64,000 nt of DNA. It comes from a virus. Taxonomy: Duplodnaviria > Heunggongvirae > Uroviricota > Caudoviricetes. The notes beneath the pieces are model-generated. The model had not been told where the DNA came from. It searched no databases and saw only the letters and a list, made by a program, of their open reading frames with translations. The stretch lies in IMG/VR virus record IMGVR_UViG_3300029485_000297; one strand, given 5' to 3'. Both the position numbers and the translations under genes were made by a program. How positions within the stretch are numbered: position 1 is the stretch's first letter; every line of letters begins with the position of its first letter. Shown in pieces: positions 1 to 64,000 of the stretch.

Positions 1-153
1 ACATAGACGCAAATTATAGTTTTGAAGACTAACTGCGTCGAATATAATAACACCACGCACCAAGCACCCAACACAAAGGGTGCTATTTTTGACTTGACAA
101 ATACAACAAATTTGATGTATTATAGGTGTATAAACAAAGGAGGAAATAAAAAT

Positions 154-489
154 ATGACACGAACCTTTATTGAAACACCAATTTTTACCGCTAAATGGCA
201 AGATTTAGGATTAACTGATAAAAATTTAAAAGACTTACAAGAAATTTTATTAGAAAATCCGAAATTAGGAGATACTATTTCTCATACAGGTGGATTAAGA
301 AAAATCCGTATTCCAATGGAGAATAAAGGAAAAGGGAAACGAAGTGGTGCAAGAGTAATTTATGTAGATGTTGATATAAAAGAAACTATATATCTTGTCA
401 ATGTCTACTCAAAAGATGAAAAGGCAGACTTAACACCTGATGAAAAGAAAGCTCTAAAGGCGGTAGTAAAAATTTTAAAGGAGGAATAA
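154..489 (+). CDS. HigB/RelE-superfamily toxin (Gp49/DUF891-like killer protein)
   Basis: ATG at 154 preceded by AAGGAGG (141-147). Motif GGLRKIRIP...GKRSGARVIYVDV is typical of HigB/Gp49-family toxins. The tool ORF 22..489 is an upstream over-extension. Confidence 0.6.
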   Translation: MTRTFIETPIFTAKWQDLGLTDKNLKDLQEILLENPKLGDTISHTGGLRKIRIPMENKGKGKRSGARVIYVDVDIKETIYLVNVYSKDEKADLTPDEKKALKAVVKILKEE

Positions 490-491
490 TC

Positions 492-809
492 ATGAGCAAA
501 TTTTTTGATGATACAATGCAAGGGTTATTAGAAGCTGTTGCAATCGACCAAAAGCAAATTGCAGTTCGAGAAGTAAGTGGTTTACCAGCCACTACTTTTC
601 GTGCAGAGGATATAGAGAACAACTTAATTGATAATGTTGTTAAATTACGGAAAGAGTCTAATATTTCTCAAAAGGAATTAGCCGATTTAACGGAAAGCAA
701 ACAGCAAAGTATCTCACGGTTTGAAAAGAAAACACATAGCCCATCATTAGTTTTATTTGTGAAAATTATTGATGCACTTGGTTATAAAATGGAACTTGTA
801 AAAAAATAA
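492..809 (+). CDS. XRE-family HTH antitoxin (HigA-like)
   Basis: Starts 3 nt after the toxin stop. HTH segment ISQKELADLTESKQQSISRFEKK. Toxin-first order as in higBA. Confidence 0.55.
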   Translation: MSKFFDDTMQGLLEAVAIDQKQIAVREVSGLPATTFRAEDIENNLIDNVVKLRKESNISQKELADLTESKQQSISRFEKKTHSPSLVLFVKIIDALGYKMELVKK

Positions 810-898
810 TCTCATAAAGTGTCATATTTATATAGCATCTAATGGAAATGAAAATCTGTTAGGTGCTATTTTTATACCCAAAATTAAGGAGGTAAGCA

Positions 899-1090
899 AT
901 GAAACGCAAAATAATCTATATATTCATCACTTTAGCACTCATATTGAGTGCTTTTTTAATTGCCAAAATGCAAAAGCCTAGCAAATACGATTATCTGAAT
1001 TTAAACCAGATAACATCAGTAACACAAAACGGAAATAATATAACAATCTACACAGATTCAGATTGCTATGATTTCACAATATCAAAATAA
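899..1090 (+). CDS. small membrane/secreted protein
   Basis: AAGGAGG at 886-892. N-terminal hydrophobic helix IIYIFITLALILSAFLIA. Confidence 0.4.
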   Translation: MKRKIIYIFITLALILSAFLIAKMQKPSKYDYLNLNQITSVTQNGNNITIYTDSDCYDFTISK

Positions 1091-2028
1091 AGAAGGGAGA
1101 ATATTAATATGTCAGAAAAACACAAACAAGTTCATACTGCCTACTGCGACTATCAGATTGCAAAGGCAAATAAACCTTCACGGGTTTACTCTGTAAAGAC
1201 AGAAACGAAAGGCAACAAAGGAGTTAAGACAACAGGTTTATCAAAAGCAATGTTAGCGAAACAGTTGTCAATGTTGATTTAGAAGGGAGAATACAACTAT
1301 GAGTAAAATAAAATATGATGCAATCAGAATTGCAAAGCAATTACTGTATTCAGAAGACACATTGCAAGCAATAGCCAACGCAAAAACGGAGAGTGAAATT
1401 TCACGTATTATGCGTGATGCAAGATTAAAGGAGGTATAAGGCAGAATGGAAGCATTTAATTTTAGAATTATCAAGACAGCAAACGGAGCTGAAATAATAG
1501 ACAGTACTCTATCAACTCCATATAATTCATTAACTCCATTACAGATGATGGATTATATCAATGTGGAAAACAGTCTGTATTTTACAGAAAGAAAGAGAAG
1601 ATTACAGAAGGCAACCGAACCAACAGTCATTGATAAGGTAAAGAATTTTGCAAGGAGGATAATACATGAAGGGATATTATAACGGATTTGCCTATATGGG
1701 ATTTGTGCCAAGTATAGGCAAATATCAGCAGTTTGAAAGCGAAAATGCTTACAGAAATTATTTAAAAGAAAGAGGTGAAATATAATGAAGTACATAACCT
1801 ATGAAGAACCGCTAAAAGGCAAAACATTCACAGAAAAGCAGACGCATGAAGTCTATAGAGACTTAGCAGATAAGACAGAATATCCAGACTTTGAGTGTTG
1901 GAAATCAGATATGCTCAAGTCAGGAGTATTTGAAAAGTTTAGCAACTAAACGGTTTGTCAAAAGGCAAGCCGTTATTTTTTACCCAAAATACATATCAAA
2001 AATATTAAAAGAAAAGAGGTAGTTAATT

Positions 2029-3120
2029 ATGTGCAAAATTAATGGAAAGAAGTTAAAGGAGATTAGAGAAAGAGAAGGTTTAACATTGCAGGATGTCGCT
2101 AAAGGTTGCGGAGTCTCTTACTCAACAATATCAAAGTATGAAAGCGAGATTAATAATCCATCTGATGCAACAGTAGATAAGATATGTCTGCTTTTAAAGA
2201 TAAACAAAAATGATATTGAAGTTGCTGATGTAGGATACAGCTTTACACAAGGCGTAAGCAGAACAGTAGATTATGCAAGACGTAAAAAAGACTTTGTTCG
2301 TTATTCAACACCACGGCAGACAGAGGAATTTGTACAGGCTCATTCAAATGCAGGAGAATCAATGGAAGTTAAAGAAGTAGATTGTGCATTAAAGAACTCT
2401 TTTAGTATTGCATCAAAGCGATATATTCTTATTAATCCAACATTTATACATATTCCAAATTGGCAGAGAGATACAGATATGGCAAAGGTGCAGGAAATAG
2501 CACAAAATTTTAATGAAGATAAATTTGATCCAGTTAAGGTATATATCAAAAATGGAAAACTGTATGTCGCCGATGGAGCACATAGAATAGTTGCATTTGT
2601 AATAAACGGAGAAATAAAAATGCTTGTTGAAGTGCTTAATTGCTCAGAATATGAGGCAGTTCTTACATTTTTAGGACAGCAATCAGCAAGAAAGGCAATG
2701 ACTGTTGCTGATACATATAGAGCAGGTGTAAAGGCAAACATAAGAGAATATATAGATTTTAAGAATTTATTTGAATCTTATAATATTCAGATTGTGACAG
2801 ATGATGACAAGCTGGAAAATCCAATAGGTAAAGTCGCACCCTCAAGAACATTGTTGAGAATGGTAAGAAATAACACAGATATATTGGAACTTACAATCAA
2901 GACAATTAAAGCACTTAATTGGACAGGAAGCGAAAAGAATGCATTTACACTTAGAACGTTTCATATATTCAAGAAATTGTTTGCGAATTACGAAAAGAAT
3001 ACAGTTATTGAGGGATTACTTGAAAATTGCAAGGGAGCTTCATATTTTGAAAATAAAATCGCTCCTGTAAAAAGTAATGCTGAAATGTATGATATTTTAG
3101 TAAAAGCAATTTGTGAATAA
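2029..3120 (+). CDS. XRE HTH - ParB/Srx-like nuclease-domain fusion protein
   Basis: N-terminal HTH LTLQDVAKGCGVSYSTISKYE. ParB-type DGxHR motif KLYVADGAHRIVAFV. Confidence 0.5.
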   Translation: MCKINGKKLKEIREREGLTLQDVAKGCGVSYSTISKYESEINNPSDATVDKICLLLKINKNDIEVADVGYSFTQGVSRTVDYARRKKDFVRYSTPRQTEEFVQAHSNAGESMEVKEVDCALKNSFSIASKRYILINPTFIHIPNWQRDTDMAKVQEIAQNFNEDKFDPVKVYIKNGKLYVADGAHRIVAFVINGEIKMLVEVLNCSEYEAVLTFLGQQSARKAMTVADTYRAGVKANIREYIDFKNLFESYNIQIVTDDDKLENPIGKVAPSRTLLRMVRNNTDILELTIKTIKALNWTGSEKNAFTLRTFHIFKKLFANYEKNTVIEGLLENCKGASYFENKIAPVKSNAEMYDILVKAICE

Positions 3121-3184
3121 GAGAACATATACATATAAAGCTGTACTATCGGGCTATACGGGTTTATGAAAGGAAGTGAGATTT

Positions 3185-3382
3185 ATGCATAATTTTAGAA
3201 AGTCAAAGCGAATGCGTGACTTTGATATAGTTTTACGGAAGAATGGATATACACCGACAAGGTGCAAGGGAAGTCATTTCGTGTATATCAATCGTACAAC
3301 GCATAGGATAATGCCTGTTAATAAGGATCTGAATGACATGGTAAGGCAGCGATTGATTAAAGAGTATAACTTGGAGGTGTAA
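3185..3382 (+). CDS. hicA: HicA-family toxin (YcfA-like mRNA interferase)
   Basis: 65 aa from ATG 3185 after AAGGAAGTGAG. CKGSHFVY...PVNKDLN...RL matches the HicA GSH signature. No recognisable HicB nearby. Confidence 0.6.
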   Translation: MHNFRKSKRMRDFDIVLRKNGYTPTRCKGSHFVYINRTTHRIMPVNKDLNDMVRQRLIKEYNLEV

Positions 3383-3877
3383 AGAAATGAAATGGATTGA
3401 GATTTTACGGAAAAATGATTGTGCATTACTGCAAAGCGAAAGTGATACACAATATGCAGTTGTTAGTGGTTACGATCCAACGTAACCAGAAGGTCAGCAA
3501 TGGGCGCATGGAACGTATTTTACTTATTTCCAGAATAATCCTAAGAAGATATTATATCTTCAATCAGCTTATGATTGTTTTATGGAAAAGGTAAACGCAG
3601 ATTTTATCCCACGTTGCAGGCTTGAAGAACTTGCAACATTCTTTGCGGATAGACTTATCTCTGACGACAGGGAAAGTGCAATGGAATATTTTGATGAATA
3701 TTGCGAGATGTCAGAGGAAGAGAAATCTTTCTTTGGTATTGAAGAAGATAGCCCGATAGCAAATACTAAATTTGAGAATCCAATGTACAACAAGGGATAT
3801 GATGATGGATTTGCAGATGGGGCAAACAGCATAGAAGAGTAAATGGATATTTCATAGTGAAAGGTAGGTAAAAAAGA

Positions 3878-4306
3878 ATGGATAAATTAAGAGTATGGTG
3901 GATTCCACAAGCAGGTGCAACGGAGGGAGCATTTTATGTTCCTGTAAAAACAGTTGAAGAAGGCAAAAAAGTAATGGATATGTTAGCAGCATATGATGCA
4001 TATCAAAGACAGAATAGAATTAAGCCTGATTATTGTAATTGCGGTGGAGTTCAGAGATGGGATGAGGATTCTCAGGACTGGGAAGATTGGTATATGGAAA
4101 CAGAAGATGACTACTTTAATGATGTGGATGATTACTGTGAACAGTGTGAAAGGCAGATGAACTTAAAGAGTTTAGCCATCAAATGTTTGCACAGATTGAT
4201 TGGAAAAAGATTGAGAAAATGTCGTAATAAATGCGTGTTTTCTTGGATTAGAAAGGTAGGTAAAAAAGATGAACGGAATGCAGATATGGGAAGTAAATGG
4301 AATTGA
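3878..4306 (+). CDS. hypothetical protein (Cys-containing, acidic core)
   Basis: 142-aa ORF after GGTAGGTAAAAAAG RBS-like sequence. No recognisable domain. Confidence 0.45.
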   Translation: MDKLRVWWIPQAGATEGAFYVPVKTVEEGKKVMDMLAAYDAYQRQNRIKPDYCNCGGVQRWDEDSQDWEDWYMETEDDYFNDVDDYCEQCERQMNLKSLAIKCLHRLIGKRLRKCRNKCVFSWIRKVGKKDERNADMGSKWN

Positions 4307-5272
4307 TGATTTAGAAGGCACTTGTTTTGCACAGTGTTCTACCAAAGAAAAGGCAGAAAAGGCAATGCAAATTCTTAAAGAAAACGGTTTTGAAGATATG
4401 CTTGAGGTTGAACAAAGTAATTTAAGATTAGACCAGTTAGTGATTCAAGATAAAATAATTCAGTTGTAAAAGAAATTCGCATTTCTTTAGAAGATTGGAG
4501 GAATCAAAAATGAAAAAATCAAACATTAGAGTATTCGGAGAAATAAGTATTGCACATGTGGAAAAGAGAGGTTTATTTTCATATGCGGTTGTAAGGGACT
4601 TTGATAAAAAGGTACTTGCCAAATCTTTTTCATTTAGAAAATACATAAACGATACTATTCGTACAATGTATACAGGAGAATATTACGCAACAGGTGATTA
4701 CATATTGGTTGCTGACACTGTAAATGGAAATAAAGAAATTTATAGATGGCATTGAAACTAAGATTTTTTAGGAAGGAGTGAAGGGAAATGGCAAAATATA
4801 CATGTAGCAAGACAAAGGATGAAATTCTTGAAATTATTGCAGAGGAATTTAGAAAAGTAAATAAGGATTATGATGATGCAATGCAGAACGACAATGATAA
4901 ACTCAAAGAACGGAATCAGGGTAGATATGTAGCAATGTTTGATTTGTTACATAAGTTAGAAATTTATGAAAAGGAGTGAAGCGAAATGACAACTATTGAA
5001 AAGTCAAAAGAGGATGCACGGAACTTAAATGAACTCACGGATCATCTGATTAAGCTGCTTGAATCGGATGACAAGCGGTTCTCATTTGAATTTTGTGCAG
5101 GTGGCACAATGGAGATTTACGACAAAGAAAAAGAAATCGGTTATGCAGTTCACATTGCACCGATTGAATATGATGAGAACGGAAAAGCAATAAATTTATA
5201 GTAACCGCAAGGCAGTTAGGAGAATAATCTACTAGCTGCCTATTTTATTACAAGAAAGAGAGGAAATGAATT

Positions 5273-5782
5273 ATGGAAATTGTAATTAGAAACATTACAA
5301 AAGATACAATGGTTGACTTTAATAATGACCATGTAATCACATTACCAATGGATGAAGAGAAATTACGGAATATGTTAGGCAATGACGAATGGATTATTAT
5401 TGATGCACCTGTCGGAGATGAATTTACGAATATTGAAAAGTTAAATGCATTGTTAAATGAAACTGATGAAGATAATTTGCGAATTTTAACAAAGGCTTTT
5501 CTACTCAATGAAATAATGGAAAGTGGATTTGATAATTTCTCAATCGTCGATTTTGATGCAGAAACTTCACAGTATAACGGAGGCAATGGAGTCATAGCTG
5601 TTGATGAATGGTATGGAAGAGTGCTTCATGATTTGGGATATATAAATTTCCCATTCACATATACAGAAGATATGGAAGACTATGTAAAATGGGAACAACT
5701 TTGGTATACAGCGAATAGTGAAGGTTGGTGCAATGTTAGATATAACGGAAATACATATCTTGTAAAAAGGTGGTGTTCATAA
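5273..5782 (+). CDS. very acidic protein, possible ArdA-like anti-restriction DNA mimic
   Basis: 169 aa, D/E-rich throughout, C-terminal WYTANSEGWCNVRYNGNTYLVKR loosely resembles the ArdA tail. The size matches ArdA. Confidence 0.3.
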   Translation: MEIVIRNITKDTMVDFNNDHVITLPMDEEKLRNMLGNDEWIIIDAPVGDEFTNIEKLNALLNETDEDNLRILTKAFLLNEIMESGFDNFSIVDFDAETSQYNGGNGVIAVDEWYGRVLHDLGYINFPFTYTEDMEDYVKWEQLWYTANSEGWCNVRYNGNTYLVKRWCS

Positions 5783-6052
5783 TGTTAAATATTAAATGGG
5801 ATAACGGAGTTGTAGGATATTTAAGCGAAAACGAAAAAGAACTGTGTGGAAAGATTAATAGAGAAATCAGTACAATCAATACAGTAAGCAAAACGAAAAT
5901 ATCTGTAGTAATCAGTATTGAAGGTGGAAATCAATTCCACATAAAGAAAGATACTGGTTCACTGATTGGATATATGAACGCAGAACAGTGTTGGTATGCA
6001 TTGAAGGGAATTATGACAAGTTTGTTATACATGGAAAGGCAGGTTGATTAGT

Positions 6053-6715
6053 ATGAAAACATTGTATTTTGAAGGAGCTGGATGTGTACCAGCAAATGAC
6101 GTTGAAAATTGCAGAATTAGAACAGCATTTACTAACAAGGAGGGTGAAAAAATTTATCTTGAAATGTTTTCAGGATGTAAACATACAAAAGTAAAATATG
6201 GCAAAAATGGACGTAAATTAAAAAATCCAAAGTGGATAACAGAAGATGGATATATTTGTTGTGATTCATGTCATTATATAACATCAGACAAAGAAGTCGA
6301 TGATGAAAATTATTCAAGATTGAGTTGTGAGAGAAACCCGGAATTGAAAGTCAAGTACACAAAGGCAAACATTCTTGCATTTGTCAATGAACATTGTAAT
6401 GCTGATTTCGATGAAATTGTTGTTCTTGATAATCTTGCAGGATATAGGGTTTTTGCAGATTATACAAAAGATACAGTTAATACTCCATTAATGTATAACT
6501 ATGGTGATACTTTTGAGTATAATGCAGAATTGACAAAAAAACGCAGAACAAAAGTTGAAGAAATGAAAAAGGATTTTTGCAAATTGTTCAACCAGAAATA
6601 TGACAATACAAGTTATTATATTAAAGATGGGAAATTGATAGTATGTATTAATGTAGAAGAGGAAAAGCGTATCAAAGCTGGGTATCCAGAAAGAAAATTT
6701 GTTGTAGAAGTGTAA
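6053..6715 (+). CDS. hypothetical Cys-rich protein
   Basis: ATG 6053 after AGGCAGG. Several CxxC pairs (CCDSCH, CKH). Confidence 0.5.
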   Translation: MKTLYFEGAGCVPANDVENCRIRTAFTNKEGEKIYLEMFSGCKHTKVKYGKNGRKLKNPKWITEDGYICCDSCHYITSDKEVDDENYSRLSCERNPELKVKYTKANILAFVNEHCNADFDEIVVLDNLAGYRVFADYTKDTVNTPLMYNYGDTFEYNAELTKKRRTKVEEMKKDFCKLFNQKYDNTSYYIKDGKLIVCINVEEEKRIKAGYPERKFVVEV

Positions 6716-7730
6716 TCAAAGGAAATTGTAATTTACAGTGAATTTTAAGAAAGGTAAAAGGTGATACTATGGCACAGCAAATATATTATTTACACAGCTG
6801 TAATGAATGGAAAGAGTATTCTAGTATGAGACTTCTTTTCATTGGAACATCACAGCAGAAATTAAAAATGAAAATCTCAAAGGAAATTGAAGAAGGTAAT
6901 ATGGAATATTATGATGGTTCGTTATCTCAAAAAGAACAGGCAAAAAGATTTAGAAAAGATTGGGAGACAGAGACAAGAGATATTATTAATTCAAGATTAA
7001 CATATGGAGATTTTGATTATACATATAATAATGAAGAAATGTAATAACCAAATGAAAGAGTACTTTCAAGACTTGAAAAAGGAGTGAGTAGAATGGAATT
7101 TAATCTTACAACGGGAAGTATGGATTTACTTGTAGAATCTATTATAGATGCAGTTGAATCTACAGATGATAGAGATTTACAATTTGAATTGATTAAAACT
7201 ATTCTTAGTGATAACGGAATTGTAGAGATTAAAGATTAAACAGAGAATAAATAAAGGCAGATGCAAATTATTGTATCTGCCTTTTGTAATGGAAGGAGAA
7301 AACGAAATGAATACATTAGAAGATATTTTAATAGCATTAGGAAGTAAAAAACCATTCTTAGACAAGGTAATAATTAATGAAGATGGTGGAAGGCAGCCGT
7401 TTACTAAAGGCGGTGCTAAAGTATATGAAAAATTGACAGAAATCTTATATGCAGTTGGAGAACTTACTCACACAGATATGAATAATATTGTTGAGGAACT
7501 GGATAGTATAGCGAATCAGGATATGTAAGAGGTTTATGAAAAATGAAAACTGTAATGGAAATAGCAAAAAGTGAACGAATTAACAAAGTATGTGTTGATG
7601 GTCATATTGGAGATATAAGACAGTATGACAAGACACCATTTGATAAAAAAGTGAAGAACTATGAGGTTATTAATTCAATTTACAATGAAAAAATGTTGAT
7701 ATGTCAGACCGTATAGGAGGTAAGTGAAAA

Positions 7731-8168
7731 ATGAAGATTAAAGAGTACAAATTATACAAGACAGCTAAAAAGACAGCAAAAGAAAATAACCTGGAATATG
7801 TTGATTCTATAGAAACTGGTAAGAGAAATATCTTGTTTGACTTTTCATTGTTAAATAATGCAGATGAATTGACAGATGATGAGAAACAATACATAAGAAA
7901 TCATGCATTACGATATGTGCATGTAAGTAGTTGTGAGCAGTTCTACGGAAAAGAATTTGATAATTTTACAACTTGTATTGGCAGAGCATTGTATTACCCA
8001 CATAAAGTTTATGATGAACATGGCTGCGAACGTAGATATGTAATTATGCAGCTTGTAAAGATTATACATACAAGAGGTACACGAAATAGTGTATATGATG
8101 AGTATGATTCAACGGAAATTAAAATTGACAGTGGTTACACAGAACCAGTAAGTGATTATGAAGTATAG
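7731..8168 (+). CDS. hypothetical protein
   Basis: 145-aa ORF after GGAGGTAAGTGAAAA RBS. Confidence 0.5.
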   Translation: MKIKEYKLYKTAKKTAKENNLEYVDSIETGKRNILFDFSLLNNADELTDDEKQYIRNHALRYVHVSSCEQFYGKEFDNFTTCIGRALYYPHKVYDEHGCERRYVIMQLVKIIHTRGTRNSVYDEYDSTEIKIDSGYTEPVSDYEV

Positions 8169-8185
8169 AACGGAGGTTGATTGAT

Positions 8186-9265
8186 ATGTTACAGATTAAA
8201 AGATATTTAGGATTTACAGATGGAATTAAAGAACCACGCAAAACAAAGGTTGAGAATACATTAGATAAATTATATTCATATAAGGGAAATGTTTACAATT
8301 CAGTGAGCTTTTTATGTACAAAATTATTAGAAGGCTGCTATCTTGAAAAGGAAGAAGGTTATACAACGCTAAAAAGAAATGGTGAACGTACTTTACCAAA
8401 AACTTTATATCAGTTTTTTGATAAAGATGTTAGAAGATATTTTGAATTAACAAAGACACAGTATGATTTTGTACAGTATCTCATTGATAATGGACTTGAC
8501 ACAGAAGAGAAAATGATTGCATTTGATAATGCAGATGTTAAAAAGATTGAGACTGCTAAGAAAGCAGAAGAAGAGTCAGAAAAACACAAAGAAGAACTAA
8601 AAAGACAACATGAGGAAGAGAAAGAAAAATTTAAAGAATGGATGTTTACGGAATCAATGTGTATTCCCGATTGGCAGATGGAAATTATAGATTCTATATT
8701 TTTGGCATTATATGGAAAAGAAAATACATGGAATTACAGCCTTGCAGTATGTATCAACAATTATGATAAACCTATGTGTAAAGAAGAAGTAATGGCAAGA
8801 TTACATAATGATAATAAGGCAAGCATTAAGATATTTGAGTGCTTAACTGGTTTAAAGCTGCCAAAGGGATACAAGGATAGAATGTCATATCTTGGTAGCA
8901 TTACAAGTGCAGATTTTGAAAATCCAGTCGAATATAAGCCACGAAAGAAAGCAGAAAAGAAAGAGGTTAAGAAAGAAGTATTCTATATTCTGATGGGTAA
9001 TTGCACATGGAATAGAGTGATGGCTGAACCTATTAAGAAATATGGAATTGACATGTTCATCTATTGCGATAATGGAATGTTTAAGTTATCTCATACAGAT
9101 ACAGGGATGTGTATTATTAGCGGGAAAAGTAAAACAGATTGTATGCAGAAGTTAAAAGGATTTATTGACAGCAAGGGAATTGAGGAGTTTAACAAAATAG
9201 CAGAAATAAACAAGAAGAGAATTATTGAAAAAGCTGGTGAAAATCCAAGATTAAAATTTGTATAA
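8186..9265 (+). CDS. hypothetical protein with central K/E-rich coiled coil
   Basis: ATG 8186 after GGAGG. AKKAEEESEKHKEELKRQHEEEKEKFKEW segment. Confidence 0.5.
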   Translation: MLQIKRYLGFTDGIKEPRKTKVENTLDKLYSYKGNVYNSVSFLCTKLLEGCYLEKEEGYTTLKRNGERTLPKTLYQFFDKDVRRYFELTKTQYDFVQYLIDNGLDTEEKMIAFDNADVKKIETAKKAEEESEKHKEELKRQHEEEKEKFKEWMFTESMCIPDWQMEIIDSIFLALYGKENTWNYSLAVCINNYDKPMCKEEVMARLHNDNKASIKIFECLTGLKLPKGYKDRMSYLGSITSADFENPVEYKPRKKAEKKEVKKEVFYILMGNCTWNRVMAEPIKKYGIDMFIYCDNGMFKLSHTDTGMCIISGKSKTDCMQKLKGFIDSKGIEEFNKIAEINKKRIIEKAGENPRLKFV

Positions 9266-10092
9266 AATCAAATGAAAGAACCGCTTCAATCGAAAGGAGA
9301 ATTAATTATAAATGGAATGAACGTATTAAGAATTGAATTAATAAGAGAAATTGGAAACGTAAAAACATATAAAATCACATATGAGGAAAACGAAAGCATT
9401 GAAACAAGACTTGTATGTAGAACATTTAATTATGAGGAAGATGCAGAGAATTTTCCTGAAAGTGTGTTAGATTTTGCAGAGAAATGGATCTTAGGAGAAT
9501 TGTAAGGGAGAGTAATTGATATGTGTAAAATTGCAGGAATCGTAATAGAGCATGGAAATAATGATTTTGGTTATTGGGAAGGATTTTATCTTACAGAAGA
9601 GGAAGAAAATGCGATTTGGGATATTTTGAATAAACATGATACAGAAGGTTGTTCAATTAGAGGAAGTCGAGAAGATATTGCAAGAGATTTTGTTTAAAGG
9701 AGAGTGGTTGATATGATGACAAGAGAAAGATTTGCAGAAACAAACTGGAAAATGACATATGAACAGTATCTGAAATGTGATTGCACAGAATGTAAAAAAG
9801 AAGATTGCATTCACAGAGGAGCATATAGAAGAGTGCCTGAGATTGATGGTGGTCTTGGGTTGTGTCCTAATTTAAAGGAGCGTGATTAAAAATGTATAAA
9901 TACATTATCAGTTATGATGGCGGTCAGTTAAGAGATAGTGGTGATTTTGAATGGGGATTATTTGATTCCTATGGTGAAGCAGAAGAAGCTGCCAATGATG
10001 CAAAGGAAGAATATATGAATGGTTGGGATATTGAAGGTAGTGAATATAATCCTGATGATTTCTGTATTGAAATTATGGAGGTGTGATTAAAA

Positions 10093-10287
10093 ATGTGCAA
10101 ACATAAACCAAAGAATCTAAGAGAATTTGAACCAATCCTAAAGGCAAATGGCTATCACGAAATTAGAAGTTGTGGTAGTCATTTTATTTATGGGAATGGT
10201 AAAAATCAGATTACAGTAAATAAGGATCTGAATAAGATGGTGCAGTTACGGTTAATTAAAGAGAATAACTTAGTGGAGGTGAAATAG
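10093..10287 (+). CDS. hicA: HicA-family toxin, second copy
   Basis: 64 aa, RSCGSHFIYGNGKNQITVNKDLNKMVQLRLIKE, paralogous to the 3185 gene. GGAGGTG RBS. Confidence 0.55.
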   Translation: MCKHKPKNLREFEPILKANGYHEIRSCGSHFIYGNGKNQITVNKDLNKMVQLRLIKENNLVEVK

Positions 10288-10288
10288 T

Positions 10289-10639
10289 ATGTGGCAGCAT
10301 ATAGAATTTGCAGATGGTAGCAATCCATATATCAGTAAAACAGAAAAGGATTTTAAACGGATGAGTGAACAGTATTTGCTTATACCTATTGGCGAAAACT
10401 CTTGGAAGGCAACTGATAGAGTGTTTTATAAGGTTGTCGGATTTCCTGATAAAGATAAGAGAGCAACATTTGATAGAGATTACAAGTCAAAAGCAGGTGC
10501 AATGAGAGTAATTCGTAAGGCAATTAAAGAGAATAAATTTGAATACATTGTTCTGAGAAAGGAAATTGAAGATTTACGGAATAATGACCACTTCAATATT
10601 TCGGTTAGTACACCGATCAGAACATGGAATTTAGTATAG
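10289..10639 (+). CDS. hypothetical protein directly downstream of HicA-2 (candidate partner, not a recognisable HicB)
   Basis: Starts 2 nt after the hicA-2 stop. Only a weak VVGFPD resemblance to the HicB N-domain. Confidence 0.4.
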   Translation: MWQHIEFADGSNPYISKTEKDFKRMSEQYLLIPIGENSWKATDRVFYKVVGFPDKDKRATFDRDYKSKAGAMRVIRKAIKENKFEYIVLRKEIEDLRNNDHFNISVSTPIRTWNLV

Positions 10640-11121
10640 AAAGAGAGGTTGAGTGATATGAGATTAGCAGTGACGTGGGAAATGTGCGGATATGTTGATA
10701 TAAAAGCAGATACATTAGAAGAGGCAATGGAAAAGTTCAATAAAGAAAGTGATTATATTAAACTTCCAAATGGCGATTATGTGGATGGAAGTTTTCGACT
10801 GTCTACAGATGATGTTGAAGAAATGGAAGCTACTGTAGATTGGTAAGAAATAGCAATTTCATTTTAAGATTGGAGAGTGATTTTTATGTTGAAAAAGAAA
10901 TTAAAAACTGGTTCAGTAGTTGAAGCGTGGAATTATGATACTGGAATTTATACAGGAATGTCAATTGGAGCTTATGATAGAATGACTTGCAATTCAAAAT
11001 CAATAGTATCTGTAGAAAGTGTTGATAGTGCAGATGGAATTGTAAACAGAATTGTTATTAATAAAAAGAAAGCTGAAAAATATGGATTTAGAATTGTAAT
11101 AGACGAAGAGAATTAGAAAGG

Positions 11122-11505
11122 ATGGTTGATTTTATGAAAACAGATAAATTAGAAAAATATCTTGATGAGTTATCAGAAGGAACAGATTTTGATTTTAGAA
11201 TATCAGAAATAAAGAATGGTGAAGTTGAGTTATACATGCAGGGAGATAACCCTTGTAATGAGGATTGGTGTACCGAAATTACAATTAAGAATCCAAAGAC
11301 AAAGAAAGAATTAATAGAGACTTTACACGAAAAAATGTGGAAACTTTATGATGATTTTGATGTTGAGGAAGAAACATATCTTATGTTAGAAGCAAAACGA
11401 AACGGATTTCAGGGAGTTCCTGGTGTAGTCGATCTAGTACATAACGAGGAATACAAAGAAAATGCATTGAAAGAGTTTGCGGAAAAATTGAGAGATTTAT
11501 GCTAA
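11122..11505 (+). CDS. hypothetical acidic protein
   Basis: 127-aa ORF after AAGGATGG. Confidence 0.45.
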   Translation: MVDFMKTDKLEKYLDELSEGTDFDFRISEIKNGEVELYMQGDNPCNEDWCTEITIKNPKTKKELIETLHEKMWKLYDDFDVEEETYLMLEAKRNGFQGVPGVVDLVHNEEYKENALKEFAEKLRDLC

Positions 11506-13214
11506 AAAAAAGGAGTTGTAATTATGAATGATGAATTTAAAAATGCAGATTTTCTTGATGATGAAGAGAAAATGAGAGATTTTACATATCTTACAAAGGA
11601 AGAATTCTTAAGCGGTTACAGTTATCTTACAGAAGATGAATATAACAACACATATAATAGGTATTATGCAAAACAAATAGCTGATGTATTAAGGAAATTT
11701 GCAGAGAAACCACAAAATATAGACAATTTTGAGAACTATCTTGAAAATTGTTTTACTGGTTGGAAAGAAAAATTTGCAAATACACCTGAAAAGATGATTG
11801 AAGATATGAAGCATTTTGCGGAAATGGAGATATAAACATGTTGAAGTTAAGAGAATGGAACGAAGTATTAGATTATGCAGATCAGATTGAAAAAGAACTT
11901 ACATCTAAAGGATATAATGTAAGACTACATGAATATTCAATGTATGATGGAAGAAAAGGAATTTACCTTACTTTATATGACAATCACAATAAAGCACATC
12001 AACAGTATGCAAGTGGTGTGCATAACAGTGTAAAAGAATATAAAAGATATATTGACTATTATAAGAGAAAACTTATAGAAGAATGTTAGAAATGGAGCGA
12101 TGATATATGTACAAATGTGGAAATTATGTAAAGCCTGAAATAGACGATTGCAGCTACAAAGATGATAGATGTTGTTATTATTGTGATAAAAAATGGGATT
12201 GTAAAGCAAAAGCAAAATGTGAATTTGATTGTTGGAATGATGACAAGGATAACAAAGATGATGTAAATGCTTATTGGGAAGACGATAAGGAGTGATTTAT
12301 TATGGCAAAAACATTAAGAGATTTTTGGAATAAGGCAGATGGAGTTTACGATTTTGTAGATAAGAATGGAGTTTCTATTGATGATATGAATTATCCCTTA
12401 GAAACAGAAGTGTTAAATGAACGGTTGATTGAAGATGAACAGTATGAGATTACATTAAATGTAGAAGTAAAGGAGTGACAAACATGAATTATATTTATTT
12501 TGGAAACAGAATTGAAAGAAGCCCATTGGGGAATATGGGGTTACAGTTATTAGAAGCTCAAGAGAAATTAGTTTCTCAAGAATATGAAGTTGAGAATCTT
12601 AGAATTAAAGCAGCTATGTATAAAGCATATTTCTTTCGTAACTCCATATTAGCAGAAAAATTACAAAAACAAAGTGAAGAAAACAGAGATGCACTTATCG
12701 GAGAGTTTGATGGTTTTCATATGCAAGTTGGAGAGCTAATGCTGTATATAGAACGCTTGAAAATATGTGCGATGAAGGATTATTAACTGAAAAAGAATAT
12801 AGAGAATGCAAAGTATGAAACAAGAGTTTCAATAGAAGAATGGAGGAATAGGATATGAAACCAAGACATTTTCTGATAGCAGAATGAAACAGAAACAGAA
12901 ATTTAGAAATGAAATGAGGATTTACTCGGAAGGGAAATATTATGAAGAATGGAATTTATCACATAAAAGACGATAAAATTTATAAAATGTCATTAGATAA
13001 GCCAGAAGAACAGATAGGCACTGTTGCGAGTATTGAGGATAGAAACAATCTTATAGATGGTTTTGCAAACAATCTCATAAACAAAATTGAATTAAAATAT
13101 TGTAATGGAGATTTAACCAGTCAATATATTGGAATGCAAACTTGTGATTGGATTAGAGAGATTGCAGAAGCAATGAAACGATGATTTCAAAATTAGAATA
13201 ATAAAGAAGGTGAG

Positions 13215-14105
13215 ATGTTGTTATTCAAAAATTACTCTATGGAATGGTTGAAAGTGTTTAAAAGTATGAAATCATATAATACTCAAAGATTATATAAAAA
13301 TATCATAGAAAATCATTTAATTCCAGAAATAGGGAATAAGGAAATGTGTGATATTTCTATAAATGATCTTCAAGAAATTATAAATAAAAGATTGTCAAAT
13401 CCTGCAACATGTAAACATATTGCATTAACTTTGAAACAAATTTTTAGAGTAGCAAAAGAAGAGAAAATCATAGATAAAACAATTTATACTTTTTTACAAA
13501 CACCATTTTATGAAGCGAGCGAAAAAAGATCCTTAACTGAAGACGAGAAAATGTGTATACGTAATATTAAATGCGACAATATGGGTAAAATATTTGTTCA
13601 TATATTGTATTGTTGTGGATTGCGGAAAGGCGAGGCGTTGGCATTAACTAAAAATGATATAGTTAATAACGAAATTATTATAAATAAATCTATACATTTT
13701 ATTAATGGTAAACCAATTATAGGAGAAACAAAAACGCATTCTAGTACAAGAAAAGTTCCTATTCCAGATTTTTTATTAAAAGAGCTTTTATCTTATTGTA
13801 AAAATATAGATAATAAGCTCTTTTATAATTCAGACGGAGAATATCTTAATGATAGTGAATATGTAAAGATGTGGAAAAATATTGTTAAAAGTATTGACAA
13901 TGAAATAGGCGTAGAAACAAAACTTACAGCACATATATTTAGACATAATTATGCAACAGTTTTATATTATTCAGACATATCATTAAAACAAGCAGCTAAG
14001 TTAATGGGACATTCAAATGTAAATATGATTTTAAATGTATATGCTCATTTAGATGCAAAAAATGAAAGAGTTTCAGAAAAGATAAATCAAATTTTTCAAA
14101 TATAA
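13215..14105 (+). CDS. tyrosine site-specific recombinase (phage integrase family, short XerC/D-like)
   Basis: Box I GLRKGEALALTKNDI. Box II HIFRHNYATVLYYSDISLKQAAKLMGHSNVNMILNVYAHL (R..H..R..Y). RBS AAGAAGGTGAG. Confidence 0.8.
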   Translation: MLLFKNYSMEWLKVFKSMKSYNTQRLYKNIIENHLIPEIGNKEMCDISINDLQEIINKRLSNPATCKHIALTLKQIFRVAKEEKIIDKTIYTFLQTPFYEASEKRSLTEDEKMCIRNIKCDNMGKIFVHILYCCGLRKGEALALTKNDIVNNEIIINKSIHFINGKPIIGETKTHSSTRKVPIPDFLLKELLSYCKNIDNKLFYNSDGEYLNDSEYVKMWKNIVKSIDNEIGVETKLTAHIFRHNYATVLYYSDISLKQAAKLMGHSNVNMILNVYAHLDAKNERVSEKINQIFQI

Positions 14106-14673
14106 AAGGAGGAAAACTATGACAATTAAAGATGTAAAAGAAGAATACAAAAATGAATATGTAGAATTAGAAGTATATGAAGCAGTGAGTAATGGAAAAT
14201 ATTATCCTAGTAATTTTCATACGGATAATTGCAGATCATTAGGAGAAGATTCACCATATGGAAACTATACTGAGGATATGGAAGTAGGTCTATATGAGCT
14301 GATGGATGAAGAAGAATACAATAATACTATAATGGCAAATTGTGATATTTATGCAGATTTTGAAGATTGGTATGGTGATAAATATGCAAAAGTATTATGT
14401 GTTATGATTAAGTAAACAATTAGATACTATTAGAAATGGTGGTAAAATTTATGGATAGGAAAGAATATTTATTAAGACAGGTACTAAAGTTATTTAAGCA
14501 ACAAAAAGAAAGTCGTTATGTTTTAAATATTGAATAGATGACTGTTATATACGATGGAACTGAATGTAATGGAAGTTGTCTTTGTGATGATATTATGGAA
14601 GAATTAGGAATTGACAGCTTAGAAGATATTGAGGATGAGAAATAAAGTGTGATATAATATGTAAGAAAGAAGG

Positions 14674-15198
14674 TTGATGAATATGGCAGGATATAGCGGA
14701 TGGTCAATGAGTAACAATGCGGTTGATGCTTATTCAAATGGGGAGAAACCATTAAGTAAATGGACAAAGGCAGATATTTTTGATACAATAGAAGAACAGG
14801 AAATTGAGTTAAAATGCTCAATGGAAAAATTTAAGAAGCTACCTGTGAAAGTTTTAAAAGAAGTTTGTTTGAGGTATTCTTCGTGGCATCATACAAGCAA
14901 TCATTATAATCAGACAGATTTTTATTCTTTGGATATAAGCAGAATAGAAAATTTAACAGATGAAAAAATTGATAGATTACTTGCAGATTACAAGGCAGAG
15001 AAAAAGAATGAAGAAAAGCCTACTGAAGAGAAATGGAGATGTGCTTTTTTAGAATGGTCTGGAACTAGAAAACATCCAGTTGCAAAAGAAATAGTTGAAG
15101 AGGGTATTGTAAAAGGCGATTGGTTCTATCGTAAAAATGGAACTAAAAAGAAAACAACAGCAAATGGGTTTGAATTTATTAAGAAATTGGAGGAATGA
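14674..15198 (+). CDS. hypothetical protein
   Basis: 174-aa ORF after GAAGGTTGATGAAT. Confidence 0.45.
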   Translation: MMNMAGYSGWSMSNNAVDAYSNGEKPLSKWTKADIFDTIEEQEIELKCSMEKFKKLPVKVLKEVCLRYSSWHHTSNHYNQTDFYSLDISRIENLTDEKIDRLLADYKAEKKNEEKPTEEKWRCAFLEWSGTRKHPVAKEIVEEGIVKGDWFYRKNGTKKKTTANGFEFIKKLEE

Positions 15199-15507
15199 TA
15201 ATAATGGCATTTATAAATGAACAAGGAATAAAAATTAGCTTTGAGTGTTCAGATTTAATTAAAGAACTTAAAGAAGATATTACTGAATTTGGTGGTGACA
15301 CAGTTGTTGCTGTTTGGTGTAAGGATAATTCAGGAGTTACATTATATGTAAATTATGATTTTATTAATAAAGATCAGCCAATAACTGAAAAAGAATTAGA
15401 TAAAGATGAATACATACAGAAAATGACAATGAGTGCATTATTAATTTTATTAGAAAAGCAAAATGAAATTTTGTAATTGAAAATAAAATATAATATTAAT
15501 TAAATTG

Positions 15508-15540
15508 AGACGGATAATTATATATTATCTGTCTTTTTTA
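15508..15540 (+). terminator. rho-independent terminator
   Basis: agacggataa / ttatctgtct 10-bp stem (one G-U), 7-nt loop, followed by TTTTTT. Confidence 0.55.
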
Positions 15541-16066
15541 TTGGATTGGAGTGATATTATGAGAAGAGAATTTAAAGTAAATAAAACAAAATGTGCGATA
15601 GTAAATCGCAATACTGGCAATATGGAAATTAACAAATATAATCAGAAATATGAAGTTAGGTGTTTTTCACAAAAATATAATGGTTGGATTAGGTTGTGTA
15701 GTTGTGCAACTATCTCTGAAGGAAGAGAAAAGGCTGTACAAATATTATCATTGGCGATATAATATGTATATAATTATTTTTGGAGGTACAATATGACAAA
15801 ATTGGGGTTATTAGAAGCGTTTCAATATGCTGTCGAAACAGTAAATGTTACAAAATTTGAAGAGGCTTTAATAATATTTTCTGTTGAGTATGGTATTCAG
15901 ATACCAAGGGAGGCGGCAGAGTTAATTAAAGCTCAAGATGATAATTTGTCAAAAGAAAAATTAAAGGAAATTATGCTAAAGATACAAATGCCTATCTATA
16001 ATTATATTAAGACAAATGGCAATGTTAATGAATTAAAGTAATAAATAGAATAATAGAGAATATAGT

Positions 16067-16099
16067 AAGAGACTTGTAAAAAACAAGTCTCTTATTTTT
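16067..16099 (+). terminator. rho-independent terminator
   Basis: aagagacttgt / acaagtctctt perfect stem, aaaaa loop, tattttt tail. Confidence 0.6.
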
Positions 16100-16532
16100 A
16101 TGGAAAGGAACAGTGATTACTATGTTTGACTATAAAGAATTTAAGAAGGAAATGTCTAAAAGAGGACATGAAGTACATAAACATGGAGATTATATAACTA
16201 TTGAACCCAATAATAATTATGAAGGATATAATAAAGGATTTTTATATGCATCAGATATCATTAAAGGATTTGAGCATGAATTAAGACTCATTTATATGCA
16301 TCATTTTAACACTTGGATATATAGTGCAAGATTTAAAATTGTATGATAGAATTAATACAGTAACTGTGGAAACGGAATTTAAAAAACGGAGGTAATTGTT
16401 ATGATAGAATTAATTAGTGTAATTATAGCTTGGATTGTTGTATTTACAATCCCAAACAGATTTCTAAGTAAATCAGAAGCTAAGAAAAGAGAAGAAAGAT
16501 ATAAAAATATGTAGAAAGGTGGTTGATGTAAA

Positions 16533-17141
16533 ATGTTAGGTGCATTATTAGCGTTAGGAATTTTTGGTGGAGCTGCTGCAAAAGCAGCTTATGATAATTA
16601 TAATATGAAGAAATATTCTACAAGGTATGATGAGAATGGAAATCGTCATTATTTTGATAGGCTTGGTACTGATTATATTAACGGAGAAAAAATTATAAGT
16701 GGTGGTTATACAGATACTAAAGGTATTTATCATAGAACGGAGACAGGTTTAAATAGTAACAAAGTATATACAGACTATGTATGTCCATCTGAACAATTGA
16801 AAGCTGATTATCAAAAGGAAGAAATTCAATGGGCGAAAGATCATAATGTATTAATTGCGAATATTTATCAGCCTCGATTTAAGAAAGCTGTAGCAACAGA
16901 ATTAAGTACAGGTAAAGTGATTGCTTGTATGATGGATTATAAAGTAAATGGTGTAGAACATTACAGAAAATTCTACGTTAAACCAGATGCAAAAGAATAT
17001 GAATACAATAAAACAGCAAAGGGAGATATGGGGATAGAGATTACAAAAGATGAATATTATAAAATGTTCACAGTGCCACCAACCTATTCCTGTCTTCCAA
17101 GTGATTACGATGTTGTAAATGCGTTGTATGCAGATAAATAA
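16533..17141 (+). CDS. membrane-anchored protein
   Basis: N-terminal helix MLGALLALGIFGGAAAKAA. 202 aa. Confidence 0.5.
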   Translation: MLGALLALGIFGGAAAKAAYDNYNMKKYSTRYDENGNRHYFDRLGTDYINGEKIISGGYTDTKGIYHRTETGLNSNKVYTDYVCPSEQLKADYQKEEIQWAKDHNVLIANIYQPRFKKAVATELSTGKVIACMMDYKVNGVEHYRKFYVKPDAKEYEYNKTAKGDMGIEITKDEYYKMFTVPPTYSCLPSDYDVVNALYADK

Positions 17142-17736
17142 TATGAATAAACAAAGAAGAGAAAAGATAGATAAGTTAAAGGGTAGATTGAGTTCTGTGA
17201 AAACGGAACTCAAATCTATTTCTTCTGAAGATACCATTGATAGTATGGAAGAAGCAAGTGAAAAACTTGATGAAGTGATTCAGTTGTAGAGTGATATTGT
17301 GTAAAATGGGAAACAAGCAAATAATAGTTTCATTGGAATTAGGAAAGGAGAATATAAGTATGGGTGCATGGAGTTACGAGGTACTATCTAATGATAGAGC
17401 TTTAGATACAATGTGGGATTTAGTTGACAGTAAAAACTTAAAAGAAGATATTATAAAATTGATTGAGAACGGGGATACAGATGAAAAAGTTCTTGCTTGT
17501 GAAATAGTTGATATTTCAATAAATGGTATAGATGAAGAAATTCTTGGTGGTTTATATGAACACGAAGAATTTTTAGAAAAAATTCAGAATGATCCAATGA
17601 CAGACCTGAGATTAAAGGCTTTTGAAACAATCAGATATGTTCAGAAACATGATGGTGGCTGGATTGATAAAGTAAAAGAACAAAGGGTAGATTTATTGAG
17701 AAAAATTGAGAATCGGTTAATTAGCGATTAGATTGG

Positions 17737-18162
17737 ATGGTGATACACATGAAATACGGAGATATTGTTGTATATAAAAATCAGATTGGAACAGTAGTAA
17801 AAAGCGAAAATGATTTTAAGTTCCATCCATGTAATTATGGAAGTTGTTATTTTAGCGAGTTAGATACAGTTACTGACAGTGATGTAAGAGAAGTAACACA
17901 CAATGAAAAATTGGAACTGATAGAAAAAGAATTTATATGGGGCAATGTGATTAAAATACATTGCATTGGAGAATATCAGATTGTAGAGTATATTAATAAA
18001 AAAGATAAGAAAACATATTATCATGGATACATTAACTACAGTGATACGAACCATTCATATTTATCTCTTGATTCTGCATTAATTGGATGTATTGGATATA
18101 AACATGAGGGTGGAAATGGTAGAGCTGCAATGTATTTTGAGAAAATGATTGGGCTGGAATAG
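17737..18162 (+). CDS. hypothetical protein
   Basis: 141-aa ORF after GATTGGATGGTGATACAC. Confidence 0.45.
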   Translation: MVIHMKYGDIVVYKNQIGTVVKSENDFKFHPCNYGSCYFSELDTVTDSDVREVTHNEKLELIEKEFIWGNVIKIHCIGEYQIVEYINKKDKKTYYHGYINYSDTNHSYLSLDSALIGCIGYKHEGGNGRAAMYFEKMIGLE

Positions 18163-18433
18163 GCACAGGAAACCAAGTTTTCTTGTGAAATGGAAAGGAG
18201 AATAGTAGTGTATGAAAATAAAAGATTTTCTTGAAAATTTTAATGGAGATAATCATATTAAAATTTACGATAGTTATGATTTTAGTACACATAGATATAA
18301 TCATGTACAGGAAGCAATTTCTTCCTATGGATATTTCACAGTTAAGAGCTGGGATATTATAGATGGTGTATTAAAGATAACAATTCGGTCGCAGTTTTAA
18401 CACTAAGAAATCTAAGTTTACTATGGAAGGAGA

Positions 18434-19138
18434 ATGGAATATATGGAAAATGAATATAAAGTAGAAAAGACAAAATTTGGAACAAAAACAAGTCATCCTA
18501 GTTATGGTACTTTGTTATTTAACAGAGCTTATGGTGGAAAGACACCATTATTCGGAAGCAGCATTGAACATAGTAATGTAATTACAATGGAACTTAGACA
18601 TGCTGATATCACAAGAGGATTAAATCGTGACGATATTTTTGGCGATAAGCCTATTGTAAAAGTTGAAATGAGTTATTCACAATTTGCTGAGGCAATTACA
18701 TCTTTTGGACAAGGAACAGGAATTCCAGTAACAATTTGCTATACTGAAAAAGATGGGAAAATACCTCCGTGTGATTTTGTTAGCAAGAGAGAACAATTTA
18801 CAGGAGAATTTAAAGAGCAGACTGATAAGGCAATGGAAAAGTCAAAAGAATTAATAAATGAAGTTGCAGAATTGTTTTCTTCAAAAAAGACACTTACAAA
18901 GGCAGATAAAGAAAATATTTTAAAAAAGCTCAACATGTTAAATTACGATATTGGAAGCAATATTGGATTTATTGTAGACCAGTTTAATAAACAGATGGAT
19001 AAAACGGTTATGGAAGCAAAGGGAGAAATTGAGTCATTCTGTCAGAACAAAATCAATGCAATTGCTAATGCGTCATTGGTAGAACATAGAGAAGAGTTTC
19101 TAAAATTGGAAAATCCAGTTGATATTGAATCAGAATAA
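18434..19138 (+). CDS. hypothetical protein
   Basis: 234-aa ORF after GGAAGGAGAATGG. Confidence 0.5.
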   Translation: MEYMENEYKVEKTKFGTKTSHPSYGTLLFNRAYGGKTPLFGSSIEHSNVITMELRHADITRGLNRDDIFGDKPIVKVEMSYSQFAEAITSFGQGTGIPVTICYTEKDGKIPPCDFVSKREQFTGEFKEQTDKAMEKSKELINEVAELFSSKKTLTKADKENILKKLNMLNYDIGSNIGFIVDQFNKQMDKTVMEAKGEIESFCQNKINAIANASLVEHREEFLKLENPVDIESE

Positions 19139-19181
19139 GGTAAAGAAATTTAACTTTCCTTTGATGATTGGAGGTAGAAAA

Positions 19182-19628
19182 ATGGAAAATAAAAATTTAG
19201 ATAGTTATGGATATTTATTAAATTGTCCAGATGAAATGCTTGGCGATGTGAATAAAACGATGAACGATAAACGAGCCATTATAAATTGGAATAATTTTAA
19301 TGTAGGTGATGCTTTTTACACAGAAAATATTTACAGATGTGTAATGGTAGATCACGTAATGAAAAGAATTGTGTTTGTAACTGAAGAGGAATATAAAAAT
19401 GAGTTTGAATTAAGATATAATAACAATAAACATAAAAAGCCAGATATGAGAGAAAAGATAAGAGAATATATTAATGAGCTTGATACAGAAATTAATAGGT
19501 GTGAAAATGAATTGCAAAAATATTATAAGAGTAATAGAGATATAGGTGTTATAAGTATGCAAAATAGAATTCAAGTTTTAATCGAAGTAAAGAATGATTT
19601 ACTTGGAAGAATGGAAGAGGTGGTATAG
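19182..19628 (+). CDS. hypothetical protein
   Basis: ATG 19182 after GATTGGAGGTAGAAAA. Confidence 0.45.
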   Translation: MENKNLDSYGYLLNCPDEMLGDVNKTMNDKRAIINWNNFNVGDAFYTENIYRCVMVDHVMKRIVFVTEEEYKNEFELRYNNNKHKKPDMREKIREYINELDTEINRCENELQKYYKSNRDIGVISMQNRIQVLIEVKNDLLGRMEEVV

Positions 19629-21771
19629 TGAAAGAATTTAGAAGTACTGATGAGATCACAAAAGAAGACCTTGAGAAAATGTATAACGCAATTGCTAAAT
19701 TTGATAATTATATTTCATCAGCAACAAGGAAGCCAACAGATGAAAACATTGGATTATATGAACATTGGATTGATTGCAGGTATGATATAGAGAATTTAAT
19801 TGTAACTGAGAGATAAGAGGTGAAGTAAATGGAAAGACTTGATATTTATAAAACTAATGATGGGAAATCTTTAGTTCTTTTAAACAATGAAAATGATTCG
19901 AATGGATATATAAATTATTTACCAATTACAAATAATGCAAAAAATGGTATGAGTGTTAATACAAAATCTGGCAATCCTGTTATTATAGATATAGACAATG
20001 TATCTATAATTAAGTTGAACGAGTTAGAGTCGTGTATTGATCATGTAATAGAAAGTGATTTTGATTTTAAAATTAAGTGGTATATTGATGGTAGGCAAAG
20101 AGAAGAGGTAAAAGATTGAGGTGAGTAAAATGAAAGACAAACCAAATAAAATAAAGGCAAGATTAACAGTAGAAGTCGAAGCTGAATTTTATGATGACGA
20201 AAGTAGTGAAGAAACTGTTAGATATTGTGTTGAACAGGATTTAGAAGATGCAGGATTAAATGTTATTGATGTGTCTGTGATGGAATGAGGTGATACAAAT
20301 GGAATTTAAGAAAGGTGATAGAGTATTTCATAAGGGCTTAAGGGTTATAGGAACTTTTATGGAATATTCATGGAATAGTGATGAAGAAGCTATTGTGAAA
20401 TTTGATAATGCTGACAATCCTGATGATTGCAGACATATATCTGTAAATCAATTACAGAAATATCCAAGTAACGAATAAATTGGTAAAAAATTGCGAGGTA
20501 TAACAGTGGTAAAATATATGGAATGTTCTAAATGTGGTAAGTCATTACTTGAAAATTCAATTATTGTTGTACGAACTGGGTTTACAGATAAATATTGTTC
20601 ATATGGTTGTGCAGCAATTGATAGTGGATTTTTTGAAAATATAAAATTAACTGATGAAATTGTCCAAGAACACAAATCCTGTGATGGAAGAGATTGGCTA
20701 ATAGGAGATTGAGGTGATATAAATGAGCCGAATTAATAAAACGCAAAATAACTTAGATACCGTGTGGAATAATTTGGATCTTGCTTATGAATATATGGAA
20801 AGAGCTACTGAGGATTTATCACAAATGACTGGATTATCTGATGAATTAGAGAAAATGGTTGAGCAGTATGATTTATCGGAAATTAGTATGATAAAGCAGG
20901 AAGTTGAAGAATTGATGAAATGAGGTAATGTAGATGGAAAATAAAAAAACATTAAAATATTTAAATGATATGAAGAATAGTAAAATGCCACCATTTGATA
21001 GTCAATATGAATTTTTCTTTGCTACACTGGAAGATTATTATATTGCAAAATTAAATGGTGCAAAGATAATAAAAGAGGAGCTTATGGAATGGGATTCTGA
21101 AGCACAAAAAGAAATTGTTAATATATTGGCTGATATTATAGAATCTGATGAATTGATTGGCTTTGATAAAAATGATATTTTATCGTTAGCTGATTAAATG
21201 ACGATTTCAAAGTAAAATTAGGAGGCATAAGATGTATTTAGTAAAAATGAACGATGGCGATAAAATAATGGAAACCGCAAATGAAGTTAAAGCTTTAGAT
21301 AAAAATAAAATTGTAAAAATTTATTCACTAACAGAGGTAGACTATAATTCAGTAGTGTCTACATCTGATATAAGGGATTGCATTTATAATTATTTGAAAG
21401 GAGAGCAGATAGAAAAAGATGCCATAGTAGATTACGTATCTGAAACTTTAGATGTAAAAAAGAAAGAAGTTTCCAAAGTGATTACTGCAATGAAAAAGGA
21501 GAAAATCATATATGTAGTAGAGGAATTTGGATGGTTAGGAATAGATTAAGATGATGAATAATTGCTTTCAATAGCAGAACGGAGGATAATAAAAATGGAA
21601 AGACAGTACACTGTAGAAGTGACAATAACGGTTGATGACAAAGATTTGTTTCATGGACAAACAGTTGATGAATTAGTTTTTGGATAGTTTAGAAGAAGCT
21701 CCTTTCCAAGTTGATACTATAGTGGTAAAATAAAGACAGTTGAAGATTGTTTTCAAGAGGAAAGTAATTAT

Positions 21772-22386
21772 ATGGAAATAAATATAGGTGATAAATTTGG
21801 TAATTGGACTGTACTAGCTTTGTCAGATAAAACGGATTCGTCACACAATAAGTATTACACATGTCAATGTGTGTGTGGGACAATTAGAGCAATTAACAAA
21901 GGAAAATTAATTTCAGGAAAGTCTAAGTCTTGTGGTTGTAAAAGAAAATTAGATATGACTAGGAAAATCGTAAAAGATTTATTGTTTTTAGAGCCTTTTG
22001 GCTATGAAAATGGAAAAGTTATATGGAAATGTAAATGTCTAAAATGTGGAAGAATGTGCTACAGAACGGTATCTGAGGCAAAAAAGGTTGGTACTTGTGG
22101 AAATCATAGAGATGGGAAAACATTAAATGAAAATAGAAAAAAGCGTACACAGGTCGATGGAACGATTGTACAAACTTTAACTCAAAAAGTTTCAAAAAAT
22201 AATACTTCAGGTATAAAAGGAGTTTCTTTTGACAAAACCAGAAAATTGTGGGTTGCTCAAATTGGATTTCAAGGAAAGAATTATAGTCTCGGTAAATTTA
22301 AAAAAATTGAAGATGCAGAAAAAGCTAGAAAAGATGCAGAAGATAGATTTTTTAAACCGATTATAGATAAGTATAAAAAAGACTGA
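21772..22386 (+). CDS. AP2-domain protein, homing-endonuclease-like
   Basis: C-terminal GIKGVSFDKTRKLWVAQIGFQGKNYSLGKFKKIEDAEKARKDAEDRF is an AP2/ERF-type DNA-binding domain. N-terminal GDKFGNWTVL...YTCQCVCG is Cys-rich. Followed by short Zn-ribbon ORFs at 22405-22740. Confidence 0.45.
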   Translation: MEINIGDKFGNWTVLALSDKTDSSHNKYYTCQCVCGTIRAINKGKLISGKSKSCGCKRKLDMTRKIVKDLLFLEPFGYENGKVIWKCKCLKCGRMCYRTVSEAKKVGTCGNHRDGKTLNENRKKRTQVDGTIVQTLTQKVSKNNTSGIKGVSFDKTRKLWVAQIGFQGKNYSLGKFKKIEDAEKARKDAEDRFFKPIIDKYKKD

Positions 22387-22745
22387 TTTGAAAGGAAGGA
22401 AAAATGCCAAGAATTAGAGATTGTGTTATTTGTGGTAAGAGGTTTACAAGTTACCATGGAATAAATGTATGTAGTGAACAATGTAAAATAGAAAAAAGAA
22501 ACGACAAGATGAAAATTCGAATAAAAGAAGATATAGTAAGGAATCGAATACACCAATAATTAAAATCTGTCCTATTTGTGGAGAAAAGTTTGAAACACTT
22601 AGAAGAACATATTGTTCAGAAGAGTGTTCTGAGAAAGCACATAAAATACATGTAAAGGAAATTTCAGATCAATACTATAAAGATCATAGAGAAGAAATAA
22701 TTGGTAAAGTAAAAGAAAGAAAGAGTAATAAATATTAATCATAAG

Positions 22746-22772
22746 GAAGCAGAAATCAACTGCTTCTTTTTT
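22746..22772 (+). terminator. rho-independent terminator
   Basis: gaagcag / ctgcttc stem followed by TTTTTT. Confidence 0.6.
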
Positions 22773-23044
22773 ATTGCAAAAATGAGGTGAATAATGTTTG
22801 AGTAGATATAAGAATGGAAACCCAAAACATGCAAGTCGATTCATATGTTTAAAATGTATGAATGAAAATATGTTAGCCAGTGGAATTCAGAGACAGAGAC
22901 AAAGAGAACGAAAACATATTAAGGATTTGTATTGTTTGAAGTGTGGAGAGGTAACGAAGTGCATCGAAGTAAGATTTTGTGATTCTTATGAAGAAATTTT
23001 TGAGGTTGCAAAGATAAAAAGAGAGAATTATTACATAGACAATT

Positions 23045-24085
23045 ATGAAAGGTAGGTTGATGATAATGTGTTATAAAATAGAAGTGCAGAATAAAAATGC
23101 GGAGAAGCTTAATAAAAAATTAGATGAGTTAAATGCACCACAATTTTTAAGAGATTACTTAAATGAGTTGGAAAGCAAAAACGGAGCGTTAAATTATCTG
23201 GTAGCAATTAAAGATTTTTTACAGTGGTTAATTGAAAATAATATCATTAATAAGAAACTAATTTCTGAAATAGAAGTTTCCGATTTTAATGACCTAAGAC
23301 CACAAAATATTAGTTCATATCTTAGATATAAGGAAACAAATGGAATGTCACCAACCACAACGGAAACAAGAAAAAACATCATTAAAAGTTTTATACAGGA
23401 TATTTATTCATATAGAGAATGTTTGTTGAGAGAACTCTATAACAGTATGAAAGATTTTAATAAACAAATAAAATATAAAGGAATATCTTCTAAAAACAAC
23501 TTAACACAAAAACTTCCAACAGAAAATCAGCTTAATGATATGGAAGAAAAAATAATGTGTAAAAAGGACGAATGTGTAAGGAATAGGAATATTGCTATTT
23601 TTCGTGTGTTAAGAGGAACTGGAATAAGAGAGTCTGAACTTGCTGGCTTGGATTTATCAGATTTGCATTTAGATGAAAATAGTGAATATATTGATCTTAA
23701 TGATATGTCACATATTATGGTTTTACCAAAAGGATACCAAAGAGAAACTGAAAAAAGACCTGTATATCTTACTGGATCTGCTCTGAAAGCATTAAGAGAA
23801 TGGCTAGAGTACAGAAATACATTGAATAATATTGTAGACAAAGAAGCTGTGTTCATAAATAAAAATGGTACACGTACAACAGAGAGAAATATCAAACAGA
23901 TATTTGAGAATTATGGAAATGGTATTACTCCACATATGATGAGACATTATTATGCCAGTGTAATGAATCAGAATGGAAATCTTGCATTTGTACAGCAACA
24001 GTTAGGACATAGTAATGTAAATACAACAGTTAATAATTATGCAAATGGTGCAGTGGGAATGAAAGATGTACTAAATAATATGTGA
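23045..24085 (+). CDS. int: tyrosine integrase (phage integrase family)
   Basis: GIRESELAGLDLSDL box I. HMMRHYYASVMNQNGNLAFVQQQLGHSNVNTTVNNYAN box II. In-frame ATGs at 23045, 23060 and 23066. Confidence 0.8.
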   Translation: MKGRLMIMCYKIEVQNKNAEKLNKKLDELNAPQFLRDYLNELESKNGALNYLVAIKDFLQWLIENNIINKKLISEIEVSDFNDLRPQNISSYLRYKETNGMSPTTTETRKNIIKSFIQDIYSYRECLLRELYNSMKDFNKQIKYKGISSKNNLTQKLPTENQLNDMEEKIMCKKDECVRNRNIAIFRVLRGTGIRESELAGLDLSDLHLDENSEYIDLNDMSHIMVLPKGYQRETEKRPVYLTGSALKALREWLEYRNTLNNIVDKEAVFINKNGTRTTERNIKQIFENYGNGITPHMMRHYYASVMNQNGNLAFVQQQLGHSNVNTTVNNYANGAVGMKDVLNNM

Positions 24086-24105
24086 TATGTAAAGGACAAT
24101 ACAGA

Positions 24106-24372
24106 TTAGTTTGTGTCGTCCTTATTATTTAATTTATAAAATTCATTTGTATAAGCTAGTAATCGTTTCATTTGAGCATCATCTGTATCAAGTATTTCAA
24201 TTGGTGAACAGTTTAATTCTTTGCAGATTGATTCTAAAATATCAAATTTAATCGAGGTTGATTCACCTTTATAGATTTTGTCGATTGTTGGATATGTTAC
24301 TCCTATTTTTTTAGCCAGTTCATAACGTGTCATATTTTTTTCTTTTAACTTATTTTGAATAGATAATCTCAT
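24106..24372 (-). CDS. XRE-family HTH repressor (cI-like position)
   Basis: Minus-strand ATG at 24372 after AGGAGG. MTRYELAKKIGVTYPTIDKIY HTH. Convergent with int and divergent from the 24448 promoter. The longer tool ORF to 24528 is an over-extension. Confidence 0.65.
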   Translation of the reverse strand: MRLSIQNKLKEKNMTRYELAKKIGVTYPTIDKIYKGESTSIKFDILESICKELNCSPIEILDTDDAQMKRLLAYTNEFYKLNNKDDTN

Positions 24373-24447
24373 AAATGCAATCCTCCTATATACATAGAGT
24401 ACCATATATAAAAGAAAAAATAAATATAAAAAATAATTGTAATAATA

Positions 24448-24476
24448 CTTGACAATATATATAGTGAAGTATATAA
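24448..24476 (+). promoter_or_regulatory. sigma70-type promoter (TTGACA-17-TATAAT)
   Basis: TTGACA 24448-24453, 17-nt spacer, TATAAT 24471-24476, about 45 nt upstream of the 24521 gene. Confidence 0.45.
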
Positions 24477-24520
24477 TACAAAATATCAAAGGAACAAACA
24501 GAGAAAGGAGGGCTAAAGCA

Positions 24521-24871
24521 ATGGACATAAAACGTGGTGAAATATACTTCGCAGATGTAGGTAGATATGATTCTCAGGGTTCTGAACAGAGTGGTAGAAG
24601 ACCAGTGTTAATACTTCAGAATGACATTGGAAATAAATTTAGCCCTACCACTATTATTGCCATTATAACTACGAAGTCTAAAAGGGAATTACCAACTCAC
24701 GTTGAGTTACATAAAGATAAATTCAACGGATTAAAACACGATTCTGTTGTAGCTCTTGAACAAATTACCACAATAGATAAAGATAGACTAAAGTTTAAGA
24801 TTGGTAATTTATCTAATGATGATAATGTTCGTGTTATGGAAGCGATGAAAATAAGTCTGGCTATGATATAG
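24521..24871 (+). CDS. MazF/PemK-family endoribonuclease-like protein
   Basis: RGEIYFADVG...GSEQSGRRPVLILQND...PTTIIAIITT are the MazF/PemK signatures. RBS GAAAGGAGGG. No MazE-like ORF upstream. Confidence 0.65.
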   Translation: MDIKRGEIYFADVGRYDSQGSEQSGRRPVLILQNDIGNKFSPTTIIAIITTKSKRELPTHVELHKDKFNGLKHDSVVALEQITTIDKDRLKFKIGNLSNDDNVRVMEAMKISLAMI

Positions 24872-24886
24872 GAGAGAGGAGAGAAT

Positions 24887-25186
24887 ATGTTTATGAAGAC
24901 AGAAGCATATGATTATTCAACAATTGATGAAGCTATAGAAAGATTACAGAAGTTGAAAACTGAAGGTAAAAATCCTAAAAATGTAGTAATACTTACAATG
25001 GATTTTGATAATAATACTTCGTCAAAAAAAATTGCGTCACCTGATGATGGATGTCTTTTAGTAAAGAAGTCAAAGACAATTATTATGAATGAAGATGAAT
25101 ATATTCCACACATGCAGCTTTTTAATACAGAACAGAATATAAAGAATATCATTAGAAGAGGAATAATGCATGACATACTATTATAA
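24887..25186 (+). CDS. hypothetical protein downstream of the MazF-like gene
   Basis: 99-aa ORF after GGAGAGAGGAGAG. Confidence 0.4.
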   Translation: MFMKTEAYDYSTIDEAIERLQKLKTEGKNPKNVVILTMDFDNNTSSKKIASPDDGCLLVKKSKTIIMNEDEYIPHMQLFNTEQNIKNIIRRGIMHDILL

Positions 25187-25334
25187 TAATTTGTCCAGAT
25201 AATAGAATAGAAAATATGATAAAATATAGTATTCGTAATAATTCTGCTATATTTTATCTTTACATAATTTGAGATTTTATGCAGTGTGTATAAAATAAAA
25301 TGCAAAATTGTTTCGAATATATGTTTGTGTTCTA

Positions 25335-25364
25335 TTGACATCGAATACATGTTCGGATTATAAT
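25335..25364 (+). promoter_or_regulatory. candidate sigma70-type promoter (TTGACA-18-TATAAT)
   Basis: TTGACATCGAATACATGTTCGGATTATAAT lies within a 340-bp non-coding AT-rich stretch. Confidence 0.35.
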
Positions 25365-25527
25365 ATGCAATATGGAAATGGAAATAAGAAATAAAAGAGA
25401 CTATACGGATGCTCGTGCGACCAAACACTTTTTGAACATCATCATATATAGCCTCTTTCTACGAAGGAGAAGAGCAACAATGTACTCTACTCACATTTAT
25501 TATATGATATTTCTTTATTTTTAGTCA

Positions 25528-26235
25528 ATGTACTTTCGTACATTTTTTCCAAAAATTACCAAATTTAATAGTGTTTTAATTTTTCTTTGGTATACCCAAA
25601 GTTTATTAAAGTACGCCAAAAGTCAGAAGGGAGTGATTTTTTTGGATTATGTAATAAGAAGTGGCAAAGTTTATATCCGTGTCAATAATGGGAAAACAGA
25701 AACTTGTGCAGAAAAAATGAAAGGTATATTTAGTGAAACAAAAGCAAGAAATATATTACATTCATTACCAAAAACATTAAAGAGATATGGTTTTCATATC
25801 GAAGCAATACCTGATATACCACCTAAAACCATAGAAAATAATACATATAAAATACCCGAATCCGTTTCACAATGGATTGATAAATTCGGTTCAATTGGAC
25901 AGACGTTAAATGAAGCGGAAGCGAGAAGTAACATACTCATAGCTGAACTTAATACTTGTGATGATGAACTTATAGATATTGTTCATGATGCTGAATTAGA
26001 GAATGATATGAATATGTATAAAGGATATCTGTTATATGTCAGACTTCGTAAGAATCGTAGAAGAAGACGTGAATTAAAGGATGAACTAATGATTATATCT
26101 GATGTATTGGATGAAATAAAGCAACCATCAAAATTTCAAAAAGAGCGTATTCAGAAAGCTGTTGATGGATTATTACATAGAAAATATAAGTATCGTGTTA
26201 CGGAAATAGAAGAAGATGAAAAAAGTGCGAAGTAA
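25528..26235 (+). CDS. hypothetical basic protein (start uncertain)
   Basis: Long ORF with an RRRR cluster. The first convincing internal ATG codes for MKGIFSETK. Confidence 0.35.
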   Translation: MYFRTFFPKITKFNSVLIFLWYTQSLLKYAKSQKGVIFLDYVIRSGKVYIRVNNGKTETCAEKMKGIFSETKARNILHSLPKTLKRYGFHIEAIPDIPPKTIENNTYKIPESVSQWIDKFGSIGQTLNEAEARSNILIAELNTCDDELIDIVHDAELENDMNMYKGYLLYVRLRKNRRRRRELKDELMIISDVLDEIKQPSKFQKERIQKAVDGLLHRKYKYRVTEIEEDEKSAK

Positions 26236-26271
26236 ATCGAGAATATATAAATGGAAAGGTAGGTAGATGGC

Positions 26272-26928
26272 ATGATTAATAAAGAAATGATGTTGGTTAT
26301 TAAAAACAATCCTAAATTGTCAGAAATACTTGATTTATATATGGCAAATGAAATGAAGAAGTTAAAAAATATTTGCTATAAAATATGGAAAGGTAAGGTT
26401 GATAATTACGAAGAAGATGAATTGCTTGACGATGCTATAGAAGTATTAATAGAATCTTTAGTTACATATGACGCTAAAAGTAAGGCAAAATTTGAAACTT
26501 ACCTAACGGGTAATATTTCAAGATCGTCTTACAGTTGGTTTCGGGATAATAAATATACAGGCTGCCGAAATAATCTTGCCAGAGATGGTAATGGAAAGAT
26601 TATATATGAAGATGTTAATGGCAAGAAAAGACCTATAAGAATTGACAATGTTTCATTTGACTTGGATAGTGACGAAACACAGAATTTAAAAGAAACACTA
26701 TCATCCAAGATAAACATAGAAGATATTCTCATTGCGGAGGAATATACAGATAAGGTTGAACTATATCTTAGCAATTTACCTAAAAGAGTTAGAGGCGTAG
26801 CAAAGTTATTTTCTCAAGAATACAATCGAGATGAAATTATGGAATTATTACATATAACAGAACAACAATTATTAGACTGTATGAAGATTCTAAAGTCATA
26901 CGAATACATATCATTATTATTTAATTAA
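26272..26928 (+). CDS. sigma-70 family (ECF-like) sigma factor
   Basis: Region-2-like DDAIEVLIESLVTYDAKSKAKFETYLTGNISRSSYSWFRD. Region-4-like HTH LPKRVRGVAKLFSQEYNRDEIMELLHITEQQL. Confidence 0.5.
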   Translation: MINKEMMLVIKNNPKLSEILDLYMANEMKKLKNICYKIWKGKVDNYEEDELLDDAIEVLIESLVTYDAKSKAKFETYLTGNISRSSYSWFRDNKYTGCRNNLARDGNGKIIYEDVNGKKRPIRIDNVSFDLDSDETQNLKETLSSKINIEDILIAEEYTDKVELYLSNLPKRVRGVAKLFSQEYNRDEIMELLHITEQQLLDCMKILKSYEYISLLFN

Positions 26929-26946
26929 AGAAGGGAGAATATTACA

Positions 26947-28491
26947 ATGGCAGTAATGTTAGGAAGAGATAAGGTAGTAAAGACACAATTAATGTTAGGA
27001 ACGGTGATTAAGCAGTTTAGAACAAATGTAATCAATAAGAATCATCCATTACAGAGAAAACCTGATCAGTGGTCGGACGAAGCAAAATCTGGACTTGCTG
27101 CCAGTGTAATTAAACATGAAGATATTGATTCAATTAAATTATGTGAACAGATTTACGAAAATAGTTTCACAAACTGGCTTATTGATGGATTACAGAGATT
27201 AACTGTATTGGAAGAGTTTAAAAATAATGTCTTTGCAATGGGAAAATCATTGAGAATGCCTATGATAGCTTATCAAGCTGAAGATGGAAGTGGTAATGTT
27301 GTTGAGTATGATTTAAGAGGTAAGAAATACAAAGACCTTCCAGATGAGTTAAGAGAAGAATTTGATAATTTCCAGGTAGATATAGTTAAGCATCTTGATT
27401 GTACTAATGAAGAGATAGCTTATCATATTGATAGATATAATAAGCAGACAAGTATGAATACAAATCAGAAAAATGTTTTGATGATGTATAAAGTGGTAGA
27501 TTCACTTAAAAGGGTTACAAAGAATAGATTCTTCTTGGACTGTGGTGAATATACAGCACCTGAAAGAAAGAAAGAAGTATTAAATAGAGTAGTTGAAGAG
27601 TCATTAATATTAATGTTCCATTCTGATTCTTGGAAGAAAAACGTAGCTATGGCTAAGTATCTTAATGAAAATGCCGCAGAAGAGGAATTCAATATATTAG
27701 AAGAGGAACTTAATAGATTACAAAAAGTAATAGATCAAGATACTAACGGACAGTTATTTAATAGCAAGAATAGCTTTATTTGGTTGGCAGCTTTTCATAA
27801 GTTTACTTCATATAACATAGAAGATATTAAATTTGCTGATTTCTTAAATGAATTTCAGGGAATATTACATAGCAAGACATTTAAAGAATATGATAATGAA
27901 TCATTTGATACATATGATAGCAACCGAAGCACAAAGGATAAAAAAGTTGTAATGGCTAAGTTAGATATGGTTACTAAGCTTATGGAAGAATATTTACATA
28001 TAAATAAGGAAGAAACTCATTCAGAAATCGAAGAAGTTGTTGAAAATACAACAGAAAACACAGTACAAATTATCTCTGAAACAGAGAATAATACTATGTC
28101 TTCTAATGAAGACGATGAAACAGATAGTAATATATCAGAACAGAATACGGGTAGTTCTGATGTATTACAGTTTGTTCAAAATAGTGTGGCAGAAGATATA
28201 GAGAATGAAGATATAAGTGAATATCAAGATTTTGTTGATGTATATATTGATATAAATTCATCGTTATATAAACAGTGTGAAGCAGCGTTAATGGCATTAA
28301 CAGCTTATGCTTATAAAACTGATAAGGATGAAGAACTTGCAACTTGGATTGAACAGTATCAGAAGAATTCAATTGATAAGACATATAGTTCTTCGCAGGA
28401 AGTAAATTATAGATATATGAAGAGAGATTTTGATAATTACATAAATTTCTTAAATAATATGGAGAAAGGAAGAACAGCTAGTGTTAATTAA
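26947..28491 (+). CDS. DUF262 (ParB-like/GmrSD N-terminal) domain protein with long acidic C-terminal tail
   Basis: HPLQRKPDQWS (QR...W) and LIDGLQRLT (DGQQR-type) motifs. The C-terminal ~150 aa are extremely D/E-rich. Confidence 0.6.
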   Translation: MAVMLGRDKVVKTQLMLGTVIKQFRTNVINKNHPLQRKPDQWSDEAKSGLAASVIKHEDIDSIKLCEQIYENSFTNWLIDGLQRLTVLEEFKNNVFAMGKSLRMPMIAYQAEDGSGNVVEYDLRGKKYKDLPDELREEFDNFQVDIVKHLDCTNEEIAYHIDRYNKQTSMNTNQKNVLMMYKVVDSLKRVTKNRFFLDCGEYTAPERKKEVLNRVVEESLILMFHSDSWKKNVAMAKYLNENAAEEEFNILEEELNRLQKVIDQDTNGQLFNSKNSFIWLAAFHKFTSYNIEDIKFADFLNEFQGILHSKTFKEYDNESFDTYDSNRSTKDKKVVMAKLDMVTKLMEEYLHINKEETHSEIEEVVENTTENTVQIISETENNTMSSNEDDETDSNISEQNTGSSDVLQFVQNSVAEDIENEDISEYQDFVDVYIDINSSLYKQCEAALMALTAYAYKTDKDEELATWIEQYQKNSIDKTYSSSQEVNYRYMKRDFDNYINFLNNMEKGRTASVN

Positions 28492-28677
28492 AACATTGTT
28501 AAAAAGTATTGTATTAAAAAAGAAAATGCAAATTGAAATAATGGAAACCTTGTCTGATATTTGTTTATATATGCAATTAGACGGATTCAAAAAAGATAAT
28601 GGGTATGGTCAATTTATGTATACACACTATAGCAATTTACAGGATATTTTAAAAGAGTATAAGGGAGAAAAATAACT

Positions 28678-28878
28678 ATGCCAGATATTACAATGTGTAC
28701 AAGCAAAACATGTGAAAGAAGAAAACAGTGTTATAGAGCAATAGCAAAGCCAGATAAGATACAAAGTTATGCTGATTTTACTTCGTTATGTGCAGATAGA
28801 GATTTTAGGTGTCAATGGATTGTTACTGACAGAGAAGTACTTGCTGATGATATAAGTAGCTTGTTAGTAAGATGCTAA
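28678..28878 (+). CDS. small Cys-rich protein
   Basis: CTSKTCERRKQCYR...C...C over 66 aa. Confidence 0.4.
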   Translation: MPDITMCTSKTCERRKQCYRAIAKPDKIQSYADFTSLCADRDFRCQWIVTDREVLADDISSLLVRC

Positions 28879-29180
28879 AATACAGGAGAATAATAAAATG
28901 GATAAAGATACAAATAAGCGAAATGAACTTAGAAAACAGTTACAAGCCTTATCAAAGGAGCGAATTATTGAATTATATATTCACTTATTCATGAATTTTG
29001 CTAATGATAAGGATGAAACCGATTGGGAAGATATTAAATAGAAGAGAACAGATTGCACAAGTTTACCGACCTAAACAACCTGCTCAGAGAATAAAATATA
29101 GGATAAACTATATATGTTCTATTATAACAAATCTATTTGGCTAATTCAAGCCAGTTTATCCTATAACAATTAGTCTTTTG

Positions 29181-29257
29181 ACTACGGGCTATTTTGAGTC
29201 CGAATAGTGAGGATTATATCACTCACTGAAAAGTATGTAATTTATATGTAATTTGAA
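29181..29257 (+). other. conserved leader/scaffold element 1 (hairpin - GAAT - hairpin - anti-repeat-like segment - TTTGAAG)
   Basis: Stem cgggct/agtccg with ATTTTG loop, GTGAG...CTCAC hairpin, and GTATGTAATTT complementary to the repeat core AAATTACATAC. Homologous to 29505-29586 and 31188-31268. Confidence 0.45.
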
Positions 29258-29487
29258 GTTTTGGAAGTATATGAAATTACATACTAACAAAATTAATAGA
29301 GATGATAAATGATGAAAGTATACGTTTTGGAAGTATATGAAATTACATACTAACAAAATATCTGGCAACAGAGAGGAGATGTTTCAGTTGTTTTGGAAGT
29401 ATAGTTACATACTAGCAAAATTACATAATATGTATCGACACAAGTTATAAATTTTTAGAAGTATATAAAATTACATCTCATTAAAAG
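29258..29487 (+). CRISPR. CRISPR-like mini-array 1 (4 repeats, 3 spacers)
   Basis: 36-nt repeat GTTTTGGAAGTATATGAAATTACATACTAACAAAAT identical at 29258 and 29324. 30-nt unique spacers. The third repeat is 32 nt with a 4-nt deletion, the fourth is degenerate. Confidence 0.6.
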
Positions 29488-29504
29488 AATATATAAATGA
29501 AATT

Positions 29505-29586
29505 AAAATCAATTCTATTGCGGTAGATTTTACTGCCGAATCGTGAGTGCAATGCAACTCATGAAAATCTATGTAATAAGTTTGAG
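29505..29586 (+). other. conserved leader/scaffold element 2
   Basis: Stem cggtag/ctgccg with ATTTTA loop, CCGAATCGTGAG, hairpin, and TCTATGTAAT complementary to the array-2 repeat core. Ends TTTGAG directly before the first repeat. Confidence 0.45.
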
Positions 29587-29754
29587 GTTTTAGATACATA
29601 TAAAATTACATAGGTATAAAACAAACCTGTTGAAATTGTTGAAGATATAGAAGTTTTAGATACATATAAAATTACATAGGTATAAAACACTTGCGTTGTT
29701 GTACTTGTAAGCTGTTTAATTTTAGAGATATTTAAAATTACAAAAAATATAAAA
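29587..29754 (+). CRISPR. CRISPR-like mini-array 2 (3 repeats, 2 spacers)
   Basis: 36-nt repeat GTTTTAGATACATATAAAATTACATAGGTATAAAAC identical at 29587 and 29653. 30-nt spacers. A degenerate terminal repeat at 29719-29754 abuts the nuclease RBS. Confidence 0.6.
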
Positions 29755-29769
29755 GGAGATTTACAAATT

Positions 29770-31158
29770 ATGGGAAACAATAGAATGACAATTTGTAGAA
29801 AAATTAAATTATTTCCAGTAGGAGATAAGGATGAAATCAATAGAGTATATAACTTTATTAGAAATGGTCAGTATGCTCAATATCAGGCTTGTAACCTGCT
29901 TATGGGACAGCTTATGAGTGAATATTACAAATATAATCGTGATATTAAGAATGAAGAATTTAAGGCAAGACAGAAAGAAATAATGACAAACTCTAATATC
30001 ATATTAAAAGATATTGATTTTGCAACTGGTGTAGACACTCCATCAGCCGTTACTCAGAAAGTCAAGCAGGATTTCAGCACAGCTTTAAAGAATGGATTGG
30101 CTAAAGGTGAACGAACTGTAACAAATTATAAGAGAACTAATCCACTTATTACAAGAGGCAGAAACTTAACTTTTTATCATGAGTATGAAACATATCATGA
30201 TTTTTTAGACAAGATTAATGATTCTGATTTGGCGGTATATGTCAAGTGGGTTAATAAAATTGTATTTAAGGTTGTGTTTGGCAATCCGCATAGGTCATTA
30301 GAGTTAAGATCTGTTATTCAGAATATATTAGAAGAGAATTATAAAGTGCAAGGAAGTAGCATTGAAATTGATGGTAAGTCAATCATTTTAAATCTCTCAA
30401 TATCTATTCCAAAACAACTTAGAGAGCTGGATGAAAATATAGTAGTAGGTGTTGATTTAGGCATTGCAGTTCCTGCTATGTGTGCTTTAAACAATAATCT
30501 TTACGAGAGATTGGCAATTGGAAATGCAGATGATTTTCTAAGAATAAGAACTAAAATGCAAGCTCAGAGAAAAAGATTACAGAAGTCATTACGAAATACT
30601 TCTGGTGGTCATGGTAGAGCAAAGAAACTGAAAGCATTAGAAAGATTGCAGAAAGCAGAAGTACATTTTGTTGAAACATATTGTCATATGATAAGTAAAA
30701 GAGTCGTTGATTTTGCTTTAAAACATAATGCTAAATACATAAATATTGAGAATTTAACAGGATATGATACAAGTGATTTTATCCTGAGAAATTGGAGTTA
30801 TTATAAACTTCAAGATTATATTACATATAAAGCAGCTAAATACGGAATAGAAGTAAGAAAAATCAATCCTTGTTATACATCACAGATTTGTAGTGTATGT
30901 GGTAATTGGGAGTTTGGTCAGAGAAAGTCACAGTCAGTATTTGAATGTGCAAATGAGAATTGTGATAGTCATAAAAAATATGAAAAAACTGGTTTTAATG
31001 CAGACTTCAATGCTGCCAGAAACATTGCAATGTCAACTCTTTGGATGGGAAGTGGACAAGTTACTGAAAAGAGTAAACAGGAAGCAAGAGAATATTATGA
31101 TATCTCTGAAAAATATGAACAAAGTAAGAATGGTTCAGAGAATAATAAAGTAGCTTAA
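29770..31158 (+). CDS. TnpB/Cas12-family RuvC nuclease, 462 aa (compact type V-like effector candidate)
   Basis: RuvC-I VVGVDLGIAVPA. RuvC-II KYINIENLTG. Zinc finger CYTSQICSVCG...CANENC. RuvC-III NADFNAARNIA. N-terminal MTICRKIKLFPVGD as in TnpB/Cas12f. RBS AAGGAG 29753-29758. Confidence 0.85.
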   Translation: MGNNRMTICRKIKLFPVGDKDEINRVYNFIRNGQYAQYQACNLLMGQLMSEYYKYNRDIKNEEFKARQKEIMTNSNIILKDIDFATGVDTPSAVTQKVKQDFSTALKNGLAKGERTVTNYKRTNPLITRGRNLTFYHEYETYHDFLDKINDSDLAVYVKWVNKIVFKVVFGNPHRSLELRSVIQNILEENYKVQGSSIEIDGKSIILNLSISIPKQLRELDENIVVGVDLGIAVPAMCALNNNLYERLAIGNADDFLRIRTKMQAQRKRLQKSLRNTSGGHGRAKKLKALERLQKAEVHFVETYCHMISKRVVDFALKHNAKYINIENLTGYDTSDFILRNWSYYKLQDYITYKAAKYGIEVRKINPCYTSQICSVCGNWEFGQRKSQSVFECANENCDSHKKYEKTGFNADFNAARNIAMSTLWMGSGQVTEKSKQEAREYYDISEKYEQSKNGSENNKVA

Positions 31159-31187
31159 GTGCTACTTAATCAATCGTAAGATTGCAG

Positions 31188-31268
31188 GTGATTTTGCACC
31201 TGAATGGCGAGGTTGTTAATTAATGGCACTCGTTAGAATCTATGTTAATAGTATCTGTGTGATTTGAG
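31188..31268 (+). other. conserved leader/scaffold element 3
   Basis: Stem caggtg/cacctg with ATTTTG loop, then GAATGGCGAGG, then ATCTATGTTAA complementary to the downstream repeat core TTAACATAGAT. Ends TTTGAG. Confidence 0.4.
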
Positions 31269-31370
31269 GTTTTAGATATGTTTAATTTAACATAGATACA
31301 AAACACGGTTAAGACAACATTTTACTCAGTAAAATGATTATTCAATATAGATACTACAGAAATGTTGAGA
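31269..31370 (+). CRISPR. CRISPR-like mini-array 3 (1 repeat, 1 spacer, degenerate repeat)
   Basis: GTTTTAGATATGTTTAATTTAACATAGATACAAAAC relates to the array-2 repeat. A 30-nt spacer follows, then a degenerate copy containing ATAGATAC. Confidence 0.4.
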
Positions 31371-31419
31371 TTATCAAGCTAATGGAAGAAAAATATAATA
31401 CGAAAAGGAGAATAGTTAA

Positions 31420-31581
31420 ATGTCAGTATTTTTTATATTAGTTTTAATAGGATTAATAATTTTATGGTTTCTACTGTCACCTTTATTTGAAAAAATTGGT
31501 AAGTTTGTTATCAATGTTATAAATAAAGTATTTTCGACAGATGAAATAAATAATAACGAAGAAAAGGAGACAAAAGAATGA
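31420..31581 (+). CDS. small single-pass membrane protein (NfeD-like partner candidate)
   Basis: 53 aa with hydrophobic helix FFILVLIGLIILWFLL. AAAAGGAG RBS. Stop overlaps the SPFH start (ATGA). Confidence 0.35.
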   Translation: MSVFFILVLIGLIILWFLLSPLFEKIGKFVINVINKVFSTDEINNNEEKETKE

Positions 31582-40912: not shown

Positions 40913-41286
40913 AGCGGAATTTCTTCTGAGTTTTCAGAGAACAAATACATATAAAAATAAAGAAAAAGAGGATTAAATATATGAGTAAAGCTGTTTTAGT
41001 GTTAGATATGCCTGGAACTTGTTGTGATTGTAATTTTTGTAGAGAAATACAAGAAGGTATCGAAGCATGTTGTGAATTAATGGATGAGCCAAATGATAAT
41101 ACTCTTTGTAGAATGGTTGATAGTAAAAATGGATATTGTCAAGAAAAACCAAATTGGTGTCCATTAAAAGAATTACCAGAAGAGACTCACAATGATGAAT
41201 ATATGGATGAATATTGTGATGGCTATGATAATGGTTGGAACTCATTAAGAAAGGAAATTTTAGGCGAAGATGAGGAGAATAAGTAG

Positions 41287-41634
41287 ATGACAGTTGGTGT
41301 AAAAATATATGAAGCAAAAGATACAATTAAGAAATACGAAAACCTTGGGTATAGATTTGTTGGTGAAGAAAATGTGGGTGAAGGATACCTAAAGCTCATA
41401 TTCAGAGATCCTATTATTCAAAAAGAGAATTTAATTAAAATACCAAATGTTTCATCTACTGTTACAGGTACGATTCCAAGAGTATTTCTTTTTAAAACTG
41501 ATTTACCATTTGACGATGCCGAGAAAATAGGTGAATGGATTTATAAAAGTATTAAGAAAGGTGTGCTTGTTATTCCAGAATGTGTTGAATTTATAGGTGT
41601 AGAAGATTTGTATAAGACAGAAAGGATAGAATAA
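41287..41634 (+). CDS. hypothetical protein
   Basis: 115-aa ORF. Confidence 0.4.
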   Translation: MTVGVKIYEAKDTIKKYENLGYRFVGEENVGEGYLKLIFRDPIIQKENLIKIPNVSSTVTGTIPRVFLFKTDLPFDDAEKIGEWIYKSIKKGVLVIPECVEFIGVEDLYKTERIE

Positions 41635-42171
41635 ATGAATAAAGAAAAACAAATTGAGGTATTAGAAGACCTGAAATCTTATGTAAATGAAAATTGGGAT
41701 GAGTATGAATATGCAGATGATATAAACGATGCCAATGTAGCACTAGATGCAGCAATAACTTTACTCAAATCGTCTAAAGTTGCAGGTACATTAACCATAA
41801 ATAATAAAAGTTATATAGTTCTTGAAGGGTAAGAATCATAGATTTCTTTTGAACTTTTGGGAGGTGAATTATGGCTTATATAGAGAATATTGTAATAGGA
41901 AATCCAATAGTCGAGCCACAGCAGATGTTTGCACTAGATGAAAATGATTGGAACAGAATTGAGCAAGAAAAAACTTATTATACAAATGAGAGATTTCTTC
42001 CGAGAATTCTTGTGGAATTAGGCATTTATCCCTCAATTAGTGAAATTAGAAGAAATAAACCTAATCTTATGGTGAGTTTAGATAATGTTGATTTTATTGA
42101 TAACTTGAAAGTTAGTAGAAAAAGAAGACTGTGGATATTGATTGGAGAATAATACGACAGGAGGTGACACA

Positions 42172-42858
42172 ATGAGTAAGATATACGATTATAACGAATA
42201 TCAAGATCAACGAGTAAAAGTTACATATACTGATAAAAGAAAATACAGAGAAGAAAATATTGTTGGTCGATATGGACAAGTTATTAAAACTACAAGTGGT
42301 TCAATAGCTGTTCAGATTGACGGAATGTACAACGCAGCAAGTTCCAATGGATTCTATTGGTTTAGTAGAAGTGAATTGAATATTATTAGAGATGAAAGTG
42401 AGGATAATAAAATGACAGGTTTTGAGCAGGTAGCAATTGTTAATTTAGTAGAGGATTATAGTAAAAAGGACTATGGTTTTGCTTTATATGAAGATGAAAG
42501 AAATCTTATTGTAGAGAAAGACCCATCAAAGCATCCAGTATATGTTGTAGTAAATACAAGAGGAAAAGACAATAGAGTTCTTGGTATTATAAAAGAATTA
42601 ATGACAGTTGAAGAATATGGTAAGAATGTAACAGCTCAGGTCGTTGGTGTTGTTAATATGGATGGATATAATGCAAGAATTGATGAAGAAAATCGTCAGA
42701 AAGAAATTGCAAAGCAGAAAGCTTCTATTGAGAAGGAATTAAAGTCTGAGATTGAAAAGATGAATAATATTGCTTTATATGAAAAGATGGCAAAGGAGCA
42801 TCCTGAGAATCCAAGACTCGCTGAACTTGTTAATGCACTAAAAGAGTTAGGAGAATAA
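42172..42858 (+). CDS. hypothetical protein
   Basis: ATG 42172 after GGAGGTGACACA. Confidence 0.45.
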   Translation: MSKIYDYNEYQDQRVKVTYTDKRKYREENIVGRYGQVIKTTSGSIAVQIDGMYNAASSNGFYWFSRSELNIIRDESEDNKMTGFEQVAIVNLVEDYSKKDYGFALYEDERNLIVEKDPSKHPVYVVVNTRGKDNRVLGIIKELMTVEEYGKNVTAQVVGVVNMDGYNARIDEENRQKEIAKQKASIEKELKSEIEKMNNIALYEKMAKEHPENPRLAELVNALKELGE

Positions 42859-43280
42859 TATGGCAGGATTTGTATCAAAACAGCCAAATGGATTATATTG
42901 TAGATTTTCGAGTGTCACGGATTGTCCTACGGCATGGAACATGACACGAGAAGATTATATCAATATGAAAATGCAGGAAGCAAAAGAAGATGCCGAAGAT
43001 GTGTTGGATAATTATTTGAAGCCGTTTGATATGGTGGTAGATATGTATTATCCAAACAATATGACAAAAGAGGAATTTGATGAGTTTCTTGAAGAGACTG
43101 GATATAGCAAAGGAGAATAAGCCATATGAAGAACTGTGTAATTTTAGAAATGGAAAACAGCAATGATTTTGAGAATGCTATGAATGATTATTTGGATGAT
43201 GGATACAAAGTAGAATCCAGTTCATGCAATAGTAGATACTATAAAGCAATTCTTGTGTTAAAGGAGGATGAATAAATCAT

Positions 43281-43640
43281 ATGAAGAAGAAAATTTTATA
43301 TAGTTTGGCTTTACTATTAGCATTTATGTTTATATTAACTGGCTGTGCAAAATGCATTAGTACCGAAACATCTACAGTTCAAGTAAAAATAATAGATGAA
43401 TATCACAGGGCTGCTTATACAACAATGCATTATAGTCCTGCGACTAAAACGATGTTACCACAATCGCATCCAGCAGTTTATAGAATTACTGTTGAATATA
43501 ACGGTGTAGAATATAATATTTCTGGTAGTAATACATATAACAAATATTCAGACAAAATTGGAGAATATGTTGATGGAATATTAGAAACCAAGAAATATGA
43601 CGATGGTACTGTTAGATACAATATTGTTGACTTACCATAG
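43281..43640 (+). CDS. lipoprotein
   Basis: Signal peptide MKKKILYSLALLLAFMFILTGC with lipobox LTGC. RBS AAGGAGGATG. Confidence 0.55.
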   Translation: MKKKILYSLALLLAFMFILTGCAKCISTETSTVQVKIIDEYHRAAYTTMHYSPATKTMLPQSHPAVYRITVEYNGVEYNISGSNTYNKYSDKIGEYVDGILETKKYDDGTVRYNIVDLP

Positions 43641-43972
43641 TAAATAAATGATATTACAAAAGACACAGTAAACCGAAGTTTCTTCGGATTTAGGAGGTAG
43701 AAATGGCAAACTTAAATTTAGAAGATTTCAGTGAAGAATATAGAAAAACAGCACCAATGGAGTGTTCTTTGTATTTAGTTTCTTGTTTAGACAAGGATAC
43801 ACAAGTTCAGTTAAAGAAAGATTGGAATGAAGTTGGTGGTGTGAAAGCAATTCCGTATTGGAAATGGTGCATGGAACATATTGATGTAACCTATCACAAT
43901 TAAGAGAATAATACATTGAAAGGAGCATGAGATTTGCTGCAGCATTAAATCATGATTTGCTCTGAGTAAGAA

Positions 43973-44731
43973 ATGTTAGAGATTAACAAAATATACAATG
44001 AAGATTGTCTTGAAGGTATGAAAAAGATTAATGATAAATCGGTTGATTTTATACTCACGGATCTTCCGTTTTCAACAACCCAGAATTCATGGGATGTGCT
44101 AATTCCATTCGAGTCGTTATGGGAACAATACGAGAGAATTATCAAAGATAATGGCTGTATTGCATTATGGGCGCAATCACCATTTGATAAGAAACTCGCT
44201 TGTAGTAATGAAAAGCTATATCGCTATGAATGGATTATCGAAAAGACCAAAGCAACTGGTCATCTAAATGCAAAGAAAATGCCTATGAAGGCACACGAAA
44301 ATGTCTTAATTTTCTATAAGAAACTCCCTACTTACAATCCTCAAATGACAGAAGGGCATACACCCGTACATTCTTATACGAAACATACAACAGATGGTAA
44401 TTGTTATGGTGCTACAAAAACTGGTATTTCAGGTGGTGGTAGCACACAAAGATACCCAAGAGATATTCTGCAGTTTAAGTGGGATACTCAGAAAAGTAGC
44501 TTGCATCAGTGTCAAAAACCTGTTGAAGCATGTGAGTATTTTATCAAGACATACACAAATCCAGGCGATTTAGTTCTTGATTCATGTGCAGGAAGTTGCA
44601 CAACTGCGATTGCAGCTATGAATACGAATAGAAATTACATATGTTTTGAGAAGGATAAGGATATTTTTGAAGTTGGAAGTAAGAGAGTTACTGAATATGC
44701 TCATCAGGATTTATTAATGAGTGCAACATAA
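43973..44731 (+). CDS. beta-class N6-adenine/N4-cytosine DNA methyltransferase
   Basis: N-terminal FILTDLPF (DPPY-type variant). C-terminal HQCQKPVEACEYFI...GDLVLDSCAGSCTTAIAA (H.tQKP ... FxGSGTT-type motif I). Confidence 0.65.
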   Translation: MLEINKIYNEDCLEGMKKINDKSVDFILTDLPFSTTQNSWDVLIPFESLWEQYERIIKDNGCIALWAQSPFDKKLACSNEKLYRYEWIIEKTKATGHLNAKKMPMKAHENVLIFYKKLPTYNPQMTEGHTPVHSYTKHTTDGNCYGATKTGISGGGSTQRYPRDILQFKWDTQKSSLHQCQKPVEACEYFIKTYTNPGDLVLDSCAGSCTTAIAAMNTNRNYICFEKDKDIFEVGSKRVTEYAHQDLLMSAT

Positions 44732-44792
44732 GAAGTAATAAGAAAGAAATCTTTCAAGCGATTTTTATTAAGAATAAGAAAGGAATAGATAT

Positions 44793-45062
44793 ATGAAAAT
44801 TTTATCATTAAACAATGAACACATTAAAAAAGATACAGAAAGCTTAGGATATGGGTGTGTTTGTCCTTATTGTGATACTGTTTTTATTTTTGACAGTAAA
44901 GATATTAGTAGACCACGAACACCTTTTCCTGATCCTAAAGATTGTAAGGTTACATGTCCTAATACAAGCTGTCGCAGGATATTATCAATGGATAATCCAT
45001 GCATTCATACTTTTAAAAGCAGTGATGAAAAATATGAATTTGAACACAGGTATGACGAGTAG
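44793..45062 (+). CDS. zinc-ribbon protein
   Basis: CVCPYCDTVF...CKVTCPNTSCRR. Confidence 0.4.
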   Translation: MKILSLNNEHIKKDTESLGYGCVCPYCDTVFIFDSKDISRPRTPFPDPKDCKVTCPNTSCRRILSMDNPCIHTFKSSDEKYEFEHRYDE

Positions 45063-45663
45063 GAGAATAACTAAATGGCAGAAAAATTTTTAATAGTAAA
45101 GCAACTCGATACAGAAAAATTAAGTGGAAAAATTGCTTATTTTGTATATGAGAATGGTCATGATCCATATATTTTTGCAAATCATGAAACTTTAGAAGCA
45201 TTAAAGAAGCCATATGAACAGGAAATGGTGTTTACCCGTTTTGATGGTAAGAAAACTCTTTGTAAAGGTCTGATTAGTAGGTATCAAGGCTACAAGATGT
45301 TTGAAGACAACACATTAAAATATGGTGAGATTGAATTGAGATAAGAGAGGAGATACAAAGATGTTAAAAGATAATGGAAATAAACGAAGATTCAACGATA
45401 GTGGAGAACATGTTGAGATGATTTTTTCATACGAAGTTCCATATGGGAATAAGTATGGTTTGTCTACAGGGAATAAAGGTGTTTTTTGCACAAGAGAAAT
45501 GTATGAATTTGAGAATGTAACAGAAATTGAAAACCTCATGTTAGGACTTGCTGATATGTTGAATAAAATCAGATGTAATAATGGTGGTAATTTGAGATAA
45601 AAATATTAATACGAAAGGAGTGGGAGTGGCAGCCTTAAAGAAATTTCGCTCTGAGTAGATTGA

Positions 45664-46389
45664 ATGGTTTATCAAGGAAGTAAAAATAGATTGGCAAAAT
45701 TTTTAGTGCCAATTATTCAGAAGTATATTGATGATAACAATATTAAAACTTACATAGAACCTATGTGTGGTAGTTGTTCAATAATAGAACAGATTAAATG
45801 TGATAATAAAATTGCATCAGATATAAATGATGAACTTATTGCTTTACTACAATATGCTAAGTCAGATGCAGAGTTATCTATCGCACCCGAAGATTGTTTA
45901 TTTGAACATTATGCGGATGTTAGAGAGAATAGAAAACATGGTACAAATAAATATTCTAAAGAATATACGGCTCTCATTGGTTATTGCGCATCCTATGGCG
46001 GTAGATATTTTGAAGGTGGATTTGGTAGAGATAAGACTGGTAAACGAAATATCTATGCTGAAAGAGTTAAAAATTTGAAAGAAGATTGTGAACTACTCCA
46101 AAATATAGATATTAGATGTTGTGATTATAAAGACTTTGCAGATTATAAAAACTGTCTTTTCTACTTCGATCCCCCATATCGTAATACAAAACAGTATTCT
46201 AAACAGTCAATCAATTATGACGAATTCTACGATTTTCTTCGTAAACTTTCAGAGAATAATATAGTGTTGATAAGTGAATATAACATGCCTAATGATTTTA
46301 AGTGTATCTGGCAGAAAGAACGTAAAGTGTTGCAGAAGTCAGATAGAGTTACAGGTGAAAAAGCAGTAGAAAAGCTATTTGAGATTTAA
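45664..46389 (+). CDS. Dam-family (D12-class) N6-adenine DNA methyltransferase, copy 2
   Basis: QGSKNRLAKFLVPII...YIEPMCGSCSI and LFYFDPPYRNT. Roughly 45% identical by eye to the 40187 copy. Confidence 0.7.
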   Translation: MVYQGSKNRLAKFLVPIIQKYIDDNNIKTYIEPMCGSCSIIEQIKCDNKIASDINDELIALLQYAKSDAELSIAPEDCLFEHYADVRENRKHGTNKYSKEYTALIGYCASYGGRYFEGGFGRDKTGKRNIYAERVKNLKEDCELLQNIDIRCCDYKDFADYKNCLFYFDPPYRNTKQYSKQSINYDEFYDFLRKLSENNIVLISEYNMPNDFKCIWQKERKVLQKSDRVTGEKAVEKLFEI

Positions 46390-47041
46390 TTCAAATGAAT
46401 CCTGTCTTTCATTGGGAGGTGATAACTTGAAGGAAGCGTTTAAAATGACTTGTACTGTATTATTAGTAGTTGCAATTATATGTGCTATGGCAATTGGATT
46501 AGTTTTAGGATTTAGTCTTTTACTATCTTTATTCCTGCCACAATCAATTGCCTTAGTTGGTGGTATTGTTTTAGGTATATTCACTTTTACTTTTGTAATG
46601 ATCTTATTTGATCAGAAATATGAAGAGAATAATTAATTGTGAGGTGTTTATGAATAAATATTGGGAAGTAGGAGAGAAAAACGAATTTGGCAAAGAATGT
46701 TATAAACTACATTTCAGTCAGTTCTATGAAGAAGAAAAGGAGAATGTAGTAGCTGGATTTGTTCAAGATGAAACGGATGAGAATGTTTATATTTATGTTT
46801 CAGAAGAATTAAATGTAGAATATGACACAATTATTGCTGATAGCATAGAAGATGCAAAACAACAGATTGAAGATATGTTAGTTGAGCATTGGAAAGATGA
46901 GATAGATTATCTTGAAAATAGAGTAAAAGCATTTCAAGATGACGAGAATTGAAACCGACATTTCATGGCAAGTTTGAAGCTACATATAGTGGTTGAATGA
47001 ATTGTAAAACACAATATATAGTAAAGAAAGGAAGGGATATT

Positions 47042-47554
47042 ATGAGTAAAACACTAATTGTAATTGATATGCAGAATGATTTTATTGATGGCTCACTCGG
47101 CACAAAGGAAGCACAGAGTATTGTACCTAATGTGGCAAAGAAAATCAAGAAGTATAGAGAAAATAGTAATAGTGTAATTTTTACAAGAGATACACACCCA
47201 AATAATTATTTAGAAACATATGAAGGAAAGCATCTTCCTGTTGTTCATTGTGTAAAAAATACAATCGGATGGCAGATATCAGATAAGTTAGATTTTGATA
47301 TTGACAATGACGTAGTTATTGATAAGACAACTTTCGGATGGACACATTGGGATGATTTTGATTTTACAGAAGTAGAAGTTTGTGGTCTTTGCACAGATAT
47401 TTGTGTAGTGTCAAATGTACTTATGATTAGAGCAAATTATCCTAACATTGATATTACAGTAGATGCAAGTTGCTGTGCAGGTGTAACACCTGAGACACAT
47501 AAGGCTGCATTAGAGACAATGAAGATGTGTCAGATTAATGTGATTGGAGAATAA
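47042..47554 (+). CDS. pncA: nicotinamidase (isochorismatase-fold cysteine hydrolase)
   Basis: LIVIDMQNDF start, DKTTFG lysine, GLCTDICVVSNV catalytic Cys motif. ATG 47042 after AGGAAGGG. Confidence 0.7.
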   Translation: MSKTLIVIDMQNDFIDGSLGTKEAQSIVPNVAKKIKKYRENSNSVIFTRDTHPNNYLETYEGKHLPVVHCVKNTIGWQISDKLDFDIDNDVVIDKTTFGWTHWDDFDFTEVEVCGLCTDICVVSNVLMIRANYPNIDITVDASCCAGVTPETHKAALETMKMCQINVIGE

Positions 47555-48110
47555 TATGAAGTACAGTAATTATATATCAAATATCTTTAAACATTTCAAA
47601 AAGATATGCGTTCATAAGTATTGGGTATTTTATTACTGTTGTAAAGCAGGAATCCCATTTCAAGGATTAGTACATGATTTATCAAAGTTTTCTCCGACAG
47701 AGTTTTGGGAAAGTGTTAAGTATTATCAAGGCACTTCAAGTCCGATTGATGCTTGTAAGAAGGTAAATGGTTGGTCAGCAGCTTGGATGCATCATAAGGG
47801 AAGAAATAAACACCATTACGAATATTGGCAAGATAATTTTGATAATGGTGGGAATCCGATTGAAATGCCAATGAAGTATAAAAAAGAAATGTTATGTGAT
47901 TATCTTGGTGCTGGCAGAGCATATCATGGGAAAGCTTTTAATTTTGAAAAAGAGTTGCAATGGTGGAAATCAAAGAAGAGTAAACCGATTGCTATGCACC
48001 CAAATGATATGGCATTCATTGATAAGTACATAAACTTATTTTATGAGTGCGAAAAGAGAGAATATGATATTGGAACAATATTCAATTTAATTAAGAAAGA
48101 AGGAAAATAA
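47544..48110 (+). CDS. hypothetical protein embedded in the NAD cluster, possible HD-type phosphohydrolase
   Basis: H(21)...LVHDLSKF...HHKGRNKHH...D spacing is reminiscent of HD domains. Overlaps the pncA end and abuts pncB. Confidence 0.4.
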   Translation: MENNMKYSNYISNIFKHFKKICVHKYWVFYYCCKAGIPFQGLVHDLSKFSPTEFWESVKYYQGTSSPIDACKKVNGWSAAWMHHKGRNKHHYEYWQDNFDNGGNPIEMPMKYKKEMLCDYLGAGRAYHGKAFNFEKELQWWKSKKSKPIAMHPNDMAFIDKYINLFYECEKREYDIGTIFNLIKKEGK

Positions 48111-48112
48111 TT

Positions 48113-49321
48113 ATGGAGCAGATCATTAACAGTTTATTAGAAACAGACGCATATAAGCTTTCAATGGGACAGGCTATTTATCATCAGTTTAGCGATTACA
48201 AGACTACTTGGAGTTTTAGATGTCGTAACAAGGATGTATTTTTTACACCTGAAATGGTAGAGGAAATCAAGAGACAGATTAAGTTATATTGTGGTCTGAG
48301 ATTTACAGAAGATGAACTTTCTTATATTGATAATATCAAGTGGATGAAAGGTTCATATGTAGATTTTCTGAGATTGTGGCAACCAAGATATGAAGATTTT
48401 GAAATTACAACAGACGCTGAGTGTGGATTGGCAATTGAGACAAGGGGAACATGGCTTAACACTTCTATGTATGAGATTCCAACTCTTGCTATCGTCAACG
48501 AGGTTTATTTCAGAATGGCTTACAACTATGATGAATTACTTGAAAGTTTCAAGAAGAGACTTGATGAAAAGTATGAAAATCTTAGAAGTGGTCATTGGTA
48601 TGTAGGTACTTTTTCAGAATTTGGTCTGAGACGTAGACTTTCTGCTGAAGCACAGGAGTTAGCTGTTGAGAAGTTTTCACATTTGAATGATACATTGCAT
48701 AGTCCATCTAAGTTTGTTGGTACATCTAATGTATATCTCGCAAAGAAATATAATCTCACGCCTGTTGGAACTATGGCTCATGAATGGATTATGTGTTCTG
48801 GTCAGGGCAACCACAAGCACAATCCAGCATATTCAAACTGGTATGCCCTAGACGCATGGGTTAGAGAGTATGGTGTGTTAAATGGTATTGCGCTCACAGA
48901 TACAATTACAACTGATTGTTTCTTGAAAGATTTTCAGTTGACATATGCAACATTATTCAGTGGTGTAAGACATGATAGTGGTGATCCGATTGAATGGGGT
49001 GAAAAGATGATTAATCATTATGAGTCACTTGGTATCAATCCTAAGACAAAGACACTTCTGTTTAGTGACAGTCTTGATTTTGAAAGAGCTGATAAGTTAT
49101 TCAGACACTTCCATGATAGAGTAAACGTTGCATTTGGAATTGGTACTTATTTGAGTAATGACACAGATGTTCCTGCTTTAAATATTGTAATGAAAACCAC
49201 TAAATGTAACGGTATGGATGTTGCAAAAGTGTCTGATGTAGAAGGTAAAGGTATGTGTAAAAACCCTGATTATGTTGATTATTTAAAGAGATGTATTAAT
49301 TGGAGAATGAATCATGAATAA
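48113..49321 (+). CDS. pncB: nicotinate phosphoribosyltransferase
   Basis: Collinear with E. coli PncB: SLLETDAYKLSM, FRCR, GTSNVYLAKKYNLTPVGTMAHEW, GIALTDTITTDCFLKDF, GVRHDSGDPIEWGEKMINHYESLGINPKTK, FGIGT, LNIVMK..CNG..VAKVSD..GK..C. Confidence 0.9.
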   Translation: MEQIINSLLETDAYKLSMGQAIYHQFSDYKTTWSFRCRNKDVFFTPEMVEEIKRQIKLYCGLRFTEDELSYIDNIKWMKGSYVDFLRLWQPRYEDFEITTDAECGLAIETRGTWLNTSMYEIPTLAIVNEVYFRMAYNYDELLESFKKRLDEKYENLRSGHWYVGTFSEFGLRRRLSAEAQELAVEKFSHLNDTLHSPSKFVGTSNVYLAKKYNLTPVGTMAHEWIMCSGQGNHKHNPAYSNWYALDAWVREYGVLNGIALTDTITTDCFLKDFQLTYATLFSGVRHDSGDPIEWGEKMINHYESLGINPKTKTLLFSDSLDFERADKLFRHFHDRVNVAFGIGTYLSNDTDVPALNIVMKTTKCNGMDVAKVSDVEGKGMCKNPDYVDYLKRCINWRMNHE

Positions 49322-49940
49322 AATTTTACTTATACCAGGAAGTTTTAATCCAATTACTAACGCCCATGTTGATATGGCATTGACTGCTAAAAAAGCGGTT
49401 AATGCCGATGCTATATTATTTATTCCTGCACATGATACATATGTTGCGAAGAAAAAGACTTTGATACCTGGATATTGTCGGGTATCGCTGATTAATTCAA
49501 TGCCAAATTGTGATGAAAATAATATGTGGGCATCCGAAGTTGAAACAACCAGCTTCTTTCCACAGAGGACATACAATACTATTACTCAGATAAGAGATAT
49601 GAATGAAAAAGATTATATCTTCAACGAATACTATATTTGTTTAGGAATGGATAACATTGAAACACTTACAACTTGGTATAATTGGAAACCGTTTGTTGAG
49701 GAATATAATTTTGTAGCATGTGTGAGAGAAGGTCAGAATCTTGAGACTGCTTTAAGAGAAGCAAATCTTATGGAATATAAAGATCACTTTACAGAAATTC
49801 AGATACCTGAAAATCATACTTCTTCAAGTTTGGTTAGAGATTTATGTGAACAAGGTGAATTTGAAAAGGTAAAAGAATTAGTCCCTAGAAATGTATATGA
49901 GTATTTAATTCGGTTCTATGATGTAATGAATCGAATGTAG
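49314..49940 (+). CDS. nadD: nicotinate/nicotinamide mononucleotide adenylyltransferase-like nucleotidyltransferase
   Basis: GSFNPITNAH ((H/T)xGH-type motif) and TSSSLVRD (ISxxxxR motif). 208 aa, the NadD size. Start overlaps the pncB stop. Confidence 0.6.
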   Translation: MNKILLIPGSFNPITNAHVDMALTAKKAVNADAILFIPAHDTYVAKKKTLIPGYCRVSLINSMPNCDENNMWASEVETTSFFPQRTYNTITQIRDMNEKDYIFNEYYICLGMDNIETLTTWYNWKPFVEEYNFVACVREGQNLETALREANLMEYKDHFTEIQIPENHTSSSLVRDLCEQGEFEKVKELVPRNVYEYLIRFYDVMNRM

Positions 49941-49956
49941 GAAGGAGAATATATAA

Positions 49957-50688
49957 ATGTTTGATGCTAAGAAAGTAAAAAATGAAATCGTAGAGTGGAT
50001 CAGAAATTGGTTTGAACAGAATGGTAAAGATTGTATGGCAGTTGTTGGTATCTCAGGTGGAAAGGATTCAAGTGTTGTGGCAGCATTATGTGTAGAAGCT
50101 CTTGGTAAGGATAGAGTAATTGGAGTCCTTATGCCACAAGGAGAACAAAGTGATATCGAATATTCAAAAATGTTGGTTGATTTTTTAGACATCACTAGAA
50201 TTACGTGCAATATCGAGGGTGCTGTCAATGAAGTGTTAGAGAGTTTTCAAGGTGTAGTTTCACCGACACCTCAGACAACAACAAATCTTCCTGCTCGTAT
50301 TCGTATGGCTACATTATATGCTATTTCCCAGTCAGTAAATGGTCGTGTTGCTAATACGTGTAATCTTTCCGAAGATTGGGTTGGTTACGCCACAAGATAT
50401 GGAGACGCAGCAGGTGATTTTAGTCCGTTATCACAGCTTACAGTTTCGGAAGTTAAGGCTATTGGTCGTGAGTTAGGACTTCCATCTGAGTTAGTAGATA
50501 AGACACCTACTGACGGTCTTTGTGGAAAGACTGACGAGGACAACCTTGGATTCACTTATGACACTCTTGATAGATATATCAGAACAGGAGAGATTAATGA
50601 TGGGGATGTAAAAGCGAAGATTGATTCAATGCATGAGAAGAATTTGTTCAAGCTTCAGCTTATGCCTTCATTCTATCCAAATTTCTAA
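49957..50688 (+). CDS. nadE: NH3-dependent NAD+ synthetase
   Basis: PP-loop VVGISGGKDSS, NLPARIRMATLYAI, TRYGDAAGDFSPL and GFTYDTLDRY are collinear with E. coli NadE. Confidence 0.85.
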   Translation: MFDAKKVKNEIVEWIRNWFEQNGKDCMAVVGISGGKDSSVVAALCVEALGKDRVIGVLMPQGEQSDIEYSKMLVDFLDITRITCNIEGAVNEVLESFQGVVSPTPQTTTNLPARIRMATLYAISQSVNGRVANTCNLSEDWVGYATRYGDAAGDFSPLSQLTVSEVKAIGRELGLPSELVDKTPTDGLCGKTDEDNLGFTYDTLDRYIRTGEINDGDVKAKIDSMHEKNLFKLQLMPSFYPNF

Positions 50689-50709
50689 AAACGATAGGAG
50701 AATATACAC

Positions 50710-51042
50710 ATGGAAATTTTAAATGTACCAAGAGGATACGGTAAATCAACAAGACTGATTATGAAAGCAGTAGAGACGGGATATCCAATTATCGTAGGAA
50801 CGGAGAGTATGAAACAGTATCTTTGTGATTTAGCAGAAAGAATTACTGATAAAAAGGTTAAGATTTATTCTGCATATGAATTTGCTGATATTGATGCAAT
50901 GAAAAGAGATAAAAATATTCTGATCGATGAGCTTCCACTTGTGTTGTCAATTCTGTTAAATACAAACGTGGAAATGGCTACTATGACAAGTAGTTCGCTT
51001 GAAAGATATGGTATTGAGCGATATAAGAACAGACTAAAATAA
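50710..51042 (+). CDS. small P-loop-like protein
   Basis: VPRGYGKST resembles a Walker A motif. 110 aa. Confidence 0.35.
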   Translation: MEILNVPRGYGKSTRLIMKAVETGYPIIVGTESMKQYLCDLAERITDKKVKIYSAYEFADIDAMKRDKNILIDELPLVLSILLNTNVEMATMTSSSLERYGIERYKNRLK

Positions 51043-51497
51043 AAATGAATGCGATATTTCATTAGTTTGTAGGAGTTTATTATGGGCTTAGGATTTAGAT
51101 GGTTTAAAGATTATAAAATATTAGATTCTGGTGAAACATATCAGGCATTTGGACATTGTTATTATGATGAATACTCAATTAAATATATCAACTGCGACTC
51201 TACATCTCATTCTTATTATAATGTAAGTCTGGTAAGAGAATTGTTTGAAAAGACGATTGGTGTTCAGTTCCCTAAATTACCAAACGAGGAGTGGATTGAC
51301 TCAAAGAATTATAAATTAAAATTAATTGAACCAATCGACATGTCCAAATATTGTGAAAAGATACTAGAGGGAACGGAAGTCGATGCTATTGATATGAGAA
51401 ATAGATTTGAATGCTTTAAAAAGTTATCAGATCAAGGATATTATATAGCGTATGATTGGGAATAACACCATTTTATATGGTTGCAGGAGGTAAAATA

Positions 51498-51935
51498 GTG
51501 AAAATTAAAGATAAAATACGAGACAAATTAAAACAATGGTTATTTTCAAAAGAGTTATCAAAATTTGAATCGGCTGAACAGAATTATAAAGATGCAGAAG
51601 ACTTATATAATAGGGCAAAAGGGTATCTAAATGCTGCAAAGGATGAATATAGCTGGTCATTTAAATTAGTTGATGATTGTCATAAGCTAATGAATTCTAT
51701 GATAGACGTTGGAACAGATGTAGGATTTCTTTCTAATGAGCATTCGTGGGCGGTTGTATGTATTAAAGGTCATCCAGAATATGTGAAATTTATTCCATTG
51801 TCGCATAAAGACGCACGAGATGTATTGGATTTTCTGAAACATTTTAAATATTCAGATAGAATTGTAGATTCTCCATTTGCGTTTAGAGGTATGGTTGACC
51901 ATTATATTGTGGAAAATCCGTTTTTGAAAAAATAA
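51498..51935 (+). CDS. hypothetical protein, paralog of 38613-39002
   Basis: GTG 51498 after GCAGGAGGT gives MKIKDKIRDKL, matching the start of the first copy. Core HSWAVVCIKGHPEYVKFIPLSHKDARDV...FKYSDRIVDSPFAF. Confidence 0.5.
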   Translation: MKIKDKIRDKLKQWLFSKELSKFESAEQNYKDAEDLYNRAKGYLNAAKDEYSWSFKLVDDCHKLMNSMIDVGTDVGFLSNEHSWAVVCIKGHPEYVKFIPLSHKDARDVLDFLKHFKYSDRIVDSPFAFRGMVDHYIVENPFLKK

Positions 51936-52086
51936 AGCTATAATGAAATTTTGGTTTCTTGGCTTGTCACGAAAATTATACAATATTCAGGACAAAACAA
52001 GAGAATATAACAATATAAGTACAATTAAAGAAAGGAAAATGTTCACATGTGAGTAAAGCTGCGCAGCTACTATTGGTGAACAAAAA

Positions 52087-52917
52087 TTGAGTAATATAAA
52101 GAGTCCACTTAATTATGTAGGTGGCAAGTATAAGTTACTACCAATCATTATACCGATGTTTCCAGATAAGATAAATACTTTCGTGGATTTATTTGGTGGA
52201 GGTTTTAATGTTGGTATTAATGTAAAGGCTGATTACATTATCTACAATGATATATGTGAACAGGTAGTTGGTTTTCTAAGATATTTACAAGGTTCAAATA
52301 TTGAAGAAGTATTACATAAGATTGATTCATATATTAATAAGTATGGATTAACTAAAGAAAACAAAGAAGGATATTTACTGTTTAGAGAAGAATATAACAC
52401 AGGTATTAAAGACCCAATTAAATTCTATACGCTTTTATGTTATGCGTTCAATAATCAAATCAGATTCAATTCCAAAGGTGAATACAATATGCCTTTTGGT
52501 AAAGATAGGTCAAGTTTTAATCCCACTCTTAGACAAAAATTTATAGATTTTCATAAGCGGCTAAATGAAATAGACTGTAGTTTCTTAAATATTCCATTTG
52601 AGAGATTTGATTTTTCCGATTTTACGGAAGGCGATTTTGTTTATGCAGATCCACCATATTTCAATTCTGTTGCTACATACAATGAAAACGGTGGCTGGAC
52701 AGAAGAAATGGAGAATAAATTACTAGAGACTCTTGATACGTTGAATGATAAAGGTGTTAAGTTTGCATTAAGTAATAATCTCAAATATGACAATCCATTA
52801 CTTGATAAATGGAAAGATAAATACATAGTTCATTATTTAAAGCATGATTATAGCAACTGCAATTATCAGAAAAAGGACAAGAGTGCCGATTGTGAGGTAT
52901 TAATCACAAATTATTAA
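52087..52917 (+). CDS. Dam-family (D12-class) N6-adenine DNA methyltransferase, copy 3 (divergent)
   Basis: NYVGGKYKLL...FVDLFGGGFNVG and VYADPPYFNS. The start is probably TTG 52087. Confidence 0.65.
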   Translation: MSNIKSPLNYVGGKYKLLPIIIPMFPDKINTFVDLFGGGFNVGINVKADYIIYNDICEQVVGFLRYLQGSNIEEVLHKIDSYINKYGLTKENKEGYLLFREEYNTGIKDPIKFYTLLCYAFNNQIRFNSKGEYNMPFGKDRSSFNPTLRQKFIDFHKRLNEIDCSFLNIPFERFDFSDFTEGDFVYADPPYFNSVATYNENGGWTEEMENKLLETLDTLNDKGVKFALSNNLKYDNPLLDKWKDKYIVHYLKHDYSNCNYQKKDKSADCEVLITNY

Positions 52918-53065
52918 AATCTCAATCTCTGAAATTCCCTAAAATCAAGGCTTCAGAGGTTGGAGACAACAAGAATTAAAAGAATATATAAATGTAATTA
53001 CAAAAAATATTAAGAAAGGTATAGGTTTCTTGCAAGAATAAAACAACGTTGTACCTTTTTGAAAA

Positions 53066-53593
53066 ATGACAAAGATTAATAGTCAAGAAGTATTATATAG
53101 CAAAGGAAACAATGACGAATGTATGACACCAAATTACGGTGTTAAACCGATAGTAAAATATATACCAAAAGAAGCAACGGTTTGGTGTCCATTTGACAAG
53201 GAAAATAGTGAATTTGTTAAACAAATTAGAGAAGCAGGTCACAAAGTAATCGCTACTCATATAGATAATGGACAAGACTTCTATACATATGAACCTGATG
53301 AGAACTGGGATTGTATTGTGTCTAATCCACCATTTACTAATAAAAGAAAAATCTTTGAAAGAGCATTAAGTTTTGGCAAACCATTTGCGCTTATTGCACC
53401 CAATACTTGGTGGAATGATGCAGCTCCATATCATTTGTTTAAAGATAAAGAATTACAAATATTATCTTTTAACAAGAGAATGAAATTTTTAAATAATGGT
53501 GTTATTCAAAATAAAATCACTTTTATGAGTGCTTATTGGTGCTATAAATTATTACCTAAACAAATTGTATTTGAGGAGTTATATATGGAATGA
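53066..53593 (+). CDS. small NPPF-motif methyltransferase-like protein
   Basis: CIVSNPPFTNKRKIF is a gamma-type adenine-MTase catalytic motif. Only a weak candidate motif I (VWCPFDKENSEF). 175 aa. Confidence 0.4.
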   Translation: MTKINSQEVLYSKGNNDECMTPNYGVKPIVKYIPKEATVWCPFDKENSEFVKQIREAGHKVIATHIDNGQDFYTYEPDENWDCIVSNPPFTNKRKIFERALSFGKPFALIAPNTWWNDAAPYHLFKDKELQILSFNKRMKFLNNGVIQNKITFMSAYWCYKLLPKQIVFEELYME

Positions 53594-54546
53594 TTAATAT
53601 AATTGAAGATTTAGGAAAAATATATTATAAAAATAATTTTAAACAAAGAGTATCATGTGTTTTGGTAGAGTGTAATATCTGTAAAATTAAAAATATTATA
53701 TCTAAAACACGATTTAAAAAATAAAGATGTATATATATATAAACCCTGTGCTGCAAGAATAAAGTAGGAAAACCACGATTCATTCGGTTGTGAAAGTAGG
53801 TGAGAAATTGAACAAGAGACAGAAAAAGAAGTTATTTAAACAGACGCTTATTAAAGTTAGAAAACTGCATCCACAGAAGGGTGATGTGATTTGTTTACAG
53901 CCAGATTTAGATTGGATTGATGCTGAAACCATGTGCCAGTTTATGAAAGTTTATTCCAATAATGATATTTTTGGTAAAGCAAAGTTAGCTTTTGTACCTG
54001 CCAATATTAAACAGTTATCACATAAAAAATATGCACAGATGTATATTGACAAGTTGCAGAGTATTGTAGACCAGATGGGAGAATAAATGATTAGTCAAGT
54101 TGATTTAGAAAGTACGGAAGTTGGAGAAAAGAAATACTACCTCATAACACCTGGAGGTCTAATATTCCATGAAATTCCATTTAAAGAAATACATAATTTA
54201 ACACGAGAAGTATGGATATCACGTTGCCCTTGTTGTGGTGGTCTACAAGGATATTATTATTCAGAAAATGAAGCTAAGAAAAATAGCAACTTTTGTGTTG
54301 AATGCAGTCATACTCGTTTATTTTTAATAAAGAGATATAAATGCTATTCTAAACAGAATATAAAATTTAGGTTATTAACAAAAGGTTATAAGGAATACAA
54401 AGGAATTAAATATCCTTATATGGATATTCATGGTTGATAAGAAAGAAGCATTTCAAATGATTCCATCTAAGAGCGTTTCTGCTCACGATTCCCAAATAAA
54501 AGAGAGAATATATAAGTGACAATAAAATTTTAAAGGAGATGTCACT

Positions 54547-55248
54547 ATGAGCAAAAAGAAATTTTTTAAAGGTCTTAAATTTCATTATCGTTTTAATGAT
54601 AAGGAGTTATTAGACAAATATGAAACTATTGAAGATTTCTTAAATACGAGTTTTCCTAAAAATAATAATCCATTATCACCAAATTTGGATACAGAAATTT
54701 TTAAGATTGTTTGGAATAGACATTTACTTTCTGATTATATTCCTAACCAGATTAAAACAGTAGATGATTTGTTGAATATTTTGAGTAATGAAGATATTTG
54801 TAATGTTTTATTAACTAAGCAATTTTGCAAATCAAAACTAAAGCAAAAATTAAAACATGAGGATTTGATTCGCAAAGAAATTTACTCTATTGATGAAGTT
54901 AGAGAAAAAACAAAGGATGTTTTGTTTGAAAAAGATAAAAGAAATGCAAAAGTTGATTTTGATGGTGATTTGATTAAAGGTAATAGTCAAAGATACCAAA
55001 CATTTTTCACAAAAGGCTGTAAATGTGTAGTTTGTGGAGTTGAAGGCAAATATTTTGCTAAAGAAAGACATTTACAGGATAAAACTTATCATCTGAATTT
55101 ATATGCAGTCGATGATAATGGTAATGAAATTTTAATGACAAAAGATCATATTTTACCACGTTCAAAAGGTGGTATTGATGATATTAGTAACTATCAAACA
55201 ATGTGTAAGCTTTGTAATGAAGCTAAAGGTAACAAATTAGAAGATTAA
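54547..55248 (+). CDS. HNH endonuclease
   Basis: C-terminal CVVCG...DHILPRSKGGIDDISNYQTMCKLCNEAKGN is an HNH/zinc-finger core. Confidence 0.65.
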   Translation: MSKKKFFKGLKFHYRFNDKELLDKYETIEDFLNTSFPKNNNPLSPNLDTEIFKIVWNRHLLSDYIPNQIKTVDDLLNILSNEDICNVLLTKQFCKSKLKQKLKHEDLIRKEIYSIDEVREKTKDVLFEKDKRNAKVDFDGDLIKGNSQRYQTFFTKGCKCVVCGVEGKYFAKERHLQDKTYHLNLYAVDDNGNEILMTKDHILPRSKGGIDDISNYQTMCKLCNEAKGNKLED

Positions 55249-55313
55249 AAGAAAGGAAAATAGAAAAGTTCCTATAGGATAAAGTGCGCACTACTTACTA
55301 AGGTAAGAGGAAC

Positions 55314-56240
55314 TTGGAACAGAAGAAATTTATGGACATATCACGTATCAAAGAAGATACGGAATTAACAGTAGCGAATACATGCGGTTTTCATGTAGGA
55401 GATCATATTGTAATCCAGGAAAAGGTAGATGGAAGCAATTCAGCTATTGCATATGATAAGGAAACAAATAAATTAGTTGCATTTTCAAGAAGACAGACTC
55501 TTGATTACAACAATACATTAAATGGATTTTGGAATTGGGTACAGACATTAGCGGTCGAACCATTTTCAAAATATCCAAACTATGTATTCTTTGGGGAGTG
55601 GTTGACTTCTCATACTATTAAGTATATTCAGGACGCATATAAGAAATTTTATTTTTATGATGTATATGATAAGGAAAATGAGTGTTATCTACCACAGTCA
55701 GAGATTAAGAAACTCGCTGATGAGTTGAATTTGAGATATGTACAGACATTTTATGATGGCGAGTTTGTCTCTTGGGAGCATTGCATGTCGTTTATGCATA
55801 AGTCAGATATTGCAGTTGATGTTCCTGAGGGAATTGTTGTTAAGAATCAGACAGAACTTAACAATCCAAACTCACGAACTCCATTTGTATTAAAGATTGT
55901 AAATTCACAGTTCAGTGAAATTAAGAAAGATAATCATAGACAGAAAGTAGAAGATCCTCAGAAATTAGCTGCTAAAGCAAAAGCATCTGATATTGTAGAA
56001 CAAATTGTTACAAAGAATAGGGTTCAGAAAGAATTACATAAAATGATTGATGAAGGTATTTTGTCTGAAAAGATTGAACCACAGGATATGAAGATTGTTG
56101 CACAAAATTTACCGAAGAGAATTTTTGAGGATTGTGTAAAAGAAGAGAATGAATTAGTTATTGAAGCTGGTGAATTCTTTGGCAAGATGTGTGGTTCTAC
56201 AACTATGAACTTAGCAAGGAAGATTATTTTTGGAGAATAA
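55314..56240 (+). CDS. Rnl2-family ATP-dependent RNA ligase (nucleotidyltransferase)
   Basis: Motif I EKVDGSN, III FFGEW, IV EGIVVK and V LKIVNSQF are collinear with T4 Rnl2 (EKIHGTN, FGEF, EGYVLK, IKCKNSKF). The start may be TTG 55314 or ATG 55332. Confidence 0.65.
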   Translation: MEQKKFMDISRIKEDTELTVANTCGFHVGDHIVIQEKVDGSNSAIAYDKETNKLVAFSRRQTLDYNNTLNGFWNWVQTLAVEPFSKYPNYVFFGEWLTSHTIKYIQDAYKKFYFYDVYDKENECYLPQSEIKKLADELNLRYVQTFYDGEFVSWEHCMSFMHKSDIAVDVPEGIVVKNQTELNNPNSRTPFVLKIVNSQFSEIKKDNHRQKVEDPQKLAAKAKASDIVEQIVTKNRVQKELHKMIDEGILSEKIEPQDMKIVAQNLPKRIFEDCVKEENELVIEAGEFFGKMCGSTTMNLARKIIFGE

Positions 56241-56413
56241 TTATATGAGTAGTATTTTAGTTGGCGAATTAAAATCAATTCTTAACACATTTCCAGACGA
56301 TTATGAAGTGATTATGAATATTAAGCATAAATATCCAATCTCTAAAAAGGTAAGTAAATTCAGGTTTCATTGGATTGAAAGAGAGAATATTAAAAACAAG
56401 GAGGTAAGAAAAA

Positions 56414-57145
56414 TTGAAGAGACAGATTCGTAGAGGTGTGTTTGAAACGAACTCATCAAGTCAGCACAGTCTTTGTATTATGAAAAATGACAACCATTAT
56501 ACACCTGATGAAATTTCACGAGATTTTTATCTTTGTAAAGATAGAGAAACTGGTGAAGAAAATTGCGTATGGGATATATGGGATCATGATATGGAATTTG
56601 GTAGAAGCCCGTTTAGAGCTTTAGGTAACTTCCATGATAAATGGTTATATGCTTGTGCTTCATTGGTTCACGAATACAACGATGATACTTATAAGGAATT
56701 AGTAGCACTTGCAATAAAATATGTTCCTGGTTTGAAGAAAATTAAAGTGCCTATGATTCATGATTCTGTTGCAGATAAAAATCATCCTGAAAATAAAGAC
56801 AGTGATTATGCTTATGAATATGGAAAGACAGAAGATGAATTTAATGAGTATTTGGAGCAGAAAGAAAAAGATTGGGGCATTGAAACAATAGAATATTGGG
56901 TAACTGACAATGGATATTTTCATTATGAGAAACCATATACAGGATATGTTGATGAGAATATACTTGGTGGATTCCTCAAAAAAGAGAATATATCATTAGA
57001 AGAATATCTGACAAATAAGAAGTATGTTGTTATTCAGGATGGTGACGAATATTGTTATTGGTCAGACATGAAGAAAGCAGGATTAGTAAATATGGATGCT
57101 ATTGATCATGAGTATCCAAGAGATGATTATGGAATGGAGGATTAA
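56414..57145 (+). CDS. hypothetical acidic protein with conserved N-terminal module MKRQIRRGVFETNSSS.HSL
   Basis: TTG start after AAGGAGGT. The first 20 aa are identical in protein sequence to the next gene although the DNA differs. Confidence 0.5.
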   Translation: MKRQIRRGVFETNSSSQHSLCIMKNDNHYTPDEISRDFYLCKDRETGEENCVWDIWDHDMEFGRSPFRALGNFHDKWLYACASLVHEYNDDTYKELVALAIKYVPGLKKIKVPMIHDSVADKNHPENKDSDYAYEYGKTEDEFNEYLEQKEKDWGIETIEYWVTDNGYFHYEKPYTGYVDENILGGFLKKENISLEEYLTNKKYVVIQDGDEYCYWSDMKKAGLVNMDAIDHEYPRDDYGMED

Positions 57146-57148
57146 AAT

Positions 57149-57532
57149 ATGAAGAGACAGATTAGACGTGGAGTTTTTGAAACAAATAGCAGTTCAACAC
57201 ATAGTTTAACAATGTGTAGCAAAAAAGAATATGATGAATTTGAAAAAGGGAATATGTACATAGAAAGATGGGGTTCTCACAAACTGTATACAAAAGAAGA
57301 GATGATTGAAAAATTCAAACAAGCAGTGGATTGGAGAACAAAAGCACCAAAATATCCTGGCATAGATTGGAATAATGACGATGAATTTAATCGTGTTTTA
57401 GCAGAATCAGATTATTGTACTTCTGAAGAATATTGGAACAATGTTTCTGAAGAGTATGAGACTTTTGAAGAATCTTATACAGGAGCAAATGGCGAGACCG
57501 TATATGCATTTGGATATTATGGTTACAACTAA
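57149..57532 (+). CDS. hypothetical acidic/aromatic protein with the same N-terminal module
   Basis: MKRQIRRGVFETNSSSTHSL then a divergent C-terminal part. Starts 4 nt after the previous stop. Confidence 0.5.
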   Translation: MKRQIRRGVFETNSSSTHSLTMCSKKEYDEFEKGNMYIERWGSHKLYTKEEMIEKFKQAVDWRTKAPKYPGIDWNNDDEFNRVLAESDYCTSEEYWNNVSEEYETFEESYTGANGETVYAFGYYGYN

Positions 57533-57548
57533 TTAGGAGGATTTAAGA

Positions 57549-58445
57549 ATGGAATTATTAGGAAGATATAAGAATGGTAACTTTTTCACTACTATTCTGA
57601 GTGATGGAACAAAGATCAGAGAAACAGAAGATGATGAGTTTGTACCAGCTTTTGCAGAGAATATGGATATAAAAATTTGTAATTTTTGCGATATGGGATG
57701 TCCATTCTGCCATGAAGGTAGCACAACAGATGGAAAATTTGGAGATATTTTGAATGAGAAATTCATTAACACACTTCATCCTTATCAGGAAGTTGCTATT
57801 GGTGGTGGTGATGCTACAAGTCATCCTGATTTAATTCCATTCTTGGAAAAACTCAAAGAGAAGAAAGTCATTGCAAACATGACTGTAAATCAGATTCATT
57901 TTGAGAAAAAACAAGAACTTATTAAAAAGCTTGTTGATGAAAAACTTATCTATGGTCTTGGTGTATCACTTGTAAATCCCACAGAAAAATTTATTGAACT
58001 TATTAAGAAATATCCAAATGCGGTCATTCATGTAATCAACGGGGTATTAAAGCCATCGGATGTAGAAGCTTTAGAGAATAATGATCTGAAGATGCTGATT
58101 CTTGGTTATAAACATTTAAGACGTGGTGATGATTTTTATTCAGAAGATCATGAAAACATTGTTGTAAAGCAGAATTGGCTATATGAAAATCTTGCAGATA
58201 TTATTGAGAAATTTAAGGTAGTTAGCTTTGATAATCTTGCCATCGACCAGTTGAATGTAAGAAGATTGATGTCTGATGAAGAGTGGAATGAGTTTTATAT
58301 GGGCGATGATGGAACAATGACTTACTACATCGATATGGTTGAACGTAAATTTGCAAGAAGCTCAACAGCAGCATTTGATAAGAGATATGACTTATTGGAC
58401 TCAGTTGATGATATGTTCAAAATTATTATAAATGAAAAACAGTAA
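57549..58445 (+). CDS. radical SAM enzyme (PflA/NrdG/QueE-like single-cluster type)
   Basis: ICNFCDMGCPFCHE carries the CxxxCxxC cluster motif. VAIGGGDATSHPDL is a GGE-type SAM motif. RBS AGGAGG. Confidence 0.6.
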   Translation: MELLGRYKNGNFFTTILSDGTKIRETEDDEFVPAFAENMDIKICNFCDMGCPFCHEGSTTDGKFGDILNEKFINTLHPYQEVAIGGGDATSHPDLIPFLEKLKEKKVIANMTVNQIHFEKKQELIKKLVDEKLIYGLGVSLVNPTEKFIELIKKYPNAVIHVINGVLKPSDVEALENNDLKMLILGYKHLRRGDDFYSEDHENIVVKQNWLYENLADIIEKFKVVSFDNLAIDQLNVRRLMSDEEWNEFYMGDDGTMTYYIDMVERKFARSSTAAFDKRYDLLDSVDDMFKIIINEKQ

Positions 58446-58583
58446 GATTTGAAACCAATCTTTCATTCGGAAATTTTTGAATATATCTAAGCCATTCGGC
58501 TATGGGAATCCCAGTAAATAAGAGAATATCAGAAAGGAAAAGTTAGGTAGCTACTAAGGACATGTCACTTTCTGAATAGATAA

Positions 58584-59360
58584 ATGCAAAATATTGAATT
58601 ATGGCAAGGAGATTGTCTTGTAAAACTACAAGAACTAATTGATGACGGTGTAAAAGTAAATTCAGTCATATGTGATATCCCATACGGAACAACAGCTTGT
58701 TCTTGGGATGAAGTAATTCCATTTGATAAGATGTGGGATTTGCTTTATAAAATCACATACGATGATTCGCCAATCGTTCTATTTTCTAGCCAACCGTTTA
58801 CTTCAAAATTAATAAATTCCAATATCAACAATTTTAGAGAAGAGATAATTTGGCTTAAAAATAAATCTGCGAGTGGTATGCAATATAAACAGAAGCATTT
58901 GAAAGTCCACGAAAATATCATTGTATTTGCTAAGAATGGTAAATATACATACAATCCTCAGAAATGGGAAGTTAAAGAAAAAGAGTTTTTAACACAGAGA
59001 AAAACAATGAGTATTTATGGCGAAACAAATAATGTCTATGGAAATATGAAACGCAATAGAAAGCCTGATGACGGAACAAGAAATCCGATTAGCGTGGTGG
59101 CATATAAATGTCCTATCACAGCGGCTAAATCCAAAACATATAGTCCAGATATTGATATTAGAGTTCATGAAACACAAAAACCATTACTTTTAATGGATTA
59201 TCTTGTAAAAACATTCTCAAATGAGGGCGATATTGTGCTTGATTTTTGTATGGGAAGCGGAACGACAGGTGTAGCATGTATGAATAATAAACGTAAGTTT
59301 ATCGGAATTGAGCTTGACGAAAAGTATTTTGATATTGCAAAACAGAGAATAAATAATTAG
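58584..59360 (+). CDS. beta-class N6-adenine/N4-cytosine DNA methyltransferase, second copy
   Basis: N-terminal VICDIPYG. C-terminal HETQKPLLLMDYLV...GDIVLDFCMGSGTTGVAC. Confidence 0.7.
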   Translation: MQNIELWQGDCLVKLQELIDDGVKVNSVICDIPYGTTACSWDEVIPFDKMWDLLYKITYDDSPIVLFSSQPFTSKLINSNINNFREEIIWLKNKSASGMQYKQKHLKVHENIIVFAKNGKYTYNPQKWEVKEKEFLTQRKTMSIYGETNNVYGNMKRNRKPDDGTRNPISVVAYKCPITAAKSKTYSPDIDIRVHETQKPLLLMDYLVKTFSNEGDIVLDFCMGSGTTGVACMNNKRKFIGIELDEKYFDIAKQRINN

Positions 59361-59400
59361 AGGTCACGAAAGCCTTGAAAAATAAGGCTTTTAGAACCTC
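59360..59400 (+). terminator. terminator-like nested hairpin
   Basis: gaggt...aaagcctt gaaaaata aaggcttt...acctc, followed by a short T-run. Confidence 0.45.
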
Positions 59401-59436
59401 AAAATATAAAAATATTACATATAAAGGAGATTTTAA

Positions 59437-59988
59437 ATGAAGGACACAAATTGGAAAGTGCCAGTAATTATTGGCGTAGGAGTATTAGCAGTTATTTTGA
59501 TGATTGTATTTGGTGTACAGAGTTCACAGAATAAAGCTATTGCACTTGAGGAGCAGGTAAATACAGCGTCATCAGATATCAAGGTACAGGAAAAGCGAAG
59601 AGTTGACCTTGTGTATAACCTTGCTGATTGCGTAAAACAGTATGATAAACATGAAGCTGATACATTGACAGCAGTTGCAGATGGTCGTGGATCAACGGGA
59701 GATATTGAGAATGTAACAACAGCTATTACAGCAGTTGCAGAAGCATATCCTGAGCTGAAGTCCAATGAGAACTATAAGACTCTCATGAATGAGCTATCTA
59801 TGACAGAGAATATGATTGCAGAATATCGCAGCAATTACAATAAACAGATTAAGGAATACAAGCGATATGTGAGAAAATTCCCTACAAGACAGTTTCTTGG
59901 ATTGCTTGGATATGAAGTACAGGAATATGAGTATTTGGATTACAATGCACCAGTTGATGCTCCACAGGATTTGTTCAAAGAGGATTAG
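59437..59988 (+). CDS. LemA-family membrane protein
   Basis: N-terminal TM helix then AIALEEQVNTASSDIKVQEKRRVDLVYNL...AEYRSNYNKQIKEYKRYVRKFPTRQF, a typical LemA pattern. Confidence 0.7.
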   Translation: MKDTNWKVPVIIGVGVLAVILMIVFGVQSSQNKAIALEEQVNTASSDIKVQEKRRVDLVYNLADCVKQYDKHEADTLTAVADGRGSTGDIENVTTAITAVAEAYPELKSNENYKTLMNELSMTENMIAEYRSNYNKQIKEYKRYVRKFPTRQFLGLLGYEVQEYEYLDYNAPVDAPQDLFKED

Positions 59989-59991
59989 TCT

Positions 59992-60753
59992 ATGAGATAT
60001 GGTAGAAAAGGTTTTGATTTTGGTGATTTTGAAATAACAAAACGTGAAATCTTGGCTAGTATTTCTATCATTGCAGTTATGATTCTGTTTGGTATTCTGA
60101 TTTCTTCCAAGATTTCAGAACACCAAATGGATAAAAATGAAATTTACAACAAGGCTGTTAAGATAGAAAGTCAAGAAATGTTCCAATATGGAATGGATAC
60201 AAATGTTGGTAATGCGTTTGTATATGGTGATTTAAAAGCGGTAGATACAGTTACATATCCTGAAATTAGTGGAGAATATATGTATGTAGAAAAAATTAAA
60301 GAGCGATATACGATGCATACAAGAACTGTTACATATACAACTGGTAGTGGAAAAACAAGACGAACTCATACAAGAACAGAAACATATTGGACTTGGGATA
60401 GAGTTGGAAGTGAAGATATTAAGTGTAAAGAAGTATTATTTTGCGGAGTGAATTTCGCAAGTAATAAGATTGATTTACCTGGTACTGATTATATTGACAC
60501 AATTAAGGAGTCAAGTCACGTAAGATATAAATATTATGGTGTTGGAACTGAATATAAAGGAACAATTTTTACAGATTTGAGAGATAAAACCATTTCTGAT
60601 AACACATCATTTTATAATAATTCAACTATTGATGAGACGATAGAAAGGCTAGAATCTGATTTTCCAATTATTATTTTCTGGATTTTTTGGATTATTTTAA
60701 TCGGTGGAATGGTATTTGGGTTTTACTATTTAGATAACAGATGGTTGGATTAG
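59992..60753 (+). CDS. two-TM membrane protein partner of LemA
   Basis: TM helices near residues 25-45 and 220-245. Starts 4 nt after the LemA stop. Confidence 0.45.
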   Translation: MRYGRKGFDFGDFEITKREILASISIIAVMILFGILISSKISEHQMDKNEIYNKAVKIESQEMFQYGMDTNVGNAFVYGDLKAVDTVTYPEISGEYMYVEKIKERYTMHTRTVTYTTGSGKTRRTHTRTETYWTWDRVGSEDIKCKEVLFCGVNFASNKIDLPGTDYIDTIKESSHVRYKYYGVGTEYKGTIFTDLRDKTISDNTSFYNNSTIDETIERLESDFPIIIFWIFWIILIGGMVFGFYYLDNRWLD

Positions 60754-62670
60754 CAAGAAATTTTTCTTTCATTTGGACAGATTGGAGGTGATTGATATTT
60801 CAGAGTTACATGATACTTTTGAAAAAATAAGTGATGCTACAAAAGTCTTAATAGTTGGTAGGCAGATGGATGCAATAGGGAAAATGATAAGTGCAACAAT
60901 GGAGGCTCAAATACAAAATGAACTTGACCAAAAATATAAGGATTTAAATGTAGAGTCACAAGGAGACTTATTTGAAGATTTACTTAAGGCAGCTAAAGAA
61001 TTTGACCTTTTAGATGATTTAGCACTTATTCCTGAACCACCAAAACAAGATATATCTACTCTTAAGAAGAGAATAAAGTATTGTAAGAATCCTATGGAGA
61101 AAAAGAAATTAGAGCAGGAATTAAATGCTTTATATAAAGAACATAAAAGAAATAGGAGAACTGTATCATGAAGCTGATTAACAAATATGTAAATTCAAGA
61201 TATTCAAAAATGAATGAATATTATTGTGAAATCACAACAGAGCTAGATAAACTTGCTGGACTTGATCCGAATGGACATTGGAAACATTATGTGCTTTGTG
61301 ATTATTGGGACAGTTGTTTACCTATCAGAATTCCAGGTGGAACACTTGGAAGTATTGAGTATGATGAGAATAAGATTATTACAAAAATTCATGTTTGCGC
61401 TGATTATGTTGTGAAAACTTATCCTGATGATGTAAATGAACAGCTTCAGAAGTTTATCGGTCAGAAGATAGAAATTGGAGAATAATATGGCAGATAGACA
61501 GACCAAAACCATACAGTGGATAATAAATCTACCAATGGATTTTCCTTCGGATTGGGATGACGACATGATTGAGTTTCATCTTAATGAATCAAGCTGGTGT
61601 TGTAGTAATCTCATTAGTGAACTTGAAAAGTATGATGAGAAAAATGGCTGCATTTGTGGAATATGTGAGGCAAAAGTAGCTGAGAAAATTGGAGGTGTGA
61701 AATGAAAAAGTATTATAGACAAGCAATCGCATTTCTTTTGGTATGGTTCTGTAGTGGTGTAACGATGTATTCATATCAAGCAGAAAATAAGATACTTGGA
61801 ATCATTTTTACACTTTTAAGTTTCTTATATTGGTTCATTATAGATAAGGATGATTAGGAGAATAACATCATGAAAGGTAAATATAAAGGCTGTGACATAG
61901 AAGTAGGACTAGATAGCTCAGGTTTCTTAACCTTTGCAGTGTTCGATAATGGATACGAAGTGACAAGTGGATTTTCTGATAGTAGTGATTCTGTAAGAGA
62001 TTATTTTAGTTATATGAAAAGCGTGGTAGATAACTATAAAGAACATCCAGAAGATTACAAATAGGAGAAATAAAATGAGATTAATTGATGCAGATAAGTT
62101 GAGTTTTTATTGCAACTATGAAGGTGATTGTTCAGGAGATATATCACACTGCCAAGAGTGTAGTAACTATGTGTTAGATTATAGAGACATAAAAGACCAA
62201 TCAACAGCTTATTATATTGATGGTGTTGTAGGACAGTTGAAAACGGACTCTTCTGTAAAACTGTATGGAAGTGGCAACAGCAATAATTATCTTATTCCTC
62301 TTGAAAAGGCGATTGAGATAGTAAAGGCAGGTGGAACATGTCAATAGGTGATGGAAGAAAAACATATTCCGACAGTACATTAAAATCTATGACAAAAGAT
62401 GAACTAATTGATATTATTCGCTGCTTAGAAAGTAATCTTAGAAATGCTCATGAGACAAATGATATTGAATATGAGAACTGTAAGAGGTTACTAAGTGAAG
62501 AGAAGAATAAAACTCTTGATGAAGTTCTAAAGGCTTGTGACATTGAATGTGGATTGTACAGTGGTGATGTTAAAAAACTTACAAGACACGTTTTGATGAG
62601 AGTATTGGATGGATTGAGAGAATAAATTAATAAGAATGATTCGATTCTTGTGGAAATGTGGAGATAAAAA

Positions 62671-63243
62671 ATGGAGAAATTTTATATTGTAACAAATGAA
62701 AAATTCCTCAAAGAGATTGATGATTATAGAAAACATGAGGAAGAAAGAAGAATATTAGTAAATAATTTTTTTGAGAATAAAGGTATTGCTGGAAAAGAAT
62801 ATTATATTAGTGGAGATGGATTTGTAAATCGTCCATTTAAAGAGCATGAGAAACATAATATTAGATTATATATTGCCCATTGCGATGAAAACAATCAGAA
62901 ATTTGGTAAGGAATTACTAAAACCAACTAAGTTATTCTGCGATTCTAATGTATTAATGAGAAAATTTAGAGCCAATAGCAAAACATTAAAAGAGTTCCAG
63001 GATTTGTGCATTGAAAAAGAAATTGTTATTAATAATCATTCAATTCAAGAAGGAGATTATTTCAAGGAATTACATTTAGGGGGATATTCAATTTTAAAAT
63101 TTGAGTATGGAAATAAATTATATTTGAAGATTTCTACAACAAAATATGAAACTATTACACCAGATAATGATATAGGTTTTACAGAAATTAAAGGTAGTGA
63201 ATTTTATAAAGCACTTGAAGAATTTGAATCAAAAAATAAGTAA
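62671..63243 (+). CDS. hypothetical protein
   Basis: 190-aa ORF after GGAGATAAAAAATGG. Confidence 0.45.
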   Translation: MEKFYIVTNEKFLKEIDDYRKHEEERRILVNNFFENKGIAGKEYYISGDGFVNRPFKEHEKHNIRLYIAHCDENNQKFGKELLKPTKLFCDSNVLMRKFRANSKTLKEFQDLCIEKEIVINNHSIQEGDYFKELHLGGYSILKFEYGNKLYLKISTTKYETITPDNDIGFTEIKGSEFYKALEEFESKNK

Positions 63244-63270
63244 ATATCGGTTTCCTTGAGAGGTAAAATA

Positions 63271-63696
63271 ATGGAGATTTTAGGAAATAAATTAAAAAGA
63301 TTTTTTGACATTGTAGATAATCCACCAAATGATGCTGAAATTACATATGCTGGGAATAGATATGAGGTATGGGAAATATCTAAAAACCTATTTAATAAGA
63401 TGTGTGATATGTCAGAAGATGAATTTGTTAAATTAGCAGGTGAAGAGGCATGGTGGAGACAGTGTAATGGCAGTGTACTTAGTGTTCCTGATACAAAATT
63501 CATTATTAGTGGTGAAGAAATGGTAGGTTGGAATACAAGAGGAGAATATGAAAATTTTCAGTATGCTAAATTGACTGATTATCTATGCTATGGAATTGGA
63601 GCATCGCAACCTAAAAATGTATGTGCTTGTTGTGTGGATCTTGCAAAATACAATGATATGACAATGGCAGAATTATTTGAAAAGTATGGAGAATAA
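63271..63696 (+). CDS. hypothetical protein
   Basis: ATG 63271 after GAGAGGTAAAATA. The tool ORF starts slightly upstream. Confidence 0.4.
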   Translation: MEILGNKLKRFFDIVDNPPNDAEITYAGNRYEVWEISKNLFNKMCDMSEDEFVKLAGEEAWWRQCNGSVLSVPDTKFIISGEEMVGWNTRGEYENFQYAKLTDYLCYGIGASQPKNVCACCVDLAKYNDMTMAELFEKYGE

Positions 63697-64000
63697 CTTA
63701 TTAGGGAGGTGCATGACATATCGAAAAATATCCAAGTATCGAAGATGTATCAAATTACTTAGTTGAAGAAATGAAGAAGTATGACGAGTCTTATGATGGT
63801 GAAGTAAAAGATGTTGAACTTGACAAAGAACAAGTAGATAAACAGACGATAGAATGGATAAAACTAGCTTTATCTAATTCTGGTTATCCAAGTAAGGAAT
63901 GCAAAGAAAGATTAAAAAGAATATATGAAGGAGTTAAACACGATGGAGAATAATAAGGTAAGACAGTTTATTGATTTACTTGTCAATGAAGAAGAAACAA

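Follow-up and report, generated by a model that had tools for sequence, protein, structure and literature searches.

An adaptation module (cas1, cas2 and cas4) is found in some type V-F CRISPR loci, but it is not obligatory. Phage-carried V-F/Cas14 variants and Cas-phi that lack cas1, cas2 and cas4 and have compact arrays were reported in 2020 by Al-Shayeb et al. (PMC7162821). Among characterised effectors, RhCas12f1 and CnCas12f1 (9nzp and 8hr5; 415-497 aa) belong to the C-rich-PAM subgroup of type V-F1; the PAM of RhCas12f1 is 5′-NCCD (PMC10090079) and is contacted by residues D77, R117 and R119 (PMC13186708). TnpB with its omega RNA, and the TranC intermediates, have been discussed in terms of "functional RNA splitting", as cited in a preprint (bioRxiv 10.64898/2026.03.27.714800). 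In type II-A systems, the group 1 leader-repeat junction is ATTTGAG/GTTT (PMC5382924, PMC4330368).

The locus analysed here was first noted at positions 29181-31370 of a 64,000-nt stretch of DNA, hereafter the window (IMG/VR record IMGVR_UViG_3300029485_000297, Caudoviricetes), and all its features lie on the + strand. It is bounded on the 5′ side by a terminator-like hairpin (29137-29154) that closes the upstream gene. We consider it very probable that its carrier is a large gut phage equipped with a type V-F1 CRISPR-Cas12f system, in which one cas12f and three guide cassettes are used against competing mobile DNA. Like the systems of Al-Shayeb et al. (PMC7162821), it is phage-carried, relies on one small type V effector, lacks cas1, cas2 and cas4, has short arrays and bears spacers against other mobile elements. 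Unlike them, it is found on contigs of 75-186 kb (theirs exceed 200 kb), it has several scaffold-array cassettes, it targets a plasmid as well as phage, and its effector is a tracrRNA-dependent Cas12f1 and not a tracr-less Cas-phi. An initial sequence-only reading of the window, which knew of no described system like it, was thus overstated as regards phage V-F systems without adaptation genes; what stands is the layout, since no description of multiplied scaffold-plus-mini-array cassettes on one effector was found in the literature searched.

The cas12f gene (29770-31158) encodes a protein of 462 aa in which the three RuvC motifs noticed in that reading are all present (VGVDLGIAVPA, INIENL and NADFNAARNIA). 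The catalytic triad is intact, with D229 in GVDLG, E327 in IENL and D412 in NADFN. The zinc ribbon (CSVC...CANENC) had been described as CxxC...CxxC; both zinc-binding cysteine pairs exist, but the second is Cx4C (CANENC). In 15 homologues E327, D412, C374, C377 and C393 never vary, and D229 hardly does. In a PDB sequence search the best match was CnCas12f1 (8hr5, E=8e-88, residues 21-444), with RhCas12f1 at E=2e-81 (9nzp, residues 9-433) and further matches to 9nzo, 8j12, 7wju and 7l48; identity is ~45% to CnCas12f1 and ~42% to RhCas12f1, and the Pfam family Cas12f1-like_TNB is matched at 57 bits. The size class, the RuvC triad and the zinc ribbon are shared with both proteins, as are the PAM-contact residues: D77, R117 and R119 of RhCas12f1 align to GVDTPS and TRGRN of the window protein and are conserved. 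By sequence comparison the protein belongs to the C-rich-PAM clade of type V-F1 Cas12f effectors, and its identity to solved Cas12f structures led us to take its fold as settled. Cleavage of double-stranded DNA by an RNA-guided Cas12f homodimer would be expected by analogy with those solved homologues. The Cas12p "hacker" (bioRxiv 10.1101/2025.01.20.633832) was also considered as a family and ruled out, 9jfs being matched at only E=0.002.

On their 5′ side, the three sets of repeats are each preceded by a region of ~100 nt, and these regions are homologous to one another, as had been noticed earlier. These regions were then read as leaders; covariance modelling and folding identify them as three paralogous tracrRNA-like scaffold genes, each 5′ of its own repeats. 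Scaffold A (29173-29257) has the anti-repeat GUAUGUAAUUU and the junction AATTTGAA, which adjoins repeat 1; its hairpin 1 has the loop AUUUUG and its hairpin 2 is GUGAGG..CACUCAC. Scaffold B (29509-29586) has the anti-repeat AUCUAUGUAAU and the junction AGTTTGAG, and scaffold C (31173-31268) the anti-repeat UCUAUGUUAA and the junction GATTTGAG. All three assignments draw on the covariance model, the fold and covariation, to which homology to the RhCas12f1 tracrRNA is added for scaffold A. The model matches the window exactly three times, at module A (29173-29293, 121 bits; fold z = -5.7), module B (29509-29622, 120 bits) and module C (31173-31304, 110 bits), and it also matches beside cas12f in relatives from Lachnospiraceae genomes. 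The same predicted architecture is folded by all three modules. Over 31 distinct modules, 91.8% of the cells are paired; shuffling lowers this to 74.8%, and sliding the partners to 29-45%. Compensatory changes occur at 22/32 base pairs, with 8/11 for the anti-repeat:repeat helix and 3/5 for the pseudoknot. An Rfam scan of 28000-32500 with E up to 1 gave no family match.

Each scaffold can be aligned over its first 29 nt with the RhCas12f1 tracrRNA that has been used in experiments. The 5′ hairpin of the tracrRNA, the pseudoknot to the 3′ end of the repeat and the GUGAGG/CUCAC stem are all shared with the Rh and Cn systems. However, the scaffold is shorter here (~75 nt versus ~125 nt in Rh), and it has nothing that corresponds to Rh stems 3-4 or to the distal part of Rh stem 2. 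We considered that the three cassettes might be orthogonal, and ruled this out: the anti-repeat:repeat pairing is not clearly cassette-specific, the A or C scaffold combined with the B repeat being about equal to the cognate pairs.

In the mechanism that we propose, the three cassettes would serve the single cas12f. Each would comprise a ~75-nt scaffold (two hairpins, then the anti-repeat) and, within 10-25 nt of it in the same orientation, a repeat and mini-array of its own. To judge from the predicted fold and the known structures of Cas12f, the anti-repeat would pair with the 3′ half of the repeat, whose last 5 nt would form a pseudoknot with the loop of hairpin 1. The spacer would stay attached as the 3′ guide, the first spacer of each cassette giving a natural single-guide RNA, and the RNA-loaded Cas12f dimer would read a 5′-CCD PAM and cut the matching double-stranded DNA. 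Transcription, processing and nuclease activity of the system may be presumed from what its homologues do.

Array A (29258-29487) consists of the repeats R1 (29258-29293), R2 (29324-29359), R3 (29390-29421) and R4 (29452-29487), which enclose the spacers A1 (29294-29323), A2 (29360-29389) and A3 (29422-29451); R3 has a 4-nt deletion and R4 is degenerate (27/36 identical to R1). Array B (29587-29754) has the repeats R1 (29587-29622), R2 (29653-29688) and R3 (29719-29754) and the spacers B1 (29623-29652) and B2 (29689-29718); its R3 is degenerate (24/36) and runs into the ribosome-binding site of cas12f. All spacers of both arrays are 30 nt long. Tandem Repeats Finder did not report these arrays, because their spacers are unique. 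Module C is an empty acceptor cassette: it has a single repeat (31269-31304), no spacer, and a conserved flank 3′ of the repeat. The sequence-only reading had seen a third array here, closed by a terminal repeat at 31335-31370, but this segment is identical at 14/36 positions only, a similarity reached or exceeded by 19% of all 36-mers in the window. Moreover, what had been taken for a spacer C1 is flanking sequence distal to the array, which is found unchanged 3′ of the array, after an extra spacer and repeat, in three related loci (L015, L017 and L018). Consequently there are five spacers and not six. The earlier description of three leader-plus-array modules, with 36-nt repeats, 30-nt spacers and a degenerate terminal repeat in each, thus holds for arrays A and B, save that R3 of array A is 4 nt short, and does not hold for module C.

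What do these spacers target? The spacer search suggested at the outset gave a 30/30 match of A3 to three contigs (L054, L055 and L056), with the PAM CCT. The one of them that was annotated, L055, has the protospacer at 11154-11183 and carries terminase, scaffold-protein and integrase genes; the A3 target is a rival temperate phage. Spacer A2 matches a MobV plasmid family at 27/30 positions (19 of the first 20) with the PAM CCA, the plasmid copies found having three mismatches to it. Four more distinct spacers from sister phages (five with a near-identical variant) match L048, L049, L050 and L052, elements of 5.2-5.7 kb that encode a Mob_Pre/MobV relaxase and, in 3/4 cases, have terminal overlaps fitting circular molecules. 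On L050 the protospacers lie at 1569-1598 and around 4588-4617. Two protospacers fall in the gene for a 550-aa plasmid protein, which has no Pfam, NCBIfam or PDB match and which, from the position of its gene, we would guess to be a replication protein. The 5′ flanks of the eight distinct protospacers are CCA (five), CCT (two) and CTA (one). A 5′-CCD flank at 7/8 of them, for a background of 2.6% (P = 7e-11), suggests that the PAM is 5′-CCD, in common with RhCas12f1 and CnCas12f1. Spacers A1, B1 and B2 had no target match in the collections searched (IMG/VR, INPHARED and PLSDB). In exact IMG/VR scans A1 and B1 gave no match, and A2, B2 and a spacer shared by sister phages (T04) matched only the arrays of sister phages; 59 spacers joined as one query had no real match among INPHARED phages and PLSDB plasmids.

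The arrays change rapidly. In the sister phages L001-L003 the flanks are ~99% identical and the spacers differ: those at the trailer end are shared, B2 being kept there, and the scaffold-proximal ones are new. Spacer turnover is thus polarised, at the scaffold-proximal end. Since both a rival temperate phage and a ~5-kb mobilisable plasmid carry matches to the spacers, and since the arrays turn over among ~99%-identical phages, the likely role of the system is to keep competing mobile elements out of the infected or lysogenic cell. This agrees with the earlier proposal of a phage RNA-guided nuclease directed at competing elements, to which the consistent 5′-CCD flank can now be added. As an example from nature of a phage Cas12f facing a plasmid and another phage, the locus is well documented, its targets and PAM being readable directly from metagenomes.

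An intact nuclease could nevertheless serve chiefly to repress or regulate phage or host genes under RNA guidance, in the manner of TldR or dCas12f, and not to cut rival DNA. Domesticated TnpB and Cas12f regulators do exist (bioRxiv 10.1101/2023.11.30.569447; PMC13472631), the single repeat and fixed flank of module C could yield a constant guide, and the old spacer A2 has PAM-distal mismatches. However, the D/E/D triad is kept across homologues, so that the loss of RuvC residues that marks a dead nuclease is not seen here. Furthermore, the spacers match foreign elements, some of them perfectly and with a PAM, no partial spacer matches were found in the phage's own 64 kb, and rapid spacer turnover is typical of immunity. 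We therefore regard a mainly regulatory function as improbable.

Is the system really that of a phage? Capsid and terminase genes are absent from the 64-kb window, and relatives of the locus occur in contigs deposited as bacterial genomes (Roseburia and Clostridium isolates, Lachnospiraceae MAGs), which would suit a chromosomal immunity locus on a contig that only looks viral. These relatives came from a profile-based genome scan that returned 11 related loci, where a strict-peptide scan from the window protein had found nothing. Against a chromosomal origin, the locus layout is common to 26 IMG/VR viral contigs of 7-186 kb, and the window genes have PHROG matches, a virion structural protein among them, and include integrases, many methyltransferases and a superinfection-exclusion gene; it is on the membership of the sister contigs in IMG/VR and on the PHROG matches that the phage identity of the window rests. 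The integrase expected nearby is encoded at 23045-24085. The flanks of the bacterial-contig relatives are MGE-like too, and a prophage state would reconcile both views. There is, in our opinion, only a slim chance that the locus is chromosomal, and we retain a phage as its carrier, whose host is probably a Lachnospiraceae bacterium.

Still less probable, and by now largely refuted, is the view that the protein and its scaffold are a TnpB of the IS200/IS605 type and an omega RNA. They would then be what is left of a transposon or, as the sequence-only reading had envisaged, a TnpB in the course of acquiring arrays, and the repeats would be incidental. The protein does match the NCBIfam model guided_TnpB at 161 bits, and its PHROG label is transposase. 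In addition, there are several likenesses to TnpB omega RNA and the TranC intermediates: scaffold and guide-bearing repeat are contiguous on one strand, the first unit of each cassette resembles an unsplit guide RNA, and the topology of module C (scaffold, one repeat, then flank) is omega-RNA-like. The differences are that the effector is a bona fide Cas12f1 and no member of a TnpB or TranC clade, that the arrays are true ones with spacer turnover, and that a short PAM replaces the TAM, with no transposon ends found. The effector falls inside the characterised Cas12f1 clade (E 1e-81 to 1e-88), whereas the ISDra2 TnpB (8bf8/8h1j) is matched at only E=0.002 and NCBIfam IS200_TnpB at only 45.6 bits for a cutoff of 425. 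There is no Y1_Tnp (TnpA) among the Pfam matches listed for the window (25 of 30 families), in line with the earlier remark that TnpA is not adjacent. Spacer turnover is seen, the matches to foreign elements come with a PAM of the Cas12f type, and the locus has the same position in at least 20 sister phages, with no sign of mobility.

Finally, another view takes the repeats for iterons, or for sites of protein binding, in a replication or partition region and not for CRISPR. Their AT-richness, regular 66-nt spacing and location beside integrase and regulatory genes might have lent it colour, but it is refuted to near certainty by intervening 30-mers that differ between ~99%-identical phages and match other elements with a 5′-CCD flank, and by repeats that co-vary with the upstream anti-repeat.

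How are new spacers gained? As noted from the start, no adaptation genes lie nearby: Cas1, Cas2 and Cas4 do not occur among the Pfam matches listed for the window (25 of 30 families, from 110 ORFs with a minimum length of 70 aa), nor among those listed within 7 kb on either side of eight related bacterial-genome loci (25 of 67 families). New spacers must therefore come in trans. In almost all of the 31 modules the 7 nt located 5′ of the first repeat are (A/G)TTTGAG, followed by GTTT (alignment columns 115-125). This junction is like that of type II-A group 1, and the lengths of the repeats (36 nt) and spacers (30 nt) are as in S. thermophilus CRISPR1-type loci, a likeness of sequence only, and no description of such a junction in V-F cassettes was found in the literature searched. 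The II-A-like 36-nt repeats (GTTTTAGA...AAAAC) and the phage-borne location also set the locus apart from the Rh and Cn ones. Unlike in type II-A, no cas9, csn2, cas1 or cas2 was seen in the window (Pfam matches listed, 25 of 30 families), and the guide follows the repeat on its 3′ side, the polarity of type V.

The scaffold-plus-repeat cassettes might be self-contained acceptors, with which a phage devoid of cas1 and cas2 would borrow a host adaptation machine, of type II or otherwise foreign; with several cassettes, scaffold and guide would stay at a ratio close to one, and the resulting natural single-guide RNAs would hardly need processing. The idea, which we hold to be possible but rather doubtful, comes from the scaffold-proximal gain of spacers in spite of the missing adaptation genes, from repeats, spacers and a junction that copy type II-A integration signals, and from the 5′-CCN PAM of the effector, which is NGG in reverse complement. 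By convention, the PAM-proximal end of a type II-A spacer points away from the leader. Here the CCD flank is on the leader-proximal side and the PAM-proximal end of the spacer faces the leader. This opposite orientation speaks against a straightforward takeover of type II-A adaptation, with its NGG PAM, and keeps that variant a low-probability idea. Array turnover without local adaptation genes, combined with a II-A-style leader motif, makes cross-type borrowing of adaptation testable by experiment.

With its 462 aa, its CCD PAM and a scaffold that is naturally only ~75 nt long, the nuclease is also a plausible candidate for compact genome editing. That one effector is accompanied by several co-evolving scaffold-array cassettes raises a testable question about the stoichiometry and the processing of guides in type V systems that depend on a tracrRNA. 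The Rh locus has been described with one tracrRNA and one array, whereas three cassettes are present here and up to about six in the relatives L022 and L024.

The 462-aa protein encoded at 29770-31158 on the + strand carries the motifs VGVDLGIAVPA, INIENL and NADFNAARNIA, and its relatives of known structure establish its family. In a sequence search of the PDB, the best match was CnCas12f1 (8hr5, E=8e-88), followed by RhCas12f1 (9nzp, E=2e-81) and further Cas12f structures; identity is about 45% to the former and 42% to the latter, over some 390 aligned residues. Pfam and NCBIfam return generic TnpB/Cas12f assignments only. The sequence-only reading had allowed for a TnpB, but ISDra2 TnpB was matched at E=0.002 only, which argues for a Cas12f1 and not a TnpB. 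Cas12p 'hacker' (9jfs) was discarded as a candidate on the same scale (E=0.002 against 8e-88 for CnCas12f1). The catalytic residues are in place: E327 and D412 are invariant in 15 homologues, as are C374, C377 and C393, and D229 is nearly so. The second zinc-binding pair, earlier given as CxxC, reads CANENC, that is Cx4C. Among the residues reported to read the PAM in RhCas12f (PMC13186708), D77 aligns with the D of GVDTPS, and R117 and R119 with the R-G-R of TRGRN. The effector thus adds a new member to an established family, in which C-PAM Cas12f1 effectors are already structurally characterised.

Two sets of repeats lie upstream of cas12f (A and B) and one downstream (C), and the ~100 nt preceding each are homologous to one another. 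These stretches had first been described as leaders; their fold, their pairing across 31 modules and their alignment with the RhCas12f1 tracrRNA indicate instead that they are co-varying scaffold RNA genes, each forming a cassette with its own repeats. In the predicted fold shared by the three, hairpin 1 (loop AUUUUG or AUUUUA) and hairpin 2 (GUGAG...CUCAC) precede an anti-repeat that pairs with positions 19-29 of the next repeat, leaving the spacer and the last nucleotides of the repeat single-stranded. These last nucleotides (CAAAAU or UAAAAC) are complementary to the hairpin-1 loop, which matches the loop:repeat-end pseudoknot of Cas12 guide RNAs (bioRxiv 10.1101/2025.01.20.633832). In an alignment of 31 distinct modules out of 26 related viral contigs, 91.8% of cells were paired, compared with 74.8% in the shuffled control and 29-45% when the partners were slid. 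Changes on both sides were seen in 22 of the 32 pairs, with 8/11 in the anti-repeat:repeat helix and 3/5 in the pseudoknot. The covariance model derived from this alignment found exactly three matches in the 64-kb window (110-121 bits), all on the + strand: scaffold A with repeat 1 (29173-29293), scaffold B with repeat 1 (29509-29622) and scaffold C with its repeat (31173-31304). Nucleotides 1-29 of each scaffold align with the experimentally used RhCas12f1 tracrRNA (ACGGTTGATTTAGCAACCGAAGTCTGAGG vs ACGGGCTATTTTGAGTCCGAATAGTGAGG), whereas distal stem 2 and stems 3-4 of the RhCas12f1 guide have no counterpart in the phage scaffolds, which are only ~75 nt long. As scaffold and first repeat lie on the same strand, 10-25 nt apart, the scaffold, repeat 1 and spacer 1 could form a natural single guide. 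The cassettes appear to be co-evolving but are not demonstrably orthogonal, because non-cognate scaffold:repeat pairing energies are not clearly worse than cognate ones.

Array A (+ strand) consists of four repeats (R1 and R2 identical, R3 with a 4-nt deletion, R4 matching R1 at 27/36 positions) and three 30-nt spacers, A1-A3. In array B (+), three repeats (R1 identical to R2, R3 24/36) enclose two 30-nt spacers, B1 and B2; module C has one repeat only (31269-31304, +). The six 30-nt spacers in three arrays announced by the sequence-only reading are consequently reduced to the five of A and B. The supposed terminal repeat of module C (31335-31370) is identical to the repeat at 14/36 positions, and 19% of the window's 36-mers are at least as similar. 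The alleged spacer 'C1' is unchanged behind the longer arrays of three related contigs (L015, L017 and L018), where it follows an extra spacer and repeat, and is therefore flank.

The same layout, A and B upstream and C downstream, is found in 20 IMG/VR contigs encoding a 95-100% identical protein. In six contigs that are more distantly related (48-60% identity), the cassettes are of this kind too, and L022 and L024 have up to about six; in these two, ~5-6 tandem scaffold-array cassettes lie downstream of cas12f (L022:7361-8488, L024:7380-8449), some with truncated scaffolds. Three sister contigs, L001-L003, have cas12f and flanks ~99% identical to those of the window, but their spacers differ: each cassette has its trailer-end spacers in common (A2, A3 and B2), and the scaffold-proximal ones differ. 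Similarly, module C in relatives has gained one spacer and one repeat beside the scaffold. Scaffold-proximal gain with a retained trailer end is the signature of polarised acquisition, and the arrays are live. An identical 30-nt spacer, GTAAAAGGAAAGTGGTCTGATGCTGATCTT, occurs in module B of L002 and L003 and in module C of L020, and twice in tandem in L003; its presence in different cassettes and phages implies either that the protospacer was captured more than once or that cassettes have recombined. The earlier statement that no cas1, cas2 or cas4 lies nearby was borne out: none of these families is among the matches listed (25 of 30 families) for the 110 window ORFs, nor among those listed (25 of 67 families) within 7 kb on either side of cas12f in eight related bacterial-record loci.

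The spacers match foreign elements. A sister-phage spacer common to three (GTAAAAGG...) is found outside arrays at 30/30 in three human-gut metagenome contigs and at 28/30 in a fourth. These four contigs (L048, L049, L050 and L052) are 5.2-5.7 kb long with a GC of 34%; terminal overlaps of 40-55 nt in 3/4 suggest circular molecules, and the Mob_Pre/MobV relaxase that they encode points to a small mobilisable plasmid. When all 59 spacers were re-scanned against the four, window spacer A2 matched at 27/30 (19/20 over the first 20 positions). Matches were also found for three further distinct sister-phage spacers, from modules A, B and C, and for a near-identical variant of the module A one. At least five distinct spacers of this phage lineage match the plasmid family (e.g. 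L050:1-5247), whose 550-aa protein has no Pfam, NCBIfam or PDB match. Window spacer A3 matches three IMG/VR contigs (L054-L056) at 30/30. The one annotated, L055, has genes for a terminase large subunit, a scaffold protein, an Ig-like protein and an integrase and is therefore a temperate phage; two other sister-phage spacers match this element too. No match was found for A1, B1 or B2 in the viral, phage and plasmid collections searched. Immediately 5' of the eight distinct protospacers, the trinucleotide is CCA in five, CCT in two and CTA in one, against a CCD background of 2.6% in these targets (P = 7e-11), and this flank equals the 5'-NCCD PAM measured for RhCas12f1 (PMC10090079). The locus is a genuine phage-borne type V-F1 system, and the matches and flank uphold the proposal of an RNA-guided nuclease used against competing elements; it probably works, with a competing phage and a small plasmid as its targets.

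How are the spacers acquired? Nearly all modules have (A/G)TTTGAG as the 7 nt ahead of the first repeat (alignment columns 115-121), with GTTT next; in the window these 7 nt lie directly 5' of each first repeat, at 29251-29257, 29580-29586 and 31262-31268 (+). The type II-A group-1 leader-repeat junction is ATTTGAG/GTTT, and in II-A loci the final 10 leader nucleotides together with one repeat are enough for integration (PMC5382924, citing PMC4330368). The 36-nt repeats (GTTTTAGA...AAAAC) and 30-nt spacers are also alike, and NGG is the reverse complement of the effector's CCN PAM. However, the PAM-proximal spacer end faces the scaffold, opposite to the II-A convention, so that simple hijacking does not fit, and we regard II-A adaptation as an improbable source of the spacers.

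For the phage-borne V-F1 system, solved homologues suggest that a dimeric Cas12f loaded with scaffold:crRNA would cut CCD-flanked DNA. Arrays A and B may be co-transcribed with cas12f, since the last repeat of array B extends into the ribosome-binding site of cas12f; just upstream of cassette A there is a terminator-like hairpin. Short arrays and multiplied cassettes would keep the scaffold-to-repeat ratio near one. Phage-encoded V-F/Cas14 systems were reported in 2020, with compact arrays and without cas1/2/4, as here (PMC7162821), and V-F enrichment on plasmids comes from a plasmid survey cited by a 2024 review (PMC11656645). In a literature search with many subscription papers outside its coverage, neither several paralogous tracr-plus-mini-array cassettes per cas12f nor a II-A-like junction in a V-F locus was found described. 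Of the novelty claimed for the triplicated layout, the multi-cassette organisation stands as an apparently new variant; phage V-F without cas1/2/4 was already known.

The 64-kb window has no capsid or terminase gene, so its apparent phage origin is judged from the sister contigs in IMG/VR (7-186 kb) and from its phage-gene matches, the PHROG families of which include a virion structural protein. Almost all genes are on the + strand, and Cro/CI-type HTH proteins are encoded. Two tyrosine integrases, an RNA ligase, a superinfection-exclusion gp17 homologue and RelE-like and PemK-like (PemK/MazF-like) toxins occur together in the 64 kb, at 22-489 and elsewhere. There are also NAD-salvage genes (NAPRTase, NAD synthase, isochorismatase-like; 48113-49321 and neighbours) and six or more DNA methyltransferase ORFs (39206-40129 and others), the sort of cargo that a phage would be expected to use against restriction and NAD-depleting defences. 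A very conserved phage protein of 703 aa, without a Pfam domain, is encoded at 34377-36488; it scores 850 bits against PHROG 1735 (function unknown). The genome-record relatives come from Roseburia, Clostridium sp., Anaerotignum, Butyrivibrio, Lachnoclostridium, Ruminococcus and a Treponema MAG. In seven of them cas12f is accompanied by one or two scaffold-array modules, and neighbouring genes are MGE-like in the eight with flanks scanned. The phage probably infects a species of Lachnospiraceae or of related Clostridia. Behind the cas12f locus of the window lies an SPFH/Band-7 gene (31578-32447), and at least one distant bacterial-record relative has a Band_7 gene close to its cas12f (L038-L046 flanks). 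Farther downstream, 1.2 kb from module C, are two tRNA genes (tRNA-Gln and tRNA-Lys, 32494-32644), and in L014, L016 and L019 the flank behind that module is directly substituted by a tRNA-like sequence (around 7610-7700).

Follow-up and report, generated by a model that had tools for sequence, protein, structure and literature searches.

A probable tracrRNA gene before each CRISPR mini-array of a phage-borne Cas12f locus

The leaders that precede the CRISPR mini-arrays of this phage locus are very probably the tracrRNA genes of a phage-borne type V-F1 Cas12f system, each lying head-to-tail with its own mini-array on the cas12f strand. The structure of the leaders, its covariation, their homology to a characterised Cas12f tracrRNA and the match of each leader to its cognate repeat are established. 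The system is of a known kind in an unusual layout, with one tracrRNA per mini-array, matched to the repeat of that array, in a gut phage.

Organization of the locus

The window, i.e. the whole 64,000-nucleotide stretch of DNA that was analysed and to which all coordinates refer, contains three homologous modules whose first hairpins start at 29185, 29521 and 31185, with a 462-aa gene (29770-31158) between them. All elements of the shared architecture described in the original prediction are present in the sequence, including the 6-bp hairpin with an ATTTT(A/G) loop and compensatory stem changes in all three modules, and the second hairpin, although the start coordinates given there (29181, 29505 and 31188) are a few nucleotides off. 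The complementary block upstream of the first repeat is likewise present, but its distance, given as about 20 nt, was loose (14, 9 and 20 nt in modules 1, 2 and 3), and the TTTGAG junction holds for modules 2 and 3 only, module 1 reading TTTGAA. Stem 1 is followed by AAT in all three modules. Repeats are 36 nt and spacers 30 nt, all three arrays are on the gene strand, and the geometry of the pseudoknot and anti-repeat places the guide 3' of the repeat. The features of the locus, all on the + strand, are as follows:

29171-29184 (+), module 1 stem 0, a small hairpin TAGTC-tttt-GACTA abutting hairpin 1
29185-29202 (+), module 1 tracrRNA stem 1, CGGGCT-ATTTTG-AGTCCG, homologous by sequence to stem 1 of the RhCas12f tracrRNA
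29191-29196 (+), module 1 pseudoknot strand ATTTTG, the loop of stem 1
29206-29227 (+), module 1 tracrRNA stem 2, AGTGAGG...CACTCACT, with the GAGG...CACUC motif of RhCas12f tracrRNA stem 2
29232-29243 (+), module 1 anti-repeat AGTATGTAATTT, partner of repeat positions 17-28 (29274-29285)
29251-29257 (+), module 1 leader end ATTTGAA (ATTTGAG in close relatives), with the repeat GTTT directly after
29258-29487 (+), array 1, with repeats at 29258-29293 and 29324-29359, degenerate repeats at 29390-29421 and 29452-29487, and 30-nt spacers
29288-29293 (+), array 1 repeat 3' end CAAAAT, partner of the module 1 stem-1 loop
29510-29520 (+), module 2 stem 0, CAAT-tct-ATTG
29521-29538 (+), module 2 tracrRNA stem 1, CGGTAG-ATTTTA-CTGCCG
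29542-29563 (+), module 2 tracrRNA stem 2, CGTGAGT...ACTCATG
29567-29577 (+), module 2 anti-repeat ATCTATGTAAT, partner of 29605-29615 (ATTACATAGGT) with one G-U pair
29580-29586 (+), module 2 leader end GTTTGAG
29587-29754 (+), array 2, with repeats at 29587-29622 and 29653-29688, a degenerate repeat at 29719-29754 and two 30-nt spacers
29770-31158 (+), cas12f, 462 aa, of the Cas12f1 / former V-U3 clade by sequence
31171-31184 (+), module 3 stem 0, CAATC-gtaa-GATTG
31185-31202 (+), module 3 tracrRNA stem 1, CAGGTG-ATTTTG-CACCTG
31206-31234 (+), module 3 tracrRNA stem 2, GGCGAGG...CACTCGTT
31238-31248 (+), module 3 anti-repeat ATCTATGTTAA, partner of 31287-31297
31262-31268 (+), module 3 leader end ATTTGAG
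31269-31304 (+), module 3 lone repeat, an 'empty' array without a spacer, whose 3' end CAAAAC (31299-31304) pairs with the stem-1 loop
31318-31336 (+), hairpin CATTTTAC-tca-GTAAAATG, 13 nt 3' of the lone repeat

The end of array 2 lies 15 nt from the ATG of cas12f. The last hairpin, at 31318-31336, was read from the sequence and was not called by the terminator scan; it may be the end of the module 3 transcript.

The effector gene

The best matches of the 462-aa protein in the PDB were CnCas12f1 (8hr5, E 8e-88) and RhCas12f (9nzp, E 2e-81), with Al3, Os and AsCas12f next. Over almost its entire length it aligns with 8hr5 and 9nzp, including at the zinc finger (CxxC...CxxC) and the catalytic D/E/D residues, and its RuvC motifs GVDLG, IENL and NADFNAARN align with those of the Cn and Rh proteins. 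The protein also matched NCBIfam guided_TnpB (E 3.6e-47; 161 bits versus a cutoff of 100) and, in Pfam, Cas12f1-like_TNB (E 1.7e-15) as well as OrfB_IS605. On these alignments the gene is a member of the Cas12f1 clade alongside CnCas12f1 and RhCas12f.

Structure, covariation and homology of the tracrRNA

Minimum free energy folds of leader plus repeat, the check proposed with the original prediction, gave the same three helices in each of the three modules (z-scores -6.0, -3.9 and -4.2). Across 15 module variants, 93% of cells in the proposed helices were paired, versus 26-45% with slid partners, and in a larger set of 111 distinct modules, drawn from 64 related loci of phages and metagenomes, the corresponding values were 87% and 32-44%; none of 500 shuffles reached the observed score. 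The covariation first read from three leaders persists after the addition of more than 100 homologues, the refutation test named in the original prediction, with changes on both sides at 31 of the 32 proposed base pairs, including 13 of 13 pairs of the anti-repeat:repeat helix, which is 11-12 bp long in each window module. Wobble pairing is biased to the plus strand (218 G-U versus 102 A-C cells), and every one of the 145 covariance-model matches in the 64 loci was on the cas12f strand. A DNA-level cruciform was also considered for the leaders and dropped.

The guide in the RhCas12f cryo-EM structure begins A-CGGCUG-AUUUAG-CAGCCG-AAG-UCUGAGG...CACUCGG and has ...UGGAAUGUAAAU ahead of the spacer; the loop AUUUA is complementary to the repeat end UAAAU. 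Because this published guide opens with the same elements, the leaders are homologues of a characterised tracrRNA, and hairpins 1 and 2 of the window are, by sequence comparison, homologous to stems 1 and 2 at its 5' end. The tracrRNA-like scaffold that had been suggested at the outset is therefore supported by the Cas12f1 neighbour, by homology to the RhCas12f tracrRNA and by covariation. No Rfam family was matched at 28900-31450, either at the gathering threshold or at E up to 5, and only two tRNAs were found window-wide.

The core of the tracrRNA spans 59-64 nt in the three window modules, its median over 96 modules being 59 nt, and comprises stems 1 and 2, the anti-repeat and the small 5' hairpin, without further stem-loops; we know of no Cas12f guide core so short that functions, and an RNA element additional to the ~59-nt core may take part. 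Scaffold length describes, rather than defines, membership of the type V-F1 family.

Pseudoknot and 5' hairpin

The stem-1 loop ATTTT(G/A) is complementary to the last 5-6 nt of the repeat, and this helix covaries across the 111 modules even though it was absent from the search model. At pair 12-314 the combinations UA (45), CG (12), GC (7) and AU (4) were observed, and variants among the modules include ATTTCG:CGAAA, ACTTTG:CAAAG, ATTTCA:TGAAA, ACCTTT:AAAGG and ATTTGG:CCAAA; the outermost pair is mostly A.C. A pseudoknot between the tracrRNA and the repeat 3' end has been described as a general feature of Cas12 (bioRxiv 10.1101/2025.01.20.633832). Immediately 5' of stem 1, a hairpin of at least 4 bp ending 0-1 nt away (stem 0) is present in 64% of 81 distinct modules, compared with 20-30% at control positions shifted by 4-15 nt in the same set. 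The pseudoknot, this extra 5' hairpin and the match of TTTGAG to the type II-A leader end went unremarked in the original prediction.

Cognate matching and the predicted transcript

Each anti-repeat pairs best with the repeat of its own module: duplex energies in the window were -13.1, -11.9 and -12.1 kcal/mol for cognate and -3.2 to -9.2 kcal/mol for non-cognate combinations, and cognate pairing was the better in 184 of 198 within-locus comparisons. The linker between anti-repeat and repeat has a median length of 15 nt (range 0-31 nt, 96 modules), and no terminator was called by the scan between anti-repeat and first repeat. The 9-20 nt linkers of the window, with no terminator-like site called in them, favour co-transcription of tracrRNA and array. 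A promoter consensus scan gave no excess of sites (17 versus 17.8 in shuffles). A plausible upstream -35/-10 was seen at module 2 only (TTAAAA-17-TAAAAT, ending at 29509), and in a position-specific logo 5' of stem 1 neither a -35 nor a -10 was conserved at a constant distance; all that emerged was a weak ..AAT ahead of stem 0. This -10-like ..AAT often lies just 5' of stem 0, and as a promoter element it would place the start of transcription within stem 0.

From these sequence features we infer the 5' and 3' ends of the RNA, its processing and its use in cis or in trans. In 5' to 3' order the RNA would consist of stem 0, stem 1, AAU, stem 2 (GAGG...CACUC) and the 11-12-nt anti-repeat, with the stem-1 loop AUUUU(G/A) predicted to pair with the last 5-6 nt of the repeat directly 5' of the spacer (the pseudoknot, R:AR-1) and the anti-repeat with roughly nucleotides 17-29 of the 36-nt repeat (R:AR-2). 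One transcript would cover the tracrRNA and the array, the tracrRNA, first repeat and first spacer would fold in cis into a natural single-guide RNA, and later repeats would be served by the tracrRNA in trans. A Cas12f dimer with these guides would then cut the DNA of competing phages beside a 5' T-rich PAM.

Three other readings of the leaders were weighed against this one. A separate trans-acting tracrRNA that ends before the repeat, with the array transcribed from its own promoter (e.g. the -10-like TATGTAAT inside the anti-repeat region) and adjacency due to genome compaction, is unlikely but deserves consideration, as known type V-F1 loci carry the tracrRNA in a non-coding stretch between cas12f and array, a Clostridioides difficile homologue has 94 nt between anti-repeat and array, and service in trans is needed in any case for repeats beyond the first. 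Against it are the short linkers in the window and over the 96 modules, the lack of a called terminator-like site, the better cognate pairing in 184 of 198 comparisons and the ratio of one tracrRNA to 1-2 repeats in most modules, which would be wasteful if one trans-acting tracrRNA sufficed. An ordinary CRISPR leader, consisting of a promoter and DNA integration signals with hairpins that are accidental or act at the DNA level, would fit the position of the region and its terminal motif, which guides integration in type II-A systems, but this is already contradicted by the covariation of 31 of 32 pairs over 111 modules, the plus-strand wobble bias, the location of 145 of 145 model matches on the cas12f strand and the direct sequence homology to the RhCas12f tracrRNA, leaving it with hardly any probability.

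Just as improbable is that the modules are transposon ends encoding the omega RNA (reRNA) of a mobile TnpB. The protein does score as guided_TnpB with a Pfam OrfB_IS605 match, and module 3 resembles an omega RNA in that a single scaffold with a downstream 'guide' comes right after the stop codon; however, this scaffold starts after the stop codon, whereas an omega RNA extends into the 3' part of its gene, no TnpA turned up in the listed or annotated ORFs near the locus, the repeats are regularly spaced, the 30-nt spacers vary even among near-identical phages, and the protein clusters with characterised Cas12f1 nucleases.

Arrays, spacers and relatives

Modules number up to six per locus, on both sides of cas12f, with 1-6 repeats per array; most have one or two repeats, and the 47% with a single repeat suggest that many may be empty or decaying. 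Close relatives with the same tracrRNAs contain ~156 distinct spacers, mostly of 30 nt. At the module 3 site, where the window has one repeat, loci L015 and L017 each have two repeats and one spacer, the two spacers being different. A fused tracrRNA and half repeat occurs only in module 3 of relatives L005-L010.

One spacer, from locus L150, matched phages of Lachnospiraceae, Agathobacter, Coprococcus and Dorea at 29 of 29 positions; its protospacer has the 5' flank ...AATAATTTTT, lies in an AT-rich region and is the only one on which a candidate PAM is based. This was the only target when ~100 spacers were compared with GenBank phages by BLAST; exact-pattern scans of IMG/VR with the window spacers returned the same arrays in related phages or nothing, and the ~156 spacers, searched against all fetched loci, matched only array remnants. 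A megablast of 26000-34000 against the GenBank phage collection gave no match, nor did a search of genome contigs with the single Cas12f protein, and an alignment-based search of genome contigs returned mostly distant TnpBs, L027-L031 being the only useful loci. Among these, L029 contains a Cas12f1 homologue between two arrays, each with its own tracrRNA copy; in the C. difficile homologue the tracrRNA core is 119-121 nt, with a gap of 94 nt to the array.

Comparison with known systems

The closest counterparts are the type V-F1 Cas12f systems (RhCas12f 9nzp, CnCas12f1 8hr5, OsCas12f and AsCas12f), which have an effector of the same clade, a stem 1 with an AUUU-rich loop followed by AA(G/U) and a stem 2 with GAGG...CACUC, a stem-1 loop complementary to the guide-proximal 3' end of the repeat, a repeat whose 3' half pairs with the anti-repeat, and no associated adaptation genes; the position of the module 3 tracrRNA, between the gene and a downstream array, is also shared. 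The phage system differs in its ~59-nt core, compared with the 129-156-nt guides of Os, Rh and AsCas12f and their four to five stem-loops, stem 2 being short and no more stem-loops lying between it and the anti-repeat. It further differs in the 0-31 nt between tracrRNA and first repeat, with one tracrRNA per mini-array, and in being phage-borne, with 36-nt repeats that have type II-A-like ends and 30-nt spacers.

TnpB omega RNAs and the re-fused tracrRNA and half-repeat RNAs of Cas12f-derived TldR/sigma-TnpB (Altae-Tran et al. 2023, PMC10691335) are similarly single RNAs with a scaffold and a 3' guide, a guide-adjacent pseudoknot and a scaffold encoded just 3' of the nuclease gene, and the tandem scaffold and guide units seen here are reminiscent of the 'omega RNA arrays' described in Cas12f1 and V-U40-43. 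Unlike the omega RNA and TldR elements, the phage modules have full 36-nt repeats, regular CRISPR spacing, spacer turnover and an effector with its catalytic residues kept, and the element was rated non-mobile, with no TnpA among the ORFs examined. The prophage arrays of C. difficile that depend on the type I-B Cas proteins of their host (Boudry et al. 2015, PMC4556805) are also arrays in phage DNA without adaptation genes of their own, in which repeat geometry follows a host system. Their candidate counterpart, L029, differs from the phage modules in having repeats of 29-30 nt, spacers of about 37 nt and a tracrRNA of about 120 nt located 94 nt from the array.

A type II-A-like junction

The junction A-T-T-T-G-A-G|G-T-T-T is kept in about 80-90% of modules and is their best-conserved unpaired block. 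Together with the 36-nt repeats of the form GTTT...AAAC and the 30-nt spacers, it is the format of type II-A arrays, in which the leader end is ATTTGAG/GTTT in Group 1, repeats of 36 nt open with GTTT and close with AAAC, and the last 10 nt of the leader and one repeat suffice for adaptation (PMC5382924). Compared with the Group 1 leader-repeat unit (Van Orden et al. 2017, Wei et al. 2015), the last seven leader nucleotides are identical, as are the repeat start GTTT(TAGA), the repeat end (C)AAAAC and the spacer length, whereas no cas9, cas1, cas2 or csn2 adjoins the phage arrays, these have 1-6 rather than 6-37 repeats, and a Cas12f tracrRNA lies upstream and pairs with the central part of the repeat. 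The possibility that a host Cas9 uses the arrays was considered and rejected, since this central part is complementary to the tracrRNA of the phage and not to a Cas9-type tracrRNA.

A metagenome scan with the pattern ATTTGAG|GTTTTAGA-N22-CAAAAC-N30-GTTTTAGA returned 70 loci, of which 17 had the tracrRNA module and about 47 were long arrays. The latter had csn2 immediately upstream in four of four cases tested, with cas1, cas2 and cas9 also confirmed in one long-array locus and cas1 in another. Since true type II-A loci carry this operon while the neighbour in the window is cas12f, the phage locus is not itself type II-A and would only be a possible client of such systems. None of the 30 window ORFs of at least 200 aa matched Cas1, Cas4, Csn2 or Cas9, and the absence of adaptation genes among these large ORFs suggests that the phage may borrow spacer acquisition from a host Cas9-type system. 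It can be speculated that the junction and the repeat and spacer format make the arrays substrates for host type II-A Cas1-Cas2-Csn2.

The fullest version of this idea, which we put forward tentatively and regard as possible rather than probable, is a chimeric system in which Cas12f with its ~59-nt tracrRNA would read arrays of type II-A format, host Cas1-Cas2-Csn2 would install the spacers, the anti-repeat and pseudoknot loop would co-evolve with the resulting repeat, and the modules would be natural single-guide RNA genes; a Clostridioides sister lineage would do likewise with type I-B geometry. The repeats of L027 and Rh are presumably type I-B-like, judging by array geometry and the type I-B consensus; the C. 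difficile repeat sequence itself gave no hit in the literature. The competing explanation, whose probability falls just short of even, is that ATTTGAG|GTTT serves the RNA or Cas12f, for example as a processing site or scaffold contact, or is a relic of an ancestral captured array, with no use of host type II-A machinery today; the motif shared with type II-A could indeed reflect common descent or a role at the RNA level. The modules share ancestry, so that conservation alone is no proof of selection for integration. Type II-A acquisition picks protospacers with a 3'-side Cas9 PAM while Cas12f requires a 5' PAM, a conflict that would leave only part of any spacers so acquired usable by Cas12f. 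A host link was also missing among 629 spacers from the scanned type II-A arrays, which had no match to the window or the phage loci. Against a purely RNA-level or relict role, homologues of the same clade with 29-30-nt repeats (C. difficile L029 and L027) are without the junction, indicating that the effector does not require it. Moreover, no unpaired block of the module is better conserved, the repeats agree with those of true type II-A arrays in length and at both ends, the spacers agree in length, and the spacer gain at module 3 occurred with exact repeat duplication.

Implications

A natural Cas12f guide scaffold can apparently consist of no more than an anti-repeat, a pseudoknot loop and two short stems, which makes it about half the size of those engineered for AAV-sized genome editors. 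The more than 100 natural covarying variants amount to a set of design rules and provide partly orthogonal tracrRNA and repeat sets for one nuclease. Modules in which the tracrRNA lies beside its repeat represent living intermediates between the one-piece omega RNA of TnpB and the split tracrRNA and crRNA, and as such bear on the origin of CRISPR arrays from transposon guide RNAs. If the chimeric reading is true, array format would be set by the adaptation machinery that can be borrowed and not by the effector, and if the type II-A-like junction is functional, a phage effector of one CRISPR type would be exploiting host acquisition of another type, which would amount to a new kind of phage piracy in the human gut.

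A Cas12f1 nuclease among three leader-array modules

The Cas12f locus is compact, with the gene and its three modules, each a leader joined to its own mini-array of 36-nt repeats and 30-nt spacers, all on the plus strand:

29171-29257, +, module 1 leader; repeats at 29258 and 29324, then two degenerate repeats
29510-29586, +, module 2 leader; repeats at 29587 and 29653, then one degenerate repeat
29770-31158, +, gene for the 462-aa protein
31171-31268, +, module 3 leader, directly after the stop codon of that gene; single repeat 31269-31304

No modules other than these three were found in the 64-kb window by covariance model search. The 462-aa product was identified as an RNA-guided TnpB-family protein by its NCBIfam score (161 bits), contains a Cas12f1-like TNB domain and retains the RuvC D/E/D residues and the zinc finger. 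Its closest solved relatives, aligned over nearly the full length, are CnCas12f1 (8hr5, E 8e-88) and RhCas12f (9nzp, E 2e-81; Guan et al. 2026, PMC13186708). The protein belongs to the Cas12f1, or former V-U3, branch, which is without adaptation genes (PMC7229846, PMC10691335).

Leader structure and homology to the RhCas12f tracrRNA

The leaders align with each other and share a common architecture, as originally predicted, in which a 6-bp hairpin (stem 1) with an ATTTT(G/A) loop is followed by AAT, a GAGG...CACTC hairpin (stem 2), an 11-12-nt anti-repeat complementary to the middle of the module's own repeat and a terminal (A/G)TTTGA(G/A) junction. The elements of the original prediction, including the match of each anti-repeat to its own repeat, were all recovered; its coordinates were a few bases off, and the spacing between block and repeat is actually 14, 9 and 20 nt. 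Every leader co-folded with its first repeat into the same set of three helices (minimum-free-energy folds; z-scores -6.0, -3.9 and -4.2). A third level of covariation, overlooked in the original prediction, connects the stem-1 loop with the repeat's 3' end: the loops read AUUUUG, AUUUUA and AUUUUG where the corresponding repeats end in CAAAAU, UAAAAC and CAAAAC, with G/A in the loop tracking C/U in the repeat.

The cryo-EM guide of RhCas12f begins 5' with A-CGGCUG-AUUUAG-CAGCCG-AAG-UCUGAGG...CACUCGG (Supplementary Data of PMC13186708), and its 3' part reads ...CAUUCCA-GAAA-UGGAAUGUAAAU, then spacer (PMC13186708). It shares with the window leaders stem 1 and the type of its loop, the AA(G/U) linker and the GAGG/CACUC stem 2, and in the published sequence its stem-1 loop AUUUA complements the repeat end UAAAU. 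The leaders are homologues of this characterised tracrRNA, and the homology, together with covariation across 111 sequences, supports the tracrRNA-like reading that had been proposed for them.

Two further features of the leaders were observed. A tandem duplication in module 1 (29234-29254; TATGTAATTT-A-TATGTAATTT) provides two candidate anti-repeat copies, the first of which forms the main duplex in the module 1 fold while the second lengthens the helix. In addition, a small extra hairpin, stem 0, abuts the 5' side of stem 1:

29171-29184, module 1 stem 0 (TAGTC/GACTA)
29510-29520, module 2 stem 0 (CAAT/ATTG)
31171-31184, module 3 stem 0 (CAATC/GATTG)

Stem 0 is found in many modules of the related loci L125-L185 (e.g. 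CATAC/GTATG, CGATC/GATCG and TAGCTT/AAGCTA) and in 64% of 81 modules, compared with 20-30% at shifted positions, and no sequence relationship links the hairpins of different modules. An ..AAT, perhaps a -10 element, usually stands in front of it, and stem 0 itself could protect the 5' end, serve as an insulator or signal processing.

Covariation in further homologues

The three-module layout is kept in 20 close relatives, in which the spacers differ. A covariance model built from 15 module variants gave 145 matches in 64 further loci (locus protein identity 44-73%), all on the cas12f strand and at most six per locus; 48 lie upstream of the gene and 97 downstream of it. With these homologues added, the predicted covariation persisted across 111 distinct sequences, 31 of 32 pairs changing on both sides; standard pairs occupied 87% of cells versus 32-44% with slid partners, and no shuffle reached the observed pairing values. 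The pseudoknot helix between stem-1 loop and repeat end was left out of the model and thus constitutes an independent test. Its five inner pairs were mostly kept and covarying in the same sequences (ATTTCG:CGAAA, ACTTTG:CAAAG, ATTTCA:TGAAA, ACCTTT:AAAGG and ATTTGG:CCAAA, for example), with UA 45, CG 12, GC 7 and AU 4 at pair 12-314. The tracrRNA fitted its own repeat better than its neighbours' repeats in 184 of 198 within-locus comparisons, and duplex energies in the window were -12 to -13 kcal/mol for cognate and -3 to -9 kcal/mol for non-cognate combinations; tracrRNA/repeat orthogonality is partial, not absolute. G-U cells exceeded A-C cells (218 versus 102), consistent with plus-strand RNA, although this is modest strand evidence because the model-fitted alignment leans the same way.

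Minimal tracrRNAs joined to mini-arrays

Characterised Cas12f guides are 129-156 nt long with four to five stem-loops, whereas in the phage modules the median length of the tracrRNA core, counted from stem 1 through the anti-repeat, is 59 nt, and a linker of median 15 nt (range 0-31) separates it from the first repeat. One repeat was present in 68 phage modules, two in 58 and more in 20, which amounts to roughly one tracrRNA per spacer. No terminator-like site was called between anti-repeat and repeat and, given the short linker, tracrRNA and array would be made as one transcript, within which the tracrRNA, first repeat and first spacer could form a natural single-guide RNA by folding in cis. 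In engineered Cas12f guides, GAAA takes exactly the place of the loop in the proposed cis hairpin. The fused-guide concept has precedent in the re-fusion of tracrRNA and half-repeat in a derived lineage described by Altae-Tran et al. (PMC10691335); the modular, minimal, phage-borne form was not found in the searchable literature.

In module 3 of relatives L005-L010 (about 4416-4490), stems 1 and 2 are kept, ..CAGAATTTTAAATAATACAAAAA takes the place of the anti-repeat and of most of the repeat, and the 5' region of the next gene follows, an arrangement that looks like a tracrRNA-half-repeat fusion, or omega-RNA-like one-piece scaffold. Relative L013 has a different internal deletion. Such forms may be natural minimal guides or the products of decay.

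On a Clostridioides difficile chromosome (locus L029, OX246690.1; compare related locus L027), a Cas12f1 homologue with 40% identity lies between two arrays (1609-2052 and 3484-3860). As in the window, a separate tracrRNA copy accompanies each array, here about 120 nt long, with a core of 119-121 nt and a gap of 94 nt. The repeats (29-30 nt, as also at L027) and spacers (about 37 nt) have a type I-B-like geometry. The RhCas12f repeat 3' end UGGAAUGUAAAU presumably resembles a clostridial type I-B repeat, and Cn and RhCas12f have C-rich PAMs, like type I-B CCW. Arrays without cas genes are known from C. difficile prophages (PMC4556805), and these might also serve this overlooked Cas12f1 homologue.

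A type II-A-like junction

The leader-repeat junction ATTTGAG/GTTT is the best-conserved unpaired block of the module (about 80-90% per position in 111 modules) and is identical to the Group-1 type II-A leader end. Arrays of type II-A have 36-nt repeats that begin with GTTT and end with AAAC (PMC5382924), and adaptation needs only the last 10 nt of the leader and one repeat (PMC5382924, citing Wei et al. 2015). When metagenomes were scanned for ATTTGAG/GTTTTAGA-N22-CAAAAC-N30-GTTTTAGA, 70 loci of two kinds were returned. The first comprises 17 loci with a Cas12f tracrRNA module and short arrays, joined by about six that have a phage-like repeat and an anti-repeat-like block; the second comprises about 47 long arrays of 6-37 repeats. 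In all four long arrays tested, csn2 lay immediately upstream; one long-array locus additionally had confirmed cas1, cas2 and cas9, and a second had cas1.

The motif is dispensable for the effector itself, as homologues with 29-30-nt repeats (L027, L029) lack it, and no match to Cas1, Cas4, Csn2 or Cas9 was found among the window's 30 ORFs of at least 200 aa, a size range that a small Cas2 would escape. On the basis of the junction match, the scan, the dispensability of the motif to the effector and the absence of adaptation genes among the large ORFs, it is tentatively proposed, as a real but less than probable possibility, that the arrays are built for filling by the type II-A adaptation machinery of a host. 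The strongest argument against this route is the PAM side: spacers acquired by type II-A systems are selected for a 3' PAM, whereas Cas12f needs a 5' PAM. No host link was found.

Phage setting

The window is phage DNA. Its large ORFs all lie on one strand, PHROG and Pfam matches include integrases, several DNA methyltransferases, an RNA ligase and NAD-salvage enzymes, and proteins 95-100% identical to the 462-aa product occur on viral contigs of IMG/VR that span 7-186 kb, most of them 75-186 kb. Other genes observed in the window were:

13215-14105 and 23045-24085, two tyrosine-recombinase/integrase genes
32494-32644, tRNA-Gln(ttg) and tRNA-Lys(ttt), 1.2 kb downstream of the Cas12f locus
39206-40912, 43973-44731, 45664-46389, 52087-52917 and 58584-59360, DNA methyltransferase genes
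48113-50688, consecutive NAD+ salvage/synthesis trio: Nampt-like (PHROG 448), cytidylyltransferase-like/NMNAT and NAD synthase
54547-55248, HNH endonuclease
55314-56240, RNA ligase
57549-58445, radical-SAM protein

The presence of at least six methyltransferase genes (D12 and N6/N4 classes) in 20 kb suggests that much is invested in anti-restriction, and the NAD+ trio presumably resembles phage NAD+ reconstitution pathways countering NAD-depleting defences. A tRNA-like sequence directly follows module 3 in relatives L014 and L019.

Spacers and targets

Close relatives with common tracrRNAs contain about 156 distinct spacers, mostly of 30 nt. The window's module 3 array (31269-31345 region) is 'empty', with one repeat and no spacer, while at the same site (near 4500-4640) relatives L015 and L017 each have two identical repeats and one spacer, the spacers differing. 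The flank after the array, ACGGTTAAGACAAC..., is common to all three and in the window includes a hairpin (CATTTTAC-tca-GTAAAATG, 31318-31336). L015 and L017 represent independent spacer insertions with repeat duplication. A spacer of relative L010 (L010:2811) matches 27 nt on the minus strand of sister phages L006-L009 (2860-2886), in the array region upstream of cas12f, which could be an inverted shared spacer or targeting of a rival's CRISPR locus.

The spacer AAAGGTGCAGACTTTTTGCACGATTAAAA of another related locus (L150:1772) matched at 29/29 positions in six GenBank phage records and 28/29 in two others, the targets being human-faeces Lachnospiraceae, Agathobacter, Coprococcus and Dorea phages (Ca. 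Heliusvirales). The protospacer (e.g. PV036410.1 48529-48557) lies in or beside a small hypothetical gene, and its 5' flank ...AATAATTTTT (TTTTT) fits a T-rich 5' PAM in this single case.

Overall, the observation of three leaders is confirmed and their interpretation as tracrRNAs supported, and the system is a distinct variant of the Cas12f1 tracrRNA/crRNA kind, not a new class. What sets it apart is that each mini-array is fused to a minimal tracrRNA, that one nuclease is accompanied by several co-evolving modules, that phages carry it and that its leader end is of type II-A style; its role is likely in phage-phage competition in gut Lachnospiraceae.

Follow-up and report, generated by a model that had tools for sequence, protein, structure and literature searches.

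The question raised by this locus is why two neighbouring CRISPR arrays with different repeats stand next to a single effector gene, and what such a divergence means for the nuclease that they surround. In a preliminary description, the effector had been left unnamed and the leaders of the arrays had not been taken as tracrRNAs; the divergence of the repeats was proposed to reflect either an old duplication of modules that have since co-evolved with their leaders, or one module serving a different (host or co-resident) effector, or orthogonal guide classes. Here, we analysed the whole 64-kb stretch of DNA (the window) together with related loci. The locus is probably a phage-borne type V-F1 CRISPR-Cas12f1 system, in which one nuclease would be supplied with guides by three paralogous cassettes, all of them loading the same Cas12f.

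The nuclease gene and its three arrays

The window is a large human-gut phage region in which nearly all open reading frames lie on one strand and two tRNAs are found; it also carries many methyltransferases and counter-defence-like genes. Three cassettes surround the only nuclease gene of the locus, two on its 5' side and one immediately 3' of it, a layout also present in 26 related viral loci. The arrays, the first two of them read directly from the sequence, and the gene are as follows:

29258-29487, + strand: array 1, with four repeats and three 30-nt spacers
29258-29293 and 29324-29359, + strand: two exact copies of the array 1 repeat (R1), GTTTTGGAAGTATATGAAATTACATACTAACAAAAT
29390-29421, + strand: third repeat of array 1, with a 4-nt deletion
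29452-29487, + strand: terminal repeat of array 1, degenerate
29294-29323, 29360-29389 and 29422-29451, + strand: spacers of array 1
29587-29754, + strand: array 2, with three repeats and two 30-nt spacers
29587-29622 and 29653-29688, + strand: two exact copies of the array 2 repeat (R2), GTTTTAGATACATATAAAATTACATAGGTATAAAAC
29719-29754, + strand: terminal repeat of array 2, degenerate, its anti-repeat-pairing part lost
29623-29652 and 29689-29718, + strand: spacers of array 2
29755-29759, + strand: ribosome-binding site GGAGA of cas12f1, directly abutting the last repeat of array 2
29770-31158, + strand: cas12f1, 462 aa, with PDB, Pfam and PADLOC matches
31269-31334, + strand: array 3 in its smallest form, one repeat with a conserved 30-nt tail
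31269-31304, + strand: array 3 repeat (R3), GTTTTAGATATGTTTAATTTAACATAGATACAAAAC, downstream of the nuclease gene
31305-31334, + strand: trailing 30 nt of array 3, with no recognisable second repeat

This reading bears out the two neighbouring arrays with different repeats around one effector, the third repeat variant downstream of the gene, and the junction between the terminal repeat of array 2 and the ribosome-binding region of the nuclease, the repeat ending at 29754 and GGAGA following at once. The identity of R1 and R2, earlier put at about 60%, was set too low: over the 36-nt repeats, 26/36 positions (72%) are the same, with 64% for R1 and R3 and 78% for R2 and R3. The trailing 30 nt of array 3 are found as identical copies in eight related loci. 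An Rfam scan of positions 28500-32000, at E-values up to 1, matched no family. A covariance model of the cassette matches the 64-kb window exactly three times, each time on the + strand and with E-values of 5e-19 to 7e-17, which places the cassette layout far beyond chance.

The start codon of the gene is the ATG at 29770, and its product matches over its full length the PDB entry 8hr5 (E 7.8e-88), which we take to be CnCas12f1. A further full-length match (1.8e-81) was obtained with 9nzp, the structure of RhCas12f (PMC13186708). Weaker PDB matches, with E-values up to 1e-25, comprise other Cas12f including AsCas12f, OsCas12f and Un1Cas12f, and profile searches returned Cas12f1-like_TNB (PF07282, E 1.7e-15) in Pfam as well as Cas12u3 (7e-111) and Cas12f (2e-110) in PADLOC. 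The RuvC residues D229, E327 and D412 are intact, as judged by their alignment with the CnCas12f1 and RhCas12f catalytic motifs. The zinc-finger cysteines are C374, C377, C393 and C398, and D89, R129 and R131 align with D77, R117 and R119, through which RhCas12f contacts its CC PAM. Because the structure and profile matches come together with conserved RuvC, zinc-finger and PAM-contact residues, the nuclease is assigned by its sequence to Cas12f1 (type V-F1, formerly V-U3) and, within it, to the C-rich-PAM clade of CnCas12f1 and RhCas12f1. Type V-F1 nucleases are small TnpB-like proteins of about 400-550 aa, a range that includes the 462 aa found here, with RuvC and zinc-finger TNB domains, and they act as an asymmetric homodimer on one guide RNA. 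The database label of the exact same protein is only "IS605 OrfB family transposase". Cas12p ("Cas12 hacker"), a phage-encoded miniature Cas12 with a GTN PAM, proved to be unrelated in practice (9jfs, E 0.0024), and the uCas and Alistipes Cas12f clades, which differ in their repeats and PAMs, were set aside.

The leaders as tracrRNA-like scaffolds

The roughly 100 nt that precede the first repeat of each array can be aligned with one another and contain the same two hairpins, followed by a stretch complementary to the 3' half of the repeat. Each of these regions was folded and is matched by the covariance model:

29166-29257, + strand: scaffold 1 (model match 29166-29293, 119.7 bits, E 1.7e-18; fold z-score -4.6)
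29171-29184, + strand: stem A of scaffold 1
29185-29202, + strand: stem 1 of scaffold 1, with the pseudoknot loop ATTTTG at 29191-29196
29206-29227, + strand: stem 2 of scaffold 1
29232-29243, + strand: anti-repeat of scaffold 1, AGTATGTAATTT
29250-29257, + strand: leader end of scaffold 1, AATTTGAA
29502-29586, + strand: scaffold 2 (model match 29502-29622, 122.7 bits, E 4.9e-19)
29521-29538, + strand: stem 1 of scaffold 2, with the loop ATTTTA
29542-29563, + strand: stem 2 of scaffold 2
29568-29577, + strand: anti-repeat of scaffold 2, TCTATGTAAT
29579-29586, + strand: leader end of scaffold 2, AGTTTGAG
31166-31268, + strand: scaffold 3 (model match 31166-31304, 110.4 bits, E 7.5e-17), starting 8 nt past the cas12f1 stop codon
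31172-31183, + strand: stem A of scaffold 3
31185-31202, + strand: stem 1 of scaffold 3, with the loop ATTTTG
31206-31234, + strand: stem 2 of scaffold 3
31238-31248, + strand: anti-repeat of scaffold 3, ATCTATGTTAA
31261-31268, + strand: leader end of scaffold 3, GATTTGAG

The order of these elements, with a stem 1 bearing an A/U-rich loop, a GUGAG...CUCAC stem 2 and an anti-repeat, is that of the published RhCas12f1 tracrRNA (PMC10090079, supplement). Covariation was scored in 27 distinct cassettes, taken from the window and 26 related IMG/VR loci, for four helices, namely stem 1, stem 2, a 12-position repeat:anti-repeat duplex and a 6-position pseudoknot formed by the stem-1 loop with the last six bases of the repeat. 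In these helices, 89.4% of the cells are paired, a proportion that falls to 29-44% once the 3' partners are shifted by 1-3 columns, the helices being derived from the same 27 cassettes, which inflates the percentage paired and not the two-sided changes; the latter are found in 24 of the 33 pairs. The observed pairing values were reached in none of 500 shuffles. Both repeat:anti-repeat contacts are among the helices with compensatory changes, and in the pseudoknot the compensated pairs (loop/tail) are AUUUUG/CAAAAU, AUUUUA/UAAAAC, AUUUCG/CGAAAC and ACUUUG/CAAAGC. A pseudoknot located right before the guide is conserved in the guide RNAs of TnpB and Cas12 and is known, in Cas12f, as "repeat:anti-repeat 1" (PMC10097598).

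With stems and spacing like those of RhCas12f1, four covarying helices and a pseudoknot before the guide, the leaders are thus identified as predicted tracrRNA-like scaffolds, one per array. Each of them would contact its repeat twice, through a 10-12 bp repeat:anti-repeat duplex with the 3' half of the repeat and through a pseudoknot of 5-6 bp that joins the stem-1 loop to the last repeat bases preceding the guide. In each cassette, a compact tracrRNA scaffold would be followed, in head-to-tail fusion, by a mini CRISPR array of its own; the first spacer would fold in cis with the tracrRNA, giving a natural single guide, and the later spacers would pair with it in trans.

Regarding transcription, two sites were noted in the 5' part of the locus:

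29137-29154, + strand: terminator-like hairpin, one of two terminator-like sites (0.3 expected), closing the upstream small-ORF block
29481-29509, + strand: promoter-like site TTAAAA-17-TAAAAT, overlapping the degenerate last repeat of array 1, upstream of scaffold 2

The hairpin is the only terminator-like site on the + strand and forms the 5' boundary of the locus, upstream of cassette 1. The second site is a weak candidate for a promoter of cassette 2, the promoter scan having returned 17 sites for 18.7 expected from shuffles, that is, no enrichment. Between the end of array 2 and the ATG of cas12f1, no terminator-like site was found, and the 5' UTR of the gene is provided by the degenerate repeat that closes array 2. 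Read-through from array 2 into cas12f1, coupling the guides with the nuclease, is plausible, and the locus would be read as one or few + strand transcripts. The loss of the anti-repeat-pairing bases from this last repeat would prevent a guide from being made out of the gene's own start.

Spacer turnover, plasmid target and divergence of the cassettes

The arrays are live, with a polarised turnover of spacers in all three cassettes. Three related loci (L001-L003) encode a nuclease 100% identical to the one of the window and have trailer spacers in common with it in cassettes 1 and 2; their leader-proximal spacers differ from those of the window and from each other. Among four phages with identical or near-identical nucleases, the leader end varies in all three cassettes. 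The leader-proximal spacer of array 1 is unique to the window phage and the two older ones are common to 10 related loci, and in array 2 the leader-proximal spacer is likewise unique, with a trailer spacer common to L001-L003 and L020. Cassette 3 is empty in the window, but in L014-L018 and L020 its two repeats enclose a single true spacer; moreover, L002 and L003 have in their cassette 2 a spacer that L020 carries in cassette 3. The arrays are short, with 1-4 spacers; of the 56 distinct spacers obtained from a repeat scan, 40 are exactly 30 nt long, the rest being 28-31 nt.

The spacer shared by L002, L003 and L020 led, in a metagenome scan, to three human-gut contigs of 5.2-5.6 kb that are not arrays (L044, L045 and L047), two of them with 55-nt terminal overlaps, which points to circular molecules. 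This plasmid of roughly 5.3 kb encodes a Mob_Pre relaxase and a 550-aa Rep-like protein and has partial similarity to small Clostridia plasmids. Five different spacers of the phage family, from cassette positions 1, 2 and 3, match this one plasmid with 0-3 mismatches, located except at one site at position 20 or later; their protospacers are distributed over rep, mob and an intergenic region rich in hairpins. On contig L045, four of them are at 1569, 3565, 4426 and 4588 and the fifth, flanked by TCTA, is at 4520. The window spacer 29360-29389 matches the three contigs over 27/30 nucleotides, with every mismatch at position 20 at least and TCCA as 5' flank. The 5' flanks of the five protospacers are TCCA, TCCA, TCCT, CCCA and TCTA, so that 5'-CCW is present at 4/5 of them versus a background of 2.2%, a value obtained in silico and for one target family; their 3' flanks (n=5) have no common motif. 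The TCTA-flanked protospacer, without CC and with two mid-guide mismatches, may be an escape variant. As predicted from these flanks, the PAM matches the NCCD reported for RhCas12f1 (PMC10090079). The flanks and orientation of the protospacers also indicate that the arrays are transcribed in the direction of the + strand, and the recurrence of the same PAM and the same target at all cassette positions argues that the cassettes serve one effector. Only one target family was found. None of 59 family spacers matched INPHARED phages or PLSDB plasmids, and the window's other five spacers or trailing sequences had no match in INPHARED or PLSDB, nor in IMG/VR for the four that were searched there; exact IMG/VR scans with five spacers or 20-22-nt seeds returned the arrays themselves only, and searches of the window and all fetched loci returned array copies only.

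These results bear directly on the origins that had been proposed for the divergence of the repeats. If one module served a host or co-resident effector, its array would be a hijacking mini-array, carrying the repeats of that system and feeding its effector instead of the phage Cas12f. Virus-borne mini-arrays with host-identical repeats are indeed known (review PMC11656645), and the length and ends of the present repeats are type II-A-like. However, a degenerate pattern covering the three repeats (exact at 24 positions) had 0 matches in 185,579 species-representative bacterial and archaeal genomes, so that the exact match of a repeat family to a host CRISPR-Cas system, which had been put forward as the mark of hijacking, was searched for in this set and did not appear. 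Moreover, the same Cas12f-type tracrRNA, co-varying with its repeat, precedes each of the three arrays, spacers of all three positions are directed at the same plasmid with a Cas12f-type 5'-CCW PAM and orientation and no common 3' flank, and, unlike hijacking mini-arrays, which have no effector of their own, the phage carries both effector and tracrRNAs. We consider this origin extremely improbable. That a single cassette is functional, the others being drifting relics whose divergence has no meaning, appears very improbable too. Cassette 3 is collapsed or deleted in some close relatives (L005, L006, L010 and L013), which indicates that not every cassette is indispensable, and arrays 1 and 2 both end in degenerate repeats; but cassettes 1 and 2 are intact in 20/20 close relatives, all three cassettes have recently gained spacers at their leader end, plasmid-matching spacers occur at all three positions, and pairing is upheld by compensatory and not by random changes. 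The short cassette 3 of L005, L006 and L010 was also considered as a natural single guide and rejected, its alignment suggesting a deletion derivative that has lost the anti-repeat.

A long-standing duplication of the modules accounts better for their distribution. Searching all fetched loci with the covariance model, which was built from the cassette alignment, gave three cassettes in the window, 2-3 in close relatives, 4-6 in distant phage relatives (L025, L022 and L024) and 1-2 in relatives from Lachnospiraceae and other bacterial assemblies, every match adjoining a cas12f homologue. Across phages, the cassettes group by position and not by phage, and the duplications are hence older than these phages. 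With the anti-repeat and the stem-1 loop co-varying with their own repeat, the proposal that the modules stem from an old duplication and have co-evolved with their leaders is supported: the cassettes would be old paralogues whose repeats have drifted to 64-78% identity, each tracrRNA having been kept up by compensatory changes. The longest exact stretch common to two window cassettes is 7-16 nt, which is below the need of efficient homologous recombination. It is thus plausible, though unproven, that their divergence has been tolerated or favoured since recombination between cassettes is avoided, and several diverged cassettes may be of benefit. The idea of orthogonal guide classes, in which each tracrRNA would mature the crRNAs of its own array only, possibly allowing separate regulation or avoiding titration, has evidence for and against it. 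Compared by column-wise pair counts (duplex energies being confounded by complementarity to the 5' half of the repeat), a tracrRNA forms on average 14.9/18 pairs with its own repeat versus 12.3/18 with the others, and its own repeat is the best partner in most of the 23 cassettes compared, own pairs outscoring cross pairs in nearly every phage; in the window, tracrRNA 1 forms 17/18 pairs with R1, 15/18 with R2 and 12/18 with R3, and tracrRNA 3 forms 16/18 with R3, 15/18 with R2 and 13/18 with R1. Compensatory changes in both tracrRNA-repeat contacts point in the same direction. Nevertheless, strict insulation cannot be claimed because several non-cognate pairs lose only 1-2 base pairs, as do window tracrRNAs 1 and 3 with R2, and cross pairs in L025 keep 15-17/18; in addition, the protein-binding stems 1 and 2 are common to the cassettes, and a same PAM and a same plasmid for all of them give no sign of functional specialisation. 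Orthogonal classes are therefore a possible but unlikely explanation: the cassettes appear co-adapted with their repeats, strict orthogonality being unproven.

Source of the spacers and relation to known systems

Among the Pfam matches listed for the 94 ORFs of the window, beyond which the phage genome extends, there is no Cas1, Cas2, Cas4 or Csn2. The arrays nevertheless recall type II-A systems, of which 30-nt spacers are typical, by their 36-nt repeats with GTTT 5' and AAAC 3' ends and by their ATTTGAG leader end. The leader ends exactly with ATTTGAG in 12 of the 27 cassettes and with TTTGAG in 19 of them, and the leader-repeat junction forms a conserved island, TTTGAG/GTTTTAGA, with 1.8-2.0 bits per position versus 0.3-0.9 for the neighbouring leader positions; this island lies outside all four RNA helices. 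In type II-A systems, an ATTTGAG leader end followed by GTTT is the group-1 motif, present in 87/167 loci and essential for adaptation and integration (PMC5382924). The present locus differs from them in that no cas9, csn2, cas1 or cas2 is seen in the window, the tracrRNA is of the Cas12f type and the PAM is located 5' of the protospacer, the 3' flanks being devoid of a shared motif. Spacer choice directed by a host Cas9 is ruled out as stated, the five protospacers having no 3' motif and their PAM on the 5' side. Conceivably, although we regard it as rather doubtful, the cassettes could be II-A-style integration sites placed on a Cas12f scaffold, with a II-A-like Cas1-Cas2, encoded by the host or in a phage region not covered here, refilling them in trans. 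In such a graft, the integrase would use the 5' half of the repeat and Cas12f its 3' half.

V-F1 systems are known to be devoid of adaptation modules, and a loan of type I-B machinery has been suggested for them (bioRxiv 10.1101/2024.04.09.587696); the use of host Cas1-Cas2 has been reported for plasmid-borne IV-A3 systems (bioRxiv 10.1101/2023.06.23.546257). Like such adaptation-less systems and virus-borne mini-arrays, the phage locus has short arrays on a mobile element that target rival mobile elements, and its spacers turn over although no adaptation genes are among the Pfam matches listed for the window. It differs in that the phage brings its own effector and tracrRNAs, that its repeats match no host array in the representative genomes searched, and that its junction resembles type II-A and not type I-B. 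In the type V-F1 multi-cassette locus that we favour, all cassettes would load the same Cas12f, which would read a 5'-CCW PAM with a guide of about 20 nt and act against rival mobile DNA, in this case a small mobilisable plasmid; the machinery that adds new spacers would be encoded elsewhere, either by the host or in a phage region not covered here.

The closest known systems are those of CnCas12f1 (8HR5) and RhCas12f1 (9NZP), to which the locus is related by full-length homology of the nuclease with conservation of the RuvC, zinc-finger and PAM-contact residues, by the same tracrRNA elements (stem 1 with its A/U-rich loop, GUGAG...CUCAC stem 2 and anti-repeat), by a 5'-CCW PAM corresponding to the NCCD of RhCas12f1, and by a tracrRNA lying between gene and array, as in cassette 3. 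Next to the nuclease gene, too, no adaptation family is among the Pfam matches listed. It differs from them by its three diverged tracrRNA-array cassettes (up to six in relatives) versus one, by a scaffold shorter than the Rh tracrRNA and without the CCUUGGUC...GACCAAG hairpin that precedes the Rh anti-repeat, and by 36-nt repeats, 30-nt spacers and an ATTTGAG/GTTT junction versus a 30-nt Rh repeat. The locus is, in addition, phage-borne, and protein identity to the Rh and Cn nucleases is only moderate. With TnpB and its omega-RNA, as with the transposon-CRISPR intermediates TranC, TnpB-proximal nucleases that can use both a CRISPR tracrRNA/crRNA and a transposon-derived single RNA, the locus has in common the protein fold, a scaffold located right after the stop codon (cassette 3) and a pseudoknot before the guide (PMC10097598), but it possesses real arrays with variable and polarised spacers. 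No TnpA or Y1 transposase family is among the Pfam matches listed for the window ORFs and no IS ends were seen; of the fixed single omega-RNA and transposon context of IS200/IS605 elements, the locus shares no more than the omega-RNA-like position of cassette 3. LaTranC is a protein of 574 aa with a TTC PAM, versus 462 aa for the window nuclease.

Relatives sharing 55-65% identity with the nuclease (L033, L034 and L055-L057) have a single-guide, omega-RNA-like module and no array, those at about 65% residing in phages of roughly 40 kb, and in some relatives from bacterial assemblies an anti-repeat-loop-repeat hairpin stands where the array would be. The coexistence of array-type and single-guide relatives indicates that this clade spans omega-RNA-like and CRISPR-type arrangements, a span also discussed for TranC (bioRxiv 10.1101/2025.09.28.678669).

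Judged on its sequence, the locus is a real and functional-looking feature that represents a new multi-cassette variant of type V-F1 and no new kind of system; in the literature searched, no description of multi-cassette Cas12f loci was found. It offers a natural case of one miniature nuclease that would be fed by several independent tracrRNA and array cassettes, with a very short natural Cas12f scaffold, and the compensatory evolution of both RNA-RNA contacts provides a comparative map of the guide-RNA positions that must pair. The targeting, by a gut phage CRISPR, of the rep, mob and origin-like regions of a small plasmid is direct evidence of a conflict between phage and plasmid. Since its arrays are refilled with no adaptation genes in sight and their junction is II-A-like, this locus makes the source of spacers in adaptation-less type V systems directly testable. 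Finally, the presence of single-guide and array-type relatives in one clade bears on the origin of CRISPR arrays from TnpB guide RNAs.

Cassette number in close relatives and leader structure in the window

Cassette 3, the tracrRNA-like scaffold and mini-array located downstream of the nuclease gene, is collapsed by deletion in some close relatives:

L005, L006, L008 and L010, 5397-5480: deletion removing the anti-repeat and the 5' half of the repeat
L013, 5397-5470: deletion spanning stem 2 to mid-repeat

Cassette number therefore differs between near-identical phages. Regarding the leaders, those of cassette 1 (window 29232-29257) and cassette 3 (window 31238-31268) contain a second, partial anti-repeat copy (ATATGTAATTTGAA and TCTGTGTGATTTGAG, respectively), placed downstream of the true anti-repeat and ahead of the first repeat, while no such second copy is present in the leader of cassette 2.

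Spacer content and the plasmid target region

One source sequence is found as a spacer in both orientations with a 4-nt offset (L006-L009:3860-3889 versus L010:3811-3840), both spacers being located in cassette 2 of different phages. The plasmid-matching spacer GTAAAAGGAAAGTGGTCTGATGCTGATCTT occurs as two tandem copies within a single array of a related locus (L003:3723-3818) and is also found in cassette 3 of another one, L020. On the human-gut plasmid contig matched by spacers of this phage family (L045; OMDO01003330.1), three protospacers are grouped within ~200 bp of an intergenic region (4426-4617), which also contains the perfect hairpin AAACCCCACGAGTTGCGACCTCGTGGGGTTT and may be an origin. 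The protospacer at 4520 is flanked by TCTA and carries two mid-guide mismatches; it may represent an escape variant.

Phage gene context and database occurrence

Across the whole window, accessory and counter-defence-like genes are abundant (e.g., 24449-24871 and 31578-32447), and Pfam matches include several DNA methyltransferases, NAPRTase and NAD synthase, a PemK/MazF toxin, a gp17-type superinfection exclusion protein, an RNA ligase, two integrases and, directly after cassette 3, an SPFH/Band 7 protein. Two phage-encoded tRNA genes are located ~1.2 kb downstream of the locus:

32494-32566: tRNA-Gln(UUG)
32570-32644: tRNA-Lys(UUU)

A protein identical to the product of 29770-31155, annotated in databases solely as "IS605 OrfB family transposase", is present on 54 public contigs. 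As the longest of these reaches 427 kb, the phage may extend far beyond the window, or may be integrated.

Single-guide-type modules in array-less relatives

Relatives sharing 55-65% identity with the nuclease have no array and possess, immediately 3' of the stop codon, a single-guide-type module:

L033, 5282-5374
L034, 5036-5135
L055, 11245-11340 (L055-L057 being phages of roughly 40 kb)

Here, stem 1 and stem 2 are followed by a short anti-repeat-loop-repeat hairpin, next by ...CAAAA(G/A), and then by unique sequence. These modules represent a natural single-guide (omega-RNA-like) form within the nuclease's own clade.

Follow-up and report, generated by a model that had tools for sequence, protein, structure and literature searches.

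A probable guide-RNA module downstream of a phage Cas12f1 nuclease gene, one of three tracrRNA and mini-array cassettes at the locus

The window analyzed here, a stretch of 64,000 nucleotides of viral DNA, carries a gene for a 462-aa nuclease preceded by two CRISPR cassettes and followed by a third (Table 1), all within an island that also contains methyltransferase, NAD-salvage, and exclusion genes. The predicted nuclease matches the Pfam family Cas12f1-like_TNB (PF07282, 1.7e-15), with a weak OrfB_IS605 match besides, and scores 161 bits against the NCBIfam model guided_TnpB, over its cut-off; Cas12f2 is the sole NCBIfam Cas12f model that it matches, with a score under the cut-off of that model. 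The closest solved structures are 8HR5 (E 7.8e-88) and 9NZP (E 1.8e-81), which are CnCas12f1 and RhCas12f respectively (PMC13186708). Cas12f1 relatives dominate the structural matches, which also include 9NZO, 8J12, and 7WJU, and ISDra2 TnpB is matched at E = 0.002 only. The protein has the RuvC-type catalytic motifs DLG, NIENL, and NADFNAA, and its length, Cas12f1 homology, C-terminal split RuvC, and Zn ribbon are those of a type V-F1 / V-U3 effector (~400-550 aa). Because of these Pfam, NCBIfam, and solved-structure matches we assign it by homology to Cas12f1, in the former V-U3 group (V-U3-like), in line with the comparison to type V-F made in an earlier, sequence-only reading of the same DNA. 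An identity as Cas12p or "Cas12 hacker" was considered and discarded, the match to 9JFS having E = 0.0024 and Cas12p proteins being 500-700 aa long. A BLAST comparison of the locus and 24 kb around it with GenBank phages gave no match.

Table 1. Predicted features of the nuclease locus, in window coordinates
Feature	Coordinates	Strand	Basis or remarks
Upstream cassette 1	29171..29487	+	own scaffold 29171-29257, four repeat copies, three spacers
Upstream cassette 2	29510..29754	+	own scaffold 29510-29586, two repeats, degenerate third, two spacers
cas12f1-like nuclease gene, 462 aa	29770..31158	+	ORF call; presumed effector served by the downstream module
Stop-codon hairpin, AAGTAGC-TTAAGT-GCTACTT	31148..31167	+	possibly a processing or 5' tracr element
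SL0, 5-bp hairpin with tetraloop, CAATC-GTAA-GATTG, directly abutting SL1	31171..31184	+	covarying
SL1 of tracrRNA scaffold, CAGGTG-ATTTTG-CACCTG, perfect 6-bp stem	31185..31202	+
SL2 of scaffold, GGCGAGG...GCACUCGUU	31205..31235	+	MFE fold; GAG/CUC core conserved, apex variable
Primary anti-repeat GAATCTATGTTAA	31236..31248	+	inverted repeat; pairs with repeat positions 19-31 (31287-31299)
Second, partial anti-repeat copy GTATCTGTGT and conserved TTTGAG junction to repeat	31250..31268	+	alignments
Single full 36-nt CRISPR repeat GTTTTAGATATGTTTAATTTAACATAGATACAAAAC	31269..31304	+	repeat family D1
30-nt spacer/guide ACGGTTAAGACAACATTTTACTCAGTAAAA	31305..31334	+	oldest (distal) of the module-3 array
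Probable terminal repeat remnant, 5'-truncated, degenerate	31335..31359	+	gapped alignment
SPFH/Band 7 (prohibitin-like) gene	31578..32447	+	Pfam Band_7 2.3e-25; PHROG 200 6.7e-61
Protospacer-like site in own SPFH gene, ACCA + ACTGTAAAAACGACACTTTACTCGGTGAGT	31745..31778	+	site 31749-31778 plus flank

The third cassette (module 3) lies just past the nuclease stop codon (TAA, 31156-31158), which sits within a hairpin of its own; distant relatives have, at the corresponding place, what appear by eye to be compensatory versions of this hairpin (GGTAGC..GCTACC, GGGTAGC..GCTACCC, and AGACAAT..ATTGTCT). The perfect hairpin that the sequence-only reading placed some 30 nt past the stop is SL1, at 31185-31202 and starting 27 nt after it. 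That reading took 31188 as its start, which falls 3 nt inside the hairpin, and the element begins earlier still, with SL0 (31171-31184), a hairpin that precedes nearly every module in differing sequence (TAGTC-TTTT-GACTA, CAAT-TCT-ATTG, CATAC-AAAT-GTATG, and CGATC-GAAA-GATCG). The SL1 loop TTTTG is predicted to pair with CAAAA at the 3' end of the repeat (31299-31303) as a pseudoknot, and in the MFE fold the second anti-repeat copy pairs with ACATAGATAC; module 2 is without this second copy, which is therefore probably optional. A scan of 28500-32000 against Rfam gave no match, and sigma-70 and terminator consensus scans did no better than chance (17 sites versus 17.8 expected).

The repeat-spacer part largely stands as first described. 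The one full repeat is 36 nt long (31269-31304) and occurs twice, with a 66-nt period, in two relatives (L015 and L017), and the 30-nt extent of the spacer (31305-31334) is independently supported because similarity to an SPFH gene, discussed below, ends at the same limits. The palindrome noticed within the spacer, TTTTACTCAGTAAAA, does exist, but it coincides with source-gene codons (TTT TAC TCA GTA AAA), and the target alleles do not conserve it. The degenerate repeat said to close the array was rejected in register, since 31335-31370 matches the repeat at 14/36 positions, a value equalled by 19% of the 36-mers in the window. A gapped alignment of 31335-31354 with repeat positions 11-31 gives 17/21 identities with one gap (P ~0.08 versus shuffles), and a terminal repeat at 31335-31359 that has lost its first ten bases is plausible, its end having been read by eye.

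The helices evaluated for pairing were SL1, SL2, the duplex of the anti-repeat with the repeat's 3' half, and the pseudoknot that joins the SL1 loop to the last five paired repeat bases; the sample comprised 34 distinct modules, drawn from 26 IMG/VR loci and the window. Within this phylogenetically clustered sample, from which the tested structure was itself derived, 95.5% of cells in the four helices are paired versus 29-45% with the partners slid, both sides change in compensatory fashion in 19 of the 32 pairs, and none of 500 shuffles equalled the observed covariation values. The SL1 stem is 100% paired with compensatory changes at 4/6 pairs, both-side changes are found at 6/10 pairs of SL2, and the anti-repeat helix has compensatory changes at 7/11 pairs with 94.5% of its cells paired. 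The pseudoknot, 98.8% paired in the same sample, occurs in six combinations (TTTTG:CAAAA, TTTCG:CGAAA, CTTTG:CAAAG, TTTCA:TGAAA, TTTTA:TAAAA, and TTTGA:TCAAA) over 31 modules, bacterial-genome loci included, 30 of them fully paired. The fold of module 3 has a z-score of -2.9.

A counterpart of this structure is provided by the RhCas12f guide RNA seen by cryo-EM, which starts with ACGGCUG-AUUUAG-CAGCCG-AAG-UCUGAGG...CCACUCGGA and ends with ...GUAAAU, followed by the guide. Common to both are SL1 (stem 1, CGGCUG-AUUUAG-CAGCCG), the AAG linker, and the GAGG...CACUCG stem; SL2 of module 3 matches UCUGAGG...CCACUCGGA, and an AUUUA:UAAAU match between loop and repeat end corresponds to the pseudoknot. 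We thus identify the element as a predicted tracrRNA scaffold (SL0, SL1, SL2, and anti-repeat). It is indeed the third copy of a pre-array element, as had been noticed, but its nature is that of a tracrRNA scaffold and not of a leader. Systems of the Cas12f1 / V-U3 family encode the tracrRNA between nuclease and array (PMC7229846; 10.1101/2023.02.03.527072), and the scaffold at 31171-31268 occupies just this interval, between the stop at 31158 and the repeat at 31269. Its post-stop location is therefore canonical, and the resemblance to the placement of type V-F tracrRNAs holds up against both the literature and the comparative loci.

Each of the two upstream arrays also has its own scaffold, with compensatory changes in anti-repeat and pseudoknot; in cassette 1 the third repeat is shortened to 32 nt and the fourth is degenerate. 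The three pre-array elements align with a mean column identity of 72%, and scanning the 64-kb window with a covariance model yields three copies and no more (29182-29293, 29518-29622, and 31182-31304), a result that shows uniqueness only and not independent discovery, the model having been built with these copies. Calculated cognate tracr:repeat duplexes of modules 1, 2, and 3 have energies of -13.1, -11.9, and -12.1 kcal/mol, versus -3.2 to -9.2 kcal/mol for non-cognate ones; the module-3 tracr (tracr3) reaches -3.2 kcal/mol with repeat 1, -8.1 with repeat 2, and -12.1 with its own repeat. Modules 1 and 3 have identical pseudoknot bases. Because each upstream array owns a cognate tracr, module 3 is not the only tracr source of the system, and the earlier suggestion that it may be the tracr source fails for the system as a whole, tracr3 also pairing poorly with repeat 1.

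A module just after the nuclease stop is present in 26/26 related viral loci and 9/10 related bacterial-genome loci, and upstream modules occur in some related loci only. With nearly all viral and bacterial-genome loci having a module there, the post-stop position is the conserved one, which fits the idea that it houses the ancestral, canonical guide module. The bacterial-genome relatives, from Lachnospiraceae and other Clostridia (42-62% identity), were found by a profile scan, a single-protein scan of bacterial genomes having given none; the module begins ~20-150 nt past the stop in the nine loci that have it, and some loci add a second or an upstream module. The host of the phage is probably one of the Lachnospiraceae. 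In more distant viral relatives (48-60% identity) a single upstream module is accompanied by one to five cassettes in tandem downstream, as many as five in L022 and L024; each of these cassettes combines a scaffold and a repeat variant of its own with one or two spacers.

All 20 close relatives (nuclease 95-100% identical) have two upstream scaffolds and one downstream, and an intact nuclease ORF. The downstream module is identical in L001-L003 and contains one spacer in L012. L014-L018 and L020 have an additional, differing spacer on the scaffold-proximal side, a repeat identical to that of module 3 being duplicated with 30-nt spacers in L014-L018; in L014, L016, and L019 the array end is joined to a tRNA region. 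Relatives with two repeats differ in their proximal spacers from strain to strain, and such spacer gain in sister lineages indicates that the downstream array is active in the population. In L005-L010 a deletion runs from the anti-repeat to the middle of the downstream repeat, in L013 one runs from SL2 to mid-repeat, and in L011 the repeat end is damaged. The 462-aa ORF and its catalytic motifs are kept in L005-L010 and L013 despite these deletions. Loss of anti-repeat and/or repeat beside an intact nuclease, an outcome of the kind named at the outset as counting against the module, is found in 7/20 close relatives and argues that the downstream module is dispensable. Module 3 is, on these comparisons, one of three redundant cassettes, located at the ancestral position and eroding in several lineages.

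The spacer ACGGTTAAGACAACATTTTACTCAGTAAAA comes after the last repeat in eight contigs, and in L015, L017, and L018 an extra, differing spacer lies upstream of it. A site in the SPFH gene of the window matches it at 21/30 positions and at 15/20 in the guide part, five of the nine mismatches falling within the first 20 nt. The reading frame is preserved (TVKTTLYSVS in the gene versus TVKTTFYSVK in the spacer), and 7/9 mismatches are at third codon positions (binomial estimate P ~0.008). Shuffled spacers reach 21/30 against the same gene in 8/40 cases, so that identity alone is not significant and the case for spacer origin depends on codon phase, register, and closer alleles. The final repeat of L020 runs straight into the SPFH gene, at the base matching window position 31749, and the gene is 5'-truncated there, and SPFH alleles of other phages come closer to the spacer (25/30 in L048, 24/30 in L037 and L061, each 18/20 in the guide part). 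Because the register is that of the L020 junction, the codon phase is kept, and closer alleles exist elsewhere, the best reading is a spacer-protospacer relation with an SPFH-gene homolog, which would make related phages the most likely target.

The 5' flank of the SPFH protospacer sites is (A/G)CC(A/G/C), and a second inferred protospacer, reconstructed from a pair of family spacers with a 4-nt offset, has an ACCA flank too. These two suggest a CCA-type PAM-like flank; the RhCas12f PAM is TCCA/CCCA. Type V-F1 systems are characterized by a T- or C-rich PAM on the 5' side and by RNA-guided cleavage of dsDNA, with a nuclease dimer sharing one guide RNA. An exact 20-mer scan of IMG/VR for the spacer returned the arrays themselves only and no perfect protospacer, a scan of JGI metagenomes for CCN-flanked 17-mers gave three unrelated chance matches only, and scans with two other family spacers, run for the PAM, found arrays only. 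A BLAST comparison of 44 family spacers with every fetched locus revealed no true target, and among the 120 best-matching clusters of SPFH homologs no allele encodes TVKTTFYSVK, F and K being absent. With no perfect target found the spacer may be decaying; it may have drifted since acquisition, so as to mismatch every real allele now at two or more positions in the first 20.

Taken together, we put at roughly 0.8 the probability that a phage-encoded Cas12f1 nuclease of type V-F1 (V-U3-like) has its canonical guide-RNA module at 31171-31359. Scaffold, repeat, and spacer would be transcribed as one RNA, through read-through from the nuclease gene or from a promoter of its own. Within this RNA the anti-repeat would pair with the repeat's 3' half, and the SL1 loop would form a pseudoknot with the last five repeat bases. 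Such pairing in cis would give a natural precursor resembling a single guide, which a host RNase might cut in the duplex and a Cas12f dimer would bind. With the first ~20 nt of 31305-31334 as the guide, CCA-flanked SPFH alleles of related phages would be cleaved, and the phage's own SPFH copy would be spared by its five mismatches within those 20 nt. As the spacer appears to come from an SPFH homolog and the own copy differs at 9/30 positions, attack on related co-infecting phages is the likely role. A regulatory role of the scaffold-guide RNA is unlikely.

Loci of the V-U3 group are marked by the lack of a cas1/cas2/cas4 adaptation module. The window was scanned in 59 plus-strand ORFs of 110 aa or more, a threshold above the size of Cas2, and the 25 families listed, of 30 in all, include neither Cas1 nor Cas4. 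With the type V-F1 Cas12f1 systems of Clostridia (RhCas12f1, 9NZP; CnCas12f1, 8HR5) the phage locus has in common a miniature RuvC/Zn-ribbon nuclease, a tracrRNA between nuclease stop and array, pairing of the anti-repeat with the 3' part of a 36-nt repeat, a putative C-rich, CCA-type flank, and, within the scope of that scan, an apparent absence of adaptation genes, and with the RhCas12f guide RNA a 5' scaffold with stem 1, the pseudoknot between loop and repeat end, and the GAGG...CACUCG stem 2. It differs in being encoded by large phages (contigs of 75-190 kb), in having the scaffold abut the first repeat, in lacking an equivalent of the third RhCas12f stem between SL2 and the anti-repeat, and in that the nuclease is flanked by several cassettes with their own co-varying tracr and repeat variant in place of a single tracr and a single array.

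Viral mini-arrays directed at relatives in inter-virus competition are an established idea (PMC11656645), and such arrays have one or two virus-borne spacers; the single spacer here, on contigs classed as viral in IMG/VR and taken, it seems, from a gene of related viruses, resembles them. Classical viral mini-arrays copy host repeats and use host Cas proteins; this phage has its own effector and tracrRNAs, and since it brings its own effector, dependence on host repeats and host Cas probably does not apply to it. TranC intermediates, some of them in Caudoviricetes genomes and in Oscillospiraceae/Ruminococcaceae, are similar in their TnpB-sized nuclease, short arrays, and tracr formed by splitting an ancestral RNA (cited in 10.64898/2026.03.27.714800). 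TranC is marked by a clade apart from the named Cas12 subtypes and by use of CRISPR as well as transposon-derived guide RNAs. The phage protein groups firmly with established Cas12f1 (E ~1e-88), a strong likeness that argues for V-F1 rather than TranC. The natural single-guide RNA (long tracrRNA form) of type II-A is likewise a natural fusion of scaffold and guide beside an array but belongs to a Cas9 system and represses the cas promoter (10.1101/2020.05.21.102756); the phage fusion is of type V and joins a scaffold to a true repeat-spacer unit.

Several other accounts of module 3 deserve consideration. It might be a decaying relic, the remnant of the original downstream array with no useful guide, the two upstream cassettes doing the work. 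The single spacer, the nearly obliterated terminal repeat, the want of a perfect target among the sequences scanned, the spacer-encoded F and K absent from 120 homolog clusters, and the lesions in L005-L010, L013, and L011 beside intact nucleases are what such decay would leave; but in the window the scaffold helices, anti-repeat, and pseudoknot are all perfectly complementary, the same sequence is unaltered in four contigs, and spacers have recently been gained at this array in sister lineages, so we regard this account as unlikely though still to be reckoned with. Clearly less probable is a trans-acting role, in which the downstream scaffold would provide the main tracrRNA for the upstream arrays as well. 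The matched anti-repeat and pseudoknot in each upstream scaffold speak against it, as do cognate energies of -11.9 to -13.1 kcal/mol versus -3.2 for tracr3 with repeat 1, and the relatives without the downstream anti-repeat that retain both upstream cassettes and the nuclease; on its side are the canonical tracr position, partial pairing with repeat 2 (-8.1 kcal/mol), and pseudoknot bases equal to those of module 1. That the element is a true CRISPR leader, acting as DNA in the manner of a promoter and integration signal and not as a structured RNA, would suit its place directly upstream of each array and the appearance of new spacers beside it, and yet is barely credible, given compensatory changes in four helices, long-range repeat pairing included, that are unexpected for a DNA signal, the homology to a guide RNA seen by cryo-EM, and the lack of Cas1 or Cas4 among the matches listed for 59 window ORFs.

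Two further alternatives concern what the guide does and where the RNA comes from. A guide that steers non-cleaving binding to the SPFH gene lying 444 nt downstream in the phage itself, and so tunes its expression, could draw on the PAM-like flank and 15/20 guide-part match of that copy, and has a precedent in the autoregulation of Cas9 loci by natural single-guide RNA (10.1101/2020.05.21.102756). It is very improbable: the mismatches fall at guide positions 3, 6, 9, 12, and 16, throughout the PAM-proximal half, and should block R-loop formation at this site, the nuclease retains its catalytic motifs, and alleles of other phages match the spacer better. As for the omega-RNA (reRNA) of TnpB, there are real likenesses: NCBIfam places the protein in guided_TnpB, the scaffold begins at the 3' end of a TnpB-family gene and is followed by a 3' guide, with a pseudoknot beside the guide and one scaffold per guide, and in L020 the repeat directly abuts genomic DNA. 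The phage scaffold is nevertheless split into anti-repeat and repeat, and its guides are 30-nt spacers behind CRISPR repeats that differ by strain, so module 3 is not the TnpB omega-RNA with which the sequence-only reading also compared its position. Omega-RNA also starts well inside the ORF and the phage RNA after the stop, unless the stop-codon hairpin is included. The closest characterized proteins are Cas12f1, ISDra2 TnpB being matched at E = 0.002. Nor was a transposon context seen: Pfam matched none of the scanned ORFs immediately flanking the locus, no family exceeded its curated cut-off in the scanned ORFs upstream of the nuclease, and the 25 families listed for the window, of 30 in all, do not include a Y1 transposase (TnpA). 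(Two window ORFs outside the locus match Phage_integrase.) An IS200/IS605-type transposon, which would have defined ends, usually a TnpA, and as its guide simply the DNA beside its right end, is thus scarcely tenable.

The preferred reading, a Cas12f1 guide-RNA module, makes module 3 itself ordinary for its family. The unusual part, which is family-wide, is that a single nuclease is flanked by several self-contained cassettes of tracr and mini-array, sitting on both sides of the gene, with anti-repeat/repeat and pseudoknot pairs that have privately co-evolved; we found no description of such a multi-cassette organization with privately co-evolving tracr:repeat pairs in our searches of the literature on the topic. 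Tentatively, and with more doubt than confidence, we suggest that the unit of guide storage is the self-contained cassette, a scaffold with its own mini-array of one to three repeats whose first unit folds in cis as a single-guide RNA. If true, this organization would be intermediate between TnpB omega-RNA and a classical tracr plus array, and phages could, with no need of Cas1-Cas2, duplicate or swap their guides through recombination.

In annotation, the conserved "leaders" in front of such arrays are to be read as tracrRNA genes, and the window thereby offers, for one 462-aa Cas12f nuclease, three tracr:repeat pairs that come ready-made and look naturally orthogonal. The locus would also add a case of a phage equipped with its own miniature effector as well as mini-arrays directed against its relatives, and it raises the question of how spacers turn over in arrays without adaptation genes. 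More broadly, the cassette organization bears on how systems of tracrRNA and array relate to single-scaffold omega-RNAs.

The downstream array, which lies 3' of the Cas12f1-like nuclease gene, has a different right-hand boundary in several close viral relatives of the window phage. At L020, the SPFH/Band 7 gene is joined to the last repeat of this array exactly at the protospacer-like position, corresponding to window coordinate 31,749. The SPFH gene has lost its first 171 nt there, and the remnant repeat and two small ORFs are gone as well. This fusion may be the scar of recombination between spacer and protospacer, or of self-targeting; so joined, the guide would correspond to the SPFH allele that is common among relatives. 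At three other loci (L014, L016 and L019) the downstream array directly abuts tRNA-like sequence of the tRNA-Gln(ttg)/tRNA-Lys(ttt) kind, and because the array runs straight into this sequence we conclude that the SPFH gene is absent there.

Coordinates of features at the window locus and at viral relatives
Sequence	Feature	Coordinates	Remark
Window	ORF with sigma-70 region 2 match	26272-26928	three genes 5' of the CRISPR locus
Window	Third repeat, upstream array 1	29390-29421	GTTTTGGAAGTATAGTTACATACTAGCAAAAT
Window	Hairpin	31148-31167	overlaps nuclease stop codon
Window	Downstream repeat	31269-31304	
Window	tRNA-Gln(ttg)	32494-32566	just 3' of SPFH gene
Window	tRNA-Lys(ttt)	32570-32644	just 3' of SPFH gene
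L003	Spacer GTAAAAGGAAAGTGGTCTGATGCTGATCTT	~2723-2752	upstream array 2
L020	Spacer GTAAAAGGAAAGTGGTCTGATGCTGATCTT	4536-4565	downstream array
L020	Repeat-SPFH fusion	4566-5300	
L001; L011	Spacers with common target	2789; ~2658	
L010; L006-L009	Spacers with common target	2811; ~2860	
L022	Tandem cassettes	4404-5560	distant relative
L024	Tandem cassettes	4422-5600	distant relative
L025	Tandem cassettes	4462-5000	distant relative

Spacer content likewise varies among the close relatives. L003 and L020 have the spacer GTAAAAGGAAAGTGGTCTGATGCTGATCTT in common, and its presence in different array types of two phages implies either that the arrays have exchanged spacers or that acquisition has happened repeatedly. 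Other relatives carry non-identical spacers with a common target, one pair being offset by 4 nt and another overlapping on opposite strands, a pattern that suggests repeated sampling of one region.

All three window arrays have 36-nt repeats and 30-nt spacers. The repeats of upstream array 2 and the downstream module start with GTTTTAGA and terminate in AAAAC, and those of upstream array 1 start with GTTTTGGA and terminate in AAAAT; the third repeat in this last array has lost 4 nt internally and measures only 32 nt, a form kept in several relatives. This geometry and these termini resemble those of type II-A repeats, and from this likeness arises the idea that the window arrays might be served by an adaptation module of the host. 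The distant relatives L022, L024 and L025 have three to five cassettes in tandem 3' of the nuclease, each with a private tracr-like scaffold, a private repeat variant and just one or two spacers. Distant relatives also retain the stop-codon hairpin through compensatory sequence changes; no plus-strand T-tract is present at this hairpin in the window, and it is thus not an obvious terminator.

The Pfam families matched among 59 ORFs of the window include the D12-class, N6_N4 and C-5 types of DNA methyltransferase, NAPRTase, NAD synthase and a cytidylyltransferase-like enzyme, together with an RNA ligase, a MazF-like toxin, superinfection-exclusion gp17, LemA, SPFH and a phage integrase. With this gene content the window resembles an island of accessory or counter-defence genes. 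The sigma-70 region 2 match is weak and below threshold (E = 7e-4), and that ORF may encode a phage sigma factor. SPFH homologs P0205 and P0231 are labelled as coming from Agathobacter rectalis and Eubacterium, and the bacterial-genome nuclease relatives (L073-L082) are in assemblies of Butyrivibrio, Roseburia, Lachnoclostridium and Ruminococcus; the taxa holding these homologs point to gut or rumen Lachnospiraceae as the probable hosts.

Follow-up and report, generated by a model that had tools for sequence, protein, structure and literature searches.

Bacterial antiphage systems commonly end in NAD+ depletion, and three pathways through which phages rebuild the cofactor are known to defeat it: NARP1 and NARP2 (bioRxiv 10.1101/2024.02.11.579819), and NARP3 (PMC13464706). 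In NARP1, which comprises Adps and Namat, ADP-ribose is recycled via ADPR-PP with the help of a PRPS-like kinase and a NamPRT-like transferase. NARP2, found for instance in the Vibrio phage KVP40 (Osterman et al. 2024), consists of NamPRT and NMNAT and is an amidated route of two enzymes with NMN as its intermediate. NARP3, reported in 2026, is a gene pair that defeats Sir2-HerA. Its PnuC-like transporter imports nicotinamide riboside, which is then handled by the kinase and adenylyltransferase activities of a NadR-like enzyme.

Another kind of phage gene set for NAD+ synthesis has been described on bioinformatic evidence. Li et al. 2024 (Microbiome, PMC11662467) presents the ‘NAD-jumbo phages’, uncultured gut phages of about 200 kb or more in which pncB, nadD and nadE are clustered, and mentions a phage pncA as well. 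A comparable locus is described here from a 64,000-nucleotide stretch of viral DNA (IMGVR_UViG_3300029485_000297), referred to below as the window. It is read as an operon of a Lachnospiraceae phage for deamidating salvage, beneficial to the phage under NAD+ depletion, and this reading as a whole is given a probability of about 0.5.

The cassette and its predicted enzymes

The earlier note had placed four enzyme genes at positions 47042-50688, and all four were found there with a strong family match for each; in a profile search, PF00857, PF04095/PF17767, PF01467 and PF02540 each matched the expected gene. The genes are not consecutive, as had been supposed, because a fifth ORF for a DUF5662 protein (184 aa; 47556..48110, plus strand; PF18907, 4.1e-32) sits between pncA and pncB. 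They were also described as partly overlapping, which holds for pncB and nadD (8 nt), whereas at the remaining junctions the genes are separated by 1, 2 and 16 nt. The calls of PncB and NadE through their E. coli counterparts are upheld by the figures given below. All the genes are intact, with no internal stops, and a GGAG/GAAGGA-type ribosome-binding site lies 5' of each. By this tight packing and these Shine-Dalgarno sites, pncA, the DUF5662 gene, pncB, nadD and nadE form a predicted five-gene operon. The 89-nt leader 5' of pncA contains an imperfect inverted repeat, TTGAAACCGACATTTCA (GAAA-N6-TTTC; 46949..46965, plus strand), and a weak sigma-70-like match (46993-47022). A related leader (GAAAGCGGAATTTC...) precedes pncA in sister phages, behind at least four different upstream genes, and the repeat may be a regulatory site that moves together with the cassette.

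The first gene (47042..47554, plus strand) encodes a PncA-like nicotinamidase of 170 aa with the isochorismatase/cysteine-hydrolase fold (PF00857, 4.1e-30). Its solved relatives are mostly nicotinamidases, the best being the P. horikoshii pyrazinamidase/nicotinamidase 1ilw (1.1e-16), and they further include yeast Pnc1, M. tuberculosis PncA and the enzymes of S. pneumoniae and A. baumannii. D9, K95 and C121 are kept in register with 1ilw, as is the DxH...H metal motif D50/H52/H69. From PncA structures, we take the former to be the Asp-Lys-Cys triad and the latter to be the metal site.

The third gene, pncB (48113..49321, plus strand), encodes a nicotinate phosphoribosyltransferase of 402 aa with the PF17767 and PF04095 domains. 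It passes the NAPRTase equivalog models, scoring 406 bits against TIGR01514 (cut-off 270) and 482 bits against NF003704 (cut-off 379). The protein is 40% identical to E. coli PncB, collinear over 402 aa (E 2e-98), matches P. aeruginosa PncB 1yir at 4.6e-97 and retains H223 within its GTMAHEW motif. Its match to the PHROG ‘nicotinamide PRT’ family is weak (3.9e-19).

Next lies a nadD-like gene for a nicotinate/nicotinamide mononucleotide adenylyltransferase of 208 aa (49314..49940, plus strand; PF01467, 3.9e-15). It scores 103.4 against TIGR00482, slightly below the cut-off of 112.45, while a profile of its homologues matches bacterial NadD structures over the full length (2h29, 1.9e-22). Its motifs are GSFNPITNAH (residues 9-18; TNAH 15-18) and TSSSLVR (169-175). 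The last gene, nadE (49957..50688, plus strand), encodes an NAD+ synthetase of 243 aa (PF02540, 1.4e-53; TIGR00552, 186 against a cut-off of 63.65) that shares 31% identity with E. coli NadE (E 5e-25) and matches phrog_11189, ‘NAD synthetase’, at 1.8e-72. It has the SGGKDS P-loop at residues 33-38. A CN_hydrolase (glutaminase) domain was not found in it by Pfam search, and the enzyme is therefore called NH3-dependent. Since the PncA-like and NadD-like proteins score below the NCBIfam equivalog cut-offs, we infer their substrate specificity.

As had been claimed, the phage carries an intact gene predicted for each of the four Preiss-Handler steps. PncA would convert nicotinamide and H2O to nicotinate and NH3; PncB would join nicotinate to PRPP, with ATP, to give NaMN; the NadD-like enzyme would form NaAD from NaMN and ATP; and NadE would complete NAD+ from NaAD, ATP and NH3. 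That pncA and nadE are both there speaks for the deamidated route over the NamPRT one. Judging by sequence, the cassette very probably represents a self-contained deamidating route from nicotinamide to NAD+ with the activities and substrate order given above. The cost of such a route per NAD+ is PRPP and three ATP-consuming steps.

Role in infection and order of the steps

If expressed in infection, the cassette would maintain NAD+ from nicotinamide independently of host enzymes. The likeliest benefit would be survival of NAD+ depletion, including that caused by NADase defence effectors, which release nicotinamide. Counter-defence as the main benefit is put forward tentatively, at a little under even odds; the timing of expression and the effect on immunity are points that we infer. 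Such a role is plausible, and by sequence it is inseparable from a general boosting of NAD+. The surroundings suit it: the window holds at least seven DNA methyltransferases of the orphan type, and related phages have Lar-like genes for restriction alleviation. Against it stand the cost in PRPP and ATP and the fact that ADP-ribose is left unrecycled; a fast NADase may outpace the route. In the literature, no published test of the deamidated route against NADase defence was found.

It is also possible, though somewhat doubtful, that the cassette serves metabolism in general, as an auxiliary module not tied specifically to immunity, and draws more NAD+ from dietary niacin or nicotinamide to supply the replication of a large genome where the hosts rely on B3 salvage. 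The cassette looks like a copy of a host salvage operon: its PncB is 77-85% identical to chromosomal Lachnospiraceae PncB, and pncA-pncB(-nadE) is common on chromosomes. Li et al. 2024 (PMC11662467) reads such clusters in this way and reports that the pathways of phage and host complement one another, and the jumbo phage PA5oct raises expression of the host pncA-pncB1-nadE operon during host takeover (PMC7318152). The phage also brings many genes of its own for nucleotide and DNA metabolism. However, the cassette lies among accessory genes of the anti-restriction type and outside the replication module, and each phage NAD+ pathway tested so far (NARP1-3) counters NADase defence. The metabolic and the counter-defence readings can both hold. 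Even if the role is only metabolic, the cassette is a well-documented case in which a phage lineage captured a host operon a single time, completed it and has retained it since.

The DUF5662 protein probably belongs to the metal-dependent hydrolases of the HD superfamily, and its family is also found at other loci without NAD genes. One could imagine it as a metal phosphodiesterase akin to HD-GYP enzymes, either degrading a nucleotide that signals in immunity or acting on a compound derived from NAD, for example an ADP-ribose derivative or a cyclic ADPR isomer. The operon would then be a five-part counter-defence module and a fourth NAD+ reconstitution pathway, by the deamidated route, and the phage would both silence the alarm and rebuild the NAD+ pool. 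This extension is unlikely. If the cassette works, the large DUF5662 family would gain its first functional context.

The last two steps could run in a Francisella-like order, in which NadE acts as an NMN synthetase (NaMN to NMN) and the adenylyltransferase acts on NMN, the end product still being NAD+. GSFNPITNAH is presumably the N-terminal motif type of the dual-specificity eukaryotic NMNATs, and human NMNAT1 matches residues 4-99 of the NadD-like protein. The phage NadE is of the short type (~245 aa), and F. tularensis 3fiu (5.5e-29), which ranks second among its solved relatives, is taken here for the NMN synthetase described by Sorci et al. 2009. Against this, the adenylyltransferase finds its best full-length matches in NaMN-preferring bacterial NadD structures, the top NadE match is an ordinary archaeal NH3-dependent NAD+ synthetase (P. 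horikoshii 2e18, 1.4e-35), and host Lachnospiraceae have the same short NadE adjoining pncB. The Francisella-like order is considered quite improbable.

Conservation, origin and the phage lineage

All five genes occur in the same order in 64 of 80 related IMG/VR loci, while each immediate flanking gene recurs in just 0-18 of the 80; some relatives are without nadD, pncA or DUF5662. An identical PncB was found in 95 blocks of the contig collection, including contigs of 229,559 and 278,172 bp, and related PncBs in 167 IMG/VR stretches, many of these relatives being contigs of 150-190 kb. Purifying selection is evident across all five genes (dN/dS = 0.03-0.22). The base composition is like that of the phage, with a GC3 of 22-29% in the cassette and a GC of 31% in the window, against a GC of 35-60% in bacterial loci.

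The phage PncBs form one monophyletic clade, with internal divergence down to ~86%, that adjoins the chromosomal PncB of Agathobacter. Operons of the pncA-pncB(-nadE) type are present in many Lachnospiraceae chromosomal loci, and in roughly half of 80 loci of the Lachnospiraceae type the gene directly 5' of pncB is a pncA homologue; the cassette therefore resembles a host operon to which nadD and DUF5662 have been added. Nearly all bacterial pncB loci are without an adjoining nadD, and almost all of the 88 homologues of the NadD-like protein derive from assembled metagenomes, their contigs reaching ~275 kb. The closest chromosomal locus examined, that of Agathobacter, reads NrtR-like-pncA-pncB-nadE, and its NrtR-like regulator gene is absent from the phage cassette. 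A host salvage operon would have been acquired once from an Agathobacter-like bacterium, and a nadD of the phage lineage, together with an HD-like DUF5662 gene, would later have completed it.

The earlier note had named pseudogenised genes, or a recent host capture with no phage conservation, as grounds for giving up its reading. Neither applies, since the cassette is conserved and under purifying selection in a large phage lineage. That it is a selectively neutral recent capture, or decaying, is very improbable for the same reasons: the high similarity of its PncB to that of Lachnospiraceae would suit such a history, but the genes are intact, constrained and phage-like in composition, the phage clade is monophyletic, the cassette persists in most of the loci despite the turnover of its flanks, and nadD and DUF5662 are foreign to the host operon.

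The element is a tailed phage, and its host is probably a Lachnospiraceae of the human gut. A large terminase (TerL; phrog_2, 1.4e-17) and an endolysin (phrog_435, 9e-60), the latter near the region equivalent to the window, were found on a related contig, and a TerL homologue shares one contig with the cassette in IMGVR_UViG_3300045988_133010 and 3300029528_000070. The cassette is set in a long one-stranded region of accessory genes on contigs of ~150-280 kb, with a DnaB/primase/RecJ/DnaE-type polymerase module 3' of the window. The 64-kb window is without capsid, tail and terminase genes and includes TnpB, tyrosine recombinases and a ParB/DUF6551-like protein, and related contigs have toxin-like ORFs (PemK, and a weak HicA) in the corresponding regions. 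A plasmid or a piece of bacterial chromosome is nevertheless scarcely credible given the TerL and endolysin of the lineage, the homing endonucleases that split the region in relatives, the PHROG families of the window that occur in phages only, its two tRNAs and its small genes densely packed on one strand, and the lack of any match in a search for plasmids.

Comparison with known systems

The closest bacterial counterparts are the NrtR-controlled operons of Agathobacter (locus L087) and P. aeruginosa (PA4918-4920), which have the same pncA-pncB-nadE order and a PncB up to 85% identical. Operons of this type are the likely source of the cassette. The chromosomal operons carry a NUDIX/NrtR-type regulator and have neither nadD nor DUF5662, the opposite of what is seen in the phage. 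Further, the Agathobacter NadE is a glutamine-dependent enzyme of 628 aa, while that of the phage is short and of the NH3 type.

Among the phage systems, NARP2 likewise leads from nicotinamide to NAD+ at the expense of PRPP and ATP through phage-encoded classical salvage enzymes. The cassette differs from it in being deamidated, with four enzymes, with nicotinate, NaMN and NaAD as intermediates and with a need for NH3; its phosphoribosyltransferase is a NAPRTase equivalog and not the NamPRT of NARP2. NARP1 is similar as a phage operon that rebuilds NAD+ from the products of NADases, but the cassette leaves ADP-ribose unused, and neither a PRPP-synthetase-like gene nor a second phosphoribosyltransferase was found in the Pfam listings for the window and its flanks. 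NARP3 is again a phage system restoring NAD+, and its PnuC and NadR were not found in the same listings. These listings also gave no PRPP synthetase, Nudix or other NAD-related genes in the window.

A full deamidated cassette had been put forward as new, and as a third solution to NAD+-depleting immunity. The third place is already held by NARP3 (PnuC and NadR; PMC13464706), and complete Preiss-Handler pathways in gut jumbo phages are reported by Li et al. 2024 (PMC11662467). The clustering of pncB, nadD and nadE on phage contigs of >200 kb is found in the present lineage too. The example described there, Kuafu_71, has three genes, while the present cassette has five, with pncA and DUF5662 in addition. 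The described Kuafu clade is assigned Bacteroidota hosts, in contrast to the present lineage, whose PncB is sister to that of Agathobacter/Lachnospiraceae, and many of its relatives are contigs of 150-190 kb, unlike the jumbo class as presented there.

Neither the deamidated Preiss-Handler route nor the phages of the dominant gut Firmicutes are represented among the three proven phage NAD+ pathways. The cassette is a clean and very prevalent candidate and, at 3.6 kb, is short enough for direct synthesis and testing. If it works, it would mean that phages can adapt whichever salvage route their host uses.

Gene layout and predicted enzymes of the cassette

On the plus strand of the window, the stretch 47042-50688 holds five open reading frames, not four. 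The earlier note had described a four-gene PncA-PncB-NadD-NadE cassette; all four enzyme genes are indeed present, and DUF5662 is added to them as a fifth. The pncA-like gene (47042-47554; 170 aa; Pfam Isochorismatase, 4.1e-30) is followed by DUF5662 (47556-48110; 184 aa; PF18907, 4.1e-32). Next in order are pncB (48113-49321; 402 aa; NAPRTase_N and NAPRTase; TIGR01514 at 406 bits and NF003704 at 482 bits, both above cut-off) and a nadD-like gene (49314-49940; 208 aa; CTP_transf_like), whose top NCBIfam model, TIGR00482, scores 103.4 bits, slightly below the cut-off of 112.45. The last gene is nadE (49957-50688; 243 aa; NAD_synthase, 1.4e-53; TIGR00552, 186 bits against a cut-off of 63.65). 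The junctions show operon packing: gaps of 1 nt (pncA/DUF5662) and 2 nt (DUF5662/pncB), an 8-nt overlap (pncB/nadD) and a gap of 16 nt (nadD/nadE). A ribosome-binding site of the GGAG/GAAGGA type precedes every start codon, and the genes are intact, none being a pseudogene.

The solved relatives of the PncA-like protein are mostly nicotinamidases, the top one being PncA of P. horikoshii (1ilw, 1.1e-16). D9, K95 and C121 are kept in the alignment, as are D50, H52 and H69; in PncA structures, these residues make up the catalytic triad and metal site, respectively, by which nicotinamidases differ from the other hydrolases of the isochorismatase fold. PncB matches its P. aeruginosa namesake along the whole length (1yir, 4.6e-97) and keeps GTMAHEW with H223. 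The likeness to E. coli PncB and NadE, on which the calls of these two enzymes had been based, holds good: PncB is 40% identical and collinear over 402 residues, and NadE is 31% identical. The adenylyltransferase carries the motifs GSFNPITNAH and TSSSLVR. A profile of its homologues matches bacterial NadD structures at full length (2h29, 1.9e-22), and eukaryotic NMNATs in the N-terminal half only. In NadE, the SGGKDS loop is present and the glutaminase domain is absent; the enzyme is, therefore, of the NH3-dependent type. Together, by established biochemistry, PncA, PncB, NadD and NadE would turn nicotinamide, PRPP, ATP and NH3 into NAD+, and the amount of NH3 freed by PncA equals that used by NadE. 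The biochemical reading, a predicted pathway from nicotinamide to NAD+ by the deamidated (Preiss-Handler) route, is well supported.

Around the cassette, scans for promoters and terminators gave no enrichment over shuffles. Upstream of pncA is a leader of some 65 nt that contains the inverted repeat GAAA-N6-TTTC (window 46949-46965; aligned leaders of relatives L007-L080). It accompanies the cassette even though the gene before it differs, with at least four such upstream genes seen, and may be an operator or promoter element. On the other side, 21 nt after nadE, lies a 110-aa open reading frame (50710-51042) with a good ribosome-binding site and a Walker-A-like GYGKST, for which no Pfam family match was found. 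It follows nadE in 6/6 contigs with an identical PncB but is present in only 2/80 IMG/VR relatives.

Of the five genes, DUF5662 is the most strongly constrained (dN/dS 0.03 in pairwise comparisons with the window copy, which are not mutually independent). It belongs to a very large family, for which no fewer than 8000 candidate clusters were scored. H21, H41-D42, H80-H81, H87-H88 and D116 (alignment numbering) are near-invariant. Sequence and profile searches against the PDB returned nothing significant, nor did Foldseek. Based on the His/Asp pattern, and with these searches giving no significant match, DUF5662 is a probable, still putative, metal hydrolase of the HD superfamily. The gene is also carried by other large phage-like contigs that lack NAD genes in its vicinity. 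When its linkage to NAD genes was tested more widely, most cases came from the same lineage, and the three cases outside it had no NAD genes close by. A literature search found no paper mentioning DUF5662.

Conservation and origin of the cassette

The contig collection lists an identical PncB in 95 blocks, and PncB relatives are encoded in 167 IMG/VR stretches. Among the best 80 loci, all five genes occur in the same order in 64. DUF5662 alone is missing in five, six have only pncB-nadE, and two show the bacterial-type pncA-pncB-nadE. The remaining three are short loci that lack nadE (two loci) or pncA (one), the place of the missing gene being at, or close to, the locus end. Genes directly adjoining the cassette in the window recur in just 0-18 of these 80 loci, so that the cassette forms a conserved island within fast-changing surroundings. 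The retained gene order speaks against a recent host-gene capture with no conservation among phages, a possibility which had been raised earlier.

Pairwise dN/dS against the window copy, in comparisons that are not mutually independent, was 0.16 for pncA, 0.07 for pncB, 0.06 for nadD and 0.22 for nadE. Across most relatives, pncB and nadD are nearly invariant (median identities of 96% and 99%). Very different alleles of pncA (40-100%) and nadE (50-93%) are seen among relatives L007-L086, and this spread suggests that alleles may have been replaced repeatedly at both ends of the operon.

Insertions break up the operon in some relatives: reading frames of the HNH-AP2 or GIY-YIG homing-endonuclease type, or a small radical-SAM-like gene. 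The endonuclease calls were made from sequence motifs judged by eye. Such frames lie inside the cassette at L011:7877-8680, L018:4117-4818 and L061:5264-5998, with the surrounding enzyme genes intact; the HNH/AP2-like ones either follow pncA or separate nadD from nadE, and the GIY-YIG-like one separates DUF5662 from pncB. Between pncA and DUF5662, a frame of 211-219 aa with CxxxCxxC occurs in several sister phages (L008:4810-5445, also L011, L018 and L021); it has a weak Pfam Radical_SAM match (0.0028). Sister contigs also carry a YpsA/SLOG-family gene (L001:13253-13759; PF06908, 5e-23) two open reading frames downstream of nadE, which is replaced in the window by two unrelated frames (51082-51935).

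The closest bacterial PncBs, at 77-85% identity, belong to Lachnospiraceae (Agathobacter, Eubacterium uniforme, Butyrivibrio and Roseburia). In those genomes, pncB commonly has pncA as its upstream and nadE as its downstream neighbour; these loci never contain DUF5662, and almost never nadD. The Agathobacter locus is clearly chromosomal, with HflX and ABC transporters nearby, and consists of an NrtR-like regulator, pncA, pncB and a glutamine-type nadE. At this locus (L087:5953-11177, Agathobacter sp.), a 474-aa fusion of NUDIX, NrtR winged-helix and cytidylyltransferase-like parts lies upstream of pncA-pncB, and NadE is a glutamine-dependent protein of 628 aa. The phage cassette, in contrast, has no counterpart of the 474-aa regulator. 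In a neighbour-joining tree without bootstrap, the PncBs of full-cassette phages form one clade, sister to Agathobacter. The GC3 of the cassette is 22-29% in a window of 31% GC; the bacterial loci are mostly at 35-60% GC. Homologues of the nadD-like gene come almost exclusively from metagenome assemblies. The simplest history of the cassette would be a single old capture of a host salvage operon, minus the NrtR-like regulator gene of the closest chromosomal locus. A nadD of the phage lineage and DUF5662 would have been gained afterwards.

Phage identity and genomic setting

Read in the standard genetic code, the window shows tightly packed one-strand coding, made up mostly of small accessory genes. 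An alternative code as the cause of the many short reading frames was rejected, as code 11 gives dense one-strand coding. Tyrosine recombinases, TnpB, an SPFH protein, RNA ligase and HNH endonucleases are encoded here. At least seven orphan DNA methyltransferases (C5, Dam-like D12, N4/N6 and one weak Eco57I-like) are scattered to both sides of the cassette, at 39206-40129, 40187-40912, 43973-44731, 45664-46389, 52087-52917, 53066-53593 and 58584-59360. With the Lar-like restriction-alleviation genes found in relatives, they look like an anti-restriction accessory region.

The Rfam scan of the window returned two tRNAs only, the adjacent tRNA-Gln(UUG) and tRNA-Lys(UUU) (32494-32644), which lie after the TnpB gene (Cas12f-like TNB/OrfB_IS605; 29770-31158) inside the phage region. 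A 703-aa protein (34377-36488; phrog_1735, 2.6e-255; DUF8224) shares about 55% identity with proteins from Bacillus phages such as TsarBomba and Bcp1; related proteins occur in 555 phage records, among them phages of Salmonella, Klebsiella and Dickeya.

No virion genes were found inside the 64-kb window. Proteins identical to those of the window occur on metagenome contigs of 176-278 kb, and we infer that the window corresponds approximately to 54,063-118,062 of ERZ1303459 NODE_5. Downstream of it are YorF/SSB, a DnaB-like helicase, primase, RecJ, a DnaE-type polymerase, a Dda-like helicase and thymidylate kinase. Virion genes were sought by a three-step walk out of the window: the first two steps met DNA-metabolism genes only, and the third, upstream through related IMG/VR contigs, an endolysin (phrog_435, 9e-60) and a large terminase (TerL; phrog_2, 1.4e-17). 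TerL homologues are found on two contigs that also bear the cassette. No gene was called over some 2.7 kb (L169:3782-6497, L170:3811-6571) lying roughly 1.5-4 kb upstream of where the window starts; to one side of this stretch are leftward genes, dCMP deaminase and GIY-YIG among them, and to the other is the long rightward accessory array of which the window is a part. No cultured phage in the collection has a polymerase more than 33% identical to the one found here; the phage therefore belongs to an uncultured lineage of large tailed phages. For window 40000-64000, no closely related DNA was found in the annotated collections of phages and plasmids, and at lower stringency the cassette DNA matched only short unannotated human-gut fragments.

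Role and relation to known phage NAD+ pathways

A counter-defence role of the cassette is plausible, given its genomic setting, its entry point at nicotinamide and the NARP precedents; from sequence, it cannot be separated from a general boosting of NAD+. Rebuilding of NAD+ by phages has been demonstrated experimentally for NARP1 (Adps and Namat) and NARP2 (NamPRT and NMNAT) (bioRxiv 10.1101/2024.02.11.579819), and for NARP3 (PnuC and NadR) (PMC13464706). A literature search for 'NARP4' or a tested Preiss-Handler counter-defence in phages returned nothing relevant, and no paper testing the deamidated route was found. The jumbo phage PA5oct is known to raise expression of the host pncA-pncB1-nadE operon (PMC7318152).

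No full cassette was found in cultured phages. The PncB matches under cultured-phage names are lone genes, as in Agrobacterium phage Atu_ph07, or come from a mislabelled bacterial contig. The pncB of 'Acinetobacter phage MD-2021a' (L409, CAKLQH020000008.1) was rejected as a phage gene, as serB, dtd, pncB, psd and phoBR on the record make it look like a bacterial chromosome. Other uncultured phage records have pncB..nadE, pncA-pncB-nadE or nadE-pncA neighbourhoods.

Li et al. 2024 (PMC11662467) reported complete salvage or Preiss-Handler pathways in 174/668 gut jumbo phages; a pncB-nadD-nadE cluster was described and phage pncA mentioned, without experiments. With these clusters and NARP3 already on record, the proposal that the cassette is a new, third solution to NAD+-depletion immunity is not supported. 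The cassette belongs among the known phage Preiss-Handler NAD+ clusters.
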